Part shown: positions 1-64,000 of the stretch, one piece after another
Layout: every line of letters begins with the position of its first letter
Numbering within the stretch: position 1 is the stretch's first letter
NCBI GenBank assembly: GCA_041655595.1
Contig: JBBAFB010000001.1
Location: forward strand, 2,168-66,167
DNA length: 64,000 nucleotides
DNA from: Bacillota bacterium
GTDB lineage: Bacteria; Bacillota; DULZ01
Reading direction: 5' to 3'
The notes under the pieces: generated by a model
What the model was told of the DNA's origin: nothing
Database searches by the model: none
Seen by the model: the letters and a program-made list of their open reading frames with translations, nothing else
Program-made: the position numbers and the translations under genes

Positions 1-707
1 ATAACGGGGATTTTCGAGCTAGAAATTTCTCTAGCAACAATTTCTGTATTAAAAGCCCATAACTCCTCCAGTGACCCGCCTCCTCTGGCAAGAACAATTA
101 AATCAACCTGCCCATGTCGATTCAAAAGTTTTATTCCTTTGACAATTGCCTCTGGAGCCTCCGGGCCTTGCACAGCAGCAGGAGAAACAATAATATTTGC
201 TTTTGGCAACCTTTCTCGAAATATTCTAAGCATGTCTTGTATGACCGCGCCTGTTAAGGAGGTAACGAGACCAATCCGCAAAGGTAATTTAGGTAAAGGT
301 TTTTTCCGATCGGTGTCAAAAAGACCCTCTTTTAATAGTTTTTCTTTTAATAATTCAAAGGTTTTGTGCAAATCGCCAATTCCCAAGGGCTGGACTTCTT
401 CTACATAGAGTTGATATATTCCATCCCTTTCGTAAATAGAAAGGGAGGCTCGCAACAGAACCTCCATCCCATTTTTTAAAGGCACTAACAAACTGCCTGC
501 CCGCGATTTGAACATTACAGCTTTAATAGAACTACCTTGATCCTTAACGGTAAAGAACAAGTGGCCGGAACCGGGCTTTTTTAAGTTGGAGATTTCACCT
601 TTTATCCAAAGATTATTTAAAAAAGGGTTACTATTTAATAATTCCTTTAGATAATTATTTAGCTCGGAAACTTGCCAACATCTCACTTTGTTAAACCGAG
701 GTTCCAT
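1..707 (-). CDS. xseA: Exodeoxyribonuclease VII large subunit, N-terminal 235 aa; 3' end lies beyond window start
   Basis: Reverse-strand translation reads MEPRFNKVRCWQVSELNNYLKELL...ARGGGSLEELWAFN (OB-fold plus conserved GGGS.E.LW motif). ATG at 707 with GAGG 9 nt upstream. xseA sits next to folD as in Bacillus. Confidence 0.8.
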   Translation of the reverse strand, partial: MEPRFNKVRCWQVSELNNYLKELLNSNPFLNNLWIKGEISNLKKPGSGHLFFTVKDQGSSIKAVMFKSRAGSLLVPLKNGMEVLLRASLSIYERDGIYQLYVEEVQPLGIGDLHKTFELLKEKLLKEGLFDTDRKKPLPKLPLRIGLVTSLTGAVIQDMLRIFRERLPKANIIVSPAAVQGPEAPEAIVKGIKLLNRHGQVDLIVLARGGGSLEELWAFNTEIVAREISSSKIPV

Positions 708-710
708 CTT

Positions 711-1355
711 TTAAAGCCTCTCTCTCACCTGAGCAACGGCCTTCTCTTTTAAATCTCTTGCCTGCACAATTAAAGCATACTTTTCCGCCTGAATTCTATC
801 TACATAGTCGGCATCCTTAATTCCCGGAAGATTTATGTCCACACTCAAAAGTACACTATTTAAGGCGGCTTCCGCCACGTAAGCCGCAACCCCCACATCA
901 CTGATTGCGCCTTTATTACCATACAGCGATAATTCTTCCGCCAAAACCAGCCCATCCAGACAAACCCTTGCAATTTCCATGGGGGTATCTGTGGCGGCTT
1001 TTAGGGCTTCCTGCATTTTTTGGGCTCTCCTGGATTTTTCCTCATCGGTCTCCCTAGGCAGTTTTAAAGCATCCATAAATTTTCCAAAGACCTTCATATC
1101 ATCTGCTACCAGTTTTTCTAGCTTCAGTAAGAGATCTTCAGTCTTCGCTAAAAGTTCTTTGGTCTGAGGTTCCACATCTTTATACTTTTCCTTACCGACA
1201 GTTAAATTTCCCACCATGGATACCATAGCAACCCCGAAGCTTGCCACCATAGCAGACACACTGCCCCCACCCGGAGTTGGTGCATCGGAGGCCGAAGCCT
1301 CCAACACCTGTTTTAAAGAAGAGTCGAAGATATTGTCCATTTCGTAATCCTCCAT
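711..1355 (-). CDS. fchA: Methenyltetrahydrofolate cyclohydrolase / formiminotransferase-cyclodeaminase-like (FchA family)
   Basis: Cyclodeaminase signature LEASASDAPTPGGGSVSAMVASFG. Directly downstream of folD. Start is ambiguous: the ORF track starts at 1400 and overlaps folD; the in-frame ATG at 1355 (or 1340, which has a GGAGGA RBS) avoids the overlap. Confidence 0.65.
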   Translation of the reverse strand: MEDYEMDNIFDSSLKQVLEASASDAPTPGGGSVSAMVASFGVAMVSMVGNLTVGKEKYKDVEPQTKELLAKTEDLLLKLEKLVADDMKVFGKFMDALKLPRETDEEKSRRAQKMQEALKAATDTPMEIARVCLDGLVLAEELSLYGNKGAISDVGVAAYVAEAALNSVLLSVDINLPGIKDADYVDRIQAEKYALIVQARDLKEKAVAQVRERL

Positions 1356-1359
1356 CAAT

Positions 1360-2217
1360 TTAATTATTTGCCCCTTGAAGTTTGATTCCCAATAAGACAT
1401 TTTTAAAAAGCAACGCAGTAGTCAAAGAACCAACTCCACCGGGTACCGGGGTAATGGCACCGGCCACTTCCCTGACGGCTTCATAATCCACATCTCCGGT
1501 AATGCCGCCTTCTATTTCATTAATTCCTGCATCTACAACAATTGCACCGGGTTTTATCATGTCCTTGGTAATCATGTGCGCCTTCCCTACCGCTGCTATT
1601 ACAATATCTCCTTGACGGGTATGGTAACCCAAATCCGGAGTTCGGGAGTGACAGATGGTAATAGTGGGATGATATTTCAGCAATAAAAATACCAAAGGTT
1701 TGCCGACAGTTTCCCCTCTCCCGACAATCACTGCATGTTTACCCTTAATCTCAACACCGGAGCGCAACAAGACCTCTACACAGCTTTGAGGAGTTGCGGG
1801 AAAAAGGCCCTCCTGCCCGCTTAAAATATAACCCCGATTAACAGGATGCACCCCATCAACATCTTTTAAAGGGTTTACCGCTTCCATTATCTTCTCTTTG
1901 GATAAGTGACCGGGCAAAGGTAGTTCAATCATGATACCGTGCACAGAGGCATCCGCGTTTAATTTGTGGATTAAAGTCAGAATTTCTTCTTCCGGAACAT
2001 CTTCCGCTAAAGTAAAGAGCTCAAAATCAATGCCAACTTTCTCCGCTGCCCTTTTTTTAGAATTTGCGTAGACTACTGATGCCGGGTCATCCCCTGCCAA
2101 AATTACCGCCAATTTTGGTGTAATTCCATTGCTTCGCAATTGTTCAGCTTCTAACCTTACTTCCTCCCTAATTTCCGCCGCTATGGCTCTTCCATCAATT
2201 AATTTTGCCAACAACAC
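1360..2217 (-). CDS. folD: Bifunctional 5,10-methylene-THF dehydrogenase / 5,10-methenyl-THF cyclohydrolase
   Basis: 285 aa. N-term MLLAKLIDGRAIAAEIREEV, GDDPASVVY and NAD(P)-fold VIVGRGETVGKP motifs typical of FolD. Confidence 0.9.
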   Translation of the reverse strand: MLLAKLIDGRAIAAEIREEVRLEAEQLRSNGITPKLAVILAGDDPASVVYANSKKRAAEKVGIDFELFTLAEDVPEEEILTLIHKLNADASVHGIMIELPLPGHLSKEKIMEAVNPLKDVDGVHPVNRGYILSGQEGLFPATPQSCVEVLLRSGVEIKGKHAVIVGRGETVGKPLVFLLLKYHPTITICHSRTPDLGYHTRQGDIVIAAVGKAHMITKDMIKPGAIVVDAGINEIEGGITGDVDYEAVREVAGAITPVPGGVGSLTTALLFKNVLLGIKLQGANN

Positions 2218-2260
2218 CTGCTCCTTTCAATTGATTCTTATGATAGTTTTACTTTCAAAC

Positions 2261-3673
2261 TTAAATTAGGTTGTTTTTTTGTTTTCCCTGCAAATAACGA
2301 TCTATTGCATTAGCTGCCTTTTTGCCTGCTCCCATAGCTAAAATAACCGTGGCTGCTCCGGTTACGATATCTCCACCGGCAAATACCCCCTCAATTGAAG
2401 TCTGTCCTGTTTCTTCATCTGCTATAATATTGCCCCATTTATTAGTTTCCAAGCCTTGTGTAGTGGCTGGCACCAAGGGGTTTGGACCTTGTCCTATAGC
2501 CATCACCACGGTGTCCATTTCCATCACGAATTCAGAACCTTCAATAGCTATCGGTCTCCTCCTCCCCGATGCATCCGGCTCCCCTAATTCGTATTTTAAG
2601 CATTTTAGACCTTTGACCCAACCGTCTTCATTGCCCAGGACCTCAACGGGGCTGGTCAGTAGTTTTAATTGTACCCCTTCTTCAATAGCGTGTTCCAATT
2701 CTTCACGCCTAGCGGGAATTTCAGTCTCAGAACGACGATAAACTATATATACCTCCTCGGCACCCAAACGCAAGGCTGTTCTAGCGGCATCCATGGCCAC
2801 ATTGCCGGCCCCGCAAACTGCAACCCGTTTGCCGATCTGAATCGGTGTTGCATATTCAGGAAACAAATATGCTTTCATTAAATTAACTCTGGTTAAAAAC
2901 TCATTGGCTGAATAAACACCATTGAGGTTTTCTCCCGGAATATTTAAAAAGTAGGGCAAACCTGCGCCAGTACCTATAAACACAGCATCAAAACCTTTAG
3001 CCAACAGCTCATTGACGGTATCAAGTTTACCCACAACGCTATTGACCTTAATTTCAACTCCTAAATCCCTGATCATATCTATTTCTTGTTGTACCACCGC
3101 TTTGGGTAAACGAAATTCAGGTATGCCGTACATGAGTACCCCGCCGGGCACATGTAAAGCCTCAAAAACTTCAACATCGTAACCCTTTTTACGTAGGTCT
3201 CCAGCACAAGTGAGGCCCGAAGGGCCGGCTCCCACAACAGCAACCTTCATTCCATTGCTAATTGGTTTTTCCGGTTTTACTTGATTATGTTTCATTGCAT
3301 AGTCCGCCGCGAAACGCTCTAAACGGCCAATTGCAACCGGTTCATTTTTTCTCCCCACCACACAAAGTTTCTCGCATTGACTTTCTTGGGGGCAAACCCT
3401 ACCACAAATTGCGGGCAAATTGTTATATTCCATAATACTAACTGCTGCACCAAAAAAATCATTTTCACGGATTTTAAGAATAAAATCAGGTATATTTATG
3501 TTGACAGGGCAACCTTCAATGCAAAAGGGTCTTTTACATTGAATGCAACGTTGGGCCTCTTTAATCGCCTCTTCCGGAGTATAGCCTAGAGCAACTTCGC
3601 TAAAATTTTTAATTCTGATCTCCGGATCCTGAGTTGGCATTGGAGTCTTATGTTTAATTATTGACATCCGCAA
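2261..3673 (-). CDS. nfnB: GltD-family NADPH-dependent oxidoreductase large subunit (NfnB / SudA-like; 2x[4Fe-4S] + FAD)
   Basis: 470 aa. N-terminal Cys clusters CIQCKRPFCIEGCP and CGRVCPQESQCEKLC, then VAVVGAGPSGLTCAGDL FAD/NAD(P) fold. Overlaps the upstream small subunit by 16 nt, as in nfnAB. Confidence 0.7.
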   Translation of the reverse strand: MRMSIIKHKTPMPTQDPEIRIKNFSEVALGYTPEEAIKEAQRCIQCKRPFCIEGCPVNINIPDFILKIRENDFFGAAVSIMEYNNLPAICGRVCPQESQCEKLCVVGRKNEPVAIGRLERFAADYAMKHNQVKPEKPISNGMKVAVVGAGPSGLTCAGDLRKKGYDVEVFEALHVPGGVLMYGIPEFRLPKAVVQQEIDMIRDLGVEIKVNSVVGKLDTVNELLAKGFDAVFIGTGAGLPYFLNIPGENLNGVYSANEFLTRVNLMKAYLFPEYATPIQIGKRVAVCGAGNVAMDAARTALRLGAEEVYIVYRRSETEIPARREELEHAIEEGVQLKLLTSPVEVLGNEDGWVKGLKCLKYELGEPDASGRRRPIAIEGSEFVMEMDTVVMAIGQGPNPLVPATTQGLETNKWGNIIADEETGQTSIEGVFAGGDIVTGAATVILAMGAGKKAANAIDRYLQGKQKNNLI

Positions 3674-4497
3674 TCACCCCCGCATTTATGATGTTCTATA
3701 ATTTGCTTTTCTTCTTGTTTATACATATTACTACGTCTTAGAGCCAATTGCCAGTCTACTAAATGCCCATCGAATTCCGGGCCATCAACACAGGCAAATT
3801 TTGTTTCATCCCCAACAGCAACACGGCAAGCACCACACATACCTGTCCCATCCACCATGATGGGATTCATACTTACAATGGTTTTAATTCCTGCCGCTTT
3901 AGTTGATTCAGAAACAGCCCTCATCATCACAACAGGACCGATTGCCCAGATTTGATCAATTTTTTCTTCCATCATAATTTCTTTTAAGATGTCAGTTACA
4001 AATCCTTGTCTGCCATAGGAACCGTCATCCGTAGCTACTAACAAACGATTACTGGCCATTTCCATTTCCTTTTCCCAGAAAAGCAAGTCGGCGCATCTTG
4101 CACCTATTATAGATATTACTTCATTTCCCGCTTCCTTGAGGGCCCTTGCAATTGGAAATACAGGAGCGATTCCAACACCGCCGCCTATGCAAATTACTTT
4201 GCCAAAGTTTTCAATTAAAGTCGGCTCTCCCAAAGGGCCTACAAAATCTAGCAAAGACTGCCCCGCTTCCAACTTGCCTAGTTCAGTGGTTGAGTGTCCT
4301 ACTTCCTGGAAGATAATAGTAATAGTGCCCAAGCTTCTGTCAAAATCTGCTACGGTCAATGGTATTCTTTCGCCTTGCTCATTAATTCTCAAAATTACAA
4401 ACTGTCCTGGTTTAACTTTTTTCGCTATTTCTGGTGCCTTTATGTCCATCAATTTTAGTGTAGGCGAAAAAACCTCTTTTTTTAAAATTTCGTACAA
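3658..4497 (-). CDS. nfnA: PyrK-like FAD/[2Fe-2S] electron-transfer subunit (NfnA / SudB-like)
   Basis: 279 aa. FAD-binding beta-barrel and C-terminal GMCGACRV...C [2Fe-2S] motif. Translationally coupled to the GltD-like gene. Confidence 0.7.
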   Translation of the reverse strand: MYEILKKEVFSPTLKLMDIKAPEIAKKVKPGQFVILRINEQGERIPLTVADFDRSLGTITIIFQEVGHSTTELGKLEAGQSLLDFVGPLGEPTLIENFGKVICIGGGVGIAPVFPIARALKEAGNEVISIIGARCADLLFWEKEMEMASNRLLVATDDGSYGRQGFVTDILKEIMMEEKIDQIWAIGPVVMMRAVSESTKAAGIKTIVSMNPIMVDGTGMCGACRVAVGDETKFACVDGPEFDGHLVDWQLALRRSNMYKQEEKQIIEHHKCGGDCGCQ

Positions 4498-4566
4498 AAT
4501 GCGTTCCCCCTGTCAACTTAAAATTTAGCTAATAGCTTATTCTATTTATTTTTGTTTAACCCTTTA

Positions 4567-5562
4567 TCAAAAATTTGTAAAAGCTCTTTTTAATATCCCT
4601 CTTTGCCGGGCAATTAAACCCGACAGTGCCGTTCCCACTGCATTATCTGTACTGTAATAAGGATCTGCAAAAAACAGCTCCCCTCCGACGGCAGCGTGTT
4701 CCAGTCTTAAAGATAGTTTCTTTCTTAGATGCCGATTTGCCGCCACCCCGCCTACCAGCAAAATTTTATTTAGACCTGTGTTCTTTATGCCCTCAAGTGC
4801 CACCTTTTCAATGGTTTTAGTTATACAATTTTCTATTGCTCTGGCAACCGTTTCAAAAGGATGGCCTTCCTCTATCAATTTTAAAGCGTGAGTCTCCCCG
4901 CCCGAAAAACTGAAGTTATAACCGCTGACATAAGAGGGGATGTATGTATCCTGACTCTTGGATGCTGTTGCCAGTTTCTCCAAATGCACTCCTGCCGGAA
5001 AAGGTAAACCCATAGCTACACCGATGCGGTCTACAAATTGGCCCGCGTGTAAATCCAATGTTCCCCCTAAATAGTCAATTTTAAAGATTTCTTCCCCTTT
5101 TGCACCGGAAACTCGTAGCAGCTCCGATGTTCCGCCGGATAAATGCACTGCTAAAAAATCAGCATCCCAATCCAACTCACTTGACCAAAGACCAGCTAAC
5201 AGGTGGCCTTCCTGGTGTGATGTTGCCCAAAAAGGGACCCCAAAAAACTCCGCTAAGACCCGCCCTTGTGATTCCCCGACTGTAAAAACCGGCATGTAGG
5301 AATCTTTCATTGGCCTAGGTCTTGTGCTGGCAGCTATCGCCAAAATATTCTCACTTTTAATAGCCTCTTTTATTCCTTGGAAAATGGTTTTCATGTTTTG
5401 CACATGCTGAAACACCGCCTGTGATTGCTGTAAACCTCTTTTCCCCTGAGGAACCTTCAGTACCAGACGGTGTTCCTTGATCAGCTTTAGTTCCTGATTC
5501 ATGATAGCTATGCTGGTAGTGTAACAACTTGTGTCGATGCCAACTATAATACCCACAATCAA
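4567..5562 (-). CDS. TsaD/Kae1/Qri7-family (ASKHA) protein, divergent paralog
   Basis: GIDTSCYTTSIAI N-terminus matches the TsaD GIETSCDDT motif. The second conserved block is SHQEGHLL rather than the HHxEGH metal-binding dyad of canonical TsaD (first His is Ser). Tail motifs GGVAAN and YSTDNA are present. Confidence 0.55.
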   Translation of the reverse strand: MIVGIIVGIDTSCYTTSIAIMNQELKLIKEHRLVLKVPQGKRGLQQSQAVFQHVQNMKTIFQGIKEAIKSENILAIAASTRPRPMKDSYMPVFTVGESQGRVLAEFFGVPFWATSHQEGHLLAGLWSSELDWDADFLAVHLSGGTSELLRVSGAKGEEIFKIDYLGGTLDLHAGQFVDRIGVAMGLPFPAGVHLEKLATASKSQDTYIPSYVSGYNFSFSGGETHALKLIEEGHPFETVARAIENCITKTIEKVALEGIKNTGLNKILLVGGVAANRHLRKKLSLRLEHAAVGGELFFADPYYSTDNAVGTALSGLIARQRGILKRAFTNF

Positions 5563-5570
5563 ACTCCTAC

Positions 5571-5996
5571 TTAGCTACTTGCTTCCCGCTTACAGGTCCG
5601 CCATATTTCGTCCAGCACCCCATTAACAAAGGCCCCTGATTCATGATCACTATAGGACTTAGCCAGTTCAATCGCCTCGTTAATTATAACTTTGTAAGGT
5701 GTATCTTTTGTAAATAGTAATTCATAAACAGCCAGGCGAAGAACACTTCTTTCCACACTTGCCATCCTTTTTAAATCCCATTCCGGTGACTTCCGGGCGA
5801 TTAACTCATCAATTGCATCTTGATTTTCCAAAACTCCCAGAACCAGTGAAGGCCCAAATTCATTAGCAAGGTCAGTTGCCCGCTCTGTATCAAAAGTATA
5901 GCAAAGAGCCTTTTCCGGACTAATGTGACCAACATCTATTTGAAATAATGCTTGCATCGCTTTTACCCGACTAGTTTTTCTGCTCAACTGTGTCAC
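5571..5996 (-). CDS. nusB: Transcription antitermination factor NusB
   Basis: 141 aa. RVKAMQALFQ...LAVYELL NusB fold, next to folD as in Bacillus. Confidence 0.9.
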   Translation of the reverse strand: MTQLSRKTSRVKAMQALFQIDVGHISPEKALCYTFDTERATDLANEFGPSLVLGVLENQDAIDELIARKSPEWDLKRMASVERSVLRLAVYELLFTKDTPYKVIINEAIELAKSYSDHESGAFVNGVLDEIWRTCKREASS

Positions 5997-6007
5997 CTCA
6001 AAGGAAT

Positions 6008-6235
6008 TTATTCATCAAACCAGCGATCAAGAAACCGTCTGAGGCTACCTTGTTCATCTGCCCTTTTACCAACAAGGTAGCCTAAAATAATGCAAATTGT
6101 GATAAAAAAGGTTTTCCAAAAACCTAACACCGCAGTGAAAACCCCGAAAAACAACCCAATTATTACGCCCAAAGCTTTGCCTCGGTGCTCCTGCCAAATG
6201 TACTTAATCATTTCTTCCCACTTCAAAAGTATCAC
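6008..6235 (-). CDS. Small integral membrane protein (DUF2273-like)
   Basis: 75 aa with two TM helices (GVIIGLFFGVFTAVLGFWKTFFITICIILGYLVG). Occupies the position of the small membrane-protein gene in Asp23 operons. Confidence 0.5.
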   Translation of the reverse strand: MILLKWEEMIKYIWQEHRGKALGVIIGLFFGVFTAVLGFWKTFFITICIILGYLVGKRADEQGSLRRFLDRWFDE

Positions 6236-6240
6236 CTCTA

Positions 6241-6777
6241 TCAGTTAACCCTTGTCCTATTTCCGGATGCCGTAGCCTCCACCACAACTTTTGCTTCCAG
6301 TAGATTAATGCCCGCGTGGGTCTCCAGATATTCTTTGACAGCGCCCTGAATTTGCTGGCTAATCTCGGGAATATTTGTTTCTGGTAGAAGCTGCATTTTA
6401 AGTAAGAGTGCCACACCTTCGGGTGTACATTTAATTTTGGGATTTACACCGGAGATTCCGTCAATTGATTGCAGGGATTTCCTGATCATGTTCTCAATAG
6501 CGTCCTGAGTTATATGAATTTCGCCCAAAGGCATTGGTTTAATGTAAGCCAACAGCCTTCCATCGCTACGAAAACTATCAAAAAACAGTTTTAGCGTCAG
6601 CAAAAAGACCAAAATAGCAACTGCCGCAACAACCCAACTGGTTTGTTGCTGAGCTAAGGCTGCTTCTATGGTTTTCATGGGCAAATCCCAACCCAAGGCT
6701 ACTAAAGTTACCAGCAAAGCTAAGGCGGCTATTAGCAAACTATAGATACCTATTAAAACGTTCTGATAATGCTTCAT
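6241..6777 (-). CDS. Alkaline-shock-operon membrane anchor (AmaP-like) protein
   Basis: 178 aa. Two N-terminal TM helices, soluble C-domain, sits immediately downstream of the Asp23 gene. Confidence 0.45.
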   Translation of the reverse strand: MKHYQNVLIGIYSLLIAALALLVTLVALGWDLPMKTIEAALAQQQTSWVVAAVAILVFLLTLKLFFDSFRSDGRLLAYIKPMPLGEIHITQDAIENMIRKSLQSIDGISGVNPKIKCTPEGVALLLKMQLLPETNIPEISQQIQGAVKEYLETHAGINLLEAKVVVEATASGNRTRVN

Positions 6778-6796
6778 CAGTTAAATCCCCCTTCTT

Positions 6797-7207
6797 TTAC
6801 CTAACTCGCTGTTCTTCCTCGGGCTTTTCGGCTTGAGGGAATTCAACTCCTTGTACATGAATATTTACTTCCACAACCTTAAGACCGGTCATGCCCTCAA
6901 TTGCTTGTTTAACATCTTGTTGAATCTTTAAACAAACATCGGGAATCCTTACTCCAAATTCTACAATAACAAAAATATCAACCGCTGCTTCCTTTTCACC
7001 TACCTCCACCTTTACACCCTTAGCTAAGTTTCTCCGGCCTAACATCTCCGCAATACCGCCTGCAATACCGCCGCTCATACCCGCCACTCCACTAACCTCG
7101 GTGGCCGCTAAACCGGCAACAATGGCAACCACTTCATCTGCAATTTTTACAGTTCCTTGCTCATTAACTTTCAGATCAGTTTTCTTTTCCGAATCAGCCA
7201 TAATCAT
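6797..7207 (-). CDS. Asp23/Gls24 family envelope stress protein
   Basis: 136 aa. TVKIADEVVAIVAGLAATEVSGVAGM is the hallmark Asp23 N-terminal motif. Confidence 0.8.
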   Translation of the reverse strand: MIMADSEKKTDLKVNEQGTVKIADEVVAIVAGLAATEVSGVAGMSGGIAGGIAEMLGRRNLAKGVKVEVGEKEAAVDIFVIVEFGVRIPDVCLKIQQDVKQAIEGMTGLKVVEVNIHVQGVEFPQAEKPEEEQRVR

Positions 7208-7239
7208 ACCCCTTTCTATTTATTTTTAACTGTATGCCT

Positions 7240-7269
7240 AGTATACCAAAGAGTAGTTTGTTTTGACAA
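7240..7269 (-). promoter_or_regulatory. Sigma-A-type promoter for the asp23 cluster: TTGTCA-N18-(TGg)TATACT
   Basis: Minus-strand TTGTCA at 7264-7269 and an extended -10 TGGTATACT at 7240-7248, about 35 nt upstream of the Asp23 start codon. Confidence 0.45.
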
Positions 7270-7331
7270 TGTTATCCTGAAAAAACGCTAATTAGCAATT
7301 GAAACAAAATTTTGACCTTCAGCTTTTGTCT

Positions 7332-8678
7332 TTAGGCACCGAGAACACGCCTTTGAATAAAGTTAGTATAGATATCCCCTTTTTGATAAAAGGCATTATC
7401 TAGAACTTGCAAATGAAAGCGGGCTGTAGTTTCAACACCTTCAATAATTAATTCGCTTAAAACCCGTTTCATCTTTTTAATAGCTTCTTCCCTGCTTACC
7501 CCCCAAACAATCATTTTGCCGATTAACGAATCGTAGTAGGGTGGTATTTTGTAGCCTTCGTAAATATGCGAATCGAATCTAACACCAAATCCCCCCGGTA
7601 CATAGAGCTTTGTTATAACTCCGGGATTCGGTTTAAATCCATTCTTTGCATCCTCCGCATTAATTCTACATTCAATAGCCGCCCCTCGAAAGGATACTTC
7701 CTCTTGTCTGATTGAAAGAGGTAAGTTACGGGCTATCTTGATTTGTTCTTTAACTAAATCTACACCGGTGATCATTTCCGTAATCGGGTGTTCAACCTGC
7801 AGACGTGTATTCATTTCCATAAAATAAAAATTGGCATTGCGATCCAATAAAAACTCTACCGTACCTAGACCAAAATAACCGACAGATCTGGCCGCAGCTA
7901 TGGCTGCTTTTGCCATTTCATTTCTAATTTCCGTGGAAAGCCCATAGGCCGGTGCTTCTTCTAGGATTTTTTGATGTCTCCTCTGCAAGGAACAGTCCCT
8001 TTCCCCCAAATGAATAATATTGCCATGCTGATCCGCTAAAATTTGTATCTCGATATGGCGCGGTTCTTCTAAATATTTCTCCAAATAAACGCTGTTGTCA
8101 GCAAAGGCGGCTTCTGCTTCTCTTTGTGCCATTTTTATTGCTTGGTCCAAACCATCTTCATTTTGTACAATTCGCATCCCTTTGCCCCCCCCGCCTGCTG
8201 AGGCTTTCACAATAACAGGATACCCCATTTTCGCCGCACAATTCGCTGCCTTGCTGGAGTCGGTCAAGATCCCAGTTGAACCGGGAACCACGGGTACCCC
8301 GGCTTGTTGCATTACTTCCCTGGCCCTAGCCTTTGCCCCCATTACTCTTATACTTTTGGGCGAGGGCCCGATAAAAACAAGGTCGGAATTTAAGCACATT
8401 TCGGCAAAAAAGGGGTTTTCGGACAGGAAACCGTAACCGGGGTGGATTGCGTCACTTTTAGTCATTTTGGCAGCTGTTATTAAGTTAGAAATATTTAAAT
8501 AACTGCTATTGGAGTTTGGTGCCCCGATACAAATGGCTTCACCCGCTAGTTTTACATGAAGGGCATCTTTATCTGCCTCGGAATAAACCGCAACAGTCTT
8601 AATTCCTAATTCGTGGCAAGCTTGAATTACACGTACTGCCACTTCACCGCGATTGGCCACTAATATTTTTTTAAACAT
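7332..8678 (-). CDS. accC: Biotin carboxylase (AccC / pyruvate carboxylase subunit A)
   Basis: 448 aa. MFKKILVANRGEVAVRVIQAC ATP-grasp biotin carboxylase. Sits directly downstream of a carboxyltransferase-BCCP fusion rather than a stand-alone accB. Confidence 0.85.
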   Translation of the reverse strand: MFKKILVANRGEVAVRVIQACHELGIKTVAVYSEADKDALHVKLAGEAICIGAPNSNSSYLNISNLITAAKMTKSDAIHPGYGFLSENPFFAEMCLNSDLVFIGPSPKSIRVMGAKARAREVMQQAGVPVVPGSTGILTDSSKAANCAAKMGYPVIVKASAGGGGKGMRIVQNEDGLDQAIKMAQREAEAAFADNSVYLEKYLEEPRHIEIQILADQHGNIIHLGERDCSLQRRHQKILEEAPAYGLSTEIRNEMAKAAIAAARSVGYFGLGTVEFLLDRNANFYFMEMNTRLQVEHPITEMITGVDLVKEQIKIARNLPLSIRQEEVSFRGAAIECRINAEDAKNGFKPNPGVITKLYVPGGFGVRFDSHIYEGYKIPPYYDSLIGKMIVWGVSREEAIKKMKRVLSELIIEGVETTARFHLQVLDNAFYQKGDIYTNFIQRRVLGA

Positions 8679-8681
8679 GGT

Positions 8682-10538
8682 TCAGACCTCTTCAATCAGA
8701 AATAATTCTTGCCCGTATTCCACCATTTCACCGTTTTTCACAAGCACATCCACGATATAGCCGGATACATCCGCTTCAACTTCATTCATCAATTTCATGG
8801 CTTCAACGATACAAATAGTTTGACCGGGCTTCACCAAATCACCTATTTTAACAAAGGGATTCTCATCGGGATTTGGGGCCTTGTAAAATGTTCCAACCAT
8901 AGGGGATTTCAAAACATGATGTTTGCTCGCGACTTCCTGCCTTTGCTCGTTTTTAACCCCCATGTTTATATTTTCACTAAAACTTTTATCTAACAGTTTT
9001 TGATTTACATCCTCATTTGAGTATTTTTTTATCAATAATTTTATCTCCCCGGTTTCTAAATTAAATTCACTCATGCCGGATATTTCCAAGGTTTTAATCA
9101 AGTCATTAATTTCTTTTAAATCCATCTTTATTTTCCCTCCCCTTTCTGAATCTTTCCCGAAAACTTCCTTGTTTACACCCTTCTCCGCTTTCATGCTATC
9201 TAACAAGCCTGACCTTCTATCCTCAAAAAACTTCATTGCTACTTGCGGAAACAAACAATAGGATAGAACATCTTCCTCGGTCTCTACTATTCCTTTTAAC
9301 TCTTGCCTTGCCCTTTCCAGCCTCGGTTCCAGTTTATCCGCCGGCCTTTGATAACAAACTTCACCTTCTTTAATAATCCGTCCCCTAATCTCCAGATCCA
9401 CTTCACCTGGTGGACGGCCATAGGCACCCTTTAAATAGGCCTTAACCTCACCGGGGACCAGCTTGTACCTTTCCCCTGTAATCACATTTAAAACAGCTTG
9501 TGTGCCTACAATTTGACTTGTGGGGGTGACCAGGGGAGGATAGCCCAGTTCTTTTCTCACTCTTGGAATTTCAGCCAAAACTTCATTTAATCTAGGCAAG
9601 GAGTTTTGTTCCTTTAGTTGAGAAACCAAATTTGTGATCATTCCTCCCGGTACTTGATGACCAAAAACCTGCATGTCGGTAATTCTGGTTACACCTCTCT
9701 CGTAACCCAATTCTTTTCTGAGTTCATCAAAATAGTGGGCTATTTCAAATAATAAATCGAGATCCAAGCCTGTATCATGGTCTGTATTGGACAATGCTCT
9801 TACAATTGTCTCCACCGGCGGCTGAGAAGCACCAAAGGCTAAAGGCACCGAAGCGGTATCAACAACATCCACTCCCGCACTTGCCGCTTCTAAATAGGCA
9901 CCTACCGCCAAGCCGCCAATATAATGGCTGTGTAATTGAATTGGTATCTCCAGCCTTTCTTTAAAAAGCTTGACGAGTTCAAAGGCATTATGAGGCGATA
10001 AAAGCCCTGCCATGTCCTTTAAGCAGATGGAATCCGCACCAATTTCCTGAAGCTTCAGAGCTGTGTCCAGATAATGCTCCACAGTATGAACAGGACTGAT
10101 GGTGTAAACTACAGTCCCTTGAGCATGCGCCCCGGCCTTTTTTATCGCTTCAATAGGTATTTGCATATTTCTGAGATCATTCAAAGCATCAAACACCCTG
10201 ATGATGTCCATCCCGTTATGAACGGCTTTATCTATAAAGGAGCGAACTACATCATCCGGATAATGCTGGTAACCCACCAGGGATTGACCCCTCAACAGCA
10301 TTTGCAATTTTGTATTTTTAACTCTTTTGCGAAGAACCCGCAGCCTATCCCAAGGATCCTCCCCAAGGTATCTTAAACAAACATCAAAAGTTGCCCCGCC
10401 CCAAACCTCTAATGAATAATAACCGACATTATCAATTTTTTCGATAATAGGCAACATGTCTTTTGTACGCATTCTTGTTGCCCACAAACTTTGATGTCCA
10501 TCTCTTAAAGTGGTATCCGTTAACCTGAGCCTTTTCAT
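8682..10538 (-). CDS. Pyruvate carboxylase subunit B / oxaloacetate decarboxylase alpha-like (5S carboxyltransferase TIM barrel + C-terminal biotinyl domain)
   Basis: 618 aa. N-term LRLTDTTLRDGHQSLWATRM (HMGL-like carboxyltransferase) and C-terminal biotinylation motif EAMKLMNEVEA. 3-nt spacing to the biotin carboxylase gene. Confidence 0.8.
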   Translation of the reverse strand: MKRLRLTDTTLRDGHQSLWATRMRTKDMLPIIEKIDNVGYYSLEVWGGATFDVCLRYLGEDPWDRLRVLRKRVKNTKLQMLLRGQSLVGYQHYPDDVVRSFIDKAVHNGMDIIRVFDALNDLRNMQIPIEAIKKAGAHAQGTVVYTISPVHTVEHYLDTALKLQEIGADSICLKDMAGLLSPHNAFELVKLFKERLEIPIQLHSHYIGGLAVGAYLEAASAGVDVVDTASVPLAFGASQPPVETIVRALSNTDHDTGLDLDLLFEIAHYFDELRKELGYERGVTRITDMQVFGHQVPGGMITNLVSQLKEQNSLPRLNEVLAEIPRVRKELGYPPLVTPTSQIVGTQAVLNVITGERYKLVPGEVKAYLKGAYGRPPGEVDLEIRGRIIKEGEVCYQRPADKLEPRLERARQELKGIVETEEDVLSYCLFPQVAMKFFEDRRSGLLDSMKAEKGVNKEVFGKDSERGGKIKMDLKEINDLIKTLEISGMSEFNLETGEIKLLIKKYSNEDVNQKLLDKSFSENINMGVKNEQRQEVASKHHVLKSPMVGTFYKAPNPDENPFVKIGDLVKPGQTICIVEAMKLMNEVEADVSGYIVDVLVKNGEMVEYGQELFLIEEV

Positions 10539-10552
10539 TACTTTACCTCCAA

Positions 10553-10580
10553 AAAAACCCTTGATGGATTATCAGGGCTT
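10553..10580 (-). terminator. Rho-independent terminator downstream of spoIIIAH
   Basis: Minus-strand hairpin CCCTGAT-aatcc-ATCAAGGG (one bulge) followed by TTTTTTT, between the spoIIIAH stop and the carboxyltransferase RBS. Confidence 0.45.
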
Positions 10581-10669
10581 CATAGTTTGATCTTTATTGT
10601 ACATTATAAGTTCGCTCTTACCCCGCCGCAACAGCTTTAGCCCATGTATACATAATTCCTGTCGAATTA

Positions 10670-11230
10670 TTAACTTTTAGCGAAAATGGTAATCTTGGAC
10701 AGGGGAATTCCTGTTGTTCTATGCACTAAATCCGCAATTTTAACGGCATCTTTGTTATCAAAGCCATCATCCTTTACCACCACTGTAACCTGATTTTCTT
10801 GTATAAAAGTTACTGCGTCCTCGTAGCCTTTGGCAATTATTAGTGTTTCCAACGTTAGTTCCTGATCAAGAGAGTTAGTTAACTGCAGCACCTTATGTAA
10901 AGCCTCCTGACGGACCTCATCAGCCACGCTTGCAGAATTAAACATAGTTTGCAACATCTCTATCTCTTGTGCACGTTGCCTGTCTCTTTTTAAACGGTAT
11001 TCCATAAAAAAATTATTTTCATCAAAATCTTCAAATTGATCATTTTCAATTTCATAGCTGCCTTCCGCCTCCAAACTAAATTCTTCGCCGCCAACCTCTA
11101 AACCGACAAGGCTATCAGCAGCGGATTCGTTTTTAAGCTTTTTCCCTTCTTCAAAACTAAGATATAAAAATACTAAAGCTAAAACTATTAACACAACAAA
11201 AACTGTGCGCCTACTGGTAATTATAGTCAT
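10670..11230 (-). CDS. spoIIIAH: Stage III sporulation protein AH
   Basis: 186 aa. N-terminal TM then acidic linker and YscJ/FliF-like C-domain. Last gene of an 8-gene operon with SpoIIIA order and sizes. Confidence 0.75.
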   Translation of the reverse strand: MTIITSRRTVFVVLIVLALVFLYLSFEEGKKLKNESAADSLVGLEVGGEEFSLEAEGSYEIENDQFEDFDENNFFMEYRLKRDRQRAQEIEMLQTMFNSASVADEVRQEALHKVLQLTNSLDQELTLETLIIAKGYEDAVTFIQENQVTVVVKDDGFDNKDAVKIADLVHRTTGIPLSKITIFAKS

Positions 11231-11240
11231 CTTATTTACT

Positions 11241-11837
11241 TTACCTCCTTGATAAGACTTGAATTCGATGTATTTCTAAACCCAAGGCTGTTTCCACTGC
11301 CCTGGTCAGCTTATTTTTTACCTGGGCATCCCTGGCTCCTTCCGCAACTACCAAGACCCCTAAAATCTGTGGCCTAGTTTCCCTTATAATTATCGGTTGT
11401 TCTAAACCGGCTTGATTGCCCCTGATCAACACATATTGATCTGAAGAATTATTTTCGGTTGTTAACCTAACACCACCTCCTTGGTCTTTTTCATCAATCA
11501 CTCTTTGATTGGCAGATACATTTATCGCATACTCATAACTGGTACCAGCAGCCAAAAAAACTGCCACCTCAACTTGCCCGGCCCCTTGGATCTGGGACAA
11601 AATTTTCTCCAACCTTAGCTCCAATTCTCTTTCCTCTTCCCTAATTAAGGTATCAACGGAAACCTCTGCCACGGAAACCAAGCCTTCATTTACTGGCGAT
11701 ACGCCTAGGCGGCTGGTCATAAAAAGTAAAACACCTATTAAAAAGATACCTGTCAGCAAAAAGATTGTTTGCTTTGGCTGCTCAAAAAAGTGATCCAAAA
11801 GCCTTTTTTTAGTTTCTTCACTGCCCAAGAAGAACAA
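11241..11837 (-). CDS. spoIIIAG: Stage III sporulation protein AG
   Basis: 198 aa, single TM plus soluble domain. Position 7 of the spoIIIA operon. Confidence 0.75.
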   Translation of the reverse strand: MFFLGSEETKKRLLDHFFEQPKQTIFLLTGIFLIGVLLFMTSRLGVSPVNEGLVSVAEVSVDTLIREEERELELRLEKILSQIQGAGQVEVAVFLAAGTSYEYAINVSANQRVIDEKDQGGGVRLTTENNSSDQYVLIRGNQAGLEQPIIIRETRPQILGVLVVAEGARDAQVKNKLTRAVETALGLEIHRIQVLSRR

Positions 11838-11848
11838 CCCCCGTTCCT

Positions 11849-12472
11849 TTATGGGTTTTCAATCAAAATATTAATCTTTTCAGGTTCCACATTCAGGTAA
11901 GCACCTACTCCCAACCGAATCTGTGCAATTAAATTTGAGGAAAGAGCATTTCCCCCGGTCCTTACCTCCTGTCCAACCAAAAGGTTTCGCTGATTAACCG
12001 TTACTTCTTCAACCGGTTCAACTTTTTTAAAACTTAAATTTTGTTGTAATTCATTAATGATTATTGTAACTTGGCAGACCTCTTGTTCTTTTAAGCTTTT
12101 ACCCTCTAAAGTTAACGCCACCTTCGGAGCAATTATGCCGTAGGTAAAAGACAGCATCCCTTCAATTTGATCCTCAAGATGTGCTTTTGTCATTTCAAGA
12201 GCGGCTTCTTCTTGCTTTTTCTCCAATTCTTTGCTTTGCTGGATAATTGATCCCAACTTACTTTCAGAACCTTCAGCCTCGAAGACCAATCTTATATCAA
12301 TTTGTTGATGTAATAGATTTAGCACCGGTGTTAACAAGGTGATTATAATAAATAAGCCGAGTATTACCTTTAAGTAGCCTTTAAAGCTATTGTTTGGCAG
12401 TAATAGCTCCATAAAAAAACCAAAAAACAATAATATTGTTAGATTAGCAATAATTGTTTGCAACCCTTGCAC
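11849..12472 (-). CDS. spoIIIAF: Stage III sporulation protein AF
   Basis: 207 aa (B. subtilis 206 aa), two N-terminal TM helices. Operon position. Confidence 0.75.
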   Translation of the reverse strand: MQGLQTIIANLTILLFFGFFMELLLPNNSFKGYLKVILGLFIIITLLTPVLNLLHQQIDIRLVFEAEGSESKLGSIIQQSKELEKKQEEAALEMTKAHLEDQIEGMLSFTYGIIAPKVALTLEGKSLKEQEVCQVTIIINELQQNLSFKKVEPVEEVTVNQRNLLVGQEVRTGGNALSSNLIAQIRLGVGAYLNVEPEKINILIENP

Positions 12473-12489
12473 CGTGCTACCCCCCTGAA

Positions 12490-13644
12490 TTATCTCAAAA
12501 AGACGGTCATGTTACCTAAACCGGCAATAATTGTAATTACAATAAAAAACATTAAACCAACGGCTACCACAGTCCCAAAAATTACAATCATTATCCCTGA
12601 TAAGCTCTCCAGCATCTTTGCAATCCCAACCTCGCCAAAGGGCTGCACTATGGCGGCCGTTAACCTATAGATAAGAAAGATGGCTATAATTTTTATTGCC
12701 GGCAAAAGACAAATAATAACTACAACGATAACACCTATGAGGCTGACCGCGCTTTTCAATAATAAGGTTGTACCTATGACTGTCTCTAATGCTTCGGAAA
12801 AAACTTTTCCGACAATAGGAATAAAACTGCCCGTTAGAAATTTGGCCGTCCTTAATGCCACGCCATCGGCCATCGCACTAGCCGTTCCCTGAATAGAAAG
12901 TATCCCAATAAAAATTGTCAGAAATAATCCAAGAACACCGATGCTGATTTCCTTTAGTAGGTTCGCAAAACTGCTAACTTGAAACTGTTCGGAAACAGAA
13001 GCAACAACCATCATCACGGAGGCAAAGTAGATTAACGGGAAAACGATCTTTATTATTAAACTGCCTAAAATACTGATACCTGCTAAAACAAAAGGGTGAA
13101 CAACAGTAGCGGTTGTAAAGCCTCCGATGGCTGCAATCAGGGTCAGTAAAACAGGAAGAAGTGCATAGATGAAGTCCATTACCTGTTCAATAGCTGTTGT
13201 GCCAATTTTGATTACATGATTAAAGGAATATAAAACTACTGAAACCACAGCTAAAAAAATTACGGAATTAGCAAGTTTACTGATAGTTGCCTGTTCAAAG
13301 GCGGAATTTAGGTTTTTTAGAATTGCGGACAAAATAACCAACACGAGTATTTGTCCCATAAAATGTGAATTAGCTAATAATTCCTTGAAGGAGTAATTAA
13401 GCAAAGTCTGCAGAATGGCAGCAAAATCAAATTTAAATTTGCCTTTTTTGAGATCCTCAAAAAGGTTACTAATGCTTAATTCAGGAAATTTTTCATCCAG
13501 CTCCCTATCCAGGTTTTTTAAAAACCCTTCCAATTCCCCTGTGTCAATTTCCGGTTGTTGAAAACCACCTTCCGCTAATGCATTATTAGCAGGTAATAAA
13601 AACAGCAATATAAAGAAAAAAAGAATTGCCCACCCCTTAGACAT
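12490..13644 (-). CDS. spoIIIAE: Stage III sporulation protein AE (polytopic membrane protein)
   Basis: 384 aa. Signal peptide plus multiple TM helices. Size and position match SpoIIIAE. Confidence 0.8.
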   Translation of the reverse strand: MSKGWAILFFFILLFLLPANNALAEGGFQQPEIDTGELEGFLKNLDRELDEKFPELSISNLFEDLKKGKFKFDFAAILQTLLNYSFKELLANSHFMGQILVLVILSAILKNLNSAFEQATISKLANSVIFLAVVSVVLYSFNHVIKIGTTAIEQVMDFIYALLPVLLTLIAAIGGFTTATVVHPFVLAGISILGSLIIKIVFPLIYFASVMMVVASVSEQFQVSSFANLLKEISIGVLGLFLTIFIGILSIQGTASAMADGVALRTAKFLTGSFIPIVGKVFSEALETVIGTTLLLKSAVSLIGVIVVVIICLLPAIKIIAIFLIYRLTAAIVQPFGEVGIAKMLESLSGIMIVIFGTVVAVGLMFFIVITIIAGLGNMTVFLR

Positions 13645-13655
13645 TTTGTATCACC

Positions 13656-14060
13656 TCATGGCAGCAACCGAATAATTGTTTCAAATACTGCAGTAAAAAT
13701 GGGAACAGCTAGAACTAAGATCAAAACTTTTGCCGCAAATTCAATCCTGCCTGCAATAGCAGTCTCTCCGGCATCCCGGGAAATTTGCGTCCCGAATTCA
13801 GCTATATAAGCCAGCCCGATTATTTTAAGAACAGTTGATAAATAAACTTGGTTAACTTTTGCCTTAACAGCTAACTCCTCTAAAGATTTCAGAATATAAG
13901 CAACATCATCCAAAAGAGCTACAAAAATTATGATGCCTACGACCACACTGACCAATAAAGCACTTGTATATGAATTGGTTTCCTTTAAGAAGACAGAAAC
14001 TATAGCAGCTACTAATGCTAACCCTATAATCTGCATAATATCCATCAAGCTCCACCTCAA
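13656..14060 (-). CDS. spoIIIAD: Stage III sporulation protein AD
   Basis: 134 aa (B. subtilis 133), 4-TM membrane protein. Confidence 0.8.
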   Translation of the reverse strand: MRWSLMDIMQIIGLALVAAIVSVFLKETNSYTSALLVSVVVGIIIFVALLDDVAYILKSLEELAVKAKVNQVYLSTVLKIIGLAYIAEFGTQISRDAGETAIAGRIEFAAKVLILVLAVPIFTAVFETIIRLLP

Positions 14061-14270
14061 TTAGTAGAAACTAAAAACCCTTTCAACTGCCTGAAACAAC
14101 TCCAATATATAGGGAATGGTCATCGTTAACACCACCGCAAGCCCTGCTAAGACAATCATGTAGGCATATTCATCCCGACCCGCCTGCTTTAAAAAAGTAA
14201 AAAATACGGAAATGATAATAGCGATGCTTGCAATTTTAAAAATAATTCCCACCTCGGACAAATTAAACAT
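14061..14270 (-). CDS. spoIIIAC: Stage III sporulation protein AC
   Basis: 69 aa (B. subtilis 68), 2-TM. Abuts spoIIIAD with no gap. Confidence 0.8.
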   Translation of the reverse strand: MFNLSEVGIIFKIASIAIIISVFFTFLKQAGRDEYAYMIVLAGLAVVLTMTIPYILELFQAVERVFSFY

Positions 14271-14280
14271 GTCGTCCTCC

Positions 14281-14814
14281 TCAACATAGAAGAATAATTA
14301 AGGCAAGTCCCCCCAAAAGACCCATTGAACGCCACATGCGCTGATTCTTTTGTTTCTTTGTAAGTGCATCCTGCTGCCTAATCTGTAACAATTCCTGAAT
14401 CAGTTTAAACTTTTTAAGTTGCTCCTGGCGACTGGTAGAACCTAGACCAAGGCCAAAATCTTTTAAAATCAAGATATCATCTTTAGTAAGGCTGGATTTT
14501 TGGCAAAAGATCTCCAAGGCCCTTCGCCATGCTTCTTCGGTTGAAATTCCTTCCCCATCGTTTAAAACGACTAAGAGTTTGTCCCATAAAGAGTTTGAAT
14601 CCTGTGCATTGATACTTTTTAACTTTTTAAATATCTGGGGTAAGGGTGTAGCATTATAATTAATCTCCATTTCCAAAAATACAAAATCATTTCTTAGGCT
14701 TTCAAGTTCCCTTACCCTGCGGGACAACTGCATTCCACCGAAAAAACCCAAGCCGGATGTGGCAATTAAGATCAGTATTGCCCCCAAAATTTTCAATTTC
14801 TTTACCTCTTCCAT
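14281..14814 (-). CDS. spoIIIAB: Stage III sporulation protein AB
   Basis: 177 aa (B. subtilis 171). N- and C-terminal TM segments with a GspF-like cytoplasmic domain. Confidence 0.8.
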   Translation of the reverse strand: MEEVKKLKILGAILILIATSGLGFFGGMQLSRRVRELESLRNDFVFLEMEINYNATPLPQIFKKLKSINAQDSNSLWDKLLVVLNDGEGISTEEAWRRALEIFCQKSSLTKDDILILKDFGLGLGSTSRQEQLKKFKLIQELLQIRQQDALTKKQKNQRMWRSMGLLGGLALIILLC

Positions 14815-15842
14815 AAATTTTTAGGACTTTTTTGAAAACCTTCCCCGTCCAGGATGGCCTCAATTGTTCCGGGGCCCGACCGCCGGCTTAAAATAACATA
14901 TCTTTCAAATACCTTACTTCTAAGCAAATCCCCCATCACAGGCCTTTCTTTTAGTTCATAAAAGTCATAACCATGCACAGTTGCCAAAATAGTAACCCCC
15001 GCATTAATTATTTCTAAAATTGCTTTAACATCGTCTGCTTTTCCCAACTCATCAACCGCAATAATTTTTGGTGACATGGAACGGAGCAAAATAATCATTC
15101 CCAAAGCTTTCGGGCATCCATCCAGCACATCTGTTTGGTATCCCAGATCATTTTGCGGAACACCACGGTAGGAGCCTGCCAGTTCTGAACGCTCATCCAC
15201 AAGGCCAATATTGACACCGCTTAACAAACCGGGAATACCATCGGAAAACTGCCTGATTAAATCACGTAACAAGGTGGTTTTACCCGCCCCGGGCGGAGAA
15301 ATAATTAAAGTGTGAAGTACCCTTTCCTGCCGACAATCAATTAGGCTCGGTATCAAATAATCGGCAGCTCCCACAATTTCTCTGGCTATTCTAAAATTTA
15401 ATCCGTTCAAATTTTTTAAGGTTTTTAAATTCCCGTTAGCAATTACTGCTTCCCCTGTAAAACCCACCCTATGCCCCCCGGGTAAAGTTAAATATCCCTG
15501 GGATAACTCTGTTTCAATAGCATAAAAAGAACCATCACTTATTAAAGCAACTACTTTTTGCAACAGTTCCGCGTTAATGAAAAAGGGTTCCCCCGTAAAG
15601 GGCTTTGCCAGTTCACCTGAGTTAGTGATCCAAAAAGTTTTTCCACCTATTTGACAAACTAAGGGCTTATCCACCCTTAGCCGAATCTCTTCCAATTCAA
15701 CCAGTTCCTCTGTTGGAAAGGATTTTAAAAGCTCCTTTAGCTGCAGGGGGAAAAAAGGTAAAATACTATTCAACTGACTATGCGCACTGATATGGATTTT
15801 ATTAAAACTCGTTAAAATATTAGTTTTAGAAGAACATTCCAT
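14802..15842 (-). CDS. spoIIIAA: Stage III sporulation protein AA (secretion-type AAA+ ATPase)
   Basis: Walker A ISPPGAGKTTLLRDL. The ORF track starts at 15905, but MECSSKTN at 15842 has a GGAGGA RBS 6 nt upstream and is preferred. Confidence 0.8.
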   Translation of the reverse strand: MECSSKTNILTSFNKIHISAHSQLNSILPFFPLQLKELLKSFPTEELVELEEIRLRVDKPLVCQIGGKTFWITNSGELAKPFTGEPFFINAELLQKVVALISDGSFYAIETELSQGYLTLPGGHRVGFTGEAVIANGNLKTLKNLNGLNFRIAREIVGAADYLIPSLIDCRQERVLHTLIISPPGAGKTTLLRDLIRQFSDGIPGLLSGVNIGLVDERSELAGSYRGVPQNDLGYQTDVLDGCPKALGMIILLRSMSPKIIAVDELGKADDVKAILEIINAGVTILATVHGYDFYELKERPVMGDLLRSKVFERYVILSRRSGPGTIEAILDGEGFQKSPKNLWKR

Positions 15843-15913
15843 CAAGATTCCTCCTTTCTTAATAAACATATTTTTCCTTTTTAATTTTATGCCCCCTAGT
15901 TGCAAAAGTTAGA

Positions 15914-15958
15914 CAACTAAAAAAGACCATTTTCGGCTTTGCCACTAAAAATGGTCTT
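15914..15958 (-). terminator. Strong rho-independent terminator between the acidic-protein gene and the spoIIIA operon
   Basis: 11-bp perfect stem AAGACCATTTT / AAAATGGTCTT with a 14-nt loop, followed on the minus strand by TTTTTAGTT. Confidence 0.6.
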
Positions 15959-16020
15959 AATTATTAAAGCTAAGTAAAAATTTTATCTAGTAAATTAATT
16001 TTTTTGCATTTGCTGTACTG

Positions 16021-16539
16021 CTAATCATCTTCTCCTTCATTTTTTTCCCCGTCCTCTTCAATGCTTCCGCCTTCTAAGAACTCATCGCCAGCCTCTGAGG
16101 AATCATCATTGACAAAAACAACTGCATTACAGTTAGGACAAACAACCTCAATTAAATCATCGTCAATTAAAATATCCGAGTCAAAGTAAACGATATCGTG
16201 GCATTCGGGGCATTCAACTTCTACATAGGAGATGTCATCGTTAAAATCCTCATCTTCATCATCACTGCTATCATAAAAATCATCGAAATCAAATTCATCA
16301 TCGCTGTCATCATAGTCATCACCATAAACTTCTTCTTCCAGCCCCTCCAAATCCTCGTCAATTACTGTTACGTATTCCTCAAGTTCAGTTTGGTTTTCCT
16401 GGAATTCTGCTAAAACATCCACCACATCTACCAAAACATCAATTAGTTCGTCAATTAATCTGCCGACTTTGGGATCCTCCACTTCAATTCCATCTGCTAA
16501 CCCCTGTAGATATGCTACTCTTTTTTCCAACCCTTCCAT
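16021..16539 (-). CDS. Highly acidic zinc-ribbon protein (CPEC...CPNC), unknown function
   Basis: 172 aa. About 40% D/E in the central region (DDYDDSDDEFDFDDFYDSSDDEDEDFNDD) flanking a CxxC-N29-CxxC ribbon. Sits between efp and spoIIIAA, a position that is variable in Firmicutes. Confidence 0.5.
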   Translation of the reverse strand: MEGLEKRVAYLQGLADGIEVEDPKVGRLIDELIDVLVDVVDVLAEFQENQTELEEYVTVIDEDLEGLEEEVYGDDYDDSDDEFDFDDFYDSSDDEDEDFNDDISYVEVECPECHDIVYFDSDILIDDDLIEVVCPNCNAVVFVNDDSSEAGDEFLEGGSIEEDGEKNEGEDD

Positions 16540-16606
16540 GACAAATCCTCCTTTTCTTTACTACTAATTTATTATTTCCAAGAAGCCGCCTGCTAAACAA
16601 AAAAGA

Positions 16607-17164
16607 TTATGCCCTTTGAATATATTGGCCATCTCTAGTATCTATAATTAAAACATCTCCGACATTTATAAATAAAGGCACCTGCACCACAGCCCCTGTT
16701 TCCAGTGTTGCCGCCTTGGTCGCACCGGTAGCTGTGTCACCTTTTATGCCGGGTTCAGACTCTGTTACTTCTAGTTCAACAGTATTTGGCAATTCAACCC
16801 CAAAAGATTGCCCTTTAAAAAACAAGACATGGATATTCATATTTTCCTTCAGATATTTAACGGCATCATCAAGTTGTTCGGCACTAAGCGACAACTGCTC
16901 ATAATTTTCTGTATCCATAAAAATATAGTTTTCACTATCAAAATAAAGATACTGCATTTCCTTTCTTTCTATATGGGCCCTAAGCACCTTTTCTCCGGCC
17001 CTGAAAGTTTTTTCAAGAACAGCACCGGTGCGTCTGTTTTTAATTTTTGATCTGACAAAAGCTGCGCCTTTGCCCGGTTTTACATGCTGAAAATCTACTA
17101 CGGTATAAACATCCCCATCAAGCTCAATAGTTAATCCGGTTTTAAAATCATTTGTTGATATCAT
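16607..17164 (-). CDS. efp: Translation elongation factor P
   Basis: 185 aa. [43 protein letters not shown], including the conserved KPGKG loop. Confidence 0.92.
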
Positions 17165-17200
17165 ACTACTCCTCCTTTGGGTTCTTACTTTAAGAAAAAG

Positions 17201-18283
17201 TTAAAGATTGATTTCCAGTAACTCCTTTGAGGTCTTAGTAAAGTTTTGATAACCCTTTTCGGTTACTAAAACCATATCTTCAATGCGCACCCCACCCCAG
17301 CCTTCTAAATATATACCCGGTTCTACCGTAACTACCATCCCTGCCTTTAACGGTAGCGGATTACCTTCAGCCAACCTGGGATTTTCGTGAATATCTAAAC
17401 CCACTCCATGTCCCAGACTATGTCCAAAATATTCACCATAGCCCTTTTTTCTGATGATATCCCTAGCAAGCTTATCAATATCATCGCACGTTTCGCCCGC
17501 TTTAATATGCTCTAGGCTGGCAAGTTGGGCTTCCAATACCAATTGGTAGATCTCTTTCTCTCTTGCTGTTGCTTTTCCCAATTTAATAGTACGTGTCATA
17601 TCCGATCGGTAGCCTTGGTAAATAGCACCAAAATCAATCACAACCAAATCCCCGGGCTCCAGCTTCTTTTCACTAGCGACTCCATGGGGCAAGGCACTTC
17701 GAAACCCCGAGGCGATAATAGTTTCGAAGGCAAAGCCGTTTCCACCTAAAAGCCGCATCTGATATTCCAATTCTGCTGCCAACTCTATTTCCCGGATACC
17801 GGGCTTTAAGAATGTTAAAATTCTTTGAAAAGCCTGATCAGCTATTGTAGCCGCCTTTTTAATAAATTTCACTTCAACCTCATCCTTACACTCACGCAAA
17901 GATTCGGTAACGTCCTTTGTTCCTGCTAGCTCCACCCCGTACATTTCCTTTTTTAACAGTTCAAACTGTGTATAGCTTAGCTGATCCTGTTCAAAGCCTA
18001 ACACCCTGATGTTATGCAGTTTAGTTAGCTCCAAAAGGGTAGTAGTCCACTTGTTGGCATGCTGCATCACCCGACAACAAGTTGCCTCTTTTTGTGCCTG
18101 TTTTATGTAACGAAAATCTGTCAACAGATAAGCATCACCTTCGGTAATTAAAAGGTAGCCCGCGGAGCCCGTAAAGCCCGATAAATAGTATCTATTTTTT
18201 TCATCGGTAACCAACAGGCCGTTTAAATTTTTTTTGGTTATTTCCACTTGAATCTGCTTACATCTGTTTTTAAATGGCATCAA
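17201..18283 (-). CDS. Xaa-Pro aminopeptidase / M24 family peptidase (YqhT-like)
   Basis: 360 aa. Creatinase N-domain plus pita-bread fold with metal ligands ([16 protein letters not shown]). Conserved efp neighbour. Confidence 0.8.
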
Positions 18284-18297
18284 CTACCAACCTAACC

Positions 18298-18747
18298 CTA
18301 ATTATTTTTTGTCTTGTGGAGATACAAAGCCGCAAAAAAGGCAGTAATATAACTAACTTCTCCAAAACCTGTAATCTGTCCCCCGGCAACCTCCGCAATT
18401 ACGGATTTATGTCGAAAATTCTCTCTTTGATAAATATTTGACAAGTGAACCTCAATCACGGGAATAGAGATAGCCGCAACTGCATCCCTTAGGGCATAGC
18501 TATAATGACCGTAGGCTCCGGGGTTAAAAATGATGAAATCAATTTTTTGTTCTGACTCCGTCCGCTGCAGGACATCAATCAAGACACCCTCGTGGTTAGA
18601 TTGAAAAAACTCAATTTCCACCTGGTATTCTTTACCTAAACCCCGGAGGGAATCATTGATCTCATCCAGAGAAATTGAACCGTAAATAGCCGGTTCTCTC
18701 CTTCCCAAAAGGTTCAGATTAGGGCCATTTAAAAATAGTAGCTTCAT
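18298..18747 (-). CDS. aroQ: Type II 3-dehydroquinate dehydratase
   Basis: MKLLFLNGPNLNLLGRREPAIYG is the classic AroQ N-terminus. The ORF track begins 13 codons earlier at 18786. Confidence 0.85.
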   Translation of the reverse strand: MKLLFLNGPNLNLLGRREPAIYGSISLDEINDSLRGLGKEYQVEIEFFQSNHEGVLIDVLQRTESEQKIDFIIFNPGAYGHYSYALRDAVAAISIPVIEVHLSNIYQRENFRHKSVIAEVAGGQITGFGEVSYITAFFAALYLHKTKNN

Positions 18748-18818
18748 TTTCACATCCCCATTATCTTTCTGTCTGCATTTTAACATAAGTTACCGAGCTT
18801 GAATAGTTTTTCTTTTAG

Positions 18819-20156
18819 TCAACTGCCGCTAATTGTCATGTTCGCTATTCTAATAGTAGGAGATCCACTACCGATGAAAAAAGTTAAATCATCCGCTACA
18901 CAATCTACTTGCTTAAGAAGACCAATTAAATTACCGGCAATAGCAGCTCCCCTGAAAGCTTTTGTTAGTTTCCCATTTTCGATCAACAAACCGCTTGCAC
19001 CGACAGAGAAATCTCCGGAAATGGGATTAGCAGTATGCATACCCATCACCTCTGTAATATAAAAACCTTGCCGAACCTCGCTTAATAAAACCTCCTTGCT
19101 GACCTGCCCTGCCTCAATATAAAGATTTGTTGCACCTACCTCAGGAGTTCCTTTATAACTTCTGATGGCATTTCCGGTGGAAGCAGTGCCGCCCTTATTG
19201 GCGGTGTAGCTATTGTGCAAAAGGCCGGTTAGAATCCCCTCCTTAACCAGGATTGTACGCTGCATTGCCACACCCTCACCATCAAAGGGAGAGGATACAA
19301 CTTTTCCCACTAAGGCTCCGTCATCAATAATTTCTACCAAGGGAGAACAAACTATCGTATTCATTTTACCGGCAAAAAATGATTTTCCCTTTTGGACATT
19401 TTCCGCGGAAAAAGCTGAAGCCAAAACACCCAAAAAATTAGTTGCTACATAGGGATCCAGTACAACAGTAGCCTTTTGGGTTTCCACATGCTTCGCCCCT
19501 AGGGAGCGAACCGCCTTATTAGCTGCTTCTTTACCGATTTTAACGGGATTCAAATCCTTGATTTTTAACTCAAACTGCAAATCAAAACCGGTTTGCGCTT
19601 CACTACCTTCTTCTGCGACCACAAAGGCATACATTCCGCAATAGGAACCTTCATTTGTCTTTTCAATACCTTTTGAGTTTACGATTGCAATTTGATAGTG
19701 AACATCTTGATATGTACAGCTTTCAATAATTTTAACTCTGGGGTCGTAGCCCCGGGCGGAGTCCTCCATAAGTAAGGCCATTTTAATTTTTTCTTCAACG
19801 GAAACCTTTGCTATTTCCGGATCATAAAGGTCAAGCTCCGGGTAAACATCACTTAACCTAGGAAGAATGTTAAAGCTGTCTTCAGCAGTTTTTTTTGCAT
19901 TAAAAATTGCCTTTGTCAGAGCTGTTTCCAAAGCAGTAGAAGAAAGATCCGATGAGTAGGCATAACCCAAGCGATTAGCAACAAAAACCCTGATGCCTAC
20001 ACCCTGCTCCTCTGCATTTTTCAAGGTTTCCACCTGTCCGTTTGCAACCTTGACAGTTAACTCCTGACCTTTAGTCACATAAACCTCTATTTGCTCAGCT
20101 CCCGTGTTCAGCCCTTTCGCCACCAATTCCCTCGCTAAACTTAAATTATCAGTCAT
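18819..20156 (-). CDS. pmbA: TldD/PmbA-family metalloprotease modulator (PmbA/TldE)
   Basis: 445 aa. PmbA_TldD fold without the HExxxH motif. Paired immediately downstream of tldD. Confidence 0.8.
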   Translation of the reverse strand: MTDNLSLARELVAKGLNTGAEQIEVYVTKGQELTVKVANGQVETLKNAEEQGVGIRVFVANRLGYAYSSDLSSTALETALTKAIFNAKKTAEDSFNILPRLSDVYPELDLYDPEIAKVSVEEKIKMALLMEDSARGYDPRVKIIESCTYQDVHYQIAIVNSKGIEKTNEGSYCGMYAFVVAEEGSEAQTGFDLQFELKIKDLNPVKIGKEAANKAVRSLGAKHVETQKATVVLDPYVATNFLGVLASAFSAENVQKGKSFFAGKMNTIVCSPLVEIIDDGALVGKVVSSPFDGEGVAMQRTILVKEGILTGLLHNSYTANKGGTASTGNAIRSYKGTPEVGATNLYIEAGQVSKEVLLSEVRQGFYITEVMGMHTANPISGDFSVGASGLLIENGKLTKAFRGAAIAGNLIGLLKQVDCVADDLTFFIGSGSPTIRIANMTISGS

Positions 20157-20171
20157 CTTAAAACCTCCTCA

Positions 20172-21554
20172 CTATAACAAACCGCCAACAGTTAAATTTG
20201 GTATCCGGATTGTCGGCTGAGCATCCGATACCGGAACACCCTGCCCATCTTTACCACAAGTGCCGATGGCAAAGCCCAGATCATTACCTACCATATCAAT
20301 TTTTTGCAAGACCTCCGGTCCGTTTCCAGTTAGTGTCGCACCTCTGACGGGAATTGTTATCTTTCCATTTTCAATTAAATAGCCTTCCTTCACATCAAAC
20401 ACAAAATCCCCGTTGGTAGTGTTAACCTGACCTCCTCCCATAGCTTTAACATAAAACCCTTTTGCAACGGATTTTATAATTTCCCGTGGGTCGGTTTTGC
20501 CTGCGGCTATAAAAGTATTGGTCATACGTGGAATAGGGTGGTCCTGGTATGACTCTCGTCTGCCGTTGCCCGTAGAAATTTTGTTTTCCTTCTTGGCAGC
20601 AAGATAATCATACATATAATTTTTAAGAATACCATTTTCTATTAAAATTGTTTTTTGCCCTTGAGTCCCTTCATCGTCAACTCCAAAAGAACCGTATTTT
20701 CCGGGAATGGTTGCATCATCAATAACAGTCACTAACTCCGAGGCAACCTTTTCTCCAATTTTTCCAGCATAAACGGATAATTGCTTTTGCACCAAATCCG
20801 CTTCCAGGCCGTGTCCGCAAGCCTCATGAATCATCGTGCCTCCTGCTTCACCATCCATTACTACAGTCATTTTCCCTGCCGGGGCAGGCTTGGCCTCCAG
20901 CATCAATAAAGCACGCTTGACCGCCTTTCTAGCAACCCCCTCAGGCTCCGTTTCCTCAAACAGCTCCAAACCCACATGGCCTCCGATAGCCTCATAACCG
21001 GTTTGTATGATATCCCCTTGGGCAGCTACCACATTTACCATAAAACGTGTGCGTATCCTCTGATCTTCAATCCAAAGTCCATCACTATTAGCAATCACTA
21101 CCTCCTGAACAACATCCCCATAAACCACTGTAACTTGCTTAATTCTATCATCCATTTTTCTGGCGGCATTGTTTGCCCTGGTCACTAAAGAAACCTTTTC
21201 GTCAATCTCAACTTCTCCAGGCATAATTTTTATATCTGAATTGGGTTGTACTTTCGCTTTAATCAATTCGATACCGGCCGGCGTATTGTCGCCGGTAGCT
21301 GCTTTTGCTACAGTCTCTGCTATTTTAAGTAAATTATCAGCGGACAAATCATTTGTATATCCGTAAGAAGTGTTTTCCCCAACTAGCACCCTTATTCCCG
21401 CCCCAACTTCAATGCCGGTAACAACCCTTTCAATCCTATCCGCTTCGCATGCTATTCCATTATTTGTTTTTCTCTCAATAAAAACCTCCGCAAAATCCCC
21501 TCCCAAGGCTTTTGCCTTTGCCAAAATATCTTCAATTACTTCTTTGGTTAACAC
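20172..21554 (-). CDS. tldD: Zinc metalloprotease TldD
   Basis: 460 aa with HEACGHGLEAD (HExxxH) TldD active-site motif. Confidence 0.85.
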   Translation of the reverse strand: MLTKEVIEDILAKAKALGGDFAEVFIERKTNNGIACEADRIERVVTGIEVGAGIRVLVGENTSYGYTNDLSADNLLKIAETVAKAATGDNTPAGIELIKAKVQPNSDIKIMPGEVEIDEKVSLVTRANNAARKMDDRIKQVTVVYGDVVQEVVIANSDGLWIEDQRIRTRFMVNVVAAQGDIIQTGYEAIGGHVGLELFEETEPEGVARKAVKRALLMLEAKPAPAGKMTVVMDGEAGGTMIHEACGHGLEADLVQKQLSVYAGKIGEKVASELVTVIDDATIPGKYGSFGVDDEGTQGQKTILIENGILKNYMYDYLAAKKENKISTGNGRRESYQDHPIPRMTNTFIAAGKTDPREIIKSVAKGFYVKAMGGGQVNTTNGDFVFDVKEGYLIENGKITIPVRGATLTGNGPEVLQKIDMVGNDLGFAIGTCGKDGQGVPVSDAQPTIRIPNLTVGGLL

Positions 21555-21682
21555 AATCTATCACCTCATTATCTTAACTTCTAGTATAAGCAGCTTATAT
21601 TTATATATTCCCTACCAATAGTCAGCTTCCTTCAAATTTTAGCCGGATATACTTATTTATCAAGCTAGCTTGAATTAAACCC

Positions 21683-22426
21683 TTAATAACAAACCCAATT
21701 AGCTAAAGCGGCCACCAACCTATCATCATCACCGATGTCTCCCTCTAACCATTTGATTCGGATGGTTAACCTATTAGTTTTAGCCACGTTTAGACTAAAA
21801 TTAAAGGGGTATTCCGAAGGCTTAACCTCCTTTGCTTCATAAATTGGCAACCCGTCTGCCAAGATAGTTAAGCTGTAGCCGGCCCTGCTGTTTCTAGTTT
21901 CATCGTCAACACCCAGGTAACCCTCCAGCCGGGTAAACTCGCCTTTTAAATCAACTACAGCTTCAGCTACTTTCACCCCTTCATTTTCAATATCCCTTTC
22001 CCCGGGAGCTAATTCCACTATTAAACCTCTTTCAAATTGCCTGCCTGCAATGATAATCTTTCTGCTTTGCAGATTATAAAAGGGGCCCACATTTCTTAAA
22101 ACGGGCAAATCTTCCAAGTAGCTGGGGTTGTAGGCAGCTCCTTCATCGAATCTTGAATCACCCCTTAAATACACAGTCTTTGTTGAAGGGTCCCACTCCA
22201 CATCGTAACCCAGTGCCTCTGACATAGCTCGAACCGGCACCATTACAGAACCATTTTCCAATTGAAAAGGCTCTACTGCGGAGGAAAGAAGCTTGCCATT
22301 GATGATTATTTTAAAATCCTGATAGATGGCCACAACATTTTCCCGTCTATAGACCTCTTTGGCGGTAACCGCCGTGCCGATAAGCAGAAGGATTGTTAAT
22401 ATACTAATTAAAGACATTTTGCGCAT
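21683..22426 (-). CDS. Secreted copper-amine-oxidase N-terminal-domain (stalk-like) protein
   Basis: 247 aa. Signal peptide MRKMSLISILTILLLIGTAVTA, then the GSVMVPVRAMSEALGYDVEWD motif of Cu_amine_oxidN1 domains, which are abundant in Peptococcaceae-type Clostridia. Confidence 0.6.
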   Translation of the reverse strand: MRKMSLISILTILLLIGTAVTAKEVYRRENVVAIYQDFKIIINGKLLSSAVEPFQLENGSVMVPVRAMSEALGYDVEWDPSTKTVYLRGDSRFDEGAAYNPSYLEDLPVLRNVGPFYNLQSRKIIIAGRQFERGLIVELAPGERDIENEGVKVAEAVVDLKGEFTRLEGYLGVDDETRNSRAGYSLTILADGLPIYEAKEVKPSEYPFNFSLNVAKTNRLTIRIKWLEGDIGDDDRLVAALANWVCY

Positions 22427-22439
22427 TTACGAAGCCTCC

Positions 22440-23156
22440 TTAAAGAATTGGAAAGTTGTATGAAGGCAACTGTGAACCCTCCGGTTCGCTGAGCTTTTTT
22501 GTTTCACTTTCCCTTCCTTGTTCTTCACTAAAAATAATTGTTTCTTCAAGATTCAAACCTGCACGCGGTAAAGTATTCGGTAAAAAGGGGGAATACAAAG
22601 TTGACGGCTCCTGCAAAACGGTGTTGACATCGTTTGAAATAAAGACCTGTTGCAACAAAAGTTCCCCCTCAACCAAATCCGGGTTGCCTGGCGAAAAATT
22701 AAAACTACACTCCTGGATTTGGACTCCCGCCCTTGCTTCCGTATCTTTTAAATATTCCAACAGCGATCCTATTGTCCCCCTTATTTTCATTTCAATCAGT
22801 GCAATTTGATAAAAATCCTCATCCATAATCATCAGGCGCTCCGCCTTAAGGATGTCCACTCTTCCAATAGCCTGCTGGCCTAAATTCGCTAATAGCAAAC
22901 TTACCGTTTGCGGAAACTGTTTTTTGATATTTAATAGCTCTTGTTCACCGGCTTTTAAATTTTGCACCTCCAGTTGCTTTACATTTTCCAACTCCTTTAT
23001 TTCTATACCGGTTGTAGGGCTTTCTTTTAAACAGTTTGCTAAAAGCTTATATTCAGGTAGTAAAATACCAAAAAAGAGTCTAGACCAAAAAACGAAACCG
23101 ACTGTTAATAATAGCAGATAAATGAGCTTCCTTTCCCTTATGGATAGATTAGTCAT
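22440..23156 (-). CDS. pilO: Type IV pilus assembly protein PilO (module 2)
   Basis: 238 aa. N-terminal TM, coiled coil and C-terminal alpha/beta domain. Follows PilM-PilN with overlapping stop and start. Confidence 0.55.
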   Translation of the reverse strand: MTNLSIRERKLIYLLLLTVGFVFWSRLFFGILLPEYKLLANCLKESPTTGIEIKELENVKQLEVQNLKAGEQELLNIKKQFPQTVSLLLANLGQQAIGRVDILKAERLMIMDEDFYQIALIEMKIRGTIGSLLEYLKDTEARAGVQIQECSFNFSPGNPDLVEGELLLQQVFISNDVNTVLQEPSTLYSPFLPNTLPRAGLNLEETIIFSEEQGRESETKKLSEPEGSQLPSYNFPIL

Positions 23157-23712
23157 TTGGGCTCACCCGGTTTTCCACCTTTGTAAGCAGCTTAATTTTA
23201 AAGCTACTTAAGCCGGTGTCTGGGTCATTTTTCAATTCAGATAAGGTTACCTCCTCAAAATACCGATGCCGCTCTAAATCAATTAGAAACCCTTCTAAAA
23301 GACCAAGGGATACGGCTTTACCTAGAACAAACACGTTATTGGTATTTTTGAACGCAATTTCGATTAAATCCAAGCCTTGAGGTAGAATAGTTTCAATAAC
23401 TTTTAAGGACTCATATGTATTGGAAGGGCTTTGTAAAATGTTTTTCAGGGCGGTCAGCTGGTTTTCGTTTCTTTTTTGTTGTTCGTGTAAACCCTCCAAA
23501 TCAATTTCAATATTGACAAATTTATCATTCATCAGCTGTTTTTCCATGACTTCCTGCTCTAGGCGACTCACCATGAGCCATAGTAAACCATTGGAAACCA
23601 TAAAAAAAATTCCATAAAAAATGACCACCCTGATATAAGTTGGTATGTTAAAGAAAAGCTTGTTACTACTTTTCAACTCTTTAGGCAACAAATTAATGGA
23701 CATCTCCCGCAA
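23149..23712 (-). CDS. pilN: Type IV pilus assembly protein PilN (module 2)
   Basis: 187 aa. MSINLLPKELK PilN N-terminal motif that binds PilM, then a single TM. Confidence 0.65.
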   Translation of the reverse strand: MREMSINLLPKELKSSNKLFFNIPTYIRVVIFYGIFFMVSNGLLWLMVSRLEQEVMEKQLMNDKFVNIEIDLEGLHEQQKRNENQLTALKNILQSPSNTYESLKVIETILPQGLDLIEIAFKNTNNVFVLGKAVSLGLLEGFLIDLERHRYFEEVTLSELKNDPDTGLSSFKIKLLTKVENRVSPND

Positions 23713-24637
23713 ACCCCCTTAAGGCGAGACCCAGTGCTATGGCAAATGATGGTTCAGGGAAGGGTTCCGCCAAGTAACCAAAACCCGGCACTCCTTTTTT
23801 AACTGCAATCCCCAGCTCATCTTGCAGTGAACAAAGCCCTCCCCAGTCCATACCAAGCCCGCCAACCACAATTTCCTTTAGAACAATTTCTTGTACTATG
23901 GTTTTTAAATACCCAACGGTTATCTGAATTTCAGTAGCCAATTTACCCGGAGTCAATGAGCGATTAAGGTAATTTTGAGTGATTACCCTAGCAAAAATAA
24001 CATGACCCCGTAAATGAAAAATCAACTGGGTATAATCAATATTTAACTCTAGAAATAAAACCAGGTCATTTCCCGAAAAAGTATCACTTGGCAAATTTCC
24101 TGCTAGGGATCTACTAAAGGCAAATGAAGCCACATCAATTGCCTCCAAAGCTAGTCCCGCCGCCATAAAAACTTCGTGTAAATCAGTAACACTCTTTTTT
24201 AAAACAGCAGCTAAAACTATTTCCCGGGTATCATTCCTTCCGACTGCAGTATTAGTCAAAATCGAGAAATCCAAGCTGTATTCATTTTTATCCAAACCAT
24301 ATTTTTGTTTAGCCTCCCAAGCTACTGCCTGACGGAGATCCTTTAAGGGCATCCCGGGCAATTTGAAAAAACGCAGAGAAACCTGTTTGCTTGGAAAAGC
24401 TATTACCGTTTTTCGTCTTTTCCACCCTCTTTCCATTTTTATTTTTACCAAGCTATCAACCAGCAGTGTTTTGTTTTCTAGTTGACCCTCAATATTAAAC
24501 ACCTGTGGGATAGGAATTTTTAAAGTTTTGCAGCTCGGCCCCCCTTGCTTCTTTTGAATTTCAGCTACTAATAATTCCTCGTTTTCCCAGGTCAAGCCTA
24601 TGGGATATCTGCCCAGTTTAGTTTTTAGCGAAAGCAA
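23693..24637 (-). CDS. pilM: Type IV pilus assembly ATPase-like protein PilM (module 2)
   Basis: 314 aa actin-like (ASKHA) fold. Translationally coupled to pilN. Confidence 0.65.
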   Translation of the reverse strand: MLSLKTKLGRYPIGLTWENEELLVAEIQKKQGGPSCKTLKIPIPQVFNIEGQLENKTLLVDSLVKIKMERGWKRRKTVIAFPSKQVSLRFFKLPGMPLKDLRQAVAWEAKQKYGLDKNEYSLDFSILTNTAVGRNDTREIVLAAVLKKSVTDLHEVFMAAGLALEAIDVASFAFSRSLAGNLPSDTFSGNDLVLFLELNIDYTQLIFHLRGHVIFARVITQNYLNRSLTPGKLATEIQITVGYLKTIVQEIVLKEIVVGGLGMDWGGLCSLQDELGIAVKKGVPGFGYLAEPFPEPSFAIALGLALRGFAGDVH

Positions 24638-24652
24638 AAACCCACCCCCTTA

Positions 24653-25777
24653 TCACAAAACCACAATTTCTAACCAATCCACTAGTTTAAATGTAAGCTG
24701 AGGGAGTTTCACAAGATTTTCCCCCGGCAAGGTATGAAATTGAAAGTTAAATGTTCCTGCAGGCAAGTCAACCGAGCCGGCTTGCAGCCCACCAAAAAGA
24801 TCCAAACCCCTACCACCTTCCTGTACCGTAAAACTTTTTTTGGCAATTAACCCCGCCCACAGTCTGTTTACCTGAGAATCAACAAGAATATTTTTAGCTA
24901 TTATCAGCAAAGCATCTTCACGAGAATCCTGCGGAGTTAAATTCTCGATTAGGGTAATAGCTCCCTCGGAAACTATAGCGATTTTACCATTATAACTCTC
25001 AGTGATACTATCTGCCGTTACAACTAAATCCCCTGCGGAAAAATATATGCCGGAATTTAATTTGCTTACATCAACAGTTGTCTCGGTTAATACCTCGTGC
25101 TTATTGTTTAGGTACCAGTCAAAATCTAAAGCAGGCACTTTGTTGCCATTTATTCCCTGGTAATATGGAAAACAGTTTTCACTTTTCTGCCAAACACCTT
25201 TGCAAATGATCTCCTTTGCAGCGACTAAGAGACCATTAATTATAGTGTCCCCATTAACTACTATCGATTCAGAGGCCGACAAAGAGCCGCCAAAAACCGC
25301 ATCGTTTAAGATGACTTGGCCATCAACCTCCACTCGCCCTTCCAAAGAGCTTGAAGGCGGGAAAATCAGATTGTCTGAAACTATAAGGCCTCCTTTAATA
25401 TTTAAACTTGTATACGATTTTAAATGCAAGAAATCCACCGTCACTGCATTATTAAAAGGTTGTCTTTCCTTCTTTAGATCCACTCTGATCCTTCTGTTTA
25501 TTCCATCCACCTCCCCTTGAGATTCAATTCTGACCTGGGGGTTATTTCCTTTGTTAGTTACAGTTATTACTTTTATTTTACCCGGCTCGAAGTCTATATT
25601 CTTATAGCTGCCCTCCCAAGCCGGATTAGCCTTTAATTGGTTTACAGCTATTTGAATCCCCGCCTCAGCTACATAGAGTGCCTGCACCGCTTTTGCTTGA
25701 TTTTGAGCAATTTTGCTTTCGGTAAAGGCTAATTCAAAGCTAAAAATTCCAAGAGTCAGAACAACTGCAAAAAACAA
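24653..25777 (-). CDS. GspK/PilX-like large pseudopilin
   Basis: 374 aa. Hydrophobic N-terminal helix with the conserved LAFTESKIAQNQAKAVQALYVAEAGIQ segment typical of GspK-like minor pseudopilins. Confidence 0.5.
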   Translation of the reverse strand: MFFAVVLTLGIFSFELAFTESKIAQNQAKAVQALYVAEAGIQIAVNQLKANPAWEGSYKNIDFEPGKIKVITVTNKGNNPQVRIESQGEVDGINRRIRVDLKKERQPFNNAVTVDFLHLKSYTSLNIKGGLIVSDNLIFPPSSSLEGRVEVDGQVILNDAVFGGSLSASESIVVNGDTIINGLLVAAKEIICKGVWQKSENCFPYYQGINGNKVPALDFDWYLNNKHEVLTETTVDVSKLNSGIYFSAGDLVVTADSITESYNGKIAIVSEGAITLIENLTPQDSREDALLIIAKNILVDSQVNRLWAGLIAKKSFTVQEGGRGLDLFGGLQAGSVDLPAGTFNFQFHTLPGENLVKLPQLTFKLVDWLEIVVL

Positions 25778-25845
25778 GATTGTCTGAAAGAAAAAAAAGC
25801 CTTCCTGCTCCGTTAATTTTTTCTTTACCCCATCCTGATCAACCC

Positions 25846-26346
25846 TTATTTCAACTTAAGTTGTATTGATGTTTGGTATTCCCACAAACCCTCGGCCTCA
25901 TTTAAACCCTTTAAAAATATAGTTACCAAATCGCTGTTTTCGAAGGGCACAGCATTATAAAAAAATTTCATTTCCCGGATTCCGCTAGCTACCGGATTAT
26001 GGGCATAAAAAACTTTTGTCCCTTTTAACATTATTGACCAGCGTAGGGTGTTGCCATTTAAATAGTACCAAATGACATCTCCTTCCCTACTTTCTAAAAG
26101 CAGATTGTCTTGGTCTATCCTAACAGCGGAAGCCTTTGCTAACAGGCCGTGACTTTTTCTTAAGTCTTGAGAGATGGCTTCCAAAGCAATCCTTAAGTTT
26201 TGCTGCCGATCCACGTTTTGCTCTAATCGGCTATAAGATTTTAAACTTAAATCCAAGGCACCATACAATGCAAACAAGAGAAGCAGGAACAAGGAAGAAG
26301 CAAGCACAACTTCGAGTAAAGTAAAACCCTTTTGCTCAGTAATCAT
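25846..26346 (-). CDS. Prepilin-type minor pseudopilin (GspJ/PilW-like)
   Basis: 166 aa. MITEQKGFTLLEVVLASSLFLLLLFA class-III signal peptide (G-F-T-L-L-E). Confidence 0.6.
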   Translation of the reverse strand: MITEQKGFTLLEVVLASSLFLLLLFALYGALDLSLKSYSRLEQNVDRQQNLRIALEAISQDLRKSHGLLAKASAVRIDQDNLLLESREGDVIWYYLNGNTLRWSIMLKGTKVFYAHNPVASGIREMKFFYNAVPFENSDLVTIFLKGLNEAEGLWEYQTSIQLKLK

Positions 26347-26734
26347 CTTTTTCCATTGTCCTTATAGTACTTAGAGTACAACTAACTCGCGAGTTAGTAA
26401 TTTCCTGAAGAGTAACAGTGATTTTAAACAAATTATTACCTTGATAGGGGGCAATGTCCACCCGATATTTATAATCCGTAAAAACGGGGTGATTTTGAAA
26501 ATCCCGATTTTCGGACAGGTATTGGAGATCTCGACCAAGGCTTTCCTCCAAAATTTCCTGGGCCAAAAAAATAGCTTTTGTCATTTCCCGGGAATTACTG
26601 AAAATTTTATTAGAACCAATAAATAAAGAAGTTAAAGGCATTAGCACAAGGGAAATCAGCAACAGGCTAAGCACAATTTCGATTAAAACTAAACCACTTT
26701 GCTCTTTCAGGCTTTGTCTTGTAACCATAATCAT
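26336..26734 (-). CDS. Prepilin-type minor pseudopilin (GspI/PilV-like)
   Basis: 132 aa. QSGLVLIEIVLSLLLISLVL prepilin N-terminus. Overlapping stop/start with both neighbours. Confidence 0.55.
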   Translation of the reverse strand: MIMVTRQSLKEQSGLVLIEIVLSLLLISLVLMPLTSLFIGSNKIFSNSREMTKAIFLAQEILEESLGRDLQYLSENRDFQNHPVFTDYKYRVDIAPYQGNNLFKITVTLQEITNSRVSCTLSTIRTMEKDDY

Positions 26735-27189
26735 TCCTCTTCCTGGTCCTCAAACGCCATTCTAATTCTACCCGTGGAGGGCATAAGATAGATATAGCAA
26801 AAATCATTATAGGAGTTTTTTAAGATGATGGTACCCGCTTGGCTCGGTGCACCTATTAAACTAAATGTCAGTTGGGAATTAGTTAAAGGCACTTGTAAGA
26901 AAGTAATACCTTTAGGTAGATCCCTCTTGACTCTCCTTTTTGTACCCTCCTCGATGGCGTAATAAGTATTGTTTTTTGCAAAATTTATTTTAATTACTCC
27001 CGCGCTCCCATAAATAGATTCTTGCCTAACCCAGCGCATATCAGCAACAAGTTGGTTGGCGGCACCTCTCAATTGATAACCGGCAAGAATTTTTAAAAAA
27101 TTGGGAAACGAAACGGCAAATAGGGTAAAGATAATTGCCATTACCAAAACTAGTTCAATTAGAGTAAAACCGTAGTTCTTTTTGTTCAT
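26731..27189 (-). CDS. Prepilin-type minor pseudopilin (GspH/FimT-like)
   Basis: 152 aa. MNKKNYGFTLIELVLVMAIIFTLFAV class-III signal peptide. Confidence 0.6.
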   Translation of the reverse strand: MNKKNYGFTLIELVLVMAIIFTLFAVSFPNFLKILAGYQLRGAANQLVADMRWVRQESIYGSAGVIKINFAKNNTYYAIEEGTKRRVKRDLPKGITFLQVPLTNSQLTFSLIGAPSQAGTIILKNSYNDFCYIYLMPSTGRIRMAFEDQEEE

Positions 27190-27211
27190 GTCTGCTCCAT
27201 TAAAAGAGTTT

Positions 27212-28426
27212 TTAAAATATTGCTAGCATATTAAACAAAGGCAGCATTAAGGCAAGCACAACAACCCCAATCAGGCCGCCCATTATCAAAATCAAAATCG
27301 GCTCTATTAGTTTTGTAACTCTGTCCAAGGCTGTCGTAACTTCTTTGTCATAGTAATCTTTTAGTTTAAGTAAAAACTGGGAAACCTGCCCCGTTGCTTC
27401 CCCCACCTCAATCATTTTTATTAATAGTTCAGGGAAAATTGCTACTTTTGCCAAAGGCTCAGCCAGTTGCAATCCTTCTTCAAGGCTTGCACCGGCATCT
27501 GATAAACCACGGCTAAGTAAAGCATTATTTAGGGTCCCTTTTGTAACTTCCAGAGCCGTTAAAATAGGCACCCCTTTATCCAGTAAAGTACCCAAGACAT
27601 GACAAAAGCGGGAACTCATTATCTTAACAAGCAAACTGCCTACCAAAGGCATCTTTAAACAGAATGCATCCCAAAACAATCTTCCCTTTTCGGTTTGAAA
27701 ATAACTAAAAAGACTTAGCAGCAACAATAAAAAAAACAGGACTAAATAAAAGCCCCATTGTGCCAAAAAATAACTCAGGCTAAGAATTTTTGCAGTTAAC
27801 ATAGGAAGGGATGCCCCCATCCCTTCCAGCATAATGGAAAAGCTAGGTACCACATAGGAAAGTAAAAAAACCAAGGCACCGATGGTTAACATAAAAAGTA
27901 AAAAAGGGTAAGCTAAAGCGGCGGCAATCTTTTGCTGTAATTGTGCTTCTTTATCATAATGTGAAGACAACCAATCAAAAACTTCTTCCAAAATACCCCC
28001 TGTTTCGCCTGCCTCTACCATACCGGTCATGAGGGGCGGGAAAACATGATTATGTTTCCTCATAGAATTTGCCAAGTTCTCTCCTTTTTTTAAATCCTCC
28101 ATTGCATCCCGGATGGCAGATTTAAATCTTGGTGTGGTTTTAGCTGCGCTAATTTCTAAAATTTTCAATAAAGGCAGACCGGCCTTCAGCATCGCTGAAA
28201 CCTGGTAAGAAAAGGCGGATAAATCTTTGCTACCTACTTTTAATTTAGAAAAGCCCGGTTGAAGATGCTTATTTAAACTTCGTTTATTTAACTCTAGAAT
28301 GAATAGTCTTTTCTTTTTTAGGATATTTTCCGCGTCTTTCTGGTCGGAAACATAAAGGCTTCCCTTAACCAGCCTACCTTCCATATCTCTGGCCTTATAT
28401 TGGAATTCTGCCACTTTAATCCTCAC
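27212..28426 (-). CDS. pilC: Type IV pilus / T2SS inner-membrane platform protein PilC/GspF (module 2)
   Basis: 404 aa. Two T2SSF repeats and three TM segments. Confidence 0.8.
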   Translation of the reverse strand: MRIKVAEFQYKARDMEGRLVKGSLYVSDQKDAENILKKKRLFILELNKRSLNKHLQPGFSKLKVGSKDLSAFSYQVSAMLKAGLPLLKILEISAAKTTPRFKSAIRDAMEDLKKGENLANSMRKHNHVFPPLMTGMVEAGETGGILEEVFDWLSSHYDKEAQLQQKIAAALAYPFLLFMLTIGALVFLLSYVVPSFSIMLEGMGASLPMLTAKILSLSYFLAQWGFYLVLFFLLLLLSLFSYFQTEKGRLFWDAFCLKMPLVGSLLVKIMSSRFCHVLGTLLDKGVPILTALEVTKGTLNNALLSRGLSDAGASLEEGLQLAEPLAKVAIFPELLIKMIEVGEATGQVSQFLLKLKDYYDKEVTTALDRVTKLIEPILILIMGGLIGVVVLALMLPLFNMLAIF

Positions 28427-28562
28427 TCTTTAATTAATAAGTTAATGTATTTAAAATATTCTCACATAATAAATTCTACCTTCCTGTGACCCATTCCTGC
28501 AATTTTTCCATAAAAAATATCATTTATTTACATCTGTAAGTCAACAAATTAACATTGGACAT

Positions 28563-29993
28563 TTATTTAATTGATTTTTCGCGGATTGGTGATTTAAATT
28601 CTAATACTTTTTTATTTCCGTTTTCCTCATTTCCCGGTGCCGAACCCGATGTGGAAGCAATTTTGAGAGGCCTTGGTTTATTTTCATCCCAATCCGGAAA
28701 AAAGTCTCTAATATGCAGTATGTTTAATTTTGTACCGCCTCCCAAGTATTGAAACCCATCCTTTGCTATTACTACGCCACTGAATTCGTTAAAATGTCCT
28801 AAGGTCACTCTACCTTCCAGTGCAATCAACAAACCCTTCATGGATAAGTTTCCCCAGGACGGATCTACCCTAATGTCGCCACTTTTACTAATTATTATAA
28901 CTTCCTTAGGGGAATTATTACCCGGAAAACTCCACGTGTAATCGCCTTCAGCTAAAATTCTCACAACATTAGAAAGCGGCGGGGTATCTGAACTGCTTGC
29001 CGCATGGTAGTAGTCACTCCAGTCAAACTTGTCATTTAAAGCGAGATTAATTGTGGGCACTATAAAATCGGGGTAACGATTTTCATCATCTAATTTTTGG
29101 GCTTTACTACTTATATTACCACTAGCATTACCTAAGTAATAAACATTTTTGTTAATTGTATAGTAGTTGCCAAAATGGACATTGCCTTTAACATACACAT
29201 CTCCATTAAATTTGGGGCCCGTCACTTCGAGATCACCATTTATTATCACATCACCGTAAACCTCTCTATCTCCACCTGTAAAACTCAGATCACCATTAAC
29301 ATAAATGTATCCCGGATGGCTTTTGCTACCTAAAGAAGTAGAACCACCTCCCATGTTAACGGAACCATCAATATATATTTTTGTTACATTAATTGCAGCC
29401 CCTTGATTGAATCTACCTGAATCTAAGCCTCCGAATACAATAGTCCCATTTTCTCCGTTAATTGCATTTCCTGCAAAACTTACTGCCGGGTTTTCCATGT
29501 AAAGAAATATATCATCCATATCATCCCCATTAGTCTCGCCACCCCTGTTTATAGTGATAACAGCGCCCACTTTTCTAGTACTATTGCCAATTTTACCGGT
29601 GGATTCGATTGCGTAATCCCTAGTATCTCCACTAGAGTCACCAACTTGAGCTAGTGTAATAATTGCCAGGGGTTCTTCTTTATTATACAGTCCAAAATCT
29701 TCGCAGATAAGGGTTCCATCCTGAAAAATGTTTTCCACACGATGGAAAAACAGATCTGCATCTACATGATTACTATCCTCGGTAATTACCTTGTAAATTT
29801 CATCCACTGCATAATGGATTCCGGATTCCGCTATATAGTAGGTACTTTGGCTTTGGCTGTCCAGTTTAGTTTGTTTTAAATTTGAACTTGTGGCGTTAAT
29901 GATGGCAATACCTAAAATGGAGACCAAAGCAAGGCCCAGCAATGTTGCGACTAATGCAAAACCTGTTTGGTTTTTTAGTATTTTTTTCACCAC
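28563..29993 (-). CDS. PilX-N-domain protein with C-terminal G/N/D-rich beta-helix-like repeats (candidate pilus tip protein or adhesin)
   Basis: 476 aa. N-terminus GFALVATLLGLALVSILGIAIINATSSNLKQTK (PilX_N-like hydrophobic helix), then about 12 short repeats of the type NGDLSFTGG / GDVIINGDLEVTG / NGDVYVKGNVHFGN. Confidence 0.5.
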   Translation of the reverse strand: MVKKILKNQTGFALVATLLGLALVSILGIAIINATSSNLKQTKLDSQSQSTYYIAESGIHYAVDEIYKVITEDSNHVDADLFFHRVENIFQDGTLICEDFGLYNKEEPLAIITLAQVGDSSGDTRDYAIESTGKIGNSTRKVGAVITINRGGETNGDDMDDIFLYMENPAVSFAGNAINGENGTIVFGGLDSGRFNQGAAINVTKIYIDGSVNMGGGSTSLGSKSHPGYIYVNGDLSFTGGDREVYGDVIINGDLEVTGPKFNGDVYVKGNVHFGNYYTINKNVYYLGNASGNISSKAQKLDDENRYPDFIVPTINLALNDKFDWSDYYHAASSSDTPPLSNVVRILAEGDYTWSFPGNNSPKEVIIISKSGDIRVDPSWGNLSMKGLLIALEGRVTLGHFNEFSGVVIAKDGFQYLGGGTKLNILHIRDFFPDWDENKPRPLKIASTSGSAPGNEENGNKKVLEFKSPIREKSIK

Positions 29994-30004
29994 AACACCA
30001 CCTC

Positions 30005-30412
30005 CTAACGAATCTTTAAAACTGATGCGAGTCTATATTCTTCACCGTTTCCATCCTTAACCAAGATTTCTACTTTAATATCCCTACTTGTTACTGCTTC
30101 AACAAATAATTGATAATTGCCTTCAACAGCTATCTCATTTCCTTTTAATAATTTTCCTTCTTCCGATCTATAAACAATATCATCCAAGATAAGGGTGTTC
30201 CCTTCTGTATTAACAATATCTGCCTTTCTTATTTCCCTTGTTAAATAGTCCATCGCAGTTCTGGCATCTATAATAATATTTGTTTTTTCACTTTGAAAAC
30301 CAAAATATTTAAAGGAATTAGAAATAGGGGTAAAGATAACTGCCAGCACTACCCCTAATATTGCTAAAACAACCAGTAACTCTACTAAAGCAAAACCTCT
30401 AGCGGTCTTCAT
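30005..30412 (-). CDS. Prepilin-type minor pilin
   Basis: 135 aa. MKTARGFALVELLVVLAILGVVLAV class-III signal peptide (RG/FALVE). Confidence 0.65.
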   Translation of the reverse strand: MKTARGFALVELLVVLAILGVVLAVIFTPISNSFKYFGFQSEKTNIIIDARTAMDYLTREIRKADIVNTEGNTLILDDIVYRSEEGKLLKGNEIAVEGNYQLFVEAVTSRDIKVEILVKDGNGEEYRLASVLKIR

Positions 30413-30845
30413 TTAAAATGCCCCTTCCCTTCCAGGAATACAAGGCCTCGTATTGTACATCCAGTTTGCTCTTACTGCTGTCCTCATAAATTTTTGCTAT
30501 TACTCTGATTAGATTGTTATCCCCAACTTCTGCAAAACTGAGTTCAAGAAATTTGTGATCCCCATATTCGCGACCGAAGATATTTGGCCCTAGCTTCTCA
30601 TAACCTTCTTTTATTAATTCACCCTCTAAACCTTCAAAATTTATTTCCCTGCTTATACCATAAGCAAACTCCATGACATCCTTTCCAAGGTAGGTAGCAT
30701 CCAAGGTTTCCTCAGATTTTTGATTAGTTCTTGCCGCCAGGGTGAATAAAGGGAAAAAGGCGACTGCAATCATGACAATTATGGCTAAAGCAATCAGCAA
30801 TTCTATCAAAGTGAGTCCTAAACTATCAGCTTTAAAACATTTCAC
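30399..30845 (-). CDS. Prepilin-type minor pilin
   Basis: 148 aa. SLGLTLIELLIALAIIVMIAVAFFPL prepilin N-terminus. Confidence 0.6.
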   Translation of the reverse strand: MKCFKADSLGLTLIELLIALAIIVMIAVAFFPLFTLAARTNQKSEETLDATYLGKDVMEFAYGISREINFEGLEGELIKEGYEKLGPNIFGREYGDHKFLELSFAEVGDNNLIRVIAKIYEDSSKSKLDVQYEALYSWKGRGILNEDR

Positions 30846-30890
30846 TAAGGCCCACCCCTTAACGAAAGCTAAATTTTATTTCCAGGATAA

Positions 30891-32585
30891 TTAAACGATT
30901 ACTCTTAGCAACTCATCCAGTGAAACTAAACCTTTAGAAACCGCCAAAAGCCCTTGTTGCCTGAAGGTAACCATTCCTTCTTCTACTGCAACTTTTTTGA
31001 TCTCCCCGGCGGAACGCCTTTCTATAGCCATTTGAGCAACCCTGTCGGAGACTACTAATATTTCAAAAACCCCGAGCCTTCCTTGGTAACCGGTATAACC
31101 GCATTGAATACAGCCTTCGGATCTGTAGAGCCGGGTTTGTTTCTCCCCTTCCTCTACGGGGAAATCAGGTACAGTTTTCAGCAAGTCTCCGTGAGTTATG
31201 GTATAAGGCTCCTTACAATGGGGGCAAAGAATTCGGACTAATCTTTGGGCAATGACACAGGCTAGGGAAGAAGCGGTCAGAAATGGTTCGATGCCCATGT
31301 CATTAAGTCTGGTAATGGCCCCCGCGGAATCATTGGTGTGTAGGCTCGATAAAACCAAATGGCCTGTTAAGGAGGATTCAATTGCTATCCTTGCTGTTTC
31401 CTGGTCTCTAATTTCACCTACCATTACTATATCCGGATCATTTCTTAAAATTGAACGTAAGCCCGTCGGAAAAGTCAAGCCGGCCTGGATATTAACCTGC
31501 ATTTGATTAACTCCATCCAGCCTTCTTTCAACCGGGTCCTCAATGGTGATAATATGCTTGTCTTTTTGATTCAAAGTATTTAGAATAGCATATAGGGTAG
31601 TGCTTTTGCCGCTACCCGTGGGCCCTGTTGCCAGAATCATTCCATAGGGTAGCTTGATGACATTTTCCAACTTTGTATAATCATCACCCGAAAAACCCAG
31701 ATCCATAATGCTGAGCTGTTTAGCACCGCGATCCAAAATGCGCAAGGTCAATTTTTCTCCGTAAGCGGTGGGCAAAGAGGCCACACGTATATCTACCACA
31801 TTACCATCAACCTTTAAGGTGGCACGGCCATCTTGGGGAATTCTTCTTTCCGCAATATCCATATTAGCCATAACTTTAATTCTAGAAATCAAGGCTGGCA
31901 AAAGATGCCTGGGAGGAGTCATCACTTCATGAAGTACGCCATCTATCCGAAAACGAACCCTAAGACCTCTCTCCAAGGGCTCTATATGAATATCACTGGC
32001 CCTATCTGTGATTCCTTGCCCGATTATCATATTGGCTAGCTTTACGGCGGGTTTATCCCCCATTTCGGCAAAAGAAATTAAATCATTATCAAGTTCCTCA
32101 TCCGGAATATCTTCAATTTCCAATTGTGGCCGGATGTATTGTTCTATGAATAACATCAGTTCTGTGTCAGTTACCAAGACGGGTTTAATTTCCATACCCG
32201 ATAAAAGCCTCAGATCCTCCAAGGCAATTAAATTTCGTGGCTGGTTCATTGCTACCACTAAAGCCCCGTCCTCGAAGGCAACGGGTAGCGCTTGATAACG
32301 CTTTATTACAGCGGGGTCCAAAATACTAACAGCTTTTTTATCGACAGGAAAACTTTCTAAGGTAAGAAAAGGCACTCCCGACTGAGCAGCTATCGCCCTT
32401 GCCACCGATGCTTCCGTAGTAAAGCCCATTTCAACCAGCACTTGTCCTAAAAACAAGTCTTTTCCCTTACTTTGCTCTTGCTTAATTAAGGCAGCCTCCA
32501 GTTGGGCCATTGTAATTTCACCGGTCTCAACTAAAAAGCGTCCGGTATAATTGTGCTGTAGCTTATCCTTCAATGAGCAGTACAC
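30891..32585 (-). CDS. pilB: Type IV pilus assembly ATPase PilB/GspE (module 2)
   Basis: 564 aa. N-terminal T2SE_Nter domain, Walker A GPTGSGKSTTL, Asp box, tetracysteine CPHC...CIQC zinc motif. Confidence 0.85.
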   Translation of the reverse strand: MYCSLKDKLQHNYTGRFLVETGEITMAQLEAALIKQEQSKGKDLFLGQVLVEMGFTTEASVARAIAAQSGVPFLTLESFPVDKKAVSILDPAVIKRYQALPVAFEDGALVVAMNQPRNLIALEDLRLLSGMEIKPVLVTDTELMLFIEQYIRPQLEIEDIPDEELDNDLISFAEMGDKPAVKLANMIIGQGITDRASDIHIEPLERGLRVRFRIDGVLHEVMTPPRHLLPALISRIKVMANMDIAERRIPQDGRATLKVDGNVVDIRVASLPTAYGEKLTLRILDRGAKQLSIMDLGFSGDDYTKLENVIKLPYGMILATGPTGSGKSTTLYAILNTLNQKDKHIITIEDPVERRLDGVNQMQVNIQAGLTFPTGLRSILRNDPDIVMVGEIRDQETARIAIESSLTGHLVLSSLHTNDSAGAITRLNDMGIEPFLTASSLACVIAQRLVRILCPHCKEPYTITHGDLLKTVPDFPVEEGEKQTRLYRSEGCIQCGYTGYQGRLGVFEILVVSDRVAQMAIERRSAGEIKKVAVEEGMVTFRQQGLLAVSKGLVSLDELLRVIV

Positions 32586-32590
32586 CCCCC

Positions 32591-33130
32591 CTAATCAATA
32601 TAATAAGCAGTTGCATTTAAATCCGCTTTTATTATGCCCTCCCCCTCAGCTAATTTTTGGTTAGTGATGGAGATACTTTGTAAGGTCGTTAAATGGGGCT
32701 GGTCATAGAGATTACGAATAAATTTTAACAAACCTAAATAGTCCCCTTCAAAAACCACCCTTAGGGGCAACTGATAATAATTAGAGCCTTTCAAGGTGTC
32801 AAAAAAACGAATTTCAGATACTCGGCCCCCCGTTCCCAAAGCAGAATCTTGAACAGCGATGATTAAATCTTGTTCAGAAAGATTTTCGGGCAGAAGTTTT
32901 GTTAAAATATCAGACCGATCAATTAAATCCGGCACCCGTTCCTTCAAAAACAATAAACGAGTCACCCTTCCTTCCAAAATTGATATTTCTTGCTCCGTAA
33001 GTACGATATCGGTTCTCAATTCATCAAGGTACCGAAATTGCTGATAAAATTTAAATAATGACAGGACAACTAGGGTAACAATTACCAACAAAATGACTAT
33101 ATTTTGTCTCTTTATACTTTCAAAATCCAT
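32591..33130 (-). CDS. pilO: Type IV pilus assembly protein PilO (module 1)
   Basis: 179 aa. N-terminal TM (IVILLVIVTLVVLSLF), coiled coil, C-domain. Directly after pilN. Confidence 0.55.
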   Translation of the reverse strand: MDFESIKRQNIVILLVIVTLVVLSLFKFYQQFRYLDELRTDIVLTEQEISILEGRVTRLLFLKERVPDLIDRSDILTKLLPENLSEQDLIIAVQDSALGTGGRVSEIRFFDTLKGSNYYQLPLRVVFEGDYLGLLKFIRNLYDQPHLTTLQSISITNQKLAEGEGIIKADLNATAYYID

Positions 33131-33153
33131 CTGTTACACCCCTAAGTCAAATC

Positions 33154-33708
33154 CTAATTTCTTTTAGAAAACACTAAGTTGATTTCAAATTGGGTTTCCA
33201 TGTTTACACTGTCAGTGGAAAGATAACGACAGCGTAAATCGGAGACCCCCGGTAGTTGCTCTAAACCAGTTAAGTAGCCGGCGACCGTATTTTTATTATT
33301 TGCCCTACCCCTGATTCTAACTTCGCCGACTCGGTCCTTTTGGGAACTGTTGGCATTTAAATCGGTAAGCGTAATTTCTTGAGGTGTTAGTCGTCCAAAC
33401 TCGGCCAAAAACTCAAACCAATTCATTTCGCCTTCCTTCGCTGCTACTAAAATTCCACTCTTTTTTTCAACCTGCCCATAAATGTTTTCATAGGGTGCCA
33501 ATAATTTTATCTGTTCATTTAAGGTTTGCCGATAGGCTAGGGAGCCCTCCAATTGGTTTTGTAAAATGCTGTTGTTTAATAGAAGAAAACCATAAATCAG
33601 CAAAAAAGCAACTAAAATTACCGCGCCTGATAAAAGAAGAATCCTTTGCCACCGTTTAAAGGCTGTGCGTAATCGGTACTCCCTTGGAAGCAAACTAATT
33701 GATATCAA
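33154..33708 (-). CDS. pilN: Type IV pilus assembly protein PilN (module 1)
   Basis: 184 aa. MISISLLPREYR PilN motif, then TM. Confidence 0.65.
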   Translation of the reverse strand: MISISLLPREYRLRTAFKRWQRILLLSGAVILVAFLLIYGFLLLNNSILQNQLEGSLAYRQTLNEQIKLLAPYENIYGQVEKKSGILVAAKEGEMNWFEFLAEFGRLTPQEITLTDLNANSSQKDRVGEVRIRGRANNKNTVAGYLTGLEQLPGVSDLRCRYLSTDSVNMETQFEINLVFSKRN

Positions 33709-33714
33709 TTTTTA

Positions 33715-34662
33715 TCACTCCCATCCCCTGCAAGCCAAACATGAAGCCAAACTGTATTCGCTGGAAACAGCCTTTAAATCACCAACATAATTTAGCATTT
33801 CTGCCGGCCTAACTACATCAATCATTAAACCGATTTCCTGCTTAAATTTATCTGACAAACTTTTAGCAATTGGCTCTATACCGCTTAATAATATTTTTTC
33901 CACGTTCTTGACACCGCGACTAGATTGGTAAAAGCCTATAGTGGATCTAATATTTCTGTTCAATTCCTCAACGATCTTTTCACTGTGAATAAAATCTTTC
34001 TTTACCCCGTCCTGCCAATACAGGGGCATTGTCCGTGCCAAACGTGGGAGTAAATTATCTGCTACGAGCATATTACCAAAACCCAGGCCGATGTTTAAAA
34101 TAGCAACTGCACTTTTTTCTCCGATCTTTTTTAACAATCTCAACAAGGTTAAGTTAAGAACCTCTATTTCAAGGGGGTTTAATTTTGCTTTTTCTAAAAC
34201 CCATAAAAAGTCCAGCAGCATCTCCTTGTTACCGGCAACCAAAATTAGTTCCAACATGGTCTTTTCGCCATCCTTCCTGCTACCGATAATGCTGTAATCC
34301 AATTCTACGGATTCAAGCGGTACAGGCAGGTGTTCCTGCGCTTGAAAACGCACTAGGGAATCCACCCGGTTTAAAGGAACATGGGGAAAGCTGGCAAAGC
34401 GAATCAAAACATCTTGGTTTGAGATGCCAATCACAACATTACGGCTTCGGAAGTCTCCTTTTTGCCACAAAGCCTTTAAGCCCTGGACCACCAGGTCCCG
34501 ATTGGTTATCAGTCCCTCCCGCATCCCCCCCCGGGGAAGGGTAACCTCCGCAAATGAGGCAAGGGACAATTGTTTGTTTCTCTTATATAATTCAACTCCC
34601 CGAATAACCTCCGTGTCAAATTCCAGACCAACAACGCTTTTGCCCTTTAAAACACGCCTCAT
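33715..34662 (-). CDS. pilM: Type IV pilus assembly protein PilM (module 1)
   Basis: 315 aa actin-like ATPase fold. Precedes pilN by 7 nt. Confidence 0.7.
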   Translation of the reverse strand: MRRVLKGKSVVGLEFDTEVIRGVELYKRNKQLSLASFAEVTLPRGGMREGLITNRDLVVQGLKALWQKGDFRSRNVVIGISNQDVLIRFASFPHVPLNRVDSLVRFQAQEHLPVPLESVELDYSIIGSRKDGEKTMLELILVAGNKEMLLDFLWVLEKAKLNPLEIEVLNLTLLRLLKKIGEKSAVAILNIGLGFGNMLVADNLLPRLARTMPLYWQDGVKKDFIHSEKIVEELNRNIRSTIGFYQSSRGVKNVEKILLSGIEPIAKSLSDKFKQEIGLMIDVVRPAEMLNYVGDLKAVSSEYSLASCLACRGWE

Positions 34663-34678
34663 ACTCCCACCTCTTATC

Positions 34679-35392
34679 TTAACTTCGCAAATAAACAGCT
34701 AATTGATCTAGGGCCCTTTTTAGCAACCGCGAAACTTGCCTTTGATTTGTGCCGATTTCTGAAGCAATTTTATTTTGAGTTAACTCCTGAAAAAAATTCA
34801 TATAAATGATTTTTTGTTGTAAACCCGACAATTTGCTGATTGCCTCCTTGAGAAGCAGTTGATCTTCAATAGGCAACTTAAAACTTTCGTGATATAAGTT
34901 TTTTATTTGTGAAACATCAACCTCTTCCAAGGTAATAGTACCTGCTAACATGGCCTCTACGATACCCTCTTCTTTAATATTCATAGCCTCGGCAACCTCA
35001 CTTAAATTAGGTTCCCTCTGCAAAGTTTGCCGCAAACTATCAGTGACAGCTAAAATTTGAGTTTTCAACTTATTCAGACCCGGAGGTAAATCAAAGCTGA
35101 CTTCCAACTGCAGTTCCCTTTGTATTTCTCCAATAATATAATAAGTTGCATAGGTTGCAAACAGGACACCCCTAGCTGGATCATAATTTTTTAAGGCTTT
35201 TAAAACCCCCTCATATCCTGCTTGGGTCAAATCCTGCCAGGAAGCAGTTTTAACATACCTGTTTGCATAGTGGTAGACTAAGCCGGTGGCCGCATCCACA
35301 ATCTCATTAACCAAACCCTCGTGGGGATTATAATGGTACTGCAAAACTAAGGCTTCTAATCTTTGGTTTTTTCTATCAGCCATTGCAGCCAC
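34679..35392 (-). CDS. Sigma-70 family (group 3, SigB/F/G/FliA-like) RNA polymerase sigma factor embedded in the pilus operon
   Basis: 237 aa. Region 2: YANRY...DLTQAGYEGVLKALKNYDPARGVLFATYATYYIIGEIQREL. Region 4 HTH: QNKIASEIGTNQRQVSRLLKRALDQL. Lies between pilC1 and pilM1 on the same strand with short gaps. Confidence 0.7.
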   Translation of the reverse strand: MAAMADRKNQRLEALVLQYHYNPHEGLVNEIVDAATGLVYHYANRYVKTASWQDLTQAGYEGVLKALKNYDPARGVLFATYATYYIIGEIQRELQLEVSFDLPPGLNKLKTQILAVTDSLRQTLQREPNLSEVAEAMNIKEEGIVEAMLAGTITLEEVDVSQIKNLYHESFKLPIEDQLLLKEAISKLSGLQQKIIYMNFFQELTQNKIASEIGTNQRQVSRLLKRALDQLAVYLRS

Positions 35393-35406
35393 TTTTATCC
35401 CCCTTT

Positions 35407-36618
35407 TTAGATTCCTGATTGCACTACGGCATTAAAAATAGGCAGATATAAAGAAATAACCATTAATCCAACGACTAGCCCTATGCCAACCATTAACATC
35501 GGTTCCAACATCGCCGATAAGCCCTTGGTAATGATGGTAACTTCTTCTTCAAAGAACTCAGAAACTTTATTCAACATTTCCGAAAGAGTACCAGATTGCT
35601 CTCCAACTGCAACCATTTGCACAACCATCGGCGGAAACAAATTGCTTTCTTTTAAAGGCTCGGCCAGGCCTGCCCCCTCTTCAATCTTTTCTTTGGCCGC
35701 TGCCAAGGCATTAACTATAAGCTGGTTGCCTGTGGCCTTCCCTGAAACATCCAAAGCCTGTAGGATTGGAATTCCGCCATTTAATAAGGTTGCAAGGGTC
35801 CTGGTAAATCTGGCGGTACTGGCTTTCTGTAATAAAGATCCAAAAACCGGCAACCTGAATTTTAATTTGTCCAGCCAAAGAGTGCCGGCAACGGATGCAG
35901 ATAAATATTTTATACCGCCAAACAAACCGCCTGCAATTAAAATCCAAAAATACCAGCTTCCCCTTAAGGAATTTGAAGCAGCCAAAACCATTTTAGTAGG
36001 TAAAGGCAGCTCCGTTCCCGGCGGGAACATCTTTACAAAAACAGGTACTATGAATACAAGCATGGCGATGATCATTAAAAAGGCAAATCCGCCGATCATA
36101 CTGGGATAGAAGGTAGCGGAACGAATATTATCCCGTAAAGTTTTATCCTTTTGTAATTGCTCGGAAAGATGTACTAAACTAGTATCCAATGTCCCCCCCA
36201 ACTCTCCTGCCTTGACCATTCCGGTAAATAAGCTGGGAAAAATCTTGGATTGTTCTTCCAGGGCCTCCCCAAAACTCATTCCCGCCTCCACATTAATTGC
36301 CACTGCCTCAACCACTTTTTTAAAACGAAGGTTGACCGTTTGGTCCTCCAAAGCAAAGAGACATTGGGTTAGGGGAATGCCTGCCTGTAGCATAGAAGCT
36401 AATTGGCGACTAAAAAGGCTGATTTCCCCTAAAGTGACCTTCTTTTCTTTTTTAAAAAAACTCAAACTTGCAATGGTTGTCCTTTTTTCCCTTATATCAA
36501 TAATGAAATAGCCCATATCCTTTAAGTGGGTTATTGCTCGGTTAAGATCCCCCGCCTTTAATTGGCCCACAGAAATTCGGCCTTGGTTGTCCAGTATTTC
36601 ATAAGAGAAAGTTCTCAT
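35407..36618 (-). CDS. pilC: Type IV pilus inner-membrane platform protein PilC (module 1)
   Basis: 403 aa. Two T2SSF repeats and TM helices. Confidence 0.8.
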   Translation of the reverse strand: MRTFSYEILDNQGRISVGQLKAGDLNRAITHLKDMGYFIIDIREKRTTIASLSFFKKEKKVTLGEISLFSRQLASMLQAGIPLTQCLFALEDQTVNLRFKKVVEAVAINVEAGMSFGEALEEQSKIFPSLFTGMVKAGELGGTLDTSLVHLSEQLQKDKTLRDNIRSATFYPSMIGGFAFLMIIAMLVFIVPVFVKMFPPGTELPLPTKMVLAASNSLRGSWYFWILIAGGLFGGIKYLSASVAGTLWLDKLKFRLPVFGSLLQKASTARFTRTLATLLNGGIPILQALDVSGKATGNQLIVNALAAAKEKIEEGAGLAEPLKESNLFPPMVVQMVAVGEQSGTLSEMLNKVSEFFEEEVTIITKGLSAMLEPMLMVGIGLVVGLMVISLYLPIFNAVVQSGI

Positions 36619-37826
36619 TTTGCCTCGTCCTTCTTTTTATCAAAACTTGCCACCAGCTCTTGCAACATTTTAATCCGATCCGGTGTTTCCTCTGCCCACA
36701 AAATATAGTGGGGATTGGCCGAGTCTCCAGACAAGTTTTCTGAGATATGCATACTTGTTGAAATAACAGGAGACATTTCCGTTAAAATAGTTCTTAAGGC
36801 TTTTAACCTTTCCATAGCATAACTACCGGAGGCTGAAGTTATGGTAGCTTTAATTTTTTCTCTGGCAACATCAATGGCCTTCAAGCTGATGTAAATCTGC
36901 GGTTCCAACTCTGGAGGGCAAATTACAATAATTTCCCTACTTAATTCCGGAAAATTAAAGGCGAGCAACTCTAACCCGTCGTAACCGAAGGAATCCATCC
37001 TGGTAACCGCATCTTTTGCCACTAAATGCTCAAATCTGTAAATAAAAACGGTCTTATTTCTCCCCTCCAACCGATCAAGCTCCATTGCAACTCGCTGAAG
37101 CTGACTCCAGCTTTCAATGATGGCTTCATCAAAAACCAACAACCTGTTGCCAATGGTTACGTATTTGTTTAAAGGAATACCTGTTTCTTTAATCAGCTCC
37201 ACCAAGCGACTTGGCTCAACTACATAGGTTTTTAATTCTTTAAAAGCGAAGTTAATTATTTCACCATCATCTAAATAAAAATTTTCTACGATATCCACCG
37301 CTGCAATTAATTCCTTAATTTTAATTAAATCATCCGGAGTGCCTTGAACCCAAATAGAACGCGGATTTGATTCCAGCACAAAACTTTTTACAGGGATTCC
37401 CAAGGTGTTAATCAAGGTTTGCAATTGATTTCCTCGAATATATATAAAATCAAATCTTGTTAAGGTAGCCGTTGTAAAACCGACATCCCGCAATTTTTGT
37501 TCATTACCCACCACCAATATTTTTCCATCTTTAATGTAGCTTAGGCCCTCATTTTTAAGAAGTAGATCCAGGGCCTCCATGGGACTGACATTCTCCACCG
37601 AAAAAGTTACCTTGACCGGTTTTTCAATTAAAACAATATTGGTATTAGTTTTAATAGCCAATGCGGATAAAACGTCTCTTAAATCCGCTTCTCTGACATC
37701 CAAGGAAATGATCTCTTCCCGGGCACTGACACCGACTGTGCCCGTACTAAAAGCCGGAAGCAGCAAGCCGATAAAAACCAAACAGATTATGTAAACCTTT
37801 TTACTGTTTTTCATTCTGCAACCCAC
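36615..37826 (-). CDS. Secretin N-domain-only protein (STN/N0 plus at least two Secretin_N repeats; no secretin pore domain)
   Basis: 403 aa. Signal peptide. ISLDVREADLRDVLSALAIKTNTNIVL...VKVTFSVENVSPMEALDLLLKNEGLSY matches the secretin N0/STN consensus. Later SIWVQGTPDDLIKIKELIAAVD and NRLLVFDEAIIESWSQLQRVAMELD resemble Secretin_N (N1/N2) repeats. The C-terminal ~150 aa show no secretin core. Confidence 0.55.
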   Translation of the reverse strand: MGCRMKNSKKVYIICLVFIGLLLPAFSTGTVGVSAREEIISLDVREADLRDVLSALAIKTNTNIVLIEKPVKVTFSVENVSPMEALDLLLKNEGLSYIKDGKILVVGNEQKLRDVGFTTATLTRFDFIYIRGNQLQTLINTLGIPVKSFVLESNPRSIWVQGTPDDLIKIKELIAAVDIVENFYLDDGEIINFAFKELKTYVVEPSRLVELIKETGIPLNKYVTIGNRLLVFDEAIIESWSQLQRVAMELDRLEGRNKTVFIYRFEHLVAKDAVTRMDSFGYDGLELLAFNFPELSREIIVICPPELEPQIYISLKAIDVAREKIKATITSASGSYAMERLKALRTILTEMSPVISTSMHISENLSGDSANPHYILWAEETPDRIKMLQELVASFDKKKDEAK

Positions 37827-37834
37827 CTGTTTTG

Positions 37835-38326
37835 CTATTTTCTTGGAGCAAACGCTATCGTTATTTCCCTAGTTTCATTATTTAGAACAATATAATCCCT
37901 GTTGATCTCTGTTAACTCCCATGTGTCAGCTATCTTATCGCCTATCGCCAAAATATAACTGACTTGTTGCGCTTTTATAATTGCCAAATCCTGTTCACCC
38001 TTAATCACTCCTAAAAGCTCAATAGGTGCACTAAAAGGATCAACAACTGCCTCTAAATAATCTTGGGAGGGAGTCAATTGCCCGCCTTCCTGCCTTTCTA
38101 GCTGAGGGAGAATTTGGGCAAGTTCATCTTGCAGTTGCTGCTCCGTTAAACCTGGAATACCGGGTATGACAGGTGTTTGGGTTGAGCCTTGCAAAAAAAA
38201 CCTAATACCGAAAGCAACTAAAATAAGGGTTAATAAAACTCCTATTAAAATATACAACCTAAGTTTTCCCTTTCCCGCCTCTTCCTTTGAAAAACCAGGC
38301 TGGGACCAATTAAATGGTAGTTTCAT
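37835..38326 (-). CDS. PilP/GspC-HR-like single-TM protein
   Basis: 163 aa from the ATG at 38326 (GGAG RBS). The ORF-track start at 38383 is a TTG inside a terminator. TM LYILIGVLLTLILVAFGI, Pro/Gln-rich linker, C-terminal beta-domain DPFSAPIELLGVIKGEQ...YILAIGDKIADTWELTEINRDYIVL with PilP-like pattern. Confidence 0.5.
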   Translation of the reverse strand: MKLPFNWSQPGFSKEEAGKGKLRLYILIGVLLTLILVAFGIRFFLQGSTQTPVIPGIPGLTEQQLQDELAQILPQLERQEGGQLTPSQDYLEAVVDPFSAPIELLGVIKGEQDLAIIKAQQVSYILAIGDKIADTWELTEINRDYIVLNNETREITIAFAPRK

Positions 38327-38370
38327 TTTCGGCTCCGCCAATCTTTTACCCCCTTTAATTGATAATTTGC

Positions 38371-38406
38371 AATAAAAAACCAAGCTGATTTAGCCTGGTA
38401 GCTTGG
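38371..38406 (-). terminator. Rho-independent terminator downstream of pilT
   Basis: Minus-strand hairpin CCAAGCT-(13 nt)-AGCTTGG followed by TTTTTTATT. Confidence 0.5.
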
Positions 38407-38613
38407 CGATCCTAGCCCCTACGGCGGGACTTTAGACCCATAGCTTTGCAGTCATCATCTTTCAATGACTTTGCCTTTAACTGCTAAAATTCTTATATCT
38501 TGCATGATATCTAAATCATAGCAATACCTATGTGCTGTCCTATTTTTCTCTTAACTTTAAATTTCGACAGAAAGAGTCCATTCCCTGCAAATATTATTAA
38601 TATTTATTAATTA

Positions 38614-39708
38614 TTATTCCCAATAGCTTGAAGAAGCAAAGGAAGCTCTTTGCATTAATCTATCGAGTTCCACCTTATCCACGGAATGTTCAAGCGCCGT
38701 TTCTCCGGAAATTTTTCCCGAACTGTAAAGTTCGGCTAAAGCTTGATCCATAGTATGCATGCCGCTGCTTTTCGACGTTTGCATGGTATTATAAAGTTGA
38801 TGTTCTTTTCCCTCTCTGATTAAATTTCTAACAGCAGGGGAATCCAGTAAAATCTCCGTCGCCAAAACCCTGCCCGCCCCGTCCTGAGTGGGTAACAATT
38901 GTTGGGAAACCACTGCCTTTAAAGTGTTGGATAACTGCTGCCGCACTTGTTCTCTGCTCTGATCTTGAAAAACATCAATAATGCGGCTGATAGTTAAGGG
39001 GGCTGTTTGTGTATGTAAGGTCGAAAATACCAAGTGACCGGTTTCTGCCGCCGTTAATGCAATAGAGATACTATCCAAATCCCTCATTTCTCCGATGAGA
39101 ATCACATCGGGGTCGTGTCGAAGAACATGGCGCAAAGCATGTGCAAAGGAATGGGTGTCTATACCTACCTCTCTTTGTTTGACGATGGATTTTTGATGTT
39201 TATGCAAAAATTCAATAGGATCTTCTATGGTAACGATGTTTACATGCCTTTCTCTGTTAATTAAATCAACCATTGCAGCTAAGGTAGTAGATTTACCGCT
39301 GCCCGTAGGTCCGGTGATCAAGACTAAACCCCTTGGCAAATAGCACAATTCTTTAATTTGGGCAGGAAGTCCTAATTGATCTATATCAGGAATTTTAAAA
39401 GGCACAATCCTAAAAACAGCCGCTAAACTACCCCTTTGTCTCATGATATTGCCCCTAAACCGTGCAACCCCGGGTAAGGCATAGGATACATCTAATTCTA
39501 ATTTTTCATTAAACTGCTGAAAATCATTTAACAGTGGGGATAAAAATTCTTCCATGCCTTGAGGAGTAAAGGGTGGCGAATCTAAGGCAATCAGCCTACC
39601 TTGCACCCGGATCATCGGAGGAATACCTACGGCAACATGTAGGTCTGAGGCCTGCAGATGGGTAGCCTGTTGTAGCAAAAAATCCAAACTGGGCACAAAA
39701 TCAGACAT
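38614..39708 (-). CDS. pilT: Twitching-motility retraction ATPase PilT
   Basis: 364 aa. Walker A GPTGSGKSTTL, AIRNLIRE-like C-terminal PilT motif (AVRNLIREGK), no N-terminal extension. Confidence 0.85.
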   Translation of the reverse strand: MSDFVPSLDFLLQQATHLQASDLHVAVGIPPMIRVQGRLIALDSPPFTPQGMEEFLSPLLNDFQQFNEKLELDVSYALPGVARFRGNIMRQRGSLAAVFRIVPFKIPDIDQLGLPAQIKELCYLPRGLVLITGPTGSGKSTTLAAMVDLINRERHVNIVTIEDPIEFLHKHQKSIVKQREVGIDTHSFAHALRHVLRHDPDVILIGEMRDLDSISIALTAAETGHLVFSTLHTQTAPLTISRIIDVFQDQSREQVRQQLSNTLKAVVSQQLLPTQDGAGRVLATEILLDSPAVRNLIREGKEHQLYNTMQTSKSSGMHTMDQALAELYSSGKISGETALEHSVDKVELDRLMQRASFASSSYWE

Positions 39709-39889
39709 CTTTCCACTCCCTAGTTAAAACAATTTTTTCTCTATTACAAATATAGCATAAAATAAGGAAATGGGGAAGATATTGTTGAAAAAGCTGAAGG
39801 CTGAAAGCGAAAGGTTAAAAACCAGTTAAGAGGAGGATAGAGGTTTTTGTAGCCTTTATCTTGGTTTGGGGTTGGTGGGTTTTTAGCAG

Positions 39890-39945
39890 GTAGAAAGTAG
39901 AAGGTAGAAAGTAGAAAGTAGAAGGTAGAAGGTAGAAAGTAGAAA
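39890..39945. repeat. Tandem heptanucleotide repeat (GTAGAAR)x8 in the pilA-pilT intergenic region
   Basis: Eight perfect head-to-tail copies: GTAGAAA GTAGAAG GTAGAAA GTAGAAA GTAGAAG GTAGAAG GTAGAAA GTAGAAA. The last copy merges with the pilA terminator U-tract. A G/T-rich tract GGTTTGGGGTTGGTGGGTTTTT precedes it at 39862-39883. Confidence 0.9.
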
Positions 39946-39972
39946 AAACCGGTTGGAAGGGACCAACCGGTT
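39940..39972 (-). terminator. Strong rho-independent terminator of the major pilin gene
   Basis: Perfect 10-bp stem AACCGGTTGG / CCAACCGGTT with 6-nt loop, followed on the minus strand by TTTTTTCT. Confidence 0.75.
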
Positions 39973-40061
39973 ATAGCACCTTTTTAAAATTACCAAAGAC
40001 AATGAGCCATCTCATTATGTTATTTCGTCAAACAGGGAACCGTCCCCCTGTTTTCCCTCGC

Positions 40062-40424
40062 CTAGGCTTCCGGTTCGCCTAATGTTACTTTGTAATTATC
40101 ACCATCCTTGGTAATAACATACTCTCTTTCATCATCAGATCCATATGGGTTTTTAGGTTCCTCCATTAAATATTTTGGTACTAAACCATAAAAATCGGTA
40201 CCTTTTCCAGGAAGGGTCCCTTCTGTAGCTTCATATAGAGAGATTGCACCTTTTATGGTTCTGATATTGGCATCGTTTGCGACATTTGCTGCTTTTTCGG
40301 TTGCGTTATTGTAGACCGGGATAGCTATTGCTACCAGGACACCTATAATACCTACTACTACCATTAGTTCAACCAAAGTAAAACCTTTTTTGTTTTTCAG
40401 TTGTCTTTGGATGTAAGAAATCAT
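40062..40424 (-). CDS. pilA: Major type IV pilin (PilA-like, class III signal peptide)
   Basis: 120 aa. MISYIQRQLKNKKG/FTLVELMVVVGIIGVLVAIAIP has a consensus prepilin peptidase site (G-F-T-L-x-E). Strong RBS AAGGGAGGA. Followed by its own strong terminator. Confidence 0.85.
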   Translation of the reverse strand: MISYIQRQLKNKKGFTLVELMVVVGIIGVLVAIAIPVYNNATEKAANVANDANIRTIKGAISLYEATEGTLPGKGTDFYGLVPKYLMEEPKNPYGSDDEREYVITKDGDNYKVTLGEPEA

Positions 40425-40508
40425 TTTTATTCCTCCCTTTTAGTTGTTTGAAATCCTCTATTTAATGTTATGGTATAAAGGGAAAGGTTTTAGACATTTT
40501 TCGTAGAA

Positions 40509-41252
40509 TTATTTTAAAAAATTTAAATAAAAACCAATAATTTGGTGTCCCCATAAAGAAGAAAGGGTTATGCCCAAGGCTAAAAAGGGGCCAAAGGGGA
40601 TGGGAGTTTTTTTAGTTTTTCGTCCTGTCGCTAACAAAACGGCCCCGACTAGGCCACCTGTTACAAAGGCTATAAATAGTGCCAATAGGGTGCCCAACTG
40701 ACCCAGAGAAAAACCGGCCGCAAACATGAGTTTTATATCCCCACCGCCCATACCCCCTTTACTTAAGATGGCTATTGCCAATAATAAACCACCGCCGATA
40801 ACAGCCCCCAAAACCGCCTGCCACCAAGTTTGCTCGGGCAAGAAAATTTGCCATAGAATGGACCAGCCCAAAAGGCTGATCACCAGGGAATCCGGAATAA
40901 GCTGCAGCTCTAAATCAATCATCGTAATCACAATTAAAAGGCTTAAGATAATTAAATATTTAATTAACAAAAACCGAAAGTCTACAGTTAAAAAGGCAAT
41001 TAAAAAAACAAAGCCGGTCAAGAGTTCCACCAAGGGGTAACGAAGTCGGATAAGTTCATTACAATAGCGGCATTTGCCCCTTAACAATAAAAAACTCAAA
41101 ACAGGAATTAAATCCAAAGGTTCCAGGCCGGTATGGCAATGGGGACAATGGGAAGTGCCGGAAACAATATTTTTATTTTTAGGAATACGAAAAATACAAA
41201 CATTTAAAAAAGAACCGATCACCAATCCGAGGATAAAAATTAGTATTGCCAA
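40509..41252 (-). CDS. pilD: Prepilin peptidase (A24 family) PilD
   Basis: 247 aa. CPHCHTGLEPLDLIPVLSFLLLRGKCRYC zinc-binding tetracysteine N-domain and a polytopic peptidase domain with catalytic Asp residues. Confidence 0.85.
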   Translation of the reverse strand: MAILIFILGLVIGSFLNVCIFRIPKNKNIVSGTSHCPHCHTGLEPLDLIPVLSFLLLRGKCRYCNELIRLRYPLVELLTGFVFLIAFLTVDFRFLLIKYLIILSLLIVITMIDLELQLIPDSLVISLLGWSILWQIFLPEQTWWQAVLGAVIGGGLLLAIAILSKGGMGGGDIKLMFAAGFSLGQLGTLLALFIAFVTGGLVGAVLLATGRKTKKTPIPFGPFLALGITLSSLWGHQIIGFYLNFLK

Positions 41253-41272
41253 CTAGTACCACCTGCCAAGTT

Positions 41273-42952
41273 TCAAAGATCATTGCTGTAAGCCACTCTC
41301 ATCACTTCCTTGATCGTGGTTAAGCCCCTAAAGGCTTTTTCGATACCGTCTTCCTGTAAAGTAAGCATACCACTTGCCAGCGCAATAGTCTTTAACTCAC
41401 TTCTAGACATTCTTTGCAAAATGCCTTGCCTGATATCGTTATTTACAGGCAATATTTCCGAGATAGCTATCCTCCCCTTATAACCGGTGTAATCACAATG
41501 ACTGCAGCCTTTACCTCGCACCGCCTGTCCTAGGGGATAACCCATTTCTGCAATAAAAATTGCTTCCTCGGAAAATTTCTCCGGGCCGTAGCTTTCCTGA
41601 CAATGGGGACAAATCCTTCTAACTAGGCGCTGGGCCACTACCGCCTTTGTAGCGGAGGCGACTAAATAAGGTTCACTTCCCATGTCCAACAAACGGGTAA
41701 TGGCACTTGAAGCATCGGCAGTATGTAAGGTACTGAAGACCAAATGGCCTGTGATTGCCGCCCGGATAGCAACCCCCGCTGTCTCCTGATCCCTGATTTC
41801 CCCCACCATAATCACATCGGGGTCCTGACGTAGTATTGAACGCAATCCGGTAGCAAAACTTAGTTCCGGCTTAGAACTCACATTTATTTGATTAACACCC
41901 GTTAAAACATACTCCACAGGGTCCTCTATAGTCATAATATTTAAGTCGGCAGAGTTCAGATAATGCAAGCTGGAATAAAGGGTTGCAGACTTACCGCTAC
42001 CGGTAGGCCCCACTACTAAAATCATTCCTTCGGTATTTTTTAAAAGCCGTTTATATTGCTGCAAATTTTTAGGGGAAAAACCTAGTTTTTCTAAAGCTAT
42101 TAAGGATTCCACTTGTTCCAAAATCCTTGCCACTAACTTCTCCCCTAGTACAGTGGGCGAGATTGAAAGGCGCAGATTAACAAAACGATCCTTAATTTTT
42201 AAACTCATTCTGCCATCCCGGGGCAATCTTTTTTCCGTAATGTCCATTCCGGCCATGATTTTAATCCTGGAAATTAAAGGGGGCAAATATTCCAAGCCCA
42301 GTTCCATTACCCCCCTTAAAATACCATCCACCCTATACCTAATTCTTACCCTATTAGTTAAAGGTTCAATATGTATGTCACTGGCGCCCAAGCTGACACC
42401 TTGACGGATAATAGTATTCACCAAACGAATTAACTGATTTTCATCTACCGAGCTTTCAGCTATTTCCCAGGGTTTTTCCGCCGGTATTCTTTCTCCGGCG
42501 GTTTTATAAGTAAACTCAGTTTCCAACTCTCGAAAGCCGTAATACTTTTCAATATAGGCCGCAATTTCTTGCTCGCCGGCTATGGCAGTTAAGACATTTA
42601 AACCTGTTGCTTCGCTAATTTCATCAACAGCTAAAATATTTAATGGATCGGCCAAAGCAATTTCTAGCGTCTGATTTCCATAATGAAGGGGAAAGGCTTG
42701 ATATTTTACTGCCAAAGCGGCAGGCAAATGTTGGAGGGCCTGATTATCACCCTTTAACTTGTCAAAATCCGCCAAAGGTATTTTCAATTGCTCCGATAGG
42801 GCCTTAGTTAAATCCTTTTCCGCCAACAAACCCTTTTTGAACAAAATTTTACCCAACCTCTCCCCCGATGCTTGTTGATCATTTAAGGCCTCTGTCAAAT
42901 CTTCTTCCTTCAACAAATTAGTGGCAATCAGGATTTCACCCAAAAGTTTCAT
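41273..42952 (-). CDS. pilB: Type IV pilus assembly ATPase PilB/GspE (module 1)
   Basis: 559 aa. T2SE_Nter domain, Walker A GPTGSGKSATL, CPHC...CSHC zinc motif. Confidence 0.85.
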   Translation of the reverse strand: MKLLGEILIATNLLKEEDLTEALNDQQASGERLGKILFKKGLLAEKDLTKALSEQLKIPLADFDKLKGDNQALQHLPAALAVKYQAFPLHYGNQTLEIALADPLNILAVDEISEATGLNVLTAIAGEQEIAAYIEKYYGFRELETEFTYKTAGERIPAEKPWEIAESSVDENQLIRLVNTIIRQGVSLGASDIHIEPLTNRVRIRYRVDGILRGVMELGLEYLPPLISRIKIMAGMDITEKRLPRDGRMSLKIKDRFVNLRLSISPTVLGEKLVARILEQVESLIALEKLGFSPKNLQQYKRLLKNTEGMILVVGPTGSGKSATLYSSLHYLNSADLNIMTIEDPVEYVLTGVNQINVSSKPELSFATGLRSILRQDPDVIMVGEIRDQETAGVAIRAAITGHLVFSTLHTADASSAITRLLDMGSEPYLVASATKAVVAQRLVRRICPHCQESYGPEKFSEEAIFIAEMGYPLGQAVRGKGCSHCDYTGYKGRIAISEILPVNNDIRQGILQRMSRSELKTIALASGMLTLQEDGIEKAFRGLTTIKEVMRVAYSNDL

Positions 42953-43039
42953 GTTTTACCCCCCGACCTTTTATTAATTCTGCTTCACGAACCGAGGGGA
43001 ATTTGATAAAATAGATATTTTTGCTACCAAAGATCCGCC

Positions 43040-43552
43040 CTAGCGCTCGGGTTGACATAATTGATTTTTGTCAACAGTCCCCATTTTGTCCGATTCCTGA
43101 TTCCCCTGCAACTTAGTTTTAATAAATTCAAAAATATTTTTATTTTGTTCCTCGTAAAGCCTTATTTCTATTATCTTTTTTAATTCAGTTAAATGGTAGA
43201 CCTCATTTGCCAGCCTCTTGCTTTCCTCTTTTGCCTGCTGCAGTTCCTCCATAATAGCAGAAAACATTTGAAAAACCGTGGTTTTTAAGTTATGTTCCAC
43301 TCCCATAGCACAACTTAAGGTCCTATCCAGTTCCAAGCGTCTTTTGGCTCCCTTGGTAGTATATTGCTCTGTGTGCAAGAGTTCTTTAATTTGACTGAAA
43401 ATCTCCAACTGGTTTTCATCAAAACCTTCCGGCTTAGCCTCTAAGTTTCCATTCCATAAAAAATTACTAAACTCTCTCTCCCAATTGCGAATTGTTTTAA
43501 TATCCACTCGCAAAATTCTGCTAACTTGCTGCGGGCTTAACCTCTCCCTCAT
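43040..43552 (-). CDS. MerR-like HTH DNA-binding protein with coiled-coil C-terminus (putative pilus-operon regulator)
   Basis: 170 aa. N-term LSPQQVSRILRVDIKTIRNWERE resembles the MerR/excisionase-type HTH. First gene of the minus-strand pilus transcription unit. Confidence 0.45.
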   Translation of the reverse strand: MRERLSPQQVSRILRVDIKTIRNWEREFSNFLWNGNLEAKPEGFDENQLEIFSQIKELLHTEQYTTKGAKRRLELDRTLSCAMGVEHNLKTTVFQMFSAIMEELQQAKEESKRLANEVYHLTELKKIIEIRLYEEQNKNIFEFIKTKLQGNQESDKMGTVDKNQLCQPER

Positions 43553-43684
43553 AATTTCCCCTCCATTATTTCCTTTTATTTACTATTATTAGGGAGGGCC
43601 TCTTAATTTCCTGCCTGATTCAAAATTTTTTCTTCCACTGGCCGCTAAAAACAGGCCGCAAACTTTCTTAGTAGCAGCTTAAGT

Positions 43685-44191
43685 CTAGTTCGAGTGTTCG
43701 TATTTTGTAACCTTTTTTAAAACTAACTTTTCTAATTGTCTCATAAAACGAGTGCCTATAAATTCGTTTCTATCAAGAGGCATTACCAAGATTGTTAAAA
43801 GTCTTGATCTGTTCCCGCCTAAAACATCAGTAAAAATTTGGTCTCCGATGACTGCAGTTTCAGCAGCTTCAGTATTTAAAACTTCCATCCCTTTAAAAAA
43901 GGCCTTGCGAAACGGTTTGCCCGCACTGGGCACAAAGGGTATCTTTAGCTGCTCCGCAACTTTTGAAACCCTTTCATGGTTATTATTGGAAACAAGACAG
44001 GGCTTAAACTCAAACTTTTTTAACTCCTTAAACCAAGCAAAAATATCCTGATTAAGATTATTGCTGTTCCAATGGGTAATCGTGTTATCCAAATCAATGA
44101 TTAAACCTTTAATACCCCTATCCCTTAATTTTGCCAAGGGTACATCCTTTAGCTGGTCCACATAGTAGGCGGGCATAAGACTTTTAAACAT
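43685..44191 (-). CDS. HAD-superfamily phosphatase, YqeG subfamily (IIIA)
   Basis: 168 aa. GLIIDLDNTI (DxDxT motif I), VSNN (motif II), K...GDQIFTD (motif III/IV). Confidence 0.7.
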   Translation of the reverse strand: MFKSLMPAYYVDQLKDVPLAKLRDRGIKGLIIDLDNTITHWNSNNLNQDIFAWFKELKKFEFKPCLVSNNNHERVSKVAEQLKIPFVPSAGKPFRKAFFKGMEVLNTEAAETAVIGDQIFTDVLGGNRSRLLTILVMPLDRNEFIGTRFMRQLEKLVLKKVTKYEHSN

Positions 44192-44348
44192 GGCAGTTCT
44201 CCTTCTTTTCCATCATCATAAGCATTATAGCAAAGGAGATGCTTTTAATAAAGCCGCACAGACCCTTTTGCCGAAAATTCACTGGTACTAGCAATAGTTT
44301 TGATTCCACTCATATATATTAAAGTAATAAACAAAGGGGGTTTACAAG

Positions 44349-45059
44349 TTGCTGAATTATCTCCTTTTGGGAGCATTGGCTTTATCAATTATAAAAGGCA
44401 TCTCCATGCTGGTTTCCTATATAGGAAATAACGCCTTTCCCCACCCTCTTTCAGAGGAGGAAGAAACAAAATACCTGACCTATCTGCAAGAGGGAGATAC
44501 AGATGCCCGTAATATATTAATAGAACACAATCTACGCTTGGTGGTGCACATTACCAAAAAGTTTGAAGGCACAGGTGAGGATAATGAGGACCTGATTTCC
44601 ATCGGTACCCTGGGATTGATCAAAGCAATTGACACCTTTAAGCCGGACAAAGGTACAAGGTTAGCTACTTATGCCGCCCGTTGCATTGAAAATGAAATTT
44701 TAATGCACTTAAGATATTTAAAAAAAAGTAAAGGTGAGGTATCAATTCACGATCCTATTGGCATAGATAGGGAAGGTAATGAAATTAGTTTAATAGATGT
44801 ATTGGGAACGGATCAAGATATTGTGGCGGATACAGTTGAATCTTTGTACGAACAAGAAAGGGTTTTAAATAAGCTGAATTCTTTAACCGCTAGGGAGAAA
44901 AAGGTAGTGATCTTGAGGTATGGTTTATTTAATAACTTCCGCAAAACCCAAAGGGAGATAGCAAAAAAACTGGGTATCTCCAGGTCGTATGTTTCAAGAA
45001 TTGAAAAAAAGGCTTTGGAAAAATTAATTAAAGAGATCACCGGAGAAAACCACAAATAA
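44349..45059 (+). CDS. sigK: Sporulation sigma factor pro-sigma-K (uninterrupted)
   Basis: 236 aa from a TTG start. [23 protein letters not shown]...[45 protein letters not shown] is near-identical in pattern to B. subtilis SigK including the pro-sequence. C-terminal [15 protein letters not shown] region 4. Confidence 0.88.
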
Positions 45060-45062
45060 ATT

Positions 45063-45761
45063 TTAAAAAATCAAATAAATTAAATAAACACCTAAAGCAA
45101 TAAGAATAATTGCACTAATATTAGTAATGATTTGGCTATATTTTTGAAAACTACCCAGGTTTTTAATGACCCCGGTAAAGGTGCCTGCCACCAGTAAGGG
45201 CAAGCCGTGACCCAAACCATAAAAGAAAAGGGATACACCCCCCAAAACCAGATCTCCTTGACTAGCTAAGTATGTTAAAATGACCGCTAAAACCGGGGTA
45301 GCACAAGGCGAAGCCACCAGCCCAAAAAACAAACCCATAAAAAAGCTGCCGAAAAGACCCCTACCCTTAACAGGCATGGTTTTTAAACCCGGAAAATTGA
45401 TAGTGAAAACTCCTAATAAATTTAACCCCATTAAAATAGCCACTACGGCCATGATAAGGTACCAATAGTTTCCGACCCTTCCGAATATTTGGTTTAAGGA
45501 AGCTGCAAGAATACCTAGGATGGCAAAAGTTACCCCCAACCCTACTACGAACGTTAGGGACATCCAAAAGCCCTTTAAACGGGAACTGCTGCTGTAACCA
45601 CCTACATAACCTACCATCACCGGCAACATGGACAGAATACAGGGGCTAAGACTGGTTACAACCCCTGCCGCGAAAATTATGGGTATGGCAAAGAATAAGT
45701 TGCCGGAGAGGGCTTGGGATGCCATCTGGGTAAAGGTTTCTATCAAGTTTGTTCCCTCCAA
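45063..45761 (-). CDS. ccdA: Cytochrome c-type biogenesis / thiol-disulfide transmembrane electron-transfer protein CcdA (DsbD core)
   Basis: 232 aa, 6 TM, conserved Cys in TM1 (SLSPCILSMLP) and TM4 (ASPCATPVL). Confidence 0.8.
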   Translation of the reverse strand: MEGTNLIETFTQMASQALSGNLFFAIPIIFAAGVVTSLSPCILSMLPVMVGYVGGYSSSSRLKGFWMSLTFVVGLGVTFAILGILAASLNQIFGRVGNYWYLIMAVVAILMGLNLLGVFTINFPGLKTMPVKGRGLFGSFFMGLFFGLVASPCATPVLAVILTYLASQGDLVLGGVSLFFYGLGHGLPLLVAGTFTGVIKNLGSFQKYSQIITNISAIILIALGVYLIYLIF

Positions 45762-45826
45762 AAATAAACATAGTCAACCCATGCTGACATGAGCTTTACC
45801 TTATAAATAAACCCCGCTGTCTGCCC

Positions 45827-46243
45827 CTATAACAATTCTATTAAAAGGCTTTCCAATTGATTTTTGGACATTACCCCTGAAAGCATCTGACCGCGCTGCT
45901 GCCCGTCGGCATCAACAAAAACATAGCTGGGAATATACATAACTTTTAATTGCGCCGCCAAATTATAGCCCTCATTATCGGTATCAGCTAAGATAAATTG
46001 AATTTCCGTGCCGTAGGCCTTTTGTAATTCCTCAATAATGGGTTTCATTTTAACGCAGGAAGGGCAGCGATCCGCATAAAACTCAATAAATATAGGCCTG
46101 CCTTCCGCTAAAGCTTGATCAATTTTTTCTTCCGGGTTAATCGTTGCTTCTATAACGGTATTTCTGGCTTTAAGAGCTGGTAAGCCAATGGCTACGACCA
46201 AGGCGAGGCCAATTATAATTGTGATTACTAAATTTTTTTTCAT
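45827..46243 (-). CDS. Membrane-anchored thioredoxin-fold thiol-disulfide oxidoreductase (ResA/TlpA-like)
   Basis: 138 aa. N-terminal TM anchor, Trx fold with CPSC active site (FYADRCPSCVKMKP). 65 nt upstream of ccdA. Confidence 0.75.
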   Translation of the reverse strand: MKKNLVITIIIGLALVVAIGLPALKARNTVIEATINPEEKIDQALAEGRPIFIEFYADRCPSCVKMKPIIEELQKAYGTEIQFILADTDNEGYNLAAQLKVMYIPSYVFVDADGQQRGQMLSGVMSKNQLESLLIELL

Positions 46244-46265
46244 CTAAATCTCCTTCCTTATCGGT

Positions 46266-46288
46266 GTTCGGTGATTGCTGAGCAATCA
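46266..46288. promoter_or_regulatory. Perfect inverted repeat CGGTGATTGC-tga-GCAATCACCG immediately 5' of the Trx-like gene RBS
   Basis: 10-bp arms, 3-nt spacer, no flanking U-tract, so operator- or attenuator-like rather than a terminator. The half-site CACCGA is repeated once more at 46258-46263. Confidence 0.5.
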
Positions 46289-46369
46289 CCGATAAAAGCT
46301 ACGGATTTTAGTATCATTTTGAAAACCGACTAATAAATATCAAATAGCGACCAAACAATAATCAAGTAA

Positions 46370-46663
46370 CTAGTATAATACAAAACCATCTACCACTAAA
46401 CGTCTGAATTTGGTGGACCCTTTTAATAGTACCTTCAAACCATCGGGGTTTATCGGGTTTCTTTTATCCACATAAACACTTATTCCGGAGATTTCCTGCT
46501 TTTCGAAATCTTCCGCTTCGGCTTTTTCCGGTTTTCCCGCAAACACGGCAGGAATTTTATAAGCGCCCCCTCACCCACGGCTGATTTCAACCAGCAAGGT
46601 TATGGTATCCGTCTTTTCTTTGATGTACTCCAATGCGTCCTCAGCAAAATTTACTTCTACCAA
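46370..46663 (-). CDS. Small ORF (97 codons) with one in-frame UGA at codon 31: candidate selenoprotein, or a very recent nonsense pseudogene
   Basis: Minus-strand TTG start at 46663 (RBS GAAGGTGA). Frame is open for 30 codons (MVEVNFAEDALEYIKEKTDTITLLVEISRG), then TGA at 46571-46573, then 66 more codons in the same frame (GGAYKIPAVFAGKPEKAEAEDFEKQEISGISVYVDKRNPINPDGLKVLLKGSTKFRRLVVDGFVLY) to TAG at 46370. Own promoter upstream, terminator-flanked, not in the ORF track. Confidence 0.35.
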
Positions 46664-46735
46664 TATAATCACCTTCTTTGTTTGTTGTTTTGGAAAATCT
46701 AAAACCGATCCGGAGTCTGCATTAAATTTGTTTCA

Positions 46736-46765
46736 ATTGTACTATATGTGATAATTAGCTGTCAA
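46736..46765 (-). promoter_or_regulatory. Sigma-A-type promoter TTGACA-N18-TACAAT upstream of the UGA-containing small ORF
   Basis: Minus-strand TTGACA at 46760-46765 and TACAAT at 46736-46741, about 70 nt upstream of the TTG start. Confidence 0.45.
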
Positions 46766-46813
46766 TGGATTTAGCGTAACATAATCTTTAGATATTGCAT
46801 AAATTTATTATAA

Positions 46814-46846
46814 CAAAAAAAGACCCGCTGTTGAACAACGGGCCCT
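46814..46846 (-). terminator. Rho-independent terminator downstream of the 8-TM membrane protein gene
   Basis: Minus-strand hairpin GGGCCCGTTG-ttcaa-CAGCGGGTC (one mismatch) followed by TTTTTTTGTT. Confidence 0.5.
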
Positions 46847-46865
46847 TTCATTATCAAAAAATACT

Positions 46866-47741
46866 TTAATTGTTTTCTTTAGCTGCTGAACCCAAAGATA
46901 GTAGCGGTCTGCGATCCACTAAGGTGCCGCCGATCTTTGGTGATAACAATAACAGCAAGGTAAAGAGACCGGCGGCAGTTCCTACATAAAATTCTGCCTG
47001 ATAGTAATTTCCCGTTAGAATTGTTCCTGTCCCCACGGCAAATAAAGCATTAGCTATAACGGCCAGCCAGTATCCCTTGACAGTGCGCCCCGCAAGCAAC
47101 GGTATGCTTACCAAGGCCAGGAATACACCCACTATTACTATTGGGGTGCCGATGGCATTGGAATAGCCCATATATCTGGGGTCGGTCATTAATAAACTCC
47201 ATAAGATCCTAAAGGCTCCGTGAAAATTTGCAAAATTCCAGGCGGCGGTTAATCCCAGCGCCATAAATACCACAATGCTGATTGCCTTTTGTTTACCCGA
47301 GGCCTTTTCCAAGAGTAAAATCATCAAAAAAGGTATTAAGCCCAAGGTCATCATTGCCACGGCATTCATGACATAGTCCGTTGCAAATTTTACCATGGGA
47401 CCAATTAAAGCTGCACCTGAAATACAGGGAATAGCTGCCATGCCCAATGCAAAGGGTCTGGCCCAATAATCACCTCTGTTAATCGGACCGGCAAGCAGAA
47501 GTAAGATAACACCGGCAATTATAGAAAGGGCACTCCAAAAAGGATACCAAAAGGTTACCATTTTTGGAGCAGCCACTATAGCCGGGTTACCTGCCTCCGC
47601 AATAAATTTATAAGCATTTAACAAAATTACCCCCTGTGCATTCATGGCTAACTTTGGTATAACAAAAATACAAATTAAACCTCCAACAATGGCAGTAATA
47701 GCCCCTATTTTCCGTTGACCGGCTGTAGTGTTATTAGTCAA
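46866..47741 (-). CDS. Polytopic (about 8 TM) membrane protein of unknown function
   Basis: Hydrophobic throughout. Preferred start is TTG at 47741 with an AGGAGGG RBS 7 nt upstream. The ORF track starts 12 codons earlier at 47777, also TTG, with no RBS. Confidence 0.5.
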   Translation of the reverse strand: MTNNTTAGQRKIGAITAIVGGLICIFVIPKLAMNAQGVILLNAYKFIAEAGNPAIVAAPKMVTFWYPFWSALSIIAGVILLLLAGPINRGDYWARPFALGMAAIPCISGAALIGPMVKFATDYVMNAVAMMTLGLIPFLMILLLEKASGKQKAISIVVFMALGLTAAWNFANFHGAFRILWSLLMTDPRYMGYSNAIGTPIVIVGVFLALVSIPLLAGRTVKGYWLAVIANALFAVGTGTILTGNYYQAEFYVGTAAGLFTLLLLLSPKIGGTLVDRRPLLSLGSAAKENN

Positions 47742-47927
47742 TTGATTTCCCTCCTGTCTTATTATCCAATCAGACAAAAAAGGTTGCTGAAGGGAGGCTG
47801 CTCATTACTTATTCATATTAAATGCATCCCCGAGGGTCCTGCCGGCCCTTCAAAGCCTGAAATAGCCCCGGTGGCATTCCAATAATAAATCAGTTAAAAA
47901 GCATTTCAGCAACCAAAATCATTTCAG

Positions 47928-48698
47928 CTAATTTAGCTTTTCTACGTGGAAAAAACCAGCTAATTTATCTGCATTATCTAACACAAAAGCTGCCCTTTGA
48001 TTCCAAGTTTTTTGCCAACTCTTTAATTGGGATTCGGTTACACTGGGATCGTCAGCCCCGATCTTTGCCTGTAACACTTCTAAATCGGGAGTATTAGGCG
48101 GTTGAGCCAGCATTAAATTATAAATAACTTCAACCTTTGCACCAGTGTCTCTCCTTTCCCAAATCCACTTCATTTGCGGTGGCGGAGTACCCGATGGCGC
48201 ATCGGGATAAATGAGCAAATCCCTTCTATTGTATTTTTCTCCGAAGGAAGACCCCGGGAAGCCCGAGTCGGCAGTGGCCCCTGTTATAAACTCAAAGATA
48301 TCTCCAAAAACCCCCACATACCACTCGTTCGCCGGTCCCGGCGCATGAATGATAATTTGTCCCCTCTCGGGAACCTGCCCATCGGGATACAAAGCCGCCA
48401 GGGCCTTTTTTGTGATACTCCAAGCCCCCGCGGTAGCCGCACAATGGTGGCCGGCAAATTTAACTACCTCTTGATAAAAATAAGGTATGGGCCCATCCAC
48501 TTGTCCCATAATCTCAAGAAATTGATCTCTCATCATAATCGGCTCTTCCTGATTAATTGCGGCTACCTTAAAATAACTGTAGGGTGCCTCTTGGCCGCTG
48601 CCCACTACGGGAGCTTTTGCTTGCGAACTGCAACCTGTAACCGCTAAGGCCAAAACTAACATGCAGGCAAACAGGACTGATAAGCTGTTTCTTTTCAT
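47928..48698 (-). CDS. Lipoprotein of unknown function (possible FmdE-like GHHC motif)
   Basis: MKRNSLSVLFACMLVLALAVTGC lipobox with AAGGAGGGG RBS. The track start at 48743 is 15 codons upstream. Contains FAGHHCAATAGAW, reminiscent of the GH-C-G motif of FmdE-domain proteins. The FmdE assignment is uncertain. Confidence 0.45.
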   Translation of the reverse strand: MKRNSLSVLFACMLVLALAVTGCSSQAKAPVVGSGQEAPYSYFKVAAINQEEPIMMRDQFLEIMGQVDGPIPYFYQEVVKFAGHHCAATAGAWSITKKALAALYPDGQVPERGQIIIHAPGPANEWYVGVFGDIFEFITGATADSGFPGSSFGEKYNRRDLLIYPDAPSGTPPPQMKWIWERRDTGAKVEVIYNLMLAQPPNTPDLEVLQAKIGADDPSVTESQLKSWQKTWNQRAAFVLDNADKLAGFFHVEKLN

Positions 48699-48798
48699 AA
48701 AAAACCCCTCCTTATTAAGTAAACTTTTACTTTTTTTGATCATTTTTTAATTTCACCTCCTTTTTTATAAGCTAAATTTTCATCGCAGCGATGCAATT

Positions 48799-49590
48799 TT
48801 AAATTTTAGATAACAACTCCTCCCCCTTGTTTTGGGGCGGCTTCTTTTTGTCAAACACGCTGACAACTTCGATGGCATTTTTTGTACAACTTTCTACACA
48901 CTGCAGGCAAAAATTACATTCATCATTTCTAACTAAACCAACTTCAAAAAGTTCCGGACATAAAATGTCCATTTGATTATTTTTACATTCTTTTAAGCAT
49001 CTTTTGCACGTAACACATTTGTCCGGGTTTATCTTCAAACGATAGATCTTAAATTTAGCGATTAATCCCAAAAGGGCTCCCACCGGGCATAAATACTTGC
49101 ACCAAAAACGCCTTTCATAGGCCTCGGCCAATAGTAAAAAAAGTAATACCAAAAGCTCAGGGCTTAGAACTAAACCACGGAAACTAACCGCTCTACAAGC
49201 TACCCCTATTGGACAGATCGAGCAAAACACTGCATATCTAAAAATTGCAGCACCCAGTATAATCGCGGCTAACAATCCGTATTTGATATTTCTGCTTTCC
49301 AAGGGCAGCCTTCTGCTTGTTCTCGGAACCAGTTTGCCCCCATGTTCCAGGATTGTTCCTATGGGACAAATCCAGCCGCAAAAGAGTCTGCCGGTTAGGA
49401 TTGTCACGATTATTAATACCAAGGAAGAAACAAGGGCTGCCAGTAAAAATAAACGGGTAGCTGCCATTGTTTGCAAAACTCCCAAGGGACAGGAGACAAA
49501 GATTACTCCCATTTTCAAAGAACAAAATGCTCCCACGGCAAACAGCATTATAAATAAAAAGATCAACTGAACACTGTGTCGAAACTCCAT
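48799..49590 (-). CDS. NapH/MauN-like membrane-bound polyferredoxin (4 TM + 2x[4Fe-4S])
   Basis: Four TM helices with the cytoplasmic motifs CPIGxxxxxxxxxxxxC... and C-terminal CVTCKRCLKECK / CNFCLQCVESC ferredoxin motifs. Start moved to the ATG at 49590 (MEFRHSV), which removes a 95-nt overlap with the upstream gene. Confidence 0.65.
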   Translation of the reverse strand: MEFRHSVQLIFLFIMLFAVGAFCSLKMGVIFVSCPLGVLQTMAATRLFLLAALVSSLVLIIVTILTGRLFCGWICPIGTILEHGGKLVPRTSRRLPLESRNIKYGLLAAIILGAAIFRYAVFCSICPIGVACRAVSFRGLVLSPELLVLLFLLLAEAYERRFWCKYLCPVGALLGLIAKFKIYRLKINPDKCVTCKRCLKECKNNQMDILCPELFEVGLVRNDECNFCLQCVESCTKNAIEVVSVFDKKKPPQNKGEELLSKI

Positions 49591-49594
49591 TTTG

Positions 49595-50218
49595 TCATCT
49601 CCTTGATTGCCTTTTACTTGCATCCAGCCTAAGCTCAAAGGCAGGGCAGGTATAAGCACAAAGCCCGCAACCGTCGCAAACATCTGCAATGATCTTTGGA
49701 AATCTTAATTTTAGATCACCGGAAACTGAAAATCTGCCCGTTTCGAAAATGTGATCCTCATCCTCAATAATGGCTTCCAGTTCACATAAATCAAAACACC
49801 GATCACAAAATTCCCCATTTGAAAGCACACATTTTTCCGGATCAAGATATGCAGTTCCAATTCCCAATTGGTCAAGGGTAGTTCTTTGCAGAACTCGGGT
49901 AGGACAAACAAGAGTACATTCCAGACATCTGGCACAATAATTATCCGGGGAAGCGAAATATGGTAAACCCACATTGCTATAGCCATCCCGCAAGGTCATC
50001 GCCTTTAAAACGCCTGTTTGGTGGTTTCTGCAGACATCAATACAAATTCCGCAGCGAAGGCAGCCGGTAGTAAAAGCTTCCTCATCTATCGCCCCCGGAG
50101 GCCGCAAAACCGGTTCCTCGGCACCGGCAATCTTCTTTTTGGATAAAGCGAAAAAGCCTAAAAAAAATAAAGTTGTGCTACTTGCAAATCGCAAAAATAC
50201 GCGCCTTGAAAAGTCCAT
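49595..50218 (-). CDS. NapG/MauM-like ferredoxin-type protein with Tat-like signal
   Basis: 207 aa. N-term MDFSRRVFLRFASSTTLFFLGFFALS (SRRxFL twin-arginine-like). Four Cys clusters: CLRCGICIDVC, CARCLECTLVCP, CDRCFDLC, CDGCGLCAYTCP. Confidence 0.65.
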   Translation of the reverse strand: MDFSRRVFLRFASSTTLFFLGFFALSKKKIAGAEEPVLRPPGAIDEEAFTTGCLRCGICIDVCRNHQTGVLKAMTLRDGYSNVGLPYFASPDNYCARCLECTLVCPTRVLQRTTLDQLGIGTAYLDPEKCVLSNGEFCDRCFDLCELEAIIEDEDHIFETGRFSVSGDLKLRFPKIIADVCDGCGLCAYTCPAFELRLDASKRQSRR

Positions 50219-50369
50219 TGTTTACTTCCTCCAATAATTAACTCGCCAAGGGAATTAAATGCATACTTCCCGCTTCTAAAAAACCTTGCCGATCAGCTTA
50301 GTGACAATCCGCACAAGCTTTTTGATAGCTTACCTGACCTAAGAGTATGCCAAGACAAAGTCATGGACC

Positions 50370-50383
50370 TTGATCCAGATCAA
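50370..50383. promoter_or_regulatory. Perfect FNR/CRP-type palindrome TTGAT-CCAG-ATCAA in the divergent napG-like / crp-fnr intergenic region
   Basis: 14/14 match to TTGAT-N4-ATCAA. On the minus strand a -10-like CATACT (50344-50349) puts the box centre about 40 nt upstream of the predicted TSS, which is class-II spacing. About 235 nt upstream of the Crp/Fnr gene on the plus side. Confidence 0.6.
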
Positions 50384-50616
50384 GTTGAGTTTAAAAGTTT
50401 TAATAATTATCTGTGCAGTTTGTTTGACTTTACGATCATCAAAAATTATTTCCTAAATCTTGAAATAGATGTTATAATAGTTTTAAGTTTCACAATATAT
50501 TTATCCTCACTTCGGAACTATTATAAAAATTGATTGCTTTGCTTTCTGTGCCGGCTAAAATAGCGATCGAATACTATATTAGCTTGGAAAAATAAGTAGA
50601 GAAACGGAGTGGTATC

Positions 50617-51300
50617 TTGAACAGTGAGCTTGTTTTAAAACTATCCCAATCTGCTGTTTTTAGAAAGGTTAGAAAAAGCGACTTGGAAGCCTTGAGCAAA
50701 CTGGCTATTAAAAAAACGTACCAAGCAAGACAAGTTATCTGTTCCTGTAATGATTTTTTCCCTTATGTTCTGGTGGTGGATCAAGGTTGTGCCCATGCTT
50801 CAATGATTTCCGACAAGGGACAATCTTTAATTGTCCGCTCACTTAAATCCGGTGATACCTTTTGGGGACACGCGGTAATTGATGGAGGACCTACACCGGG
50901 AACTTTAGCGGCCGCGGTGAACGACACCAAAATTTATTTGTGGCACAAAAACCATCTGATACCAATCCTGAAACAAAACCCTGATGCCCTTTGGGAAACA
51001 CTAGAGGTCCTTATGAGAAGGATGAGACAAGCTGCTTCAACTATTGATCAGTTAGCCTTTAATGATGTGTTAACAAGACTTGCTAACCTCATTCTTAACG
51101 AGTACCGTCACGCGGGGGGAGTGGCCAAGCTGCGTCGTTCTTTAACACTCGAGCAGATGGCCGCCATGGTTAACAGTAACCCCGAGGTGGTCTGCCGCCT
51201 GTTGTATCGGATCAGTGAAGAAGAAATCATTGATATTAATAGAAATGAATTGCTTATTCGGGATGTAAAAAAACTACAGGATTTGGCCGGAATCCCCTAA
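50617..51300 (+). CDS. Crp/Fnr-family transcriptional regulator (effector domain + C-terminal HTH)
   Basis: 227 aa, TTG start. cNMP-binding-like beta-barrel (RSLKSGDTFWGHAVIDGGP), C-terminal HTH RSLTLEQMAAMVNSNPEVVCRLLYRI. No N-terminal Cys cluster, so it is not a canonical oxygen-sensing FNR. Confidence 0.85.
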   Translation: MNSELVLKLSQSAVFRKVRKSDLEALSKLAIKKTYQARQVICSCNDFFPYVLVVDQGCAHASMISDKGQSLIVRSLKSGDTFWGHAVIDGGPTPGTLAAAVNDTKIYLWHKNHLIPILKQNPDALWETLEVLMRRMRQAASTIDQLAFNDVLTRLANLILNEYRHAGGVAKLRRSLTLEQMAAMVNSNPEVVCRLLYRISEEEIIDINRNELLIRDVKKLQDLAGIP

Positions 51301-51320
51301 CAAAATTGCGAAAAACAAAA

Positions 51321-51354
51321 AACCGCTTCCGGACTAAGGAAGCGGTTTTTTCTG
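51321..51354. terminator. Bidirectional rho-independent terminator after the crp/fnr gene
   Basis: Perfect 10-bp stem AACCGCTTCC / GGAAGCGGTT with a 7-nt loop, A-run on the 5' side and TTTTTTCT on the 3' side. Confidence 0.75.
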
Positions 51355-51362
51355 ACATTGCC

Positions 51363-51809
51363 TTAAACAAGGCATTGGCTCTTTAGGGAAAATTCCATTG
51401 AGCAACCCTCATCAGTAGGTTTTACATCCACAAACCAGACATTACAAGCCAACCCTCGACTGAGAGTAAACATCAAGAAAGGATCAATGGGACATAGACT
51501 GTAACCGTTCTTTTTTTTACAACTGCCGTTAGCTTCTTTTAATTGACAACCCTTAATATTTACCAAAATATCACTACTATCAATTATATTTAGCTCTAGG
51601 TTTTGGCAAAAGGGAAATTCCTTTAAAAATGCCTCGTTTAATAAGGCACTTATTTCTTCGTAAGACAAAGGAACCCCGAGCTCTTCCTCAAACAGCTCCT
51701 CTGTTAAGACCCAGGCCATTTTTGCCCTGATATTGTCTATTTCCTTACCCGTTGCACAACCTAGAACCTTTAAATATTTATCCATCAATACCCTTTCTCG
51801 CCCTTCCAT
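51363..51809 (-). CDS. Cys-rich small cytoplasmic protein, unknown function (possibly V4R-like)
   Basis: 148 aa, 7 Cys. No strong motif recognised by eye. The V4R assignment is speculative. Confidence 0.3.
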   Translation of the reverse strand: MEGRERVLMDKYLKVLGCATGKEIDNIRAKMAWVLTEELFEEELGVPLSYEEISALLNEAFLKEFPFCQNLELNIIDSSDILVNIKGCQLKEANGSCKKKNGYSLCPIDPFLMFTLSRGLACNVWFVDVKPTDEGCSMEFSLKSQCLV

Positions 51810-51897
51810 GGCTACCCCCCTCTAAACCGGTTATTTTTTCGGTTTTTATAAAATACGCTACTATTTTGAATTTATCCTTGTTTTGATATTAAAATAT

Positions 51898-53127
51898 TTA
51901 CAAATAACGCCTTAAAAGAGTATTAGCCGCCAAGGGAACGGGAGCTTCAATATAAACCTTTTGTTGAGGGTGACGGGCCGCCTCCAAAGGTAGCCCACCT
52001 TCATCAAGGAGACGACCCAGTTCAAAAACAATATTTTCACCTTGCGGTTGAAGCAACTCCAATTTATCTCCTAATTTAAAAAAGTTTCTCTGTTCCACTA
52101 AAACTTCGCCCTTGTTTTCCCCATTTAGAACTATTCCCACAAAATCAATTACTTTCCCCTCTTTAGTGGTTTTTTCGGCACCCTGAGGTCCCTTAGCTTC
52201 ATTAAAATAGAAGCCTGTGGTAAAGCCCCGATCCGATACCTTCATCAATTCTTCATGCCAAAGGGGATCAAATTGATAGGCCTCCCTCTTTTCCCAAAAC
52301 TGATCCAAGGCCTCTCGATAGACCTTAATTACAGTTGCTACATAGTGAATGCTTTTCATCCTGCCTTCTATTTTCCAGCTTGTCAGTCCTAACTGAGCCA
52401 GCTCGGGGATATGATGAATCATGGCTAAGTCTTTGGAACTTAAAATATAAGTTCCTCTTTCATCCTCTTCTATAGGCAGAAGCTCACCGGTTCTGGTCCC
52501 CTCAACCAGGCTGTAACGCCAGCGACAGGGATGGGTACAGGCACCCCGGTTGGCACTTCTGCCTGTCCAATAACTGCTTAAAAGACATCTCCCGGAATAG
52601 GCCATGCACATTGCTCCATGAACAAACGCTTCTATTTCAATTTCTGCCCTTTTTTTAATTTCTTTAATTTCTTGAATTGCCAACTCCCTGGCCAGAACAA
52701 CTCTGCTGACACCAAGGGTTTGCCATAATTTTATACTTGCCCAATTGGTAGTATTAGCTTGAGTACTTAAATGTATTTTTAAACCCAGATTTAATTCTTT
52801 AGCAAGTAAGATGATACCCGGGTCCGATATTATCAAACCGTCAACTCCCAGATCCGCTAATTTTTTGAGATAAGCCGGTAAGTGCACCAAATCATGGTTA
52901 TGGGCAAAGATATTGATAGTCACATAGACTTTTTTACCATAACGATGGGCAAATTCTATACCTGAGGCCATTTCATCGTGGCTAAAATTGCCTGCACCTG
53001 CACGCAAGCTATAAAGTTGCCCTCCCAGGTAAACAGCATCGGCACCATAAGCGAAAGCAATTTTTAATTTCTCCGAGTTTCCCGCCGGCGCTAATAATTC
53101 CGGTTTTTTCAAATTAGTTTCCTCCAC
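51898..53127 (-). CDS. Peptidase U32 family protein (YrrN/YrrO / RlhA-TrhP-like)
   Basis: 409 aa. N-term KPELLAPAGNSEKLKIAFAYGADAVYLGG is typical U32. Conserved position next to mltG as in B. subtilis yrrL-yrrMNO. Confidence 0.8.
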   Translation of the reverse strand: MEETNLKKPELLAPAGNSEKLKIAFAYGADAVYLGGQLYSLRAGAGNFSHDEMASGIEFAHRYGKKVYVTINIFAHNHDLVHLPAYLKKLADLGVDGLIISDPGIILLAKELNLGLKIHLSTQANTTNWASIKLWQTLGVSRVVLARELAIQEIKEIKKRAEIEIEAFVHGAMCMAYSGRCLLSSYWTGRSANRGACTHPCRWRYSLVEGTRTGELLPIEEDERGTYILSSKDLAMIHHIPELAQLGLTSWKIEGRMKSIHYVATVIKVYREALDQFWEKREAYQFDPLWHEELMKVSDRGFTTGFYFNEAKGPQGAEKTTKEGKVIDFVGIVLNGENKGEVLVEQRNFFKLGDKLELLQPQGENIVFELGRLLDEGGLPLEAARHPQQKVYIEAPVPLAANTLLRRYL

Positions 53128-53133
53128 AGTAAA

Positions 53134-54219
53134 TTATTTTTCGTTGGCGATTCTTTTGGCGGCACTTTCGTGTTCAGCTAAAGTCTTGGAAAAATAATGA
53201 GAACCATCTTTTTCAGCTACAAAAAACATATAATCTACTTCAGCGGGATACAAGGCCGCTTTCAAAGACGATTTTCCGGGGGAGGCAATAGGCCCCGGAG
53301 GTAATCCGCCGTACTTATAGGTGTTATAAGGGGATTCTATTTCCAAATCGCTATACAGCAAAATTTCCTTAGGCTCATCCAGCAGATACTGGACTGTAGC
53401 ACAAGATTCTAGTAACCATTTTGCCTTTAAGCGATTATAAAATACCCCGGCAATTATTGACCTTTCCTCATCAAGCTTTCCTTCCTTCTCAATTATGGAG
53501 GCCATGGTTACTAGCTCTAAAACCGATAAACCTAGTTCCCGCGTTCTTGCCTGCATCTCGGCATCATAAATTTCCCCAAAACGCCTAAGCATGGTATTGA
53601 TAATTTCTTCTGGCGGGGCATTTTCTTTAACTTGATAAGTATCGGGAAACAAAAAGCCTTCCAACCATTGTTCACCTTGAGGCAAGTCCTCTAAAAACCC
53701 ATAAGCAAATCGGCTGCTGTTTACCGTCTTAAAAAAGTCCTTGCTGCTTACCAGTCCCTTATCCTCCAGCCTGGCCGCTATTTGTTTTAAATTAAACCCT
53801 TCGGGTATGGTAAAGGAAATCGAAGGCCCTTGGGTAGATTTGGTCAAACTAAGAGCTATTTTCTCTAATGACCAAGAAGCATCCAGGTTAAAAATGCCCG
53901 CCTTTAAATCCTGATCCAAACCCTTAAAACGGGTAAAATAATAAAATAAATTTTGACTACGGATTAATTTGTGGTCCGCTAATATTGCCCCAATTTTTTT
54001 AGAGCTAGCCCCTTTAGGTATTTCAACCTGCACTAATGCAGAACTTGCGGAAACAGGCTTTAACTGATTGGCAATAATTAAAGACCCACCGAGGGCACAA
54101 GTAAACAGCAACAACAGCCCGAGTAATATAATAGTTGTTTTTTGGGCTTTTTCTTTTCCAGCACCTTTTATTTCATGTTTAATTAGTTGTTTGCTTGTTT
54201 CCAATTTAGAAACCTCCAC
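53134..54219 (-). CDS. mltG: Endolytic murein transglycosylase MltG (YceG family)
   Basis: 361 aa. N-terminal TM then YceG-like domain (…GLPPGPIASPG… near the C-terminus). Confidence 0.85.
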   Translation of the reverse strand: MEVSKLETSKQLIKHEIKGAGKEKAQKTTIILLGLLLLFTCALGGSLIIANQLKPVSASSALVQVEIPKGASSKKIGAILADHKLIRSQNLFYYFTRFKGLDQDLKAGIFNLDASWSLEKIALSLTKSTQGPSISFTIPEGFNLKQIAARLEDKGLVSSKDFFKTVNSSRFAYGFLEDLPQGEQWLEGFLFPDTYQVKENAPPEEIINTMLRRFGEIYDAEMQARTRELGLSVLELVTMASIIEKEGKLDEERSIIAGVFYNRLKAKWLLESCATVQYLLDEPKEILLYSDLEIESPYNTYKYGGLPPGPIASPGKSSLKAALYPAEVDYMFFVAEKDGSHYFSKTLAEHESAAKRIANEK

Positions 54220-54304
54220 ATATGTAGTCTGGACTAATTATAACAGTTCTTGTCAAAATTAAACAGTTAATTAGCAAAAAACCGCCTTTTGGCGGTTAAA
54301 TGTA

Positions 54305-54589
54305 TTATTCTTTGCTCATGGCATCCCAAACTTGGGCCACCATACTCCATTCCTCGTCATCCTCTATCTCATAAAGCACCTCTTCGCCATTATCATCTAC
54401 TTCAATTTTAAGCACCAGGGCCTCCTCTGTGTCTTCTTCTTCAGGCATCAGAACTGCATATTTTTGTCCCTCTACTTCAAAGGCCTCAATTAAAATAAAA
54501 TTAAAGGTATTACCTTCCTCATCAACTAATTCAATGATATTTTCAAAATCCTCAACCATATTAATCACCCTTTCGGCTAGCTTTATCAT
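54305..54589 (-). CDS. DUF1292 (YrzB-like) acidic protein
   Basis: 94 aa. ...FNFILIEAFEVEGQKYAVLMPEE... matches the DUF1292 pattern. Conserved neighbour of ruvX. Confidence 0.7.
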   Translation of the reverse strand: MIKLAERVINMVEDFENIIELVDEEGNTFNFILIEAFEVEGQKYAVLMPEEEDTEEALVLKIEVDDNGEEVLYEIEDDEEWSMVAQVWDAMSKE

Positions 54590-54637
54590 ATCATACTTAA
54601 TAAATCACCAGCATGTCAAACCATTTTTCTGTTGGTG

Positions 54638-55054
54638 TTAAACTTTACTATTTAAATAGCTTTGTAAAATTACAGTGGCAGCCATTTTATCTATTACCTT
54701 TTTCCTTTTGGCCCTTTTCACATTAGCATCAATTAATACCCTTTCAACCTCCATGGTGGATAATCTTTCGTCTTGCAAAATGACTTCTAGATCAAGGGCC
54801 GACTCCAATACTTTTTTAAACTCCAAGGTCCTTTCCCCCTGGGGACCAATGGTGCCATTCATATTTTTAGGAAAACCCAAAACTATTTGTTCTACCAAAT
54901 AATTTTCAGCCAAGCTTTCTAATTCCTTCAAGTCTTTTTCTAAATCAATCCTTTTAATAGTAGTTACACCCTGAGCAGTCAACCCCAAGGGGTCGCTGAT
55001 AGCTACTCCAATTGTTTTTTCTCCCAAATCTAAACCCATATAACGCATTCCCAA
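54638..55054 (-). CDS. ruvX: Putative pre-16S rRNA nuclease / Holliday-junction-resolvase-like YqgF
   Basis: 138 aa. [19 protein letters not shown] RNase H-like N-terminus. Confidence 0.85.
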
Positions 55055-55105
55055 CCGCCTTTAATCATAAAACCCCGACACTGAAAGCATAGGGGTTTTT
55101 AAAAT

Positions 55106-55339
55106 TTATTCGATGTGTAAATATTCCTTCAGCAACTCCTCCAGCAATTCATCTCTTTCCATTTTTCTAATTATATTTCTTGCATTATTATGACTGGTAA
55201 TATAAGCGGGATCACCGGACAGAAGATAACCCACCAACTGATTAATAGGATTATAGCCTTTTTCTTGCAAGGCTTCATAAACCGTTACCAGAACATTTTT
55301 GGCCCTGGATACCTCATCCTTACTGACCTTAAACATCAT
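55106..55339 (-). CDS. ireB: UPF0297 / IreB-family protein (YrzL-like)
   Basis: About 78 aa from [48 protein letters not shown]. The track ORF at 55459 has a 40-codon N-extension unlikely to be translated. Confidence 0.65.
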
Positions 55340-55481
55340 TGTATGCCCAAAATCGTCTTTTGCCACAGTGCCACCCCCATTGTCTGTAATAGTTTCTCCA
55401 ATTAGCAAAGATTTCTCCACTAAAAAACAAATACCTTTTTCTTTTAGGTTAATAAACAATTATAATTTTATCTTCAATCTA

Positions 55482-58202
<2,721 letters not shown>

Positions 58203-58262
58203 TCAGTGGGCAATTATCTGTGCTGATGCTTACCCATTTTAAATACCTTTTACATAAAATTT

Positions 58263-58292
58263 ATTATACATATAAGTATTAAAGCTTGTCAA
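58263..58292 (-). promoter_or_regulatory. Consensus sigma-A promoter TTGACA-N18-TATAAT upstream of alaS
   Basis: Minus-strand TTGACA at 58287-58292 and TATAAT at 58263-58268. Leaves a leader of only about 120 nt to the alaS ATG. Confidence 0.55.
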
Positions 58293-58438
58293 TTAAAGGT
58301 AGCAGATACATTGTAAAGTGTTTTAGTTCACCTTACTTCAGCTGATCCAACAGTCTGTTAATTAGCACCGTCAAATTTAACTTAATGTTATAATATCACA
58401 AAAATACCCAAACTTCTAAACATTTTCTCGCCAAAAAC

Positions 58439-59500
58439 TTATCCTTCATCTACTTTCGACTCCTTTTTAAACCAAACCGGTATTACCAATTGCAGCCAAA
58501 AAACGCGTAGAATTAAAATCATTGGAATTGCAAGTAAAAGACCTATAATCCCAAAAATTTTCCCACCCAAAAATAGTGCCAAAATCACTAACAGCGGATG
58601 AAGTCCTATCCTGGAACCGATAATTCTGGGTGTTAAAATATTGCTTTCTAGTTGTTGAATGGTTACCATTAGTACCAAGGCGTAAAGGGCTTTAATTTTT
58701 GAATCAAGTAGGGCAATGCCCAGAGCAGGTATTGCACCTATCACGGGACCGAAGTAGGGAATGATTTCTGTTATGCCCACAATCAGGCCCAATAAAAAAG
58801 GAAAATCTAAATTTATGATTAAAAAGCCTATTGACGTACCAATTCCAACTAAAACCGCTACCAATAAGTGCCCTTTTATGAAACAGTTTAACTGCACATC
58901 AATTTCCCGCCAAAGTTTTACCAGTTTTTCCGCCCAATTAACGGGGAAAAAACTTAGAAACCTTTCGGAAATAAGTTTTTGGTCCCTTAAGACGTAATAA
59001 GCCAGCACGGGGGCTATAATGATACTGAGGGCGTGGGTAAAGACAGAGATGATACCGTTAACTACCTGGGCAATTGCTCCTATTACAATTAATTCAAGCT
59101 GCAATAAAGCCAAATCTATTTGGTTTCTCAAGGCATTCGGTATGGCAATTTTTTTATAATTATCATTAAAGTTTTGGAAAAAGGACTGTAACCGGTGAGT
59201 ATATTGGGGAATAGACATGGCGAGCACTTCAAGCTGCCGCCAAAAAATCGGCAGCACAAAACAGGAGAACAATATAATGGCGGTTATAAAGAAAAAATAC
59301 GTTAAAAAAATACCGCCCACCCTAGAAAAACCCTTTGCTTCCCAGAGTTTCACAATGGGGTTTAAAAGATATGCCAAAACAAAGGCTAACAAAAAGGGTA
59401 AAAATACCCCCCCCACCCAGTATATAAGCAGCAATAAAGCTAAAAGCAAAAGGATGATCTGAGCAATACGTTTTACCTTGGCAACTAACTCGTTGGTCAT
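58439..59500 (-). CDS. AI-2E family transporter (UPF0118, PerM/YtvI-like)
   Basis: 353 aa, 8 TM with the characteristic long loop. ...IPYFGPVIGAIPA... motif. Confidence 0.8.
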   Translation of the reverse strand: MTNELVAKVKRIAQIILLLLALLLLIYWVGGVFLPFLLAFVLAYLLNPIVKLWEAKGFSRVGGIFLTYFFFITAIILFSCFVLPIFWRQLEVLAMSIPQYTHRLQSFFQNFNDNYKKIAIPNALRNQIDLALLQLELIVIGAIAQVVNGIISVFTHALSIIIAPVLAYYVLRDQKLISERFLSFFPVNWAEKLVKLWREIDVQLNCFIKGHLLVAVLVGIGTSIGFLIINLDFPFLLGLIVGITEIIPYFGPVIGAIPALGIALLDSKIKALYALVLMVTIQQLESNILTPRIIGSRIGLHPLLVILALFLGGKIFGIIGLLLAIPMILILRVFWLQLVIPVWFKKESKVDEG

Positions 59501-59551
59501 CAGCTTTTTACCCCTAAATCTAAAGTAAAAAAAAGAGGGTCTGAACCCTCA

Positions 59552-59746
59552 TTACTTCTTATATAAATCCTTAAAACCCTCTCTAACGCCTTCTACCGCT
59601 TTTTTCGCCTGTACCCCCATATGGTTCATCTGTTTTTTCAGTTTTTTGTCATCCAAGATTTTTCTTTGGGGGCGCTTCATGAACTTGTCTATTAGTCCGC
59701 CTACCAGACCTCCCGCAATTATCCCTCGCCAAAAGCCCTTTGCCAT
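59552..59746 (-). CDS. Small basic glycine-zipper membrane protein
   Basis: 64 aa. GFWRGIIAGGLVGGLIDKF glycine-zipper helix then a K-rich tail. Confidence 0.4.
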   Translation of the reverse strand: MAKGFWRGIIAGGLVGGLIDKFMKRPQRKILDDKKLKKQMNHMGVQAKKAVEGVREGFKDLYKK

Positions 59747-59766
59747 GACTAACCCTCCTGTCAGTA

Positions 59767-59922
59767 TTAACTATCATTTCCTATTGCTACTAGATTCCCG
59801 TCTTCTTCAACTTGATAAATCCTGTTATCAATATCATATTCCACGAAACAATTCCAACAATAGTATTGATCTTGGTTGATTTTACCTACCTGCCTACTGC
59901 CGCAAACCGGACAATTAATCAT
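59767..59922 (-). CDS. Unannotated 51-aa zinc-ribbon protein (CPVC...CWNC)
   Basis: Minus-strand ATG at 59922 with AAAGGGGG RBS 8 nt upstream. Translation MINCPVCGSRQVGKINQDQYYCWNCFVEYDIDNRIYQVEEDGNLVAIGNDS. Below the 60-aa cutoff of the ORF track. Confidence 0.4.
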   Translation of the reverse strand: MINCPVCGSRQVGKINQDQYYCWNCFVEYDIDNRIYQVEEDGNLVAIGNDS

Positions 59923-60003
59923 AACCTGGCCCCCTTTGTTCACAGGATAAACAAATACTTTTCAATAATATAATTTCCAGCGAATCAGAAAATAATACCC
60001 TGC

Positions 60004-60038
60004 AAACAAAAAAACCGACCTGAAAGTCGGTTTTTGTT
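60004..60038 (-). terminator. Rho-independent terminator downstream of the fatty-acid-CoA ligase gene
   Basis: Stem AACCGAC / GTCGGTT (6-nt loop) followed on the minus strand by TTTTTTTGTTTG. A-run and T-run on both sides, so possibly bidirectional. Confidence 0.65.
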
Positions 60039-60061
60039 AAGAAAAAATAAATTTGTGGGCA

Positions 60062-61894
60062 CTATGCTTCAACAAAAAGCTCTCCGATAATATCTGAATA
60101 TTTTTCTTGCACAAACTTTCTTTTTACTTTCAAAGTAGGTGTTAATTCACCGGTGTCGGATGAAAATTCTTCACTTAAAAGAGCAAACTTTTTGATTTGT
60201 TCATAAGAAGGCAAATCCTTAATAGTTTCCTTAATACGGTTGTTATAAAGCTCTACAATTTTCGGATCACTTACCAAGTCCTGATAGTTTGCAAATTCAA
60301 TATTGTTTTCTTGGGCGTAGGCAGTTAAGGCTTCAAAATTAGGTATAATTAAGGCGGCTAGGTATTTTTTCTTATCACCCAAAACAACGGCTTGACCAAC
60401 TAAGGGATCTGTTCCAAGCAAACCTTCAATATTCTGGGGAGCAACATTTTTACCGCCGGAAGTGACTATGATGTCCTTTTTGCGATCTGTGATAAATAGG
60501 TAACCTTCATCATCAATATAGCCGATGTCTCCGGTATAAAACCAACCATCTTTAAATACTGCCGCTGTTTCCTCCGGCTGCTTGTAGTAGCCTATACTGA
60601 CATTGGGGCCCTTGGCTAAAATTTCACCGTCATCGGCAATTTTGAGCTCCACATTGGGCAGCGCCGGACCAACACTTCCCAGTCTGAGTTTTTCAAAAGT
60701 GTTTACGCTTAGGACAGGAGCCGTTTCGGTCAGACCGTAACCCTCTAAAATCGTAAGTCCCACCGCATGAAAAAATTCGTTAATATCCTTGGCTAAGGCG
60801 GCACCGCCAGAAATAAAAAATCTCAATTTGCCGCCCGTTAGTTCTTTCAGCTTAGAAAAAACCAATTTATCCGCTATGCCATGTTTCATTTTTAAGCCCA
60901 AGCCGGGGGTTTTCTGCTCAAGATTAGTATAGAACCACTCTTTGCCGACTTCCACCGACCAATAAAACAGCTTTTTCTTTAAGCTGCTGCCTTGGTTCAT
61001 TTTATTTAAGACACCGGCATATATTTTTTCATAAAGTCTTGGCACACTAACCATCACATCCGGTTTAACCTCCGGTAGGTTTTGCGCCACCTCATTAACC
61101 CCTTCGGCATAGGCAATGGTTCCCGCCTTATACAAAATCAGGTAATAACCGGCCATTCTTTCCAGTACATGACTGAGAGGTAAAAATGATAGGGCGACTT
61201 CTTGGGGGTAAAGCTCTACCACTTGGGTAGCTCCCTTCACATTTTCCAAAAAGTTTTTGTGTGACAGCATTACACCCTTCGGATTTCCGGTGGTTCCGGA
61301 AGTATAAACATAAGAAATAATATCATCCTCTGCTGAACTGTCAATCAGTTTTTGTACTTCCCCGGAGTGCTCCTTTTTATATTCCGCACCAAGTTGAAGA
61401 AGTTCCTCAAAAGGCCGAACACCCTCAGCCGCGCCATGCCCTTCTTTCCAATCCATTAAGAAAATGTGTTCCAAATTGTCTAAATTTTTGCGAACCTGCA
61501 AAACCTCTTCCAGCATACTTTTCTGAGAGACAATTAAAATTTTAGATTCGGAATGGTCAATTACATACTCAATCTGCTTTGCCCTGTTTGTGTGGTAAAT
61601 AGGTACCACTACACCTTTAATGCTAATAATTCCTAAGTCTGAAATTGCCCACTCCGGTCTGTTTTCGGAAAGAATAGCCACCTTTTCTCCGGGCTTAACA
61701 CCCAAGGACAATAAACCGTTTGCCAGGTTTTCTATTCTTACTCCAAATTCCGTCCAGCTAATATCATGCCAACTACCATCTTTTTTAAACCTTAGCACAG
61801 GAAAATCACCGTAAGTCCCAACCCGATTAAAAATCATTTCCCCAATTGTTCTGTCCAATAATATTGCCTCCCTTCTAATTGCTTGAATGTTCAT
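60062..61894 (-). CDS. Long-chain-fatty-acid--CoA ligase (AMP-dependent synthetase/ligase, FadD-like)
   Basis: 610 aa. AMP-binding signature YTSGTTGNPKGV and C-terminal GELTPTLKVKR motif. Confidence 0.8.
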   Translation of the reverse strand: MNIQAIRREAILLDRTIGEMIFNRVGTYGDFPVLRFKKDGSWHDISWTEFGVRIENLANGLLSLGVKPGEKVAILSENRPEWAISDLGIISIKGVVVPIYHTNRAKQIEYVIDHSESKILIVSQKSMLEEVLQVRKNLDNLEHIFLMDWKEGHGAAEGVRPFEELLQLGAEYKKEHSGEVQKLIDSSAEDDIISYVYTSGTTGNPKGVMLSHKNFLENVKGATQVVELYPQEVALSFLPLSHVLERMAGYYLILYKAGTIAYAEGVNEVAQNLPEVKPDVMVSVPRLYEKIYAGVLNKMNQGSSLKKKLFYWSVEVGKEWFYTNLEQKTPGLGLKMKHGIADKLVFSKLKELTGGKLRFFISGGAALAKDINEFFHAVGLTILEGYGLTETAPVLSVNTFEKLRLGSVGPALPNVELKIADDGEILAKGPNVSIGYYKQPEETAAVFKDGWFYTGDIGYIDDEGYLFITDRKKDIIVTSGGKNVAPQNIEGLLGTDPLVGQAVVLGDKKKYLAALIIPNFEALTAYAQENNIEFANYQDLVSDPKIVELYNNRIKETIKDLPSYEQIKKFALLSEEFSSDTGELTPTLKVKRKFVQEKYSDIIGELFVEA

Positions 61895-61949
61895 TCATTT
61901 TTACTCTAAGGTAAATAGTACTAAAAGTCAATAGCATAACCCGAAAATT

Positions 61950-61994
61950 CCAAATTTTTTTACAAAATAAAAATGGTCTTTAAAGACCATTTTT
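61950..61994 (-). terminator. Rho-independent terminator overlapping the mnmA stop codon
   Basis: Perfect palindrome AAAAATGGTCTT-TA-AAGACCATTTTT (61969-61994) containing the mnmA TAA, followed on the minus strand by TTTTATTTTGTAAAAAAATTT. Confidence 0.6.
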
Positions 61995-63071
61995 ATCAGT
62001 TATAATCCCTCCGCCCACCACTAAATCTCCTTGGTAATAAACTACAACTTGTCCAGGGGTAACTGCGGGTTGAGCTGCATCAAAGACAACCGCTACTTTA
62101 TCTTCCTTCGGCATGATAGTGGCGGGAACCGGCTTAAACCTATATCTTATTTTCACAGCCACCTTCATCGCCGATTTAAGTTCCTCTATTAGAATAAAAT
62201 TATTTTCTTCACTGAGCAGACCTTTGCTATAAAGGCTTGCTTTTGGACCTAAGATAACAGTGTTTCGCTCCACATCAAGTTTGATTACATAAACAGGGTA
62301 TCCAAGGGAAATGCCTAGGCCCTTCCTTTGCCCTATAGTATAATTGGTTATCCCCTGATGTTCTCCCAAAACCCGACCTTCCTCATCAAGGAATAGTCCC
62401 GGTCTTTGCGGCTTTTCTAGTCTTCCTTCCAAAAAATTTCTATAATCATTATCCGGAATAAAGCAAATTTCCTGACTATCAGGTTTTTTTGCAACTGCTA
62501 AACCCAGGGCTTGAGCTTGCTCCCTAATTTCAGTTTTAGCATATTTCCCTACGGGCAGTAATGTTCGCGCCATCTGTTTTTGGGTAAACCCATAAAGAAA
62601 ATAACTTTGATCTTTGCTGGGGTCCGCACCTTTAGCTAAAAGATACTTTTGATGAAAATTATCATAGTATATATTTGCATAATGGCCGGTAGCTACATAA
62701 TCAATCTCTAGTTCGCTAGCCTTTTTTAAGAGCGCATCGAATCTAAAATAGCGATTGCAAGCCATACAGGGATTTGGAGTTCTGCCTCTTTGATACTCAT
62801 TGACAAAGTAATCTACCACCTGCTTTTCAAACAGGCTTTTATAATTCAATACATAATGAGGAATCCCTAATTTATGTGCCACTCTTCTGGCATCCTCTAT
62901 AGCTGATAAAGAACAACAACCAACTTCTCCATCAACCAGGGGGGTATCTTCCGGCCAAAGCTGCATAGTGGCCCCAATTACCTCATATCCCTCTTTCAAC
63001 AATAAGTGGGCAGCAACGGAACTGTCCACACCACCACTCATCGCTACAAGTACTCTAGGCCTAACAAACAT
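61980..63071 (-). CDS. mnmA: tRNA-specific 2-thiouridylase MnmA
   Basis: 363 aa. PP-loop VLVAMSGGVDSSVAA, catalytic Cys motifs. Confidence 0.9.
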   Translation of the reverse strand: MFVRPRVLVAMSGGVDSSVAAHLLLKEGYEVIGATMQLWPEDTPLVDGEVGCCSLSAIEDARRVAHKLGIPHYVLNYKSLFEKQVVDYFVNEYQRGRTPNPCMACNRYFRFDALLKKASELEIDYVATGHYANIYYDNFHQKYLLAKGADPSKDQSYFLYGFTQKQMARTLLPVGKYAKTEIREQAQALGLAVAKKPDSQEICFIPDNDYRNFLEGRLEKPQRPGLFLDEEGRVLGEHQGITNYTIGQRKGLGISLGYPVYVIKLDVERNTVILGPKASLYSKGLLSEENNFILIEELKSAMKVAVKIRYRFKPVPATIMPKEDKVAVVFDAAQPAVTPGQVVVYYQGDLVVGGGIITDKNGL

Positions 63072-63094
63072 TTTTTCAACTCCAAATAACTACT

Positions 63095-63460
63095 TTAAGG
63101 TTTTGACTGGTAATCCTCTATTGCCTTTTTTAGCGCATCAGCAGCTAAATTTGAGCAATGCATTTTGGCAGGTGGCAAACCGCCCAAAGCCTCCGCCACA
63201 TTTTTATTAGTGATTATTTTTGCCTCTTCTATGGTTTTGCCCTTGGCCATCTCGGTTACAATACTGCTGGTTGCAATAGCCGCACCGCAGCCGAAGGTCT
63301 TAAACTTAATATCCTTGATTATATTGTCCTCAACTTTAATACTGATACGCATTATATCTCCGCAGTTAACATTACCTAATTCACCAACCCCGTCTGGGTT
63401 ATCAATTTCCCCTACATTCCTGGGGTTAGCAAAATGCTCCATTACTTTTTCGCTATACAC
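63095..63460 (-). CDS. iscU: Fe-S cluster assembly scaffold IscU/NifU-like
   Basis: GTG start (MYSEKVMEHFANPRNVG) with AAAGGAG RBS. Conserved Cys in NVNCGD, FGCGAAIATS and HCSNLA. Confidence 0.85.
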   Translation of the reverse strand: MYSEKVMEHFANPRNVGEIDNPDGVGELGNVNCGDIMRISIKVEDNIIKDIKFKTFGCGAAIATSSIVTEMAKGKTIEEAKIITNKNVAEALGGLPPAKMHCSNLAADALKKAIEDYQSKP

Positions 63461-64000
63461 CTGAACAAGACTCCTTTCTTTCACATTGTCCCGCTTTCTC
63501 ACAACAATATAAAGGGGACATGGCTCTTAATCTTTCAACAATAATTGGCAATTCAGTCAGAACATAATCTATATCTTCTTCCGTTGTGCCCTTCCCTAAA
63601 GTTAATCTAAGGGAGCCATGAGCTATTTCGTGGCAGATACCCATGGCTGTGAGCACATGAGAGGGGTCCAAAGAGCCGGAGGTACAAGCCGAGCCGCTGG
63701 AGGCGGCAATACCTTTCATATCCAGGCTTAACAAAATAGATTCCCCTTCCAAAAATCGAATGCTGACATTAACATTAGTCGGGATCCTTTTAGTAGGATG
63801 CCCATTTAACTGACAATCAGGAATTTCCCTCATTAAACCCGTCAAAAGCTTATCCCTCAACTTGGTGATTTCTTGTTCTTGTGGTAAATTAATTAAAGCC
63901 AGTTCAGCAGCTTTACCAAAGCCAACTATTCCGGGCACATTTTCTGTGCCGGGACGTCTTTTGCGTTCCTGCCCGCCACCAAAATGCTGAGGTTCAAGAC
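63453..64000 (-). CDS. iscS: Cysteine desulfurase (NifS/IscS family), C-terminal part; 5' end beyond window
   Basis: ...IAASSGSACTSGSLDPSHVLTAMGI... contains the active-site Cys loop. The frame remains open to the window edge. Overlaps the iscU start by 8 nt. Confidence 0.8.
   Translation of the reverse strand, partial: LEPQHFGGGQERKRRPGTENVPGIVGFGKAAELALINLPQEQEITKLRDKLLTGLMREIPDCQLNGHPTKRIPTNVNVSIRFLEGESILLSLDMKGIAASSGSACTSGSLDPSHVLTAMGICHEIAHGSLRLTLGKGTTEEDIDYVLTELPIIVERLRAMSPLYCCEKAGQCERKESCSGV

What the first reader, a model, noticed from the sequence alone, without database searches (positions are those of the whole stretch)
28563..29993. PilX-N-terminal pilin-like anchor fused to a G/N/D-rich beta-helix repeat domain
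The 476-aa protein starts with a pseudopilin or PilX-type hydrophobic helix, so it should be incorporated at or on the filament. The C-terminal roughly 300 aa consist of short repeats (NGD-x-x-V/F-x-G, GDVIINGDLEVTG, GNVHFGN), typical of right-handed beta-helix or bactofilin-like folds used by adhesins. A pilus minor subunit carrying a beta-helical adhesin or polymerisation domain would be the functional tip of the module-2 fibre. I am not aware of this fusion in a described family.
Basis: partly seen in the sequence, partly recalled or inferred. Interest (0 to 1): 0.55.

Follow-up and report, generated by a model that had tools for sequence, protein, structure and literature searches.

The report
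Pilus-tip minor pilin with beta-helix head
This gene encodes a type IV pilus minor subunit of the kind that caps the fibre, carrying a large beta-helix module that probably acts as the adhesive tip; the design is real, but it is already known from Thermus ComZ and cyanobacterial PilX and closely resembles the cellulose-binding tapirins.

Summary
ORF 28563..29993 (-) encodes a 476-aa protein. It has a class III (prepilin) leader (MVKKILKNQTG|F, no Glu+5) and a PilX_N helix scoring above Pfam's cut-off. A small pilin head follows, then a ~280-aa G/N/D-rich beta-solenoid that AlphaFold2 models confidently (pLDDT 86).

The gene closes a triplet of two small minor pilins plus this protein, inside a type IV pilus operon of a spore-forming Bacillota bacterium. 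Relatives keep the same gene order. A c-di-GMP-I riboswitch sits at the head of the gene string.

Most likely this is the GspK/PilX-class tip subunit that primes assembly and displays an adhesive beta-helix.

ComZ, cyanobacterial PilX, "modular pilins" and Pfam DUF7305/pAdhesive_15 cover this design. A bactofilin-like polymerisation role is not supported.

Two by-products:
- The same C-terminal module is fused to archaeal pilin N-termini in Methanomicrobiales.
- Tapirin N-termini match this family's PilX-like helix (hhalign 94%), so tapirins may themselves be tip pilins.

The parts
28563..29993 (-). Gene for the 476-aa PilX/GspK-class modular minor pilin (the finding)
   Evidence: ORF. Homologues. 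AlphaFold2 model with pLDDT 86.
29961..29993 (-). Class III (prepilin) leader, aa 1-11 (MVKKILKNQTG), with the predicted cleavage site after G11
   Evidence: G11 is invariant in 17 homologues. Phe is at +1 and Ala at +5, so there is no Glu+5, as in GspK/PilX. A prepilin peptidase gene is in the window. Cleavage is inferred, not shown.
29817..29963 (-). Hydrophobic alpha-1 helix, PilX_N domain (aa 11-59), including the conserved YYIAESG motif
   Evidence: Pfam PF14341 at 28.9 bits against a cut-off of 25.5. The N-terminal helix alone matches NCBIfam GspK at E 0.0019. AlphaFold2 helix spans aa 10-72.
29544..29816 (-). Small pilin head: end of alpha-1, a short helix and four beta-strands (aa 60-150)
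28674..29522 (-). Beta-solenoid module (aa 158-440): about 10 rungs of 18-20 residues, interrupted by a long connecting segment (aa ~300-342) that carries the invariant Trp324
28566..28607 (-). Conserved C-terminal strand motif (aa 463-476, VLEFKSPIREKSIK), following a variable Gly/Ser/Glu-rich linker (aa 445-462)
   Evidence: An IKSPIxEE-type tail is conserved in all PilX_N-type homologues and absent from the Glu+5-type and archaeal relatives. AlphaFold2 predicts strands at aa 463-466 and 471-473, with pLDDT around 78. Its return to the pilin sheet, as in ComZ, is inferred only.
30005..30412 (-). Small minor pilin (135 aa), immediately upstream; probable partner in the tip complex
   Evidence: N_methyl at 29.6 bits. 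Weak GspI, GspH and ComGE matches. The same triplet order occurs in L047 and L048.
30399..30845 (-). Small minor pilin (148 aa), first gene of the triplet
   Evidence: N_methyl at 22.7 bits. Weak ComGE, GspI and PilV matches.
30891..32585 (-). PilB-type assembly ATPase of the same gene string
   Evidence: T2SSE at 450 bits plus MshEN.
32591..34662 (-). PilO, PilN and PilM alignment-complex genes
   Evidence: Pfam PilO, PilN and PilM_2.
35407..36618 (-). PilC-type platform protein
   Evidence: T2SSF at 192 bits.
40509..41252 (-). Prepilin peptidase (PilD), the enzyme expected to process the leader
   Evidence: A24_N_bact plus Peptidase_A24.
40062..40424 (-). Candidate major pilin (120 aa), followed by a strong terminator at 39947..39972
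   Evidence: N_methyl at 36.2 bits. Terminator.
38394..38485 (-). c-di-GMP-I riboswitch aptamer at the head of the co-directional gene string that ends with the target gene
   Evidence: Rfam RF01051 at 65.8 bits against a gathering score of 35, full length. A terminator-like hairpin at 38379..38399 overlaps its 3' end.

Best explanation
The gene encodes the GspK/PilX-class minor pilin of a type IV pilus in a monoderm, spore-forming Bacillota bacterium.

Shown: a prepilin-type leader with Gly at -1 and no Glu at +5, a PilX_N alpha-1 helix, a small GspK-like pilin head, and a rigid ~280-residue beta-solenoid of the tapirin/ComZ/ice-binding-like type.

Inferred: after cleavage by the locus's PilD, the protein assembles through its hydrophobic helix with the two small minor pilins encoded just upstream, forming a GspI/J/K-like priming complex. 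This subunit would enter the fibre first, so it ends up at the distal tip. There the solenoid is too bulky to fit in the shaft; it caps the fibre and presents a binding surface. The ligand is unknown. A polysaccharide or another cell surface is most likely, by analogy with tapirins and because the operon has c-di-GMP control. DNA, as for ComZ, is the alternative.
For: - N-terminus: PilX_N is above the cut-off. G11 is invariant, and Glu+5 is absent in the query and its PilX_N-type homologues P0002-P0010 in the alignment, while relatives with an N_methyl leader carry Glu+5. In a rough regex classing and NJ tree of 159 domain sequences, the query falls in a 17-member clade of sequences without Glu+5.
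- Context: the gene closes the string PilC, sigma factor, PilMNO, PilB, two N_methyl minor pilins, target, with gaps of 5-45 nt and no convincing internal terminator. PilD, a major pilin and PilT lie upstream.
- Synteny: relatives at 35-38% identity show the same order, two small pilins followed by PilX_N-solenoid, inside pilus clusters.
- Precedents: ComZ was argued on steric grounds to sit only at the tip and it binds PilA2. Cyanobacterial PilX solenoids are proposed as tip plugs. C. difficile PilV/PilU/PilK are proposed as a tip complex.
- Regulation: a c-di-GMP-I riboswitch at the operon head fits a sessile or adhesive role.
Against: - Nothing here shows processing, incorporation into a fibre, tip location or any ligand.
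- No sequence-level similarity to ComZ was found. Similarity of the solenoid to tapirins is only weak (hhalign probability 25%).
- The model coordinates could not be inspected. Handedness, the fate of the C-terminal strand and the surface properties are therefore inferred.
- The module has no major pilin gene of its own; the nearest lies 10 kb upstream, beyond a terminator and the riboswitch.
- Whether the riboswitch switches the operon on or off is unresolved.
Confidence: 0.7

Rival explanations
1. It is a tip-located DNA receptor of a competence-type pilus, working like Thermus ComZ. The solenoid and pilin junction would bind extracellular DNA, and retraction would bring the DNA to the uptake machinery.
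Confidence: 0.12
2. It is purely a structural cap or plug. The solenoid would have no ligand and would replace PilY1 as the element that closes the fibre tip and primes assembly, as proposed for cyanobacterial PilX.
For: No PilY1 homologue was seen in the locus. The most conserved residues, the I/V-Y-I/V-x-G-D/N ladder and W324, look structural rather than ligand-specific.
Against: This is not exclusive of adhesion. The same module is fused to very different pilin N-termini in bacteria and archaea, often together with PKD, PA14 or GLEYA adhesin-type domains. That pattern suggests a portable binding module rather than a part fitted to one machine.
Confidence: 0.12
3. It is a membrane-anchored surface protein that is never assembled into a filament. 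The N-terminal helix would act as an uncleaved signal anchor, and the beta-helix would decorate the cell surface, which is how tapirins have been pictured.
For: Tapirins were localised over the cell surface and at the poles, and their link to the pilus is stated to be undetermined. ComZ is not predicted as a PilD substrate by PilFind. The lack of Glu+5 weakens standard pilin predictions.
Against: Gly-1 is invariant, the leader is basic and the PilX_N match is above threshold. The gene is translationally coupled to two bona fide prepilin genes. The pilin-head fold matches GspK.
Confidence: 0.05
4. It is a beta-helical enzyme, either a polysaccharide lyase or hydrolase, or a bactofilin-like self-polymerising domain, delivered by the pilus.
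Confidence: 0.02

Closest known systems
ComZ of Thermus thermophilus (PDB 6qvi; Salleh et al. 2019, PMC6561018)
   Different: No detectable sequence similarity. ComZ is from a diderm and serves natural transformation. Its solenoid is about 380 residues against about 280 here. In ComZ the solenoid is inserted before the last pilin strand; whether that holds here could not be checked.
Tapirins of Caldicellulosiruptor (PDB 4wa0, 6n2b, 6n2c; NCBIfam NF051896)
   Different: The target does not match the tapirin model NF051896. Tapirins are 640-650 aa, with a ~180-residue middle region absent here. Pfam PilX_N does not detect tapirins. Profile similarity of the solenoids is weak (probability 25%). 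Cellulose binding is untested here.
Cyanobacterial PilX homologues and HpsA (bioRxiv 10.64898/2026.02.12.705559)
   Same: PilX-class minor pilins that carry an ice-binding-like triangular beta-solenoid. They are proposed to plug the tip in organisms lacking PilY1.
   Different: They come from a different phylum and from diderms. No sequences were available here for comparison, so the relationship rests on the description only.
GspK (type II secretion) and PilX (type IVa pili)
   Different: GspK carries an alpha-helical insertion rather than a beta-solenoid. The NCBIfam GspK score is 17.8 against a cut-off of 130.
Pfam DUF7305 (PF23981) and pAdhesive_15 (PF20597, 'putative ice-binding-like adhesive domain')
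   Same: 40 of 63 and 28 of 63 family members match at E <= 0.01. Several carry these domains in precomputed annotation.
   Different: The query itself reaches only E 0.77 for pAdhesive_15 and gives no DUF7305 hit. Both families are uncharacterised.
Modular pilins of Gram-positive type IV pili (S. sanguinis PilB and PilC; C. difficile PilK)
   Same: A pilin module is fused to a bulky effector module and displayed at the tip. The minor-pilin triplet organisation is shared.
   Different: The effector modules there are vWA or lectin domains.

Membership tests
Type IV pilin / pseudopilin (class III signal peptide) | Short basic leader ending in Gly, followed by a ~20-residue hydrophobic alpha-1N helix | tested here: met
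   The sequence is MVKKILKNQTG|FALVATLLGLALVSILGIAIINA. G11 is invariant in 17 homologues. AlphaFold2 helix spans aa 10-72.
Type IV pilin / pseudopilin (class III signal peptide) | Glu at +5 of the mature protein | tested here: not met
   Ala is at +5 (FALVA). This absence is characteristic of GspK/PilX tip subunits (own knowledge). Relatives with an N_methyl-type leader do carry Glu+5.
Type IV pilin / pseudopilin (class III signal peptide) | Cleavage and N-methylation by a prepilin peptidase | not testable with these tools
   A PilD gene is present at 40509..41252. Processing itself needs an experiment.
Pfam PilX_N (PF14341) | Score above the gathering threshold | tested here: met
   28.9 bits against 25.5, aa 11-59, profile positions 2-50 of 51.
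GspK (NCBIfam NF037980) | Full-length match above cut-off, including the alpha-helical insertion domain | tested here: not met
ComZ-like pilin with beta-solenoid | Pilin fold plus a large triangular beta-solenoid in one chain | tested here: met
ComZ-like pilin with beta-solenoid | Solenoid inserted between the penultimate and last strands of the pilin sheet | tested here: inconclusive
   A conserved C-terminal strand motif follows a flexible linker, which is compatible with insertion.
ComZ-like pilin with beta-solenoid | Sequence homology to ComZ | tested here: not met
   Profile searches of the PDB with A2 and A3 did not recover 6qvi at E <= 10.
Tapirin (NCBIfam NF051896) | Match to the tapirin equivalog model (cut-off 600 bits) | tested here: not met
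   There is no tapirin hit for the target at E <= 1. Genuine tapirins score about 897 bits.
Tapirin (NCBIfam NF051896) | Beta-helix core with the tapirin fold | tested here: met
Tapirin (NCBIfam NF051896) | Binding to crystalline cellulose through an aromatic line on one face | not testable with these tools
   A conserved Tyr ladder exists (Y207, Y231, Y267, Y286). Whether it is exposed or buried under the connecting segment could not be seen.
Pfam DUF7305 / pAdhesive_15 | Domain match above threshold | tested here: inconclusive
   For the query, pAdhesive_15 gives E 0.77 (10 bits against 23.8) and DUF7305 gives no hit. Among homologues, 40 of 63 hit DUF7305 and 28 of 63 hit pAdhesive_15 at E <= 0.01. 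Membership is therefore transitive only.
Bactofilin (PF04519) | Bactofilin domain match and a self-polymerising short beta-helix | tested here: not met

The most novel reading that the evidence does not exclude
The target and the Caldicellulosiruptor tapirins may be two branches of one class: PilX/GspK-type tip pilins whose beta-helix binds insoluble polysaccharide or partner-cell surfaces. If so, tapirins are tethered to cells because they are themselves minor pilins assembled at the pilus tip. That would answer the question the tapirin papers leave open. The same portable tip module would also have been exchanged between anaerobic bacteria and Methanomicrobiales pilins, possibly serving attachment within anaerobic consortia.
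Probability: 0.25. Interest if true: 0.6.

Novelty: new member of a known kind. Interest (0 to 1): 0.35.

Why it matters
On its own the gene is an ordinary, if well-preserved, example of a modular tip pilin. It gives a Clostridia-type pilus a candidate adhesin under probable c-di-GMP control.

Its wider use is comparative. It links three literatures that do not cite one another for this point: ComZ, cyanobacterial PilX and the tapirins. It also offers a concrete, testable idea for how tapirins reach the cell surface, namely as PilD-processed tip pilins. Finally, it shows that one beta-helix module is fused to bacterial PilX-type leaders, bacterial Glu+5-type leaders and archaeal pilin leaders.

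Tried and rejected
- The AFDB Foldseek library was unavailable, so there is no survey of annotated predicted structures.
- Model coordinates are not exposed. Handedness, strand pairing of the C-terminal tail and surface aromatic or charge patterns could not be examined.
- A profile search of the word-indexed protein database with the domain alignment A3 returned only 4 hits. It did not extend the family towards ComZ or tapirins.
- The exact-sequence contig look-up for the target found nothing on record.
- The neighbouring 374-aa PilX-like paralogue has only 3 homologues. Its AlphaFold2 model was too poor to use (pLDDT 54), so no fold search was run on it.
- Profile hits to formylmethanofuran dehydrogenase subunit C (E 4e-7, domain E 0.006-0.04) and to antifreeze proteins (E 0.011) cover single rung motifs only. 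I treat them as fold-level resemblance, not family membership.
- There are no meaningful DNA tandem repeats, so recent repeat expansion is rejected.
- BLASTP of the target against a tapirin gives nothing significant.

Full report
**The observation**

A GGAGGTGG ribosome-binding site lies just upstream. The stop codon of the preceding gene is 11 nt upstream.

The N-terminus is MVKKILKNQTG|FALVATLLGLALVSILGIAIINA. It matches Pfam PilX_N above the curated cut-off (28.9 against 25.5 bits, aa 11-59). The first 60 residues also match the NCBIfam GspK model weakly (E 0.0019).

Residues 151-300 are 18% Gly, 11% Asn and 7% Asp. As sequence repeats they are weak. Autocorrelation peaks at 6, 12, 17-19 and 24 residues reach z of only 1.3-2.9, and there is no meaningful DNA-level repeat. 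They are degenerate structural rungs, and the obvious ones cover only about aa 200-295.

**Structure**

I built a 63-sequence alignment and ran AlphaFold2 on it. The model is confident, with mean pLDDT 86.2 and pTM 0.66. Its parts are:
- a long alpha-1 helix (aa 10-72);
- a short helix and four beta-strands (aa 94-149), forming the pilin head;
- about ten rungs of two or three short strands with a period of 18-20 residues (aa 162-300 and 343-430);
- a long connecting segment between the two runs of rungs (aa ~300-342) that carries the family-invariant Trp324;
- a low-confidence Gly/Ser/Glu linker (aa 445-462);
- two final short strands (aa 463-473).

Foldseek against the PDB puts the Thermus competence pilin ComZ first (6qvi, E 1.8e-4, probability 0.99), followed by tapirin C-terminal domains.

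By sequence, no solved structure is related beyond rung-level motifs. These are formylmethanofuran dehydrogenase subunit C and antifreeze or ice-binding proteins at E 0.011.

**Family and distribution**

The protein database holds about ten full-length relatives with PilX_N (34-38% identity). It also holds many proteins that share only the C-terminal 57% of the query at 31-36% identity. Most of these are Methanomicrobiales proteins with an archaeal pilin N-terminus (PF07790), often with added PKD domains. Some are bacterial proteins with a canonical Glu+5 leader.

An exhaustive phmmer search of aa 155-445 against 1.84 billion representatives finds only 167 hits at E <= 0.001. The domain lies at or near the C-terminal end in most of the hits listed.

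A genome scan found 46 loci. They come from:
- Clostridia;
- Bacillaceae;
- Syntrophaceae and Smithella;
- Verrucomicrobia;
- Marinimicrobia;
- Thermotogaceae;
- Methanomicrobiales.

Among 159 complete domain sequences, a rough motif-based classing of the N-termini gives about 65 archaeal-type, 46 bacterial with Glu+5 and 37 bacterial without. The query sits in a 17-member clade without Glu+5.

Of the 63 family members scanned, 40 hit Pfam DUF7305 and 28 hit pAdhesive_15 ('putative ice-binding-like adhesive domain') at E <= 0.01. The query itself stays below threshold. The module is therefore a divergent branch of an already catalogued but uncharacterised domain family.

**Genomic context**

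The window is chromosomal DNA of an endospore former: spoIIIAA and spoIIIAE, alaS and mltG are present.

The target closes a tight co-directional string:
1. a T2SS-C-like protein
2. a Secretin_N/STN protein
3. PilC
4. a sigma factor
5. PilM, PilN and PilO
6. PilB
7. a 148-aa minor pilin
8. a 135-aa minor pilin
9. the target

Gaps between these genes are 5-45 nt or overlaps. I see no convincing internal terminator. A full-length c-di-GMP-I riboswitch (65.8 bits) with a terminator-like hairpin sits at the head of the string.

PilT, a 120-aa major pilin followed by a strong terminator, PilD and another PilB lie upstream. Downstream, after a 136-nt gap, comes a second module with PilC, three minor pilins, a 374-aa PilX-like protein and PilM/N/O-like genes.

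Two relatives at 35-38% identity show the same order, two small prepilins followed by PilX_N-solenoid, inside their own pilus clusters. Archaeal relatives sit in small clusters of pilin-like genes.

**How it most likely works**

Shown by the data:
- a prepilin-type leader with an invariant Gly at -1;
- no Glu at +5;
- a PilX_N helix;
- a GspK-like head;
- a rigid beta-solenoid;
- a conserved position as the last gene of a minor-pilin triplet.

Inferred from established knowledge of GspI/J/K and of PilVWX priming complexes, and from ComZ: the protein is cleaved by PilD. It then nucleates a complex with the two small pilins through the hydrophobic helices. It enters the fibre first and so ends at the distal tip, where the missing Glu+5 is tolerated because no subunit sits above it. 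The solenoid is too bulky for the shaft, so it caps the fibre and offers a binding surface.

The ligand is unknown. I favour a polysaccharide or a cell surface, for three reasons:
- Tapirins are the closest fold and bind cellulose.
- The module travels with PKD, PA14 and GLEYA-type adhesin domains in relatives.
- The operon appears to be under c-di-GMP control.

DNA binding as in ComZ, or a purely structural plug as proposed for cyanobacterial PilX, remain possible.

**Comparison with what is known**

ComZ is a solved example. All cyanobacterial PilX homologues are reported to carry such a solenoid. Modular pilins are described as widespread. C. difficile PilV/PilU/PilK offers the same triplet logic.

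The protein fails the specific family tests for GspK, tapirin (NF051896) and bactofilin. It has no sequence link to ComZ. I therefore file it as a new member of the known kind 'PilX/GspK-class tip pilin with a beta-solenoid module', not as a member of any of those named families.

**A by-product on tapirins**

I used a primer fragment from a tapirin paper to scan metagenome contigs. This recovered a Caldicellulosiruptor-like locus, L052, with two tapirin genes. One is essentially identical to PDB 4wa0 (E 2e-207), and both score about 897 bits on NF051896. The first is preceded by a prepilin-type gene.

The tapirin N-terminus reads ...KKVDG|SVLIVVIIVIAVLSTILLG...ATGYGAESAAEE. It aligns with this family's leader, helix and AE(S/A)G motif at hhalign probability 94% and E 1.4e-7 over 71 columns. 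Three controls gave no N-terminal match: the window's major pilin, PilN and the paralogue alignment. The tapirin N-terminus also gives a weak ComGG match (E 0.016).

Pfam PilX_N does not detect tapirins, and profile similarity of the solenoids is weak (probability 25%). The searchable literature treats tapirins as separate from pilins and leaves their link to the pilus open. The data here suggest, but do not prove, that tapirins are themselves PilX-class tip pilins.

**Verdict**

The gene is a new member of a known kind. Interest is modest (0.35), raised slightly by the tapirin and archaeal connections.

Noticed in passing
window 38394..38485 (-), with a hairpin at 38379..38399 (-): A full-length c-di-GMP-I riboswitch (RF01051, 65.8 bits) sits directly upstream of the first gene of the pilus gene string that ends with the target. 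A terminator-like hairpin plus U-tract overlaps the aptamer's 3' end and the called TTG start of ORF 37835..38383. The segment UUUAGC upstream of the aptamer could pair with GCUAAA inside the terminator, which would make it an ON switch, but this is unverified.
   Followed up: partly
window 24653..25777 (-), and upstream to about 25833: A second PilX-like protein (374 aa) lies in the neighbouring pilus module. As called, it lacks its leader. Homologues P0225 and P0226 and the upstream in-frame translation (...KKKLTEQEG|FFFFQ) show a class III leader without Glu+5. The only ATG (25833..25831), with a well-spaced AAGGG ribosome-binding site, is out of frame by one base next to a G4 run. This suggests a 1-nt indel in the assembly, a real frameshift or a non-canonical start. 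Only 3 homologues exist. The AlphaFold2 model is poor (pLDDT 54) but shows the same helix, sheet and short-strand pattern.
   Followed up: partly
L052:1006-2937 and L052:7124-9082 (Caldicellulosiruptor-like contig Ga0073360_101): Tapirin N-termini carry a basic leader, a Gly, a ~20-residue hydrophobic helix and an AES motif. They align with the PilX_N-type N-terminus of the target's family (hhalign 94%, E 1.4e-7), with negative controls. The first tapirin gene directly follows a 282-aa prepilin-type gene. Tapirins may be PilD-processed tip pilins, which the papers I could search do not state.
   Followed up: partly
P0011-P0077; loci L010, L014-L017, L025, L050, L051: The same C-terminal beta-helix module (31-36% identity) is fused to archaeal type IV pilin N-termini (PF07790) in Methanomicrobiales, often after PKD domains. 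These genes lie next to other pilin-like genes (DUF7289, Pilin_N). Many of the bacterial and archaeal carriers are uncultured metagenome-assembled genomes. The pattern suggests exchange of a pilus module between the two domains of life.
   Followed up: partly
window 36615..37826 (-) and 37835..38383 (-): A spore-forming, presumably monoderm bacterium encodes a protein with STN and Secretin_N domains but no secretin pore domain, next to a T2SS-C-like protein, at the head of the pilus operon (sporulation genes).
   Followed up: no
window 34679..35392 (-): A sigma-70 family factor (regions 2, 3 and 4) is embedded between pilC and pilM inside the pilus operon. A relative's locus (L048) also has a sigma factor next to its PilC.
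   Followed up: no
window 21683..22426 (-): The last gene after the second pilus module encodes a protein with a Cu_amine_oxidN1 domain and an NPCBM/NEW2 glycan-binding domain. A Cu_amine_oxidN1 protein also lies near the homologous locus L047.
   Followed up: no
L049:7725-9476 (Ureibacillus acetophenoni contig): In this Bacillaceae locus the family member P0080 lies next to a second, larger (583 aa) protein with a faint DUF7305 hit and to several more prepilin genes. Some genomes therefore carry two solenoid pilins side by side, as Caldicellulosiruptor carries two tapirins.
   Followed up: no

What the first reader, a model, noticed from the sequence alone, without database searches (positions are those of the whole stretch)
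34679..35392. Dedicated group-3 sigma factor embedded between pilC and pilMNO
A complete sigma-70 family protein sits in-line inside the pilus assembly operon, with 15-nt and 17-nt intergenic gaps. Its conserved region 2.1-2.4 and region 4 HTH place it in the SigB/F/G/FliA-like group. A T4P locus with its own alternative sigma factor suggests a feed-forward circuit: once the operon is transcribed, the sigma redirects RNAP to pilin or minor-pilin promoters such as those of pilA and module 2. No -10/-35 elements for it could be recognised by eye, so its regulon is unknown.
Basis: partly seen in the sequence, partly recalled or inferred. Interest (0 to 1): 0.7.

Follow-up and report, generated by a model that had tools for sequence, protein, structure and literature searches.

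The report
Pilus-operon sigma factor driving pilin transcription
A complete alternative sigma factor sits inside a type IV pilus operon; it belongs to a seemingly undescribed family, found almost always in pilus loci of anaerobic Firmicutes, that most likely switches on the major pilin gene downstream of a c-di-GMP riboswitch.

Summary
ORF 34679-35392 (-) encodes a 237-aa sigma-70 protein with regions 2, 3 and 4, packed between pilC and pilM with gaps of 14 and 16 nt. It is closest to SigB/F/G but falls below every curated cutoff.

It belongs to a sharply separated family with a YESFKLPIED signature. Relatives were found in 156 species-level genomes. Of 80 loci fetched, 76 carry pil genes, and 34 have exactly pilC-sigma-pilM. 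No anti-sigma gene travels with it.

A bipartite motif, TGTCTAAaa-N14/15-GGTATAAC, resembles SigB/SigF promoters. [quoted passage not shown] The window's pilA has the exact -35 box at the right place, but a degenerate -10 (ACCATAAC).

A c-di-GMP-I riboswitch with a terminator lies at 38394-38485 (-), upstream of the operon segment that holds the sigma. Such riboswitches recur before sigma genes, operon heads and pilA leaders in related loci.

Best model: c-di-GMP, then riboswitch read-through, then machinery plus sigma, then pilA transcription. All of this is inferred in silico. I found no evidence that the sigma controls the second pilus module. I rate it a new variant of a known kind.

The parts
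34679..35392 (-). Group-3 sigma factor gene (237 aa). GTG start with an AAAGGGGG ribosome-binding site. Member of the pilus-locus sigma family.
35407..36618 (-). pilC (T2SSF platform protein). Its stop lies 14 nt before the sigma start.
   Evidence: PF00482, 192 bits
32591..34662 (-). pilM (33715-34662), pilN (33154-33708) and pilO (32591-33130). pilM starts 16 nt after the sigma stop.
38394..38485 (-). c-di-GMP-I riboswitch aptamer. It lies between pilT and the T2SSC-like gene, upstream of the operon segment that contains the sigma.
   Evidence: RF01051, 65.8 bits against a gathering score of 35; own model R1, 69.2 bits. The same position is occupied in L002 and L081.
38371..38399 (-). Intrinsic terminator hairpin ACCAGGCU-AAAUC-AGCUUGGU plus a U-run. 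Its 5' arm and loop overlap the 3' strand of the aptamer's closing stem, which is the layout of a predicted ON switch.
   Evidence: terminator scan; RNAfold, -11.1 kcal/mol; P1 UUUAGC/GCUAAA is mutually exclusive with the hairpin
36615..38341 (-). T2SSC-like gene (37835-38341; likely TTG start at 38341 after a GGGGG ribosome-binding site) and a gene with secretin N-domains only (36615-37826). These are the first genes after the riboswitch.
   Evidence: Conserved in about 30 related loci.
40463..40498 (-). Putative cognate promoter of pilA: AATGTCTAAAACCTTTCCCTTTATACCATAACATTA. The -35 box TGTCTAAAA is exact. The -10 is ACCATAAC where the family has GGTATAAC, with the longer of the two family spacings. 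The site ends 38 nt before the pilA ATG.
40062..40424 (-). pilA, the major pilin (N-terminus KGFTLVELMVVV) and the predicted target gene.
39947..39972 (-). Strong intrinsic terminator after pilA, so the sigma-operon transcript must begin downstream of this terminator (pilA's own upstream boundary with pilD has no predicted terminator).
38614..39708 (-). pilT retraction ATPase, the gene immediately upstream of the riboswitch.
   Evidence: The order pilT, riboswitch, T2SSC is also seen in L002 and L081.

Best explanation
The gene encodes a pilus-dedicated group-3 sigma factor. It is co-transcribed with the assembly machinery (T2SSC-like, secretin-N protein, pilC, sigma, pilMNO). A c-di-GMP-I riboswitch with a terminator sits at the head of that segment and is predicted to allow read-through when c-di-GMP is bound. 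[quoted passage not shown] Pilin is then produced in bulk only when the machinery operon is on. The layout parallels flagellar FliA/SigD driving flagellin.

Shown by computation: the sigma's identity, its conserved linkage to pilus genes, the motif and its position, and the riboswitch. Inferred: that this sigma reads this motif, that the switch is ON-type, and that pilA is the main target.
For: Identity. Regions 2, 3 and 4 are present. The SigB/F/G profile scores 139.7 bits. The closest solved structures are a SigF chain from a SpoIIAB complex (1l0o, 134 bits) and 8x6g_H (127 bits).

Distinct family. About 75 clusters of 233-240 aa score 137-503 bits, followed by a gap to sporulation SigF at about 100 bits. 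Signature residues F171, L173, P174, E176, D177 and N216, Q217, S221, R222 are invariant.

Linkage. 156 species-level genomes encode a relative. Of 80 fetched loci, 76 have pil genes, 34 have pilC-sigma-pilM and 14 have pilC-sigma-pilin.

Promoter. 33 of 47 pilA upstream regions carry GTCT[AG]-spacer-G[GT]ATA[AT], at one spacing or one base longer (28 and 5 sites). A weight-matrix scan of 938 kb gave 51 hits of at least 15 bits. That is about one per locus, nearly all upstream of pilA. About 15 sites in loci outside the training set scored 23-35 bits. Twenty Markov shuffles of the window never exceeded 16.2 bits. The motif resembles the SigB consensus GTTTAA-N14/15-GGGTAT (PMC9847131) and a SigF promoter GTTTA-N15-TCTCATAAT (PMC5829568).

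Window site. The exact TGTCTAAAA occurs only twice in 128 kb of both strands, and one copy lies in the 84-nt pilA leader. The closest relative with pilA, L002, has GTCTAAAA-N-GGAATAAC at the same spacing.

Riboswitch. RF01051 scores 65.8 bits in the window. The terminator overlaps the aptamer's closing stem. There are 48 riboswitch hits in related loci: 17 loci have one directly upstream of a sigma gene, at least 7 have one at the head of a sigma-containing operon, and 12 have one in the pilA leader.

Independent sample. In metagenome contigs carrying the exact motif, 4-5 of the 5 contigs where it lies next to a pilin gene also carry the sigma. None of about 75 other hits do.
Against: The window's own pilA site scores only 9.0 bits overall. 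Its -10 block lacks the conserved GG (ACCATAAC), so it would not be called without the family context. That -10 also looks like sporulation sigma-F/G or sigma-E/K types.

There is no experimental evidence of any kind. Only +/-8 kb around each sigma was scanned, so the regulon could be larger.

The motif contains TATAAC, so a sigma-A promoter helped by an activator bound at TGTCTAA is not excluded.

Three family members (L047, L053, L058) sit in a housekeeping neighbourhood without pil genes.

No promoter for the sigma operon itself was identified. The ON logic of the riboswitch rests on thermodynamic folding only.
Confidence: 0.68

Rival explanations
1. The sigma is pilus-linked, but the conserved pilA motif is read by another factor. 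One option is sigma-A with an activator bound at TGTCTAA. Another, in this spore former, is a sporulation sigma such as F/G or E/K. The embedded sigma would then control other, unseen genes.
For: The -10 half contains TATAAC, which matches the sigma-A hexamer at 5 of 6 positions. The window's variant CATAAC resembles SigF/G-type -10 elements (PMC5829568). It also resembles the CATAAAAT element upstream of spoIIIAA at 15917-15882. The window encodes SigK and the spoIIIA operon.
Against: The -35 position reads TGTCTA, which matches TTGACA at only 2 of 6 positions, yet it is nearly invariant. The spacing is fixed at 15 or 16 nt. The motif co-occurs with the sigma in genome loci and in an independent metagenome sample. 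Only one site per locus was found, always at pilA.
Confidence: 0.17
2. The sigma has a broad regulon covering surface, biofilm or developmental genes, of which pilA is only the locally visible member. It is 'dedicated' only in the sense of where it is encoded.
For: Only flanks of up to 8 kb were examined. Three family members lie outside pilus loci. Some loci carry 2-3 tandem paralogs, which suggests diversification.
Against: No second high-scoring site turned up in 938 kb of flanks (one locus, L052, has two weaker hits) or in the 64-kb window. In Nostoc, the SigF regulon is essentially pilA alone, which shows that a one-gene regulon is plausible (PMC6495340).
Confidence: 0.12
3. The gene is a decaying or functionless sigma paralog that is merely carried along in the operon.
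For: It scores below all curated equivalog and subfamily cutoffs.
Against: The ORF is intact and has a good ribosome-binding site. All three Pfam regions pass. There are 22 invariant and 21 nearly invariant positions across 35 members that share only 31-63% identity. Synteny is conserved across many families of Bacillota.
Confidence: 0.02

Closest known systems
Bacillus/Clostridia SigF, SigG and SigB (group-3 SigB/F/G subfamily, TIGR02980)
   Same: These are the closest relatives by sequence. The SigB/F/G profile scores 139.7 bits, and the best PDB chain is the SigF chain of 1l0o at 134 bits. The region 2-3-4 architecture is the same. The inferred promoter GTCTAA-N14-GGTATA resembles the SigB consensus GTTTAA-N14-GGGTAT (PMC9847131).
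   Different: It scores below the subfamily cutoff of 234 and all equivalog cutoffs. About 14 residues of the SigF region 3.2 linker are missing and replaced by YESFKLPIED. The region 4.2 helix reads NQR(K/Q)VSRLL, where SigF has SQVQVSRLEK. No SpoIIAB/RsbW-type anti-sigma or STAS partner is linked. It is encoded in a pilus operon, not a sporulation or stress operon.
Cyanobacterial SigF (Synechocystis, Nostoc punctiforme)
   Same: [quoted passage not shown] This is the best functional analogue.
   Different: It comes from a different phylum. The papers read here do not describe it as embedded in the pilus operon; in Nostoc it is activated by SigJ in a sigma cascade. No riboswitch input is described. 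Orthology was not tested here; the SigF model NF005644 scored only 116.6 bits against a cutoff of 261.
FliA/SigD (sigma-28) in flagellar operons, including the C. difficile flgB operon behind a c-di-GMP-I riboswitch
   Same: The logic is the same. A group-3 sigma is encoded among machinery genes and turns on the filament subunit gene. In C. difficile the sigma-containing operon is gated by a c-di-GMP-I riboswitch (PMC6200980).
   Different: It is a different subfamily (FliA/WhiG model 74.5 bits against a cutoff of 189.6) and serves a different machine. The C. difficile class I riboswitches shown in PMC6200980 lower downstream expression, whereas this one is predicted to raise it. No FlgM-like exported anti-sigma is evident.
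[quoted passage not shown]
   Same: It is a c-di-GMP-controlled group-3 sigma that targets type IV pilus biosynthesis genes in Rubrobacter, Actinoplanes and other genera (PMC12871210).
   Different: There, c-di-GMP acts at the protein level by arming an anti-sigma, which inhibits the sigma. Here the signal is read by an RNA switch upstream of the sigma gene and is predicted to activate. The sigma-28 family is also different.
C. difficile Cdi-2-4 riboswitch upstream of pilA1
   Same: It is a c-di-GMP riboswitch that allows read-through into type IV pilus genes in a Clostridium-class organism (PMC6200980).
   Different: It is a class II riboswitch placed directly on the pilin operon, with no sigma intermediary. 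The window uses a class I aptamer on the machinery-plus-sigma segment. Syntrophomonadaceae-type loci combine both layers: a riboswitch before the sigma and another in the pilA leader.

Membership tests
Sigma-70 superfamily (TIGR02937) | Score at or above the curated cutoff, with regions 2 and 4 present | tested here: met
   TIGR02937 scores 86.3 bits against a cutoff of 42.9. Pfam Sigma70_r2 scores 42.4 and Sigma70_r4 scores 45.6, both above their gathering scores.
Group-3 sigma factors | Regions 2, 3 and 4 present, no region 1.1, size about 25-30 kDa | tested here: met
   Sigma70_r3 scores 34.8 bits against 25.3. The protein is 237 aa, and region 2 begins about 35 residues from the N-terminus.
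SigB/SigF/SigG subfamily (TIGR02980) | Score at or above the curated subfamily cutoff of 234.35 bits | tested here: not met
   139.7 bits. This is the best-scoring model, but it is clearly below the cutoff.
Sporulation SigF, SigG and stress SigB equivalogs | Score at or above the equivalog cutoffs | tested here: not met
   SigF 116.0 against 321; SigG 107.2 against 372 and 96.3 against 457; SigB 88.1 against 315.
SigB/F/G-type partner-switching regulation | An adjacent anti-sigma kinase (SpoIIAB/RsbW) and an anti-anti-sigma (STAS domain) | tested here: not met
   No such domains appear among about 58 window ORFs scanned. No conserved non-pilus gene family accompanies the sigma in 80 loci. A partner encoded elsewhere in the genome cannot be excluded.
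FliA/WhiG subfamily (TIGR02479) | Score at or above the cutoff of 189.6 bits | tested here: not met
   74.5 bits.
Pilus-locus sigma family (defined here) | Length 233-240 aa; YESFKLPIED in region 3.2; NQRxVSR in region 4.2; encoded among pil genes | tested here: met
   The window protein has YHESFKLPIED and TNQRQVSR. It scores 137-503 bits against family members, compared with about 100 bits against SigF. It lies between pilC and pilM.
Pilus-locus sigma family (defined here) | Cognate motif TGTCTAA-N14/15-GGTATAAC upstream of the major pilin gene | tested here: inconclusive
   The window has an exact -35 box at the correct position and spacing. Its -10 is ACCATAAC, and the total score is 9.0 bits against 22-35 bits in most loci.
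c-di-GMP-I riboswitch (RF01051) | Covariance-model score at or above the gathering score of 35 bits, located in a 5' leader with an expression platform | tested here: met
   65.8 bits over the full-length model, positions 1-87. A terminator hairpin follows immediately. Ligand binding cannot be tested with these tools.

The most novel reading that the evidence does not exclude
A widespread, previously undescribed sigma family specific to Bacillota forms a three-tier cascade: c-di-GMP riboswitch, then a pilus-operon-encoded sigma, then the major pilin promoter. This would be an RNA-gated mirror image of the flagellar cascade of riboswitch, SigD and flagellin. In Syntrophomonadaceae-type loci it is elaborated into a coherent feed-forward AND gate, with riboswitches on both the sigma gene and the pilA leader, plus tandem sigma paralogs.
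Probability: 0.5. Interest if true: 0.75.

Novelty: new variant of a known kind. Interest (0 to 1): 0.66.

Why it matters
Regulation of type IV pili in monoderm anaerobes is poorly understood outside C. difficile and C. perfringens. These anaerobes include syntrophs, sulfate reducers, heliobacteria and deep-subsurface Desulforudis.

A dedicated sigma with a recognisable promoter would have three uses. It would explain how pilin is expressed at high level only when the machinery is on. It would tie pilus production to c-di-GMP through RNA rather than protein receptors. It would also give annotators a simple rule: the sigma family plus the motif marks the major pilin gene among many pilin-like genes.

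It would supply a compact orthogonal sigma/promoter pair for genetic tools in Clostridia. Finally, it would be a third independent case, after cyanobacterial SigF and actinobacterial WhiG, of a group-3 sigma recruited to pilin expression.

Tried and rejected
(1) I scanned the window with the weight matrix for further sites upstream of the second pilus module, the PilX-like 476-aa gene, pilB1 or the sigma operon. None was found. The best other hit, at 15917-15882, lies upstream of spoIIIAA and is more likely a sigma-E-type promoter.

(2) I looked for an anti-sigma or anti-anti-sigma partner by clustering all ORFs from 80 loci and by Pfam scans of about 58 window ORFs. None was found.

(3) I scanned metagenome contigs for the exact motif. 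Most of the 81 sites are chance or unrelated recurring sequences, because only 15 bases are specified. The result is useful only as a small co-occurrence check.

(4) I first read the conserved 'ATCGTC...GGAGGTG' element upstream of pilA in Syntrophomonadaceae loci as a possible second promoter type. I rejected that reading: the real motif lies about 280 nt upstream, and this conserved stretch belongs to the pilA leader that carries the c-di-GMP-I riboswitch, just downstream of its aptamer and terminator.

(5) The sigma-70 promoter scan gave no convincing promoter for the sigma operon between pilT and the riboswitch.

(6) Seven literature searches found no description of a sigma factor embedded in a type IV pilus operon in Firmicutes. 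The searchable library is incomplete, so this is not proof of novelty.

(7) I did not run a phylogeny against SigB/F/G/FliA reference sets, structure prediction or the large representative search. Profile scores already placed the protein.

Full report
**Observation**

The ORF reported at 34679-35392 exists exactly as described. It lies on the minus strand, encodes 237 aa and starts with GTG. An AAAGGGGG ribosome-binding site sits 6 nt upstream of the GTG.

Pfam finds sigma-70 regions 2 (residues 36-94), 3 (112-151) and 4 (184-231), all above their gathering scores. The flanking genes are pilC (35407-36618, T2SSF, 192 bits) and pilM, pilN and pilO (33715-34662, 33154-33708, 32591-33130).

The whole 22-43 kb region, read on the minus strand, is a double pilus locus:
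- a MerR-like gene, pilB1, pilD and pilA;
- pilT;
- a T2SSC-like gene, a gene with secretin N-domains only, pilC, the sigma, then pilM, pilN and pilO;
- pilB2, minor pilins, a PilX-like 476-aa gene, pilC2, three more pilin-like genes, a second pilM and a second pilN.

**Classification**

In NCBIfam the best model is the SigB/SigF/SigG subfamily at 139.7 bits (E = 1.2e-40). This is well below its curated cutoff of 234. The models for sporulation SigF and SigG, for SigB and for FliA/WhiG all fail their cutoffs too. Only the sigma-70 superfamily model passes.

A family profile searched against PDB sequences puts a SigF chain (1l0o) and 8x6g_H on top, at 134 and 127 bits. FliA chains score about 65-69 bits.

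The protein is therefore a genuine group-3 sigma close to SigB/F/G, but it is not a member of any curated subfamily. A second sigma gene in the window (44349-45059, + strand) is a bona fide SigK at 364 bits against a cutoff of 252. The spoIIIA operon lies at about 12.5-15.9 kb. The host is thus an endospore-forming member of the Bacillota, and this sigma is additional to the sporulation set.

**A distinct family**

The homology search returned about 75 clusters of 233-240 aa scoring 137-503 bits. A clear gap follows, down to sporulation SigF proteins at about 100 bits.

An alignment of 35 members, which share 31-63% identity with the window protein, has 22 invariant positions. These include F171, L173, P174, E176 and D177 (the signature YESFKLPIED in region 3.2) and N216, Q217, S221 and R222 in the region 4.2 helix. 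Compared with Bacillus SigF, the family lacks about 14 residues of the 3.2 linker. Its 4.2 recognition helix reads NQR(K/Q)VSRLL, where SigF has SQVQVSRLEK.

**Conserved linkage to pili**

A scan of one genome per species found 156 genomes encoding a relative, and 80 loci were fetched. They come from Desulforudis, Desulfotruncus, Desulfoscipio, Desulfocucumis, Heliobacterium, Heliorestis, Dethiobacter, Acidaminobacter, many Syntrophomonadaceae, and Oscillospiraceae MAGs.

I mapped the window's pilus proteins onto these loci:
- 76 of 80 loci have pil genes;
- 34 have exactly pilC-sigma-pilM;
- 14 have pilC-sigma-pilin;
- Syntrophomonadaceae-type loci have pilB-sigma(-sigma)-sigma-pilA, with 2-3 tandem paralogs.

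Three loci (L047, L053, L058) are exceptions. Their sigma sits in a housekeeping neighbourhood of ffh, rimM, trmD, lepB, ylqF and rnhB.

Clustering all ORFs of the loci showed that every widely shared gene family is a pilus component. No anti-sigma-like gene travels with the sigma. None was found among the window ORFs scanned either. The reverse is true.

**A cognate promoter-like motif**

The major pilins of these loci share the N-terminus KGFTLVELMVVV. Of 47 regions upstream of such genes, 33 carry GTCT[AG]-spacer-G[GT]ATA[AT]. Two spacings occur that differ by one base (28 and 5 sites). The consensus is tGTCTAAaa-N14/15-GGTATAAC.

I built a weight matrix from these sites and scanned all loci, 938 kb on both strands. 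This gave 51 hits of at least 15 bits. That is about one per locus, and nearly all are co-oriented with and upstream of pilA.

About 15 of these sites lie in loci that were not in the training set: L002, L012, L016, L019, L029, L033, L034, L041, L043, L046, L049, L059, L071, L074 and L079. They score 23-35 bits. Twenty Markov shuffles of the window never exceeded 16.2 bits.

The -35 element matches the sigma-A hexamer poorly: TGTCTA shares 2 of 6 positions with TTGACA. The architecture instead resembles the SigB consensus GTTTAA-N14/15-GGGTAT (PMC9847131) and a SigF promoter GTTTA-N15-TCTCATAAT (PMC5829568). That is what one would expect for a relative of SigB/F/G.

An exact-pattern scan of metagenome contigs returned mostly chance hits. 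However, 4-5 of the 5 contigs where the motif lies next to a pilin gene also carry the sigma, and none of about 75 other hits do.

**The window's own site**

The 84-nt pilD-pilA spacer contains AATGTCTAAAACCTTTCCCTTTATACCATAACATTA at 40498-40463. The site ends 38 nt before the pilA ATG.

The -35 box is exact. TGTCTAAAA occurs only twice in both strands of the window. The spacing is the longer of the two family classes. The -10, however, reads ACCATAAC where the family has GGTATAAC, so the full score is only 9.0 bits.

L002 is the closest relative that includes pilA, with 57% sigma identity. It has GTCTAAAA-N-GGAATAAC at the same spacing and scores 27.1 bits. This subclade also differs from the rest of the family in regions 2.3-2.4 (for example YYIIGEIQRELQ against HCIIGEIRHELR). 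That difference may go with a shifted -10 preference, but two examples are too few to test this.

pilA is followed by a strong terminator at 39972-39947, which separates it from the pilT and sigma operon downstream. No comparable site precedes the second pilus module, the PilX-like gene or pilB1.

**An upstream c-di-GMP input**

Rfam finds one element in the window: a full-length c-di-GMP-I aptamer at 38485-38394 (-), scoring 65.8 bits against a gathering score of 35. It lies between pilT and the T2SSC-like gene.

A terminator hairpin with a U-run follows it directly. RNAfold closes the aptamer with a stem UUUAGC/GCUAAA, whose 3' strand overlaps the terminator's 5' arm and loop. Ligand-stabilised closure should therefore prevent termination, which would make this an ON switch. 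This is an inference from folding only.

The downstream gene probably starts at TTG 38341, just after a GGGGG ribosome-binding site. The riboswitch thus gates the T2SSC-like gene, the secretin-N gene, pilC, the sigma and pilMNO.

I built a covariance model from these aptamers. It found 48 riboswitches in the related loci:
- at the same position in the window's subclade (L002, L081);
- at the head of pilB-pilT-pilC-sigma operons (L017, L018, L024, L026; tandem pairs in L062, L072, L080);
- directly upstream of sigma genes in 17 loci;
- in the pilA leader, between the motif and the start codon, in 12 loci.

Terminators follow the aptamers in the six examples I folded.

**Model**

Elevated c-di-GMP permits read-through into the machinery operon. 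The sigma is then made together with PilC and PilMNO, and it directs RNA polymerase to the pilA promoter.

In Syntrophomonadaceae-type loci, a second riboswitch on the pilA leader would create a coherent feed-forward AND gate.

The sequence-level findings above are computed results. Three steps are inferences: the link between this sigma and this motif, the ON logic of the switch, and the size of the regulon.

**Comparison with known systems**

- By sequence, the closest relatives are SigF, SigG and SigB. Membership fails on the score cutoffs and on the missing partner-switching genes.
- By function, the closest analogue is cyanobacterial SigF, whose regulon in Nostoc is essentially pilA alone (PMC6495340).
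- By architecture, the closest parallel is FliA/SigD in flagellar operons. In C. difficile the flgB operon is preceded by a c-di-GMP riboswitch and part of the c-di-GMP regulon is SigD-dependent, and pilA1 lies behind a class II riboswitch (PMC6200980).
- By signal, actinobacterial WhiG is controlled by c-di-GMP through the anti-sigma RsiG and targets pilus genes in Rubrobacter and other genera (PMC12871210).

Seven literature searches found no description of a sigma embedded in a type IV pilus operon in Bacillota. A review of monoderm pili does not mention sigma factors. The searchable library is incomplete, so novelty is probable, not proven.

**Verdict**

It needs two changes: the predicted target is pilA only, and the circuit has a c-di-GMP riboswitch input.

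I rate this a new variant of a known kind. It is a distinct group-3 sigma subfamily with conserved embedding in pilus operons, a deducible promoter and RNA-level second-messenger control.

Noticed in passing
window 44349-45059 (+): An intact sporulation sigma factor SigK gene (NF004471, 364 bits against a cutoff of 252) lies next to the pilus locus and diverges from a HAD-hydrolase gene. It is not interrupted by a skin-like element.
   Followed up: partly
window 12490-15917 (-): The spoIIIA operon is here (spoIIIAA, AB, AC/AD, AE). A GTCTAA-N17-CATAAAAT element at 15917-15882 lies just upstream of spoIIIAA. It was the best non-pilA hit to the motif matrix (16.1 bits) and is probably a sigma-E-type promoter.
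   Followed up: partly
window 39884-39945: A heptanucleotide tandem repeat (GTAGAAA on the + strand, 8 copies, 91% matches) sits directly after the pilA terminator and before the pilT promoter region. Its function is unknown.
   Followed up: no
window 36615-38341 (-): A 403-aa protein has STN and Secretin_N domains but no C-terminal secretin domain. It is preceded by a small T2SSC-like protein. The pair is conserved in about 30 related pilus loci, which is odd for organisms presumed to be monoderm.
   Followed up: partly
window 22440-32585 (-): A second pilus or T2SS-like module follows pilO after only 5 nt. It comprises pilB2, two minor pilins, a PilX_N 476-aa protein, pilC2, three pilin-like genes, a 374-aa unknown, and second copies of pilM and pilN. 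It has no riboswitch and no sigma motif of its own.
   Followed up: partly
L012, L016, L019, L022, L028, L034, L046, L051, L059, L060, L079: Syntrophomonadaceae-type loci carry two or three tandem paralogs of the sigma, often each behind its own c-di-GMP-I riboswitch. In L019 (6694-6783) and L079 (6165-6252), the riboswitch before the first paralog is the c-di-GMP-I-GGC variant (RF03167).
   Followed up: partly
L029 11070-11168: Another c-di-GMP-I riboswitch precedes a 605-aa pilin-like gene in the same locus, so large minor pilins or adhesins may also be c-di-GMP gated.
   Followed up: no
L047, L053, L058: Three family members are not in pilus loci. They sit beside the housekeeping genes ffh, rimM, trmD, lepB, ylqF and rnhB and a ComM/Mg-chelatase-like gene. 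L053 has only a weak motif hit of 16 bits.
   Followed up: partly
L101, L110, L115, L117, L118, L121, L123, L152, L153; also L103, L105, L106, L131, L134, L140, L141: Two recurring sequences unrelated to pilins match the exact motif pattern in metagenomes. One is TGTCTAAC[AG/T]AT[TA]AT[AG]TT[AGT]CC[TAG]GGTATAAC, found in 9 environmental metagenome contigs. The other is TGTCTAAATTCAATTACTTTGAGGTATAAC, found in 7 contigs, at least three from human gut metagenomes. Their nature is unknown.
   Followed up: no
window 43040-43552 (-): A MerR-family HTH gene (170 aa) lies immediately upstream of pilB1. A homologue occurs at the head of the pilus locus in L008 only. It may be a second regulator of the pilB1-pilD-pilA unit.
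   Followed up: no

What the first reader, a model, noticed from the sequence alone, without database searches (positions are those of the whole stretch)
39862..39972. Eight-copy heptad array (GTAGAAR)x8 fused to the pilA terminator, plus a G/T-rich tract, between pilA and pilT
A perfect 10-bp-stem terminator ends the highly expressed major pilin transcript. On the minus strand its U-tract runs straight into eight head-to-tail heptamers, read YTTCTAC x8 on the transcribed strand. Next comes a 22-nt G/T-rich block, CA-rich on the minus strand. Perfect tandem heptamers are classic slipped-strand mispairing substrates, and copy-number changes of 7 nt would shift helical phasing or spacing of anything bound here. 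The repeat is not coding: no ORF spans it. One possibility is a phase-variable spacer controlling read-through or a pilT promoter. Another is a reiterated binding site (7-bp periodicity) for a regulator. A third is an RNA element, such as a C/A-rich rut-like site, influencing termination efficiency between pilin and retraction ATPase.
Basis: seen in the sequence. Interest (0 to 1): 0.6.

Follow-up and report, generated by a model that had tools for sequence, protein, structure and literature searches.

The report
Unstable 7-base repeat after pilin terminator
Eight head-to-tail copies of a 7-base unit sit right after the terminator of a pilin gene in an uncultured Bacillota genome; the repeat is real and changeable, but it is missing from every relative, so it is most likely an ordinary young microsatellite rather than a pilus switch.

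Summary
Window 39890-39945 holds eight perfect GTAGAAR units, with a decayed ninth at 39883-39889. One base away is a 10-bp-stem intrinsic terminator (39947-39972, minus strand) that ends the pilB-pilD-pilA unit. A G/T tract (39862-39884) lies on the other side. pilT starts 181 nt further on.

The array is specific to this lineage. The sister lineage (PilT 91.5 % identical) and three clades at 74-78 % keep the layout pilin, terminator, pyrimidine-rich tail, conserved pilT promoter. None has the heptads.

The array changes faster than its surroundings. An independent assembly (SRR8449813) matches the window exactly over about 6 kb. It breaks inside the array and carries a different order of unit variants.

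The array ends about 112 nt upstream of the predicted -35 of the conserved pilT promoter, so it cannot change core promoter spacing. As read-through RNA it is unpaired and, with the CA tract, nearly G-free (85 nt, 1 G, 32 C). That composition is rut-like, but relatives do not share it.

GTAGAAR arrays are common in other phyla and densely dispersed in some genomes. This genome shows only one in 73 kb.

Verdict: a young slippage microsatellite grown from the terminator's U-rich tail. A regulatory role is unproven. Low to moderate interest.

The parts
40062..40424 (-). pilA: 120-aa prepilin (leader MISYIQRQLKNKKG, then FTLVELMVV). It is the last gene of the pilB-pilD-pilA unit.
   Evidence: ORF list; Pfam N_methyl; TIGR02532 prepilin domain, 32 bits against a cut-off of 16.
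40030..40053 (-). Small hairpin directly after the pilA stop codon (ACAGGG...CCCUGU).
   Evidence: Present in both the MFE and centroid structures. The sister locus L134 has a hairpin at the same place with different stem letters (CTAGGGG...CTCCTAG).
39947..39972 (-). Intrinsic terminator hairpin of the pilin transcript: AACCGGTTGG-TCCCTT-CCAACCGGTT.
   Evidence: Terminator scan: 10 pairs, 6 G-C. It is the only structure kept in the centroid fold of the + strand RNA (-16.8 kcal/mol), and it is also formed in the minus-strand (transcribed) fold. A terminator lies at the equivalent place in all relatives.
39890..39945 (-). Eight tandem heptads, YTTCTAC on the transcribed strand and GTAGAAR on the + strand. 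The first unit supplies the terminator's U-run.
   Evidence: TRF; pattern search. Identical in assemblies L001 and L003; a different allele in L004/L002. Absent in relatives.
39883..39889 (-). Decayed ninth unit (TTAGCAG on the + strand) at the promoter-side edge of the array.
   Evidence: Matches the unit with 2 mismatches. The period-14 TRF row starts at 39884.
39862..39884 (-). CA-rich tract on the transcribed strand (G/T-only on the + strand). With the array it forms an 85-nt stretch holding 1 G and 32 C.
   Evidence: Sequence; composition. It is the only 78-nt window on the minus strand of the 64-kb window with at most 3 G and at least 20 C (39854-39962). It is unpaired in the centroid fold.
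39749..39781 (-). Predicted pilT promoter: -35-like TTCCCC (39772-39777), a 17-nt spacer, then an extended -10 TGCTATATT (39749-39757).
   Evidence: It is the only block of the spacer that aligns with the sister lineage. The same CTTCC-N19-TATATT block with a TG extension occurs in L125-L133. Function is inferred, not measured. The consensus scan did not list it because the -35 is weak.
38614..39708 (-). pilT: 364-aa retraction ATPase. Its Shine-Dalgarno AGGGAG lies at 39716-39721.
   Evidence: TIGR01420, 471 bits against a cut-off of 319; NCBI names it PilT.

Best explanation
The array is a young heptanucleotide microsatellite specific to this lineage. It most likely grew by replication slippage out of the pyrimidine-rich tail that follows the pilA intrinsic terminator. 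It keeps changing by gain, loss or reshuffling of units. It lies outside every conserved functional element of the spacer. Its first unit serves as the terminator's U-run. The rest is an untranslated, unstructured C/U-rich spacer that is transcribed only when RNA polymerase reads through the terminator. pilT is expressed mainly from its own conserved promoter downstream. The array has no dedicated, conserved regulatory role. Any effect on pilA-to-pilT read-through would be a side effect. Shown here: the array's existence, its fusion to the terminator, its absence in relatives, allele variation between assemblies, its distance from the promoter, its lack of RNA structure, and its solitary occurrence in 73 kb. 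Inferred: the slippage origin, the promoter assignment and the near-neutrality.
For: (1) All relatives with the same gene order lack it. These are the sister lineage L134/L135 (PilT 91.5 %, PilA 68.5 %, about 76 % nucleotide identity) and three clades at 74-78 % PilT identity, L125-L133. (2) What is conserved is the terminator position, a pyrimidine-rich tail after it (for example TTTGTTCTTCTTTTCTTACC in L125) and the promoter block. (3) The units are perfect except for one transition position, and a decayed unit sits at one edge. This is the usual signature of a recently expanded array. (4) The Logan contigs from SRR8449813 are 100 % identical to the window outside the array. They end and begin inside it with unit orders T,T,T,T,T... 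and ...T,C,T,T, against T,T,C,C,T,T,C,T in the window. The window allele has no exact internal repeat longer than 21 nt, so it would have assembled through at k = 31 (my recollection of Logan's k-mer size). (5) The array ends about 112 nt upstream of the predicted -35. (6) The array is unpaired in the fold, z = -0.86, and has no Rfam match. (7) The same heptad forms arrays in at least 120 stretches from many phyla, so such arrays arise readily.
Against: Absence in relatives excludes a conserved role but not a lineage-specific one. The near-total lack of G over 85 nt is unique on that strand in the window. Part of that comes from the non-repeat CA tract, which slippage does not explain. Both known alleles begin with two T-type units, which keeps the U-run; this could reflect selection, but n = 2. 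Variation rests on a single alternative assembly. Copy number in that sample is unresolved, and whether the samples are independent is unknown.
Confidence: 0.62

Rival explanations
1. Rho-loading (rut-like) fail-safe. On transcripts that escape the pilA terminator, the array plus the CA tract gives Rho an 85-nt or longer untranslated, unstructured, C-rich and G-poor landing site. Rho then stops read-through before or inside pilT. This insulates the low-abundance retraction ATPase from the pilin promoter, and copy number would set the length of the site.
For: The stretch holds 32 C and 1 G in 85 nt. It is the only such stretch on the coding-sense strand of the 64-kb window. It is unpaired in the centroid structure. 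No credible ORF covers it. It lies directly upstream of an independent pilT promoter.
Against: Relatives have only a mild C over G bias after their terminators (C 17-24, G 9-14 in 85 nt), so the property is not conserved. Composition is the only evidence. A rho gene was not looked for in this genome. Only about 112 nt separate the array from the pilT promoter, so Rho release would probably fall inside the pilT unit.
Confidence: 0.15
2. Contingency locus or expression rheostat. Slippage changes copy number, and that tunes pilT (or pilA read-through) expression. The model is the 7-bp repeats upstream of hmw1A and hmw2A in Haemophilus influenzae.
For: It is a tandem heptad in a non-coding region of a surface-appendage locus. 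An alternative allele exists in otherwise identical DNA, and an assembly breaks inside the array. There is a documented precedent in which increasing numbers of 7-bp repeats generally correlate with less transcript (PMC2424069).
Against: The array lies outside the promoter core, the leader and the ORF of pilT, about 112 nt upstream of the -35. Only the terminator and pilA lie upstream to be re-phased. The NCBI and ENA assemblies carry the identical 8-unit allele. A copy-number difference has not actually been shown, only a difference in unit order. The organism is environmental (one relative's contig is from a biogas fermenter metagenome), with no evident host-driven selection for switching.
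Confidence: 0.12
3. Reiterated binding site for a protein. One version is a DNA-binding regulator that recognises direct repeats. Another is an RNA-binding protein of the HutP type, because the + strand reads UAG-N4 eight times.
For: The periodicity is strict at 7 nt. The + strand reads (UAG N4)x8, which matches from memory the HutP recognition pattern UAG-N4-UAG-N4-UAG.
Against: No promoter-like site and no gene lie on the + strand. Beyond the array, the + strand is antisense to pilA, pilD and pilB for more than 3 kb. On the + strand the hairpin is not followed by a T-run. The array is absent in relatives that share the whole pilus gene set. The alternative allele alters the variable position freely. 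The 21-bp super-period seen in the window allele is not kept in the other allele.
Confidence: 0.05
4. Assembly artefact: the array, or its length, was produced by the assembler.
For: Short-read assemblers can mis-size tandem repeats, and the Logan assembly breaks here.
Against: The 56-nt array is shorter than typical reads and than the k = 141 implied by the ENA contig name. The NCBI contig (165 kb) and the ENA contig (60.6 kb) carry the identical array. The Logan contigs independently carry at least 4 units on each side.
Confidence: 0.02

Closest known systems
[quoted passage not shown]
   Same: A heptanucleotide tandem array in the non-coding region of a surface-adhesion locus. Repeat number varies among isolates (9-28), and more repeats generally go with less transcript (PMC2424069). 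The unit is also T/C-rich; ATCTTTC is from memory.
   Different: Those repeats lie within the promoter and leader region of the regulated gene. Here the array is fused to the preceding gene's terminator and ends about 112 nt upstream of the predicted pilT -35. No link between copy number and expression is known here, and only two alleles have been seen.
Short tandemly repeated repetitive (STRR) heptanucleotide sequences of filamentous cyanobacteria
   Same: Tandem heptamers in intergenic regions (PMC2670836). The GTAGAAR heptad itself occurs as arrays in Okeania, Microcoleus, Rivularia and Leptolyngbya genomes, and as dense dispersed families in a Heliobacteriaceae MAG and a Blastocatellales MAG.
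   Different: STRRs are dispersed in many copies per genome. Here there is one array in 73 kb and no other heptad array. Elsewhere most GTAGAAR arrays abut gene 3' ends with GTAGAAR on the sense strand, and only 3 of 129 follow a hairpin. Here the sense strand reads YTTCTAC, directly after a terminator hairpin.
Rho utilisation (rut) sites downstream of leaky intrinsic terminators
   Same: Untranslated, unstructured, C-rich and G-poor RNA of about 80 nt.
   Different: Only the composition was tested. Rho dependence, the presence of rho and release sites are all unknown. The property is not shared by relatives.
HutP binding sites (UAG-N4 triplet repeats) of the Bacillus hut operon
   Same: UAG spaced by four bases, repeated, and lying just 5' of a hairpin on the + strand.
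   Different: It is on the wrong strand for any gene in the region. There is no + strand promoter or downstream ORF, and the hairpin is not a terminator in that direction.

Membership tests
Intrinsic (factor-independent) terminator | G+C-rich stem-loop immediately followed by a U-run, downstream of a gene on the same strand | tested here: met
   10-bp stem, 6 G-C pairs, loop of 6, tail UUUUCUACUU, lying 89 nt after the pilA stop. The hairpin dominates the folds. Relatives have a terminator at the equivalent place.
Simple-sequence-repeat contingency (phase-variable) locus | Uninterrupted tandem repeat tract | tested here: met
   Eight perfect GTAGAAR units.
Simple-sequence-repeat contingency (phase-variable) locus | Tract lies inside an ORF or inside the promoter core or leader, so that unit gain or loss changes expression | tested here: not met
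   No credible ORF covers it. The array ends about 112 nt upstream of the predicted -35 of the conserved pilT promoter and downstream of the pilA terminator.
Simple-sequence-repeat contingency (phase-variable) locus | Tract length differs among isolates or within a population | tested here: inconclusive
   The NCBI and ENA assemblies carry an identical allele. The Logan assembly of SRR8449813 has a different unit order and breaks inside the array, and its copy number is unresolved. Two metagenome scans for the flanks found nothing further.
Simple-sequence-repeat contingency (phase-variable) locus | Expression of the linked gene changes with repeat number | not testable with these tools
   This needs reporter or transcript measurements.
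STRR-like dispersed heptanucleotide repeat family | Tandem heptamers in intergenic DNA | tested here: met
STRR-like dispersed heptanucleotide repeat family | Many arrays of the same heptad dispersed through the same genome | tested here: not met
   One array of at least 2 units in 73 kb (window plus L136), and no other period-7 array of at least 3 copies. For contrast, 17 arrays in 8 fetched loci of the Heliobacteriaceae MAG. The rest of this genome could not be scanned.
Rho utilisation (rut) site | About 80 nt of C-rich, G-poor, unstructured, untranslated RNA | tested here: met
   85 nt holding 32 C and 1 G; unpaired in the centroid fold; no credible ORF.
Rho utilisation (rut) site | Rho-dependent transcript release downstream, and a rho gene in the genome | not tested
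   No whole-genome access and no transcript data.
HutP-type RNA binding site | At least three UAG triplets spaced by 4 nt | tested here: met
   Eight such triplets on the + strand.
HutP-type RNA binding site | Lies in the sense-strand leader of a regulated operon, upstream of a terminator in that direction | tested here: not met
   The + strand has no promoter-like site and no gene, and the hairpin lacks a T-run in that direction.

The most novel reading that the evidence does not exclude
The array is a slippage-driven rheostat placed at the boundary between the pilin unit and the retraction-ATPase unit. Its copy number, and the T or C type of its first unit (which makes the terminator's U-run UUUU or UCUU), would set how much transcription leaks past the pilA terminator and how well Rho can load on the leaked RNA. 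The pilin-to-PilT ratio would then vary heritably from cell to cell in an environmental Bacillota. That would be a terminator-embedded contingency element, a placement not described for simple sequence repeats as far as I know.
Probability: 0.1. Interest if true: 0.6.

Novelty: new member of a known kind. Interest (0 to 1): 0.25.

Why it matters
If the array is neutral, as I think most likely, it matters little. It is a clean example of a microsatellite born in the U-rich tail of a terminator, and a warning that striking tandem repeats next to pilus genes need not be switches. If it does modulate read-through, it would show that slippage can tune the coupling of two adjacent transcription units from within a terminator tail. 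That would be a new position for a contingency repeat. The wider by-product may be more interesting. The same heptad, GTAGAAR, carries a TAG stop in all three frames. It forms dense, dispersed arrays at gene ends in unrelated genomes (Heliobacteriaceae, Blastocatellales, cyanobacteria, Bacteroidota). This extends the unexplained cyanobacterial STRR phenomenon to other phyla.

Tried and rejected
(1) Known RNA family. Rfam at gathering threshold on the whole window found only a c-di-GMP-I riboswitch elsewhere. At E up to 10 on 39600-40200 it gave only chance-level hits on the terminator hairpin.

(2) RNA structure. I tested whether the CU-rich units pair with the purine-rich pilT ribosome-binding region; CUUUCUAC can pair with GUGGAAAG on paper. 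The fold of the whole read-through spacer leaves the array unpaired, with z = -0.86, so I rejected this.

(3) A + strand element (HutP-like UAG-N4, or an antisense RNA). I rejected it because there is no promoter-like site, no + strand gene, and the + strand fold shows only the hairpin.

(4) A small protein. The 39-aa TTG ORF through the array runs through the terminator stem and is absent in the sister lineage, so I rejected it.

(5) Strain survey. Exact-match scans of JGI metagenome contigs for both flanks returned nothing. The protein-identity look-ups collapse similar contigs, so only two distinct array alleles could be read.

(6) A general 'terminator tail plus heptads' module. Only 3 of 129 GTAGAAR arrays in other genomes directly follow a hairpin, against 22 of 2996 random positions, so I rejected it.

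(7) Literature. No paper in the library contains the array sequence.

(8) Extending the genome sample. One of two look-ups at the window ends failed. The other added 9 kb with no further array.

It therefore says nothing about other contigs of this MAG.

Full report
1. WHAT IS IN THE SEQUENCE

The region lies in a type IV pilus cluster whose genes are all on the minus strand:
- pilB, 41273-42952, with an MshE-type c-di-GMP-binding N-terminus
- prepilin peptidase, 40509-41252
- a 120-aa prepilin, pilA, 40062-40424
- pilT, 38614-39708 (TIGR01420, 471 bits against a cut-off of 319)
- a c-di-GMP-I riboswitch, 38394-38485
- further assembly genes: a T2SSC-like gene, a gene like the N-terminal part of PilQ, pilC, a SigB/F/G-family sigma factor and pilM

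Read on the transcribed strand, the 353-nt pilA-pilT spacer contains, in order:
- a small hairpin just after the stop codon (40030-40053) and a second one (39999-40018)
- a terminator hairpin (39972-39947; 10 pairs, 6 G-C, loop of 6)
- one U
- eight perfect YTTCTAC units (39945-39890; TRF period 7, 8.0 copies)
- a decayed ninth unit (39889-39883)
- a CA-rich tract (to 39862)
- about 80 nt of ordinary sequence
- a block with an extended -10 (TGCTATATT, 39757-39749) and a weak -35 (TTCCCC, 39777-39772)
- a Shine-Dalgarno sequence and the pilT ATG

One exception is minor: a mechanical 39-aa TTG ORF does run through the terminator and the array. The array is far beyond chance. Outside it, the heptad occurs at the random rate, 16 units against about 15.6 expected.

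2. WHOSE GENOME

The window is part of contig CAZJLM010000002.1 (165 kb) of MAG GCA_964547055.1, named only 'Bacillota bacterium'. The nearest named organism by PilT is Desulfitibacter (67 % identity).

3. COMPARATIVE EVIDENCE

The closest relative found is a sister lineage: L134, from the same ENA assembly, and L135, MAG GCA_964500905.1. It has the same pilB-pilD-pilA-pilT order. Identities are PilT 91.5 %, PilB 81 %, PilA 68.5 %, and about 76 % at the nucleotide level.

Its spacer has a terminator at the same place (GCCGGTCAAGTAGCACCGGC followed by TTTTTCC). A pyrimidine-rich tail follows, and then a promoter block nearly identical to the window's: TATCTTCCCAATTTTCCTATTTCATGCTATATTT. It has no heptad array.

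Three further clades with 74-78 % PilT identity (L125-L133) show the same plan: pilin, terminator, T/C-rich tail (for example TTTGTTCTTCTTTTCTTACC), about 110 nt, then CTTCC-N19-TATATT with a TG extension, then pilT. They also have no array.

The conserved elements are therefore the terminator and the pilT promoter. The array is an addition in one lineage. The c-di-GMP riboswitch after pilT is conserved in all of them. This confirms that pilT sits as its own unit between two regulated boundaries.

4. INSTABILITY

The NCBI contig and the ENA contig (60.6 kb) carry the identical array. The Logan assembly of run SRR8449813 yields two contigs. One ends, and the other begins, inside the array.

Outside their last or first 31 bases, both contigs are 100 % identical to the window, over 2.0 and 3.9 kb. 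Inside the array their unit order is T,T,T,T,T... and ...T,C,T,T. The window has T,T,C,C,T,T,C,T.

The window allele has no exact internal repeat longer than 21 nt, so it would not break a k = 31 graph (k = 31 is my recollection of how Logan assemblies are built). The break implies a longer homogeneous run, a mixture of alleles, or both (inference).

This is one observation, and I could not establish whether the samples are independent. Still, it shows that the array is the fastest-changing part of the locus. Scans of JGI metagenome contigs for either flank found nothing more.

5. FUNCTIONAL TESTS THAT COULD BE RUN

- Position. The array ends about 112 nt upstream of the predicted -35. Changes of 7 bp cannot alter promoter core spacing, and nothing but the terminator and pilA lies beyond the array to be re-phased.
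- Structure. In the fold of the read-through RNA the array is single-stranded and the region is no more stable than shuffles (z = -0.86). There is no Rfam family match.
- Composition. The array plus the CA tract is 85 nt with 32 C and 1 G. It is the only such stretch on that strand in 64 kb. This is the composition expected of a Rho loading site. The same 85 nt after the terminators of relatives hold 17-24 C and 9-14 G, so the extreme bias is not a conserved property.
- Opposite strand. The + strand reads UAG-N4 eight times. This recalls the HutP site, but there is no + strand promoter-like site or gene, and the hairpin does not terminate in that direction.

6. THE SAME HEPTAD ELSEWHERE

About 2 would be expected by chance for a random 21-mer of that degeneracy (my arithmetic). 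The stretches come from Bacteroidota, Cyanobacteriota, Acidobacteriota, Chloroflexota, Verrucomicrobiota and others.

They hold 136 arrays of 3 to 19 units, and 111 of these lie outside ORFs of at least 120 aa. Many abut the 3' end of a gene with GTAGAAR on the sense strand, where TAG falls in all three frames.

Two MAGs carry the heptad as a dense dispersed family: a Heliobacteriaceae MAG (17 arrays in 8 loci) and a Blastocatellales MAG (16 in 8). Period 7 dominates all tandem repeats in the fetched loci, including dozens of other heptads. This resembles the cyanobacterial STRR phenomenon (PMC2670836).

Only 3 of 129 arrays directly follow a hairpin as ours does. In this genome, 73 kb (window plus L136) contains only this one array and no other heptad array. 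The heptad is therefore a generic, recurrent repeat unit and not pilus-specific. This copy is solitary.

7. INTERPRETATION

The best-supported reading (confidence about 0.6) is a young microsatellite. It was seeded by slippage in the pyrimidine-rich terminator tail that all relatives possess. It now supplies the terminator's U-run with its first unit and otherwise acts as spacer.

The main rivals are:
- a rut-like fail-safe for read-through (0.15)
- a copy-number rheostat like the H. influenzae hmw 7-bp repeats (PMC2424069) (0.12)
- a reiterated protein-binding site (0.05)
- an assembly artefact (0.02)

None of the functional rivals is excluded. All lack positive evidence beyond composition or analogy, and all must be lineage-specific.

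8. NOVELTY AND SCORE

Intergenic heptanucleotide microsatellites are a known kind of feature. This is a new member in an unusual position, fused to a terminator's U-run. I score interest at 0.25.

The most novel reading not excluded is a terminator-embedded contingency element that tunes the pilin-to-PilT ratio. I give it a probability of about 0.1 and an interest of 0.6 if true.

Noticed in passing
window 38394-38485 (-); L125 4742-4830, L128 4743-4831, L131 4720-4808, L134 6208-6289: A c-di-GMP-I riboswitch (RF01051, 65.8 bits in the window) lies between pilT and the downstream pilus assembly genes. It is conserved at the same place in all relatives checked. The assembly genes, rather than the pilin or pilT, therefore appear to be the c-di-GMP-gated unit.
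   Followed up: partly
window 41273-42952 (-): PilB carries an MshE-type c-di-GMP-binding N-terminal domain (NF053729, 53 bits against a cut-off of 38; Pfam MshEN). The locus may thus sense c-di-GMP twice, through a riboswitch and through the ATPase. In relatives a PAS-GGDEF protein, a CheY-like receiver and a CheC/CheX-like protein sit directly upstream of the pilins (L125, L127-L133).
   Followed up: partly
window 34679-35392 (-); L125 7843-8119, L128 7850-8119, L131 7868-8119: A 237-aa sigma factor of the SigB/SigF/SigG family (TIGR02980, 140 bits, below its cut-off of 234) is embedded in the pilus cluster right after pilC. It is conserved there in relatives. Its target promoters are unknown.
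   Followed up: no
window 39749-39781 (-); equivalent blocks in L125-L134: The only conserved block of the pilA-pilT spacer is CTTCC-N19-TATATT with a TG extension. It is a likely pilT promoter with a weak -35. The invariant ACTTCC/TCTTCC could also be a regulator site or the -35 for the cluster's own sigma factor.
   Followed up: partly
window 40030-40053 (-); L134 about 4680-4700: A hairpin directly after the pilA stop codon is kept in the sister lineage with different stem letters (ACAGGG/CCCUGU against CTAGGGG/CTCCTAG). It may be an mRNA-stabilising or processing element, separate from the terminator.
   Followed up: no
L024, L027, L038, L046, L055, L077, L080, L086 (Heliobacteriaceae MAG CAZBPH01); L049, L059, L063, L066, L088, L091, L115, L116 (Blastocatellales MAG JBFWQI01): GTAGAAA arrays form dense dispersed families in two unrelated MAGs (17 and 16 arrays in eight 8-kb loci each). 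They often start at or within a few bases of a gene's stop codon, with TAG in all three frames. Some occur as inverted pairs that could form very long hairpins (L055 4323-4452, L061, L096). Period 7 dominates all tandem repeats in these loci, including many other heptads. This is an STRR-like phenomenon outside cyanobacteria.
   Followed up: partly
window 36615-37826 (-) and 37835-38383 (-): A 403-aa protein matches only the N-terminal part of the PilQ secretin (TIGR02515 positions 3-78, E 3e-8; faint Pfam STN and Secretin_N). A T2SSC-like protein precedes it. The pair is conserved in relatives. A secretin-N-like protein without a secretin domain is odd in a Bacillota.
   Followed up: no
window 39883-40002 (-): A mechanical 39-aa TTG ORF (MSLVILKRCYNRLVPSNRFFLLSTFYLLLSTFYLLLSTC) runs through the terminator stem and the whole array. 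The YTTCTAC reading has no stop in any frame. It is not conserved and is probably meaningless.
   Followed up: yes
window 39863-39879 (+): The G/T tract holds four G-runs (GG, GGGG, GG, GGG) separated by 1-3 T. On paper this could form a two-tetrad G-quadruplex on the template strand of the pil transcripts. I did not test it.
   Followed up: no
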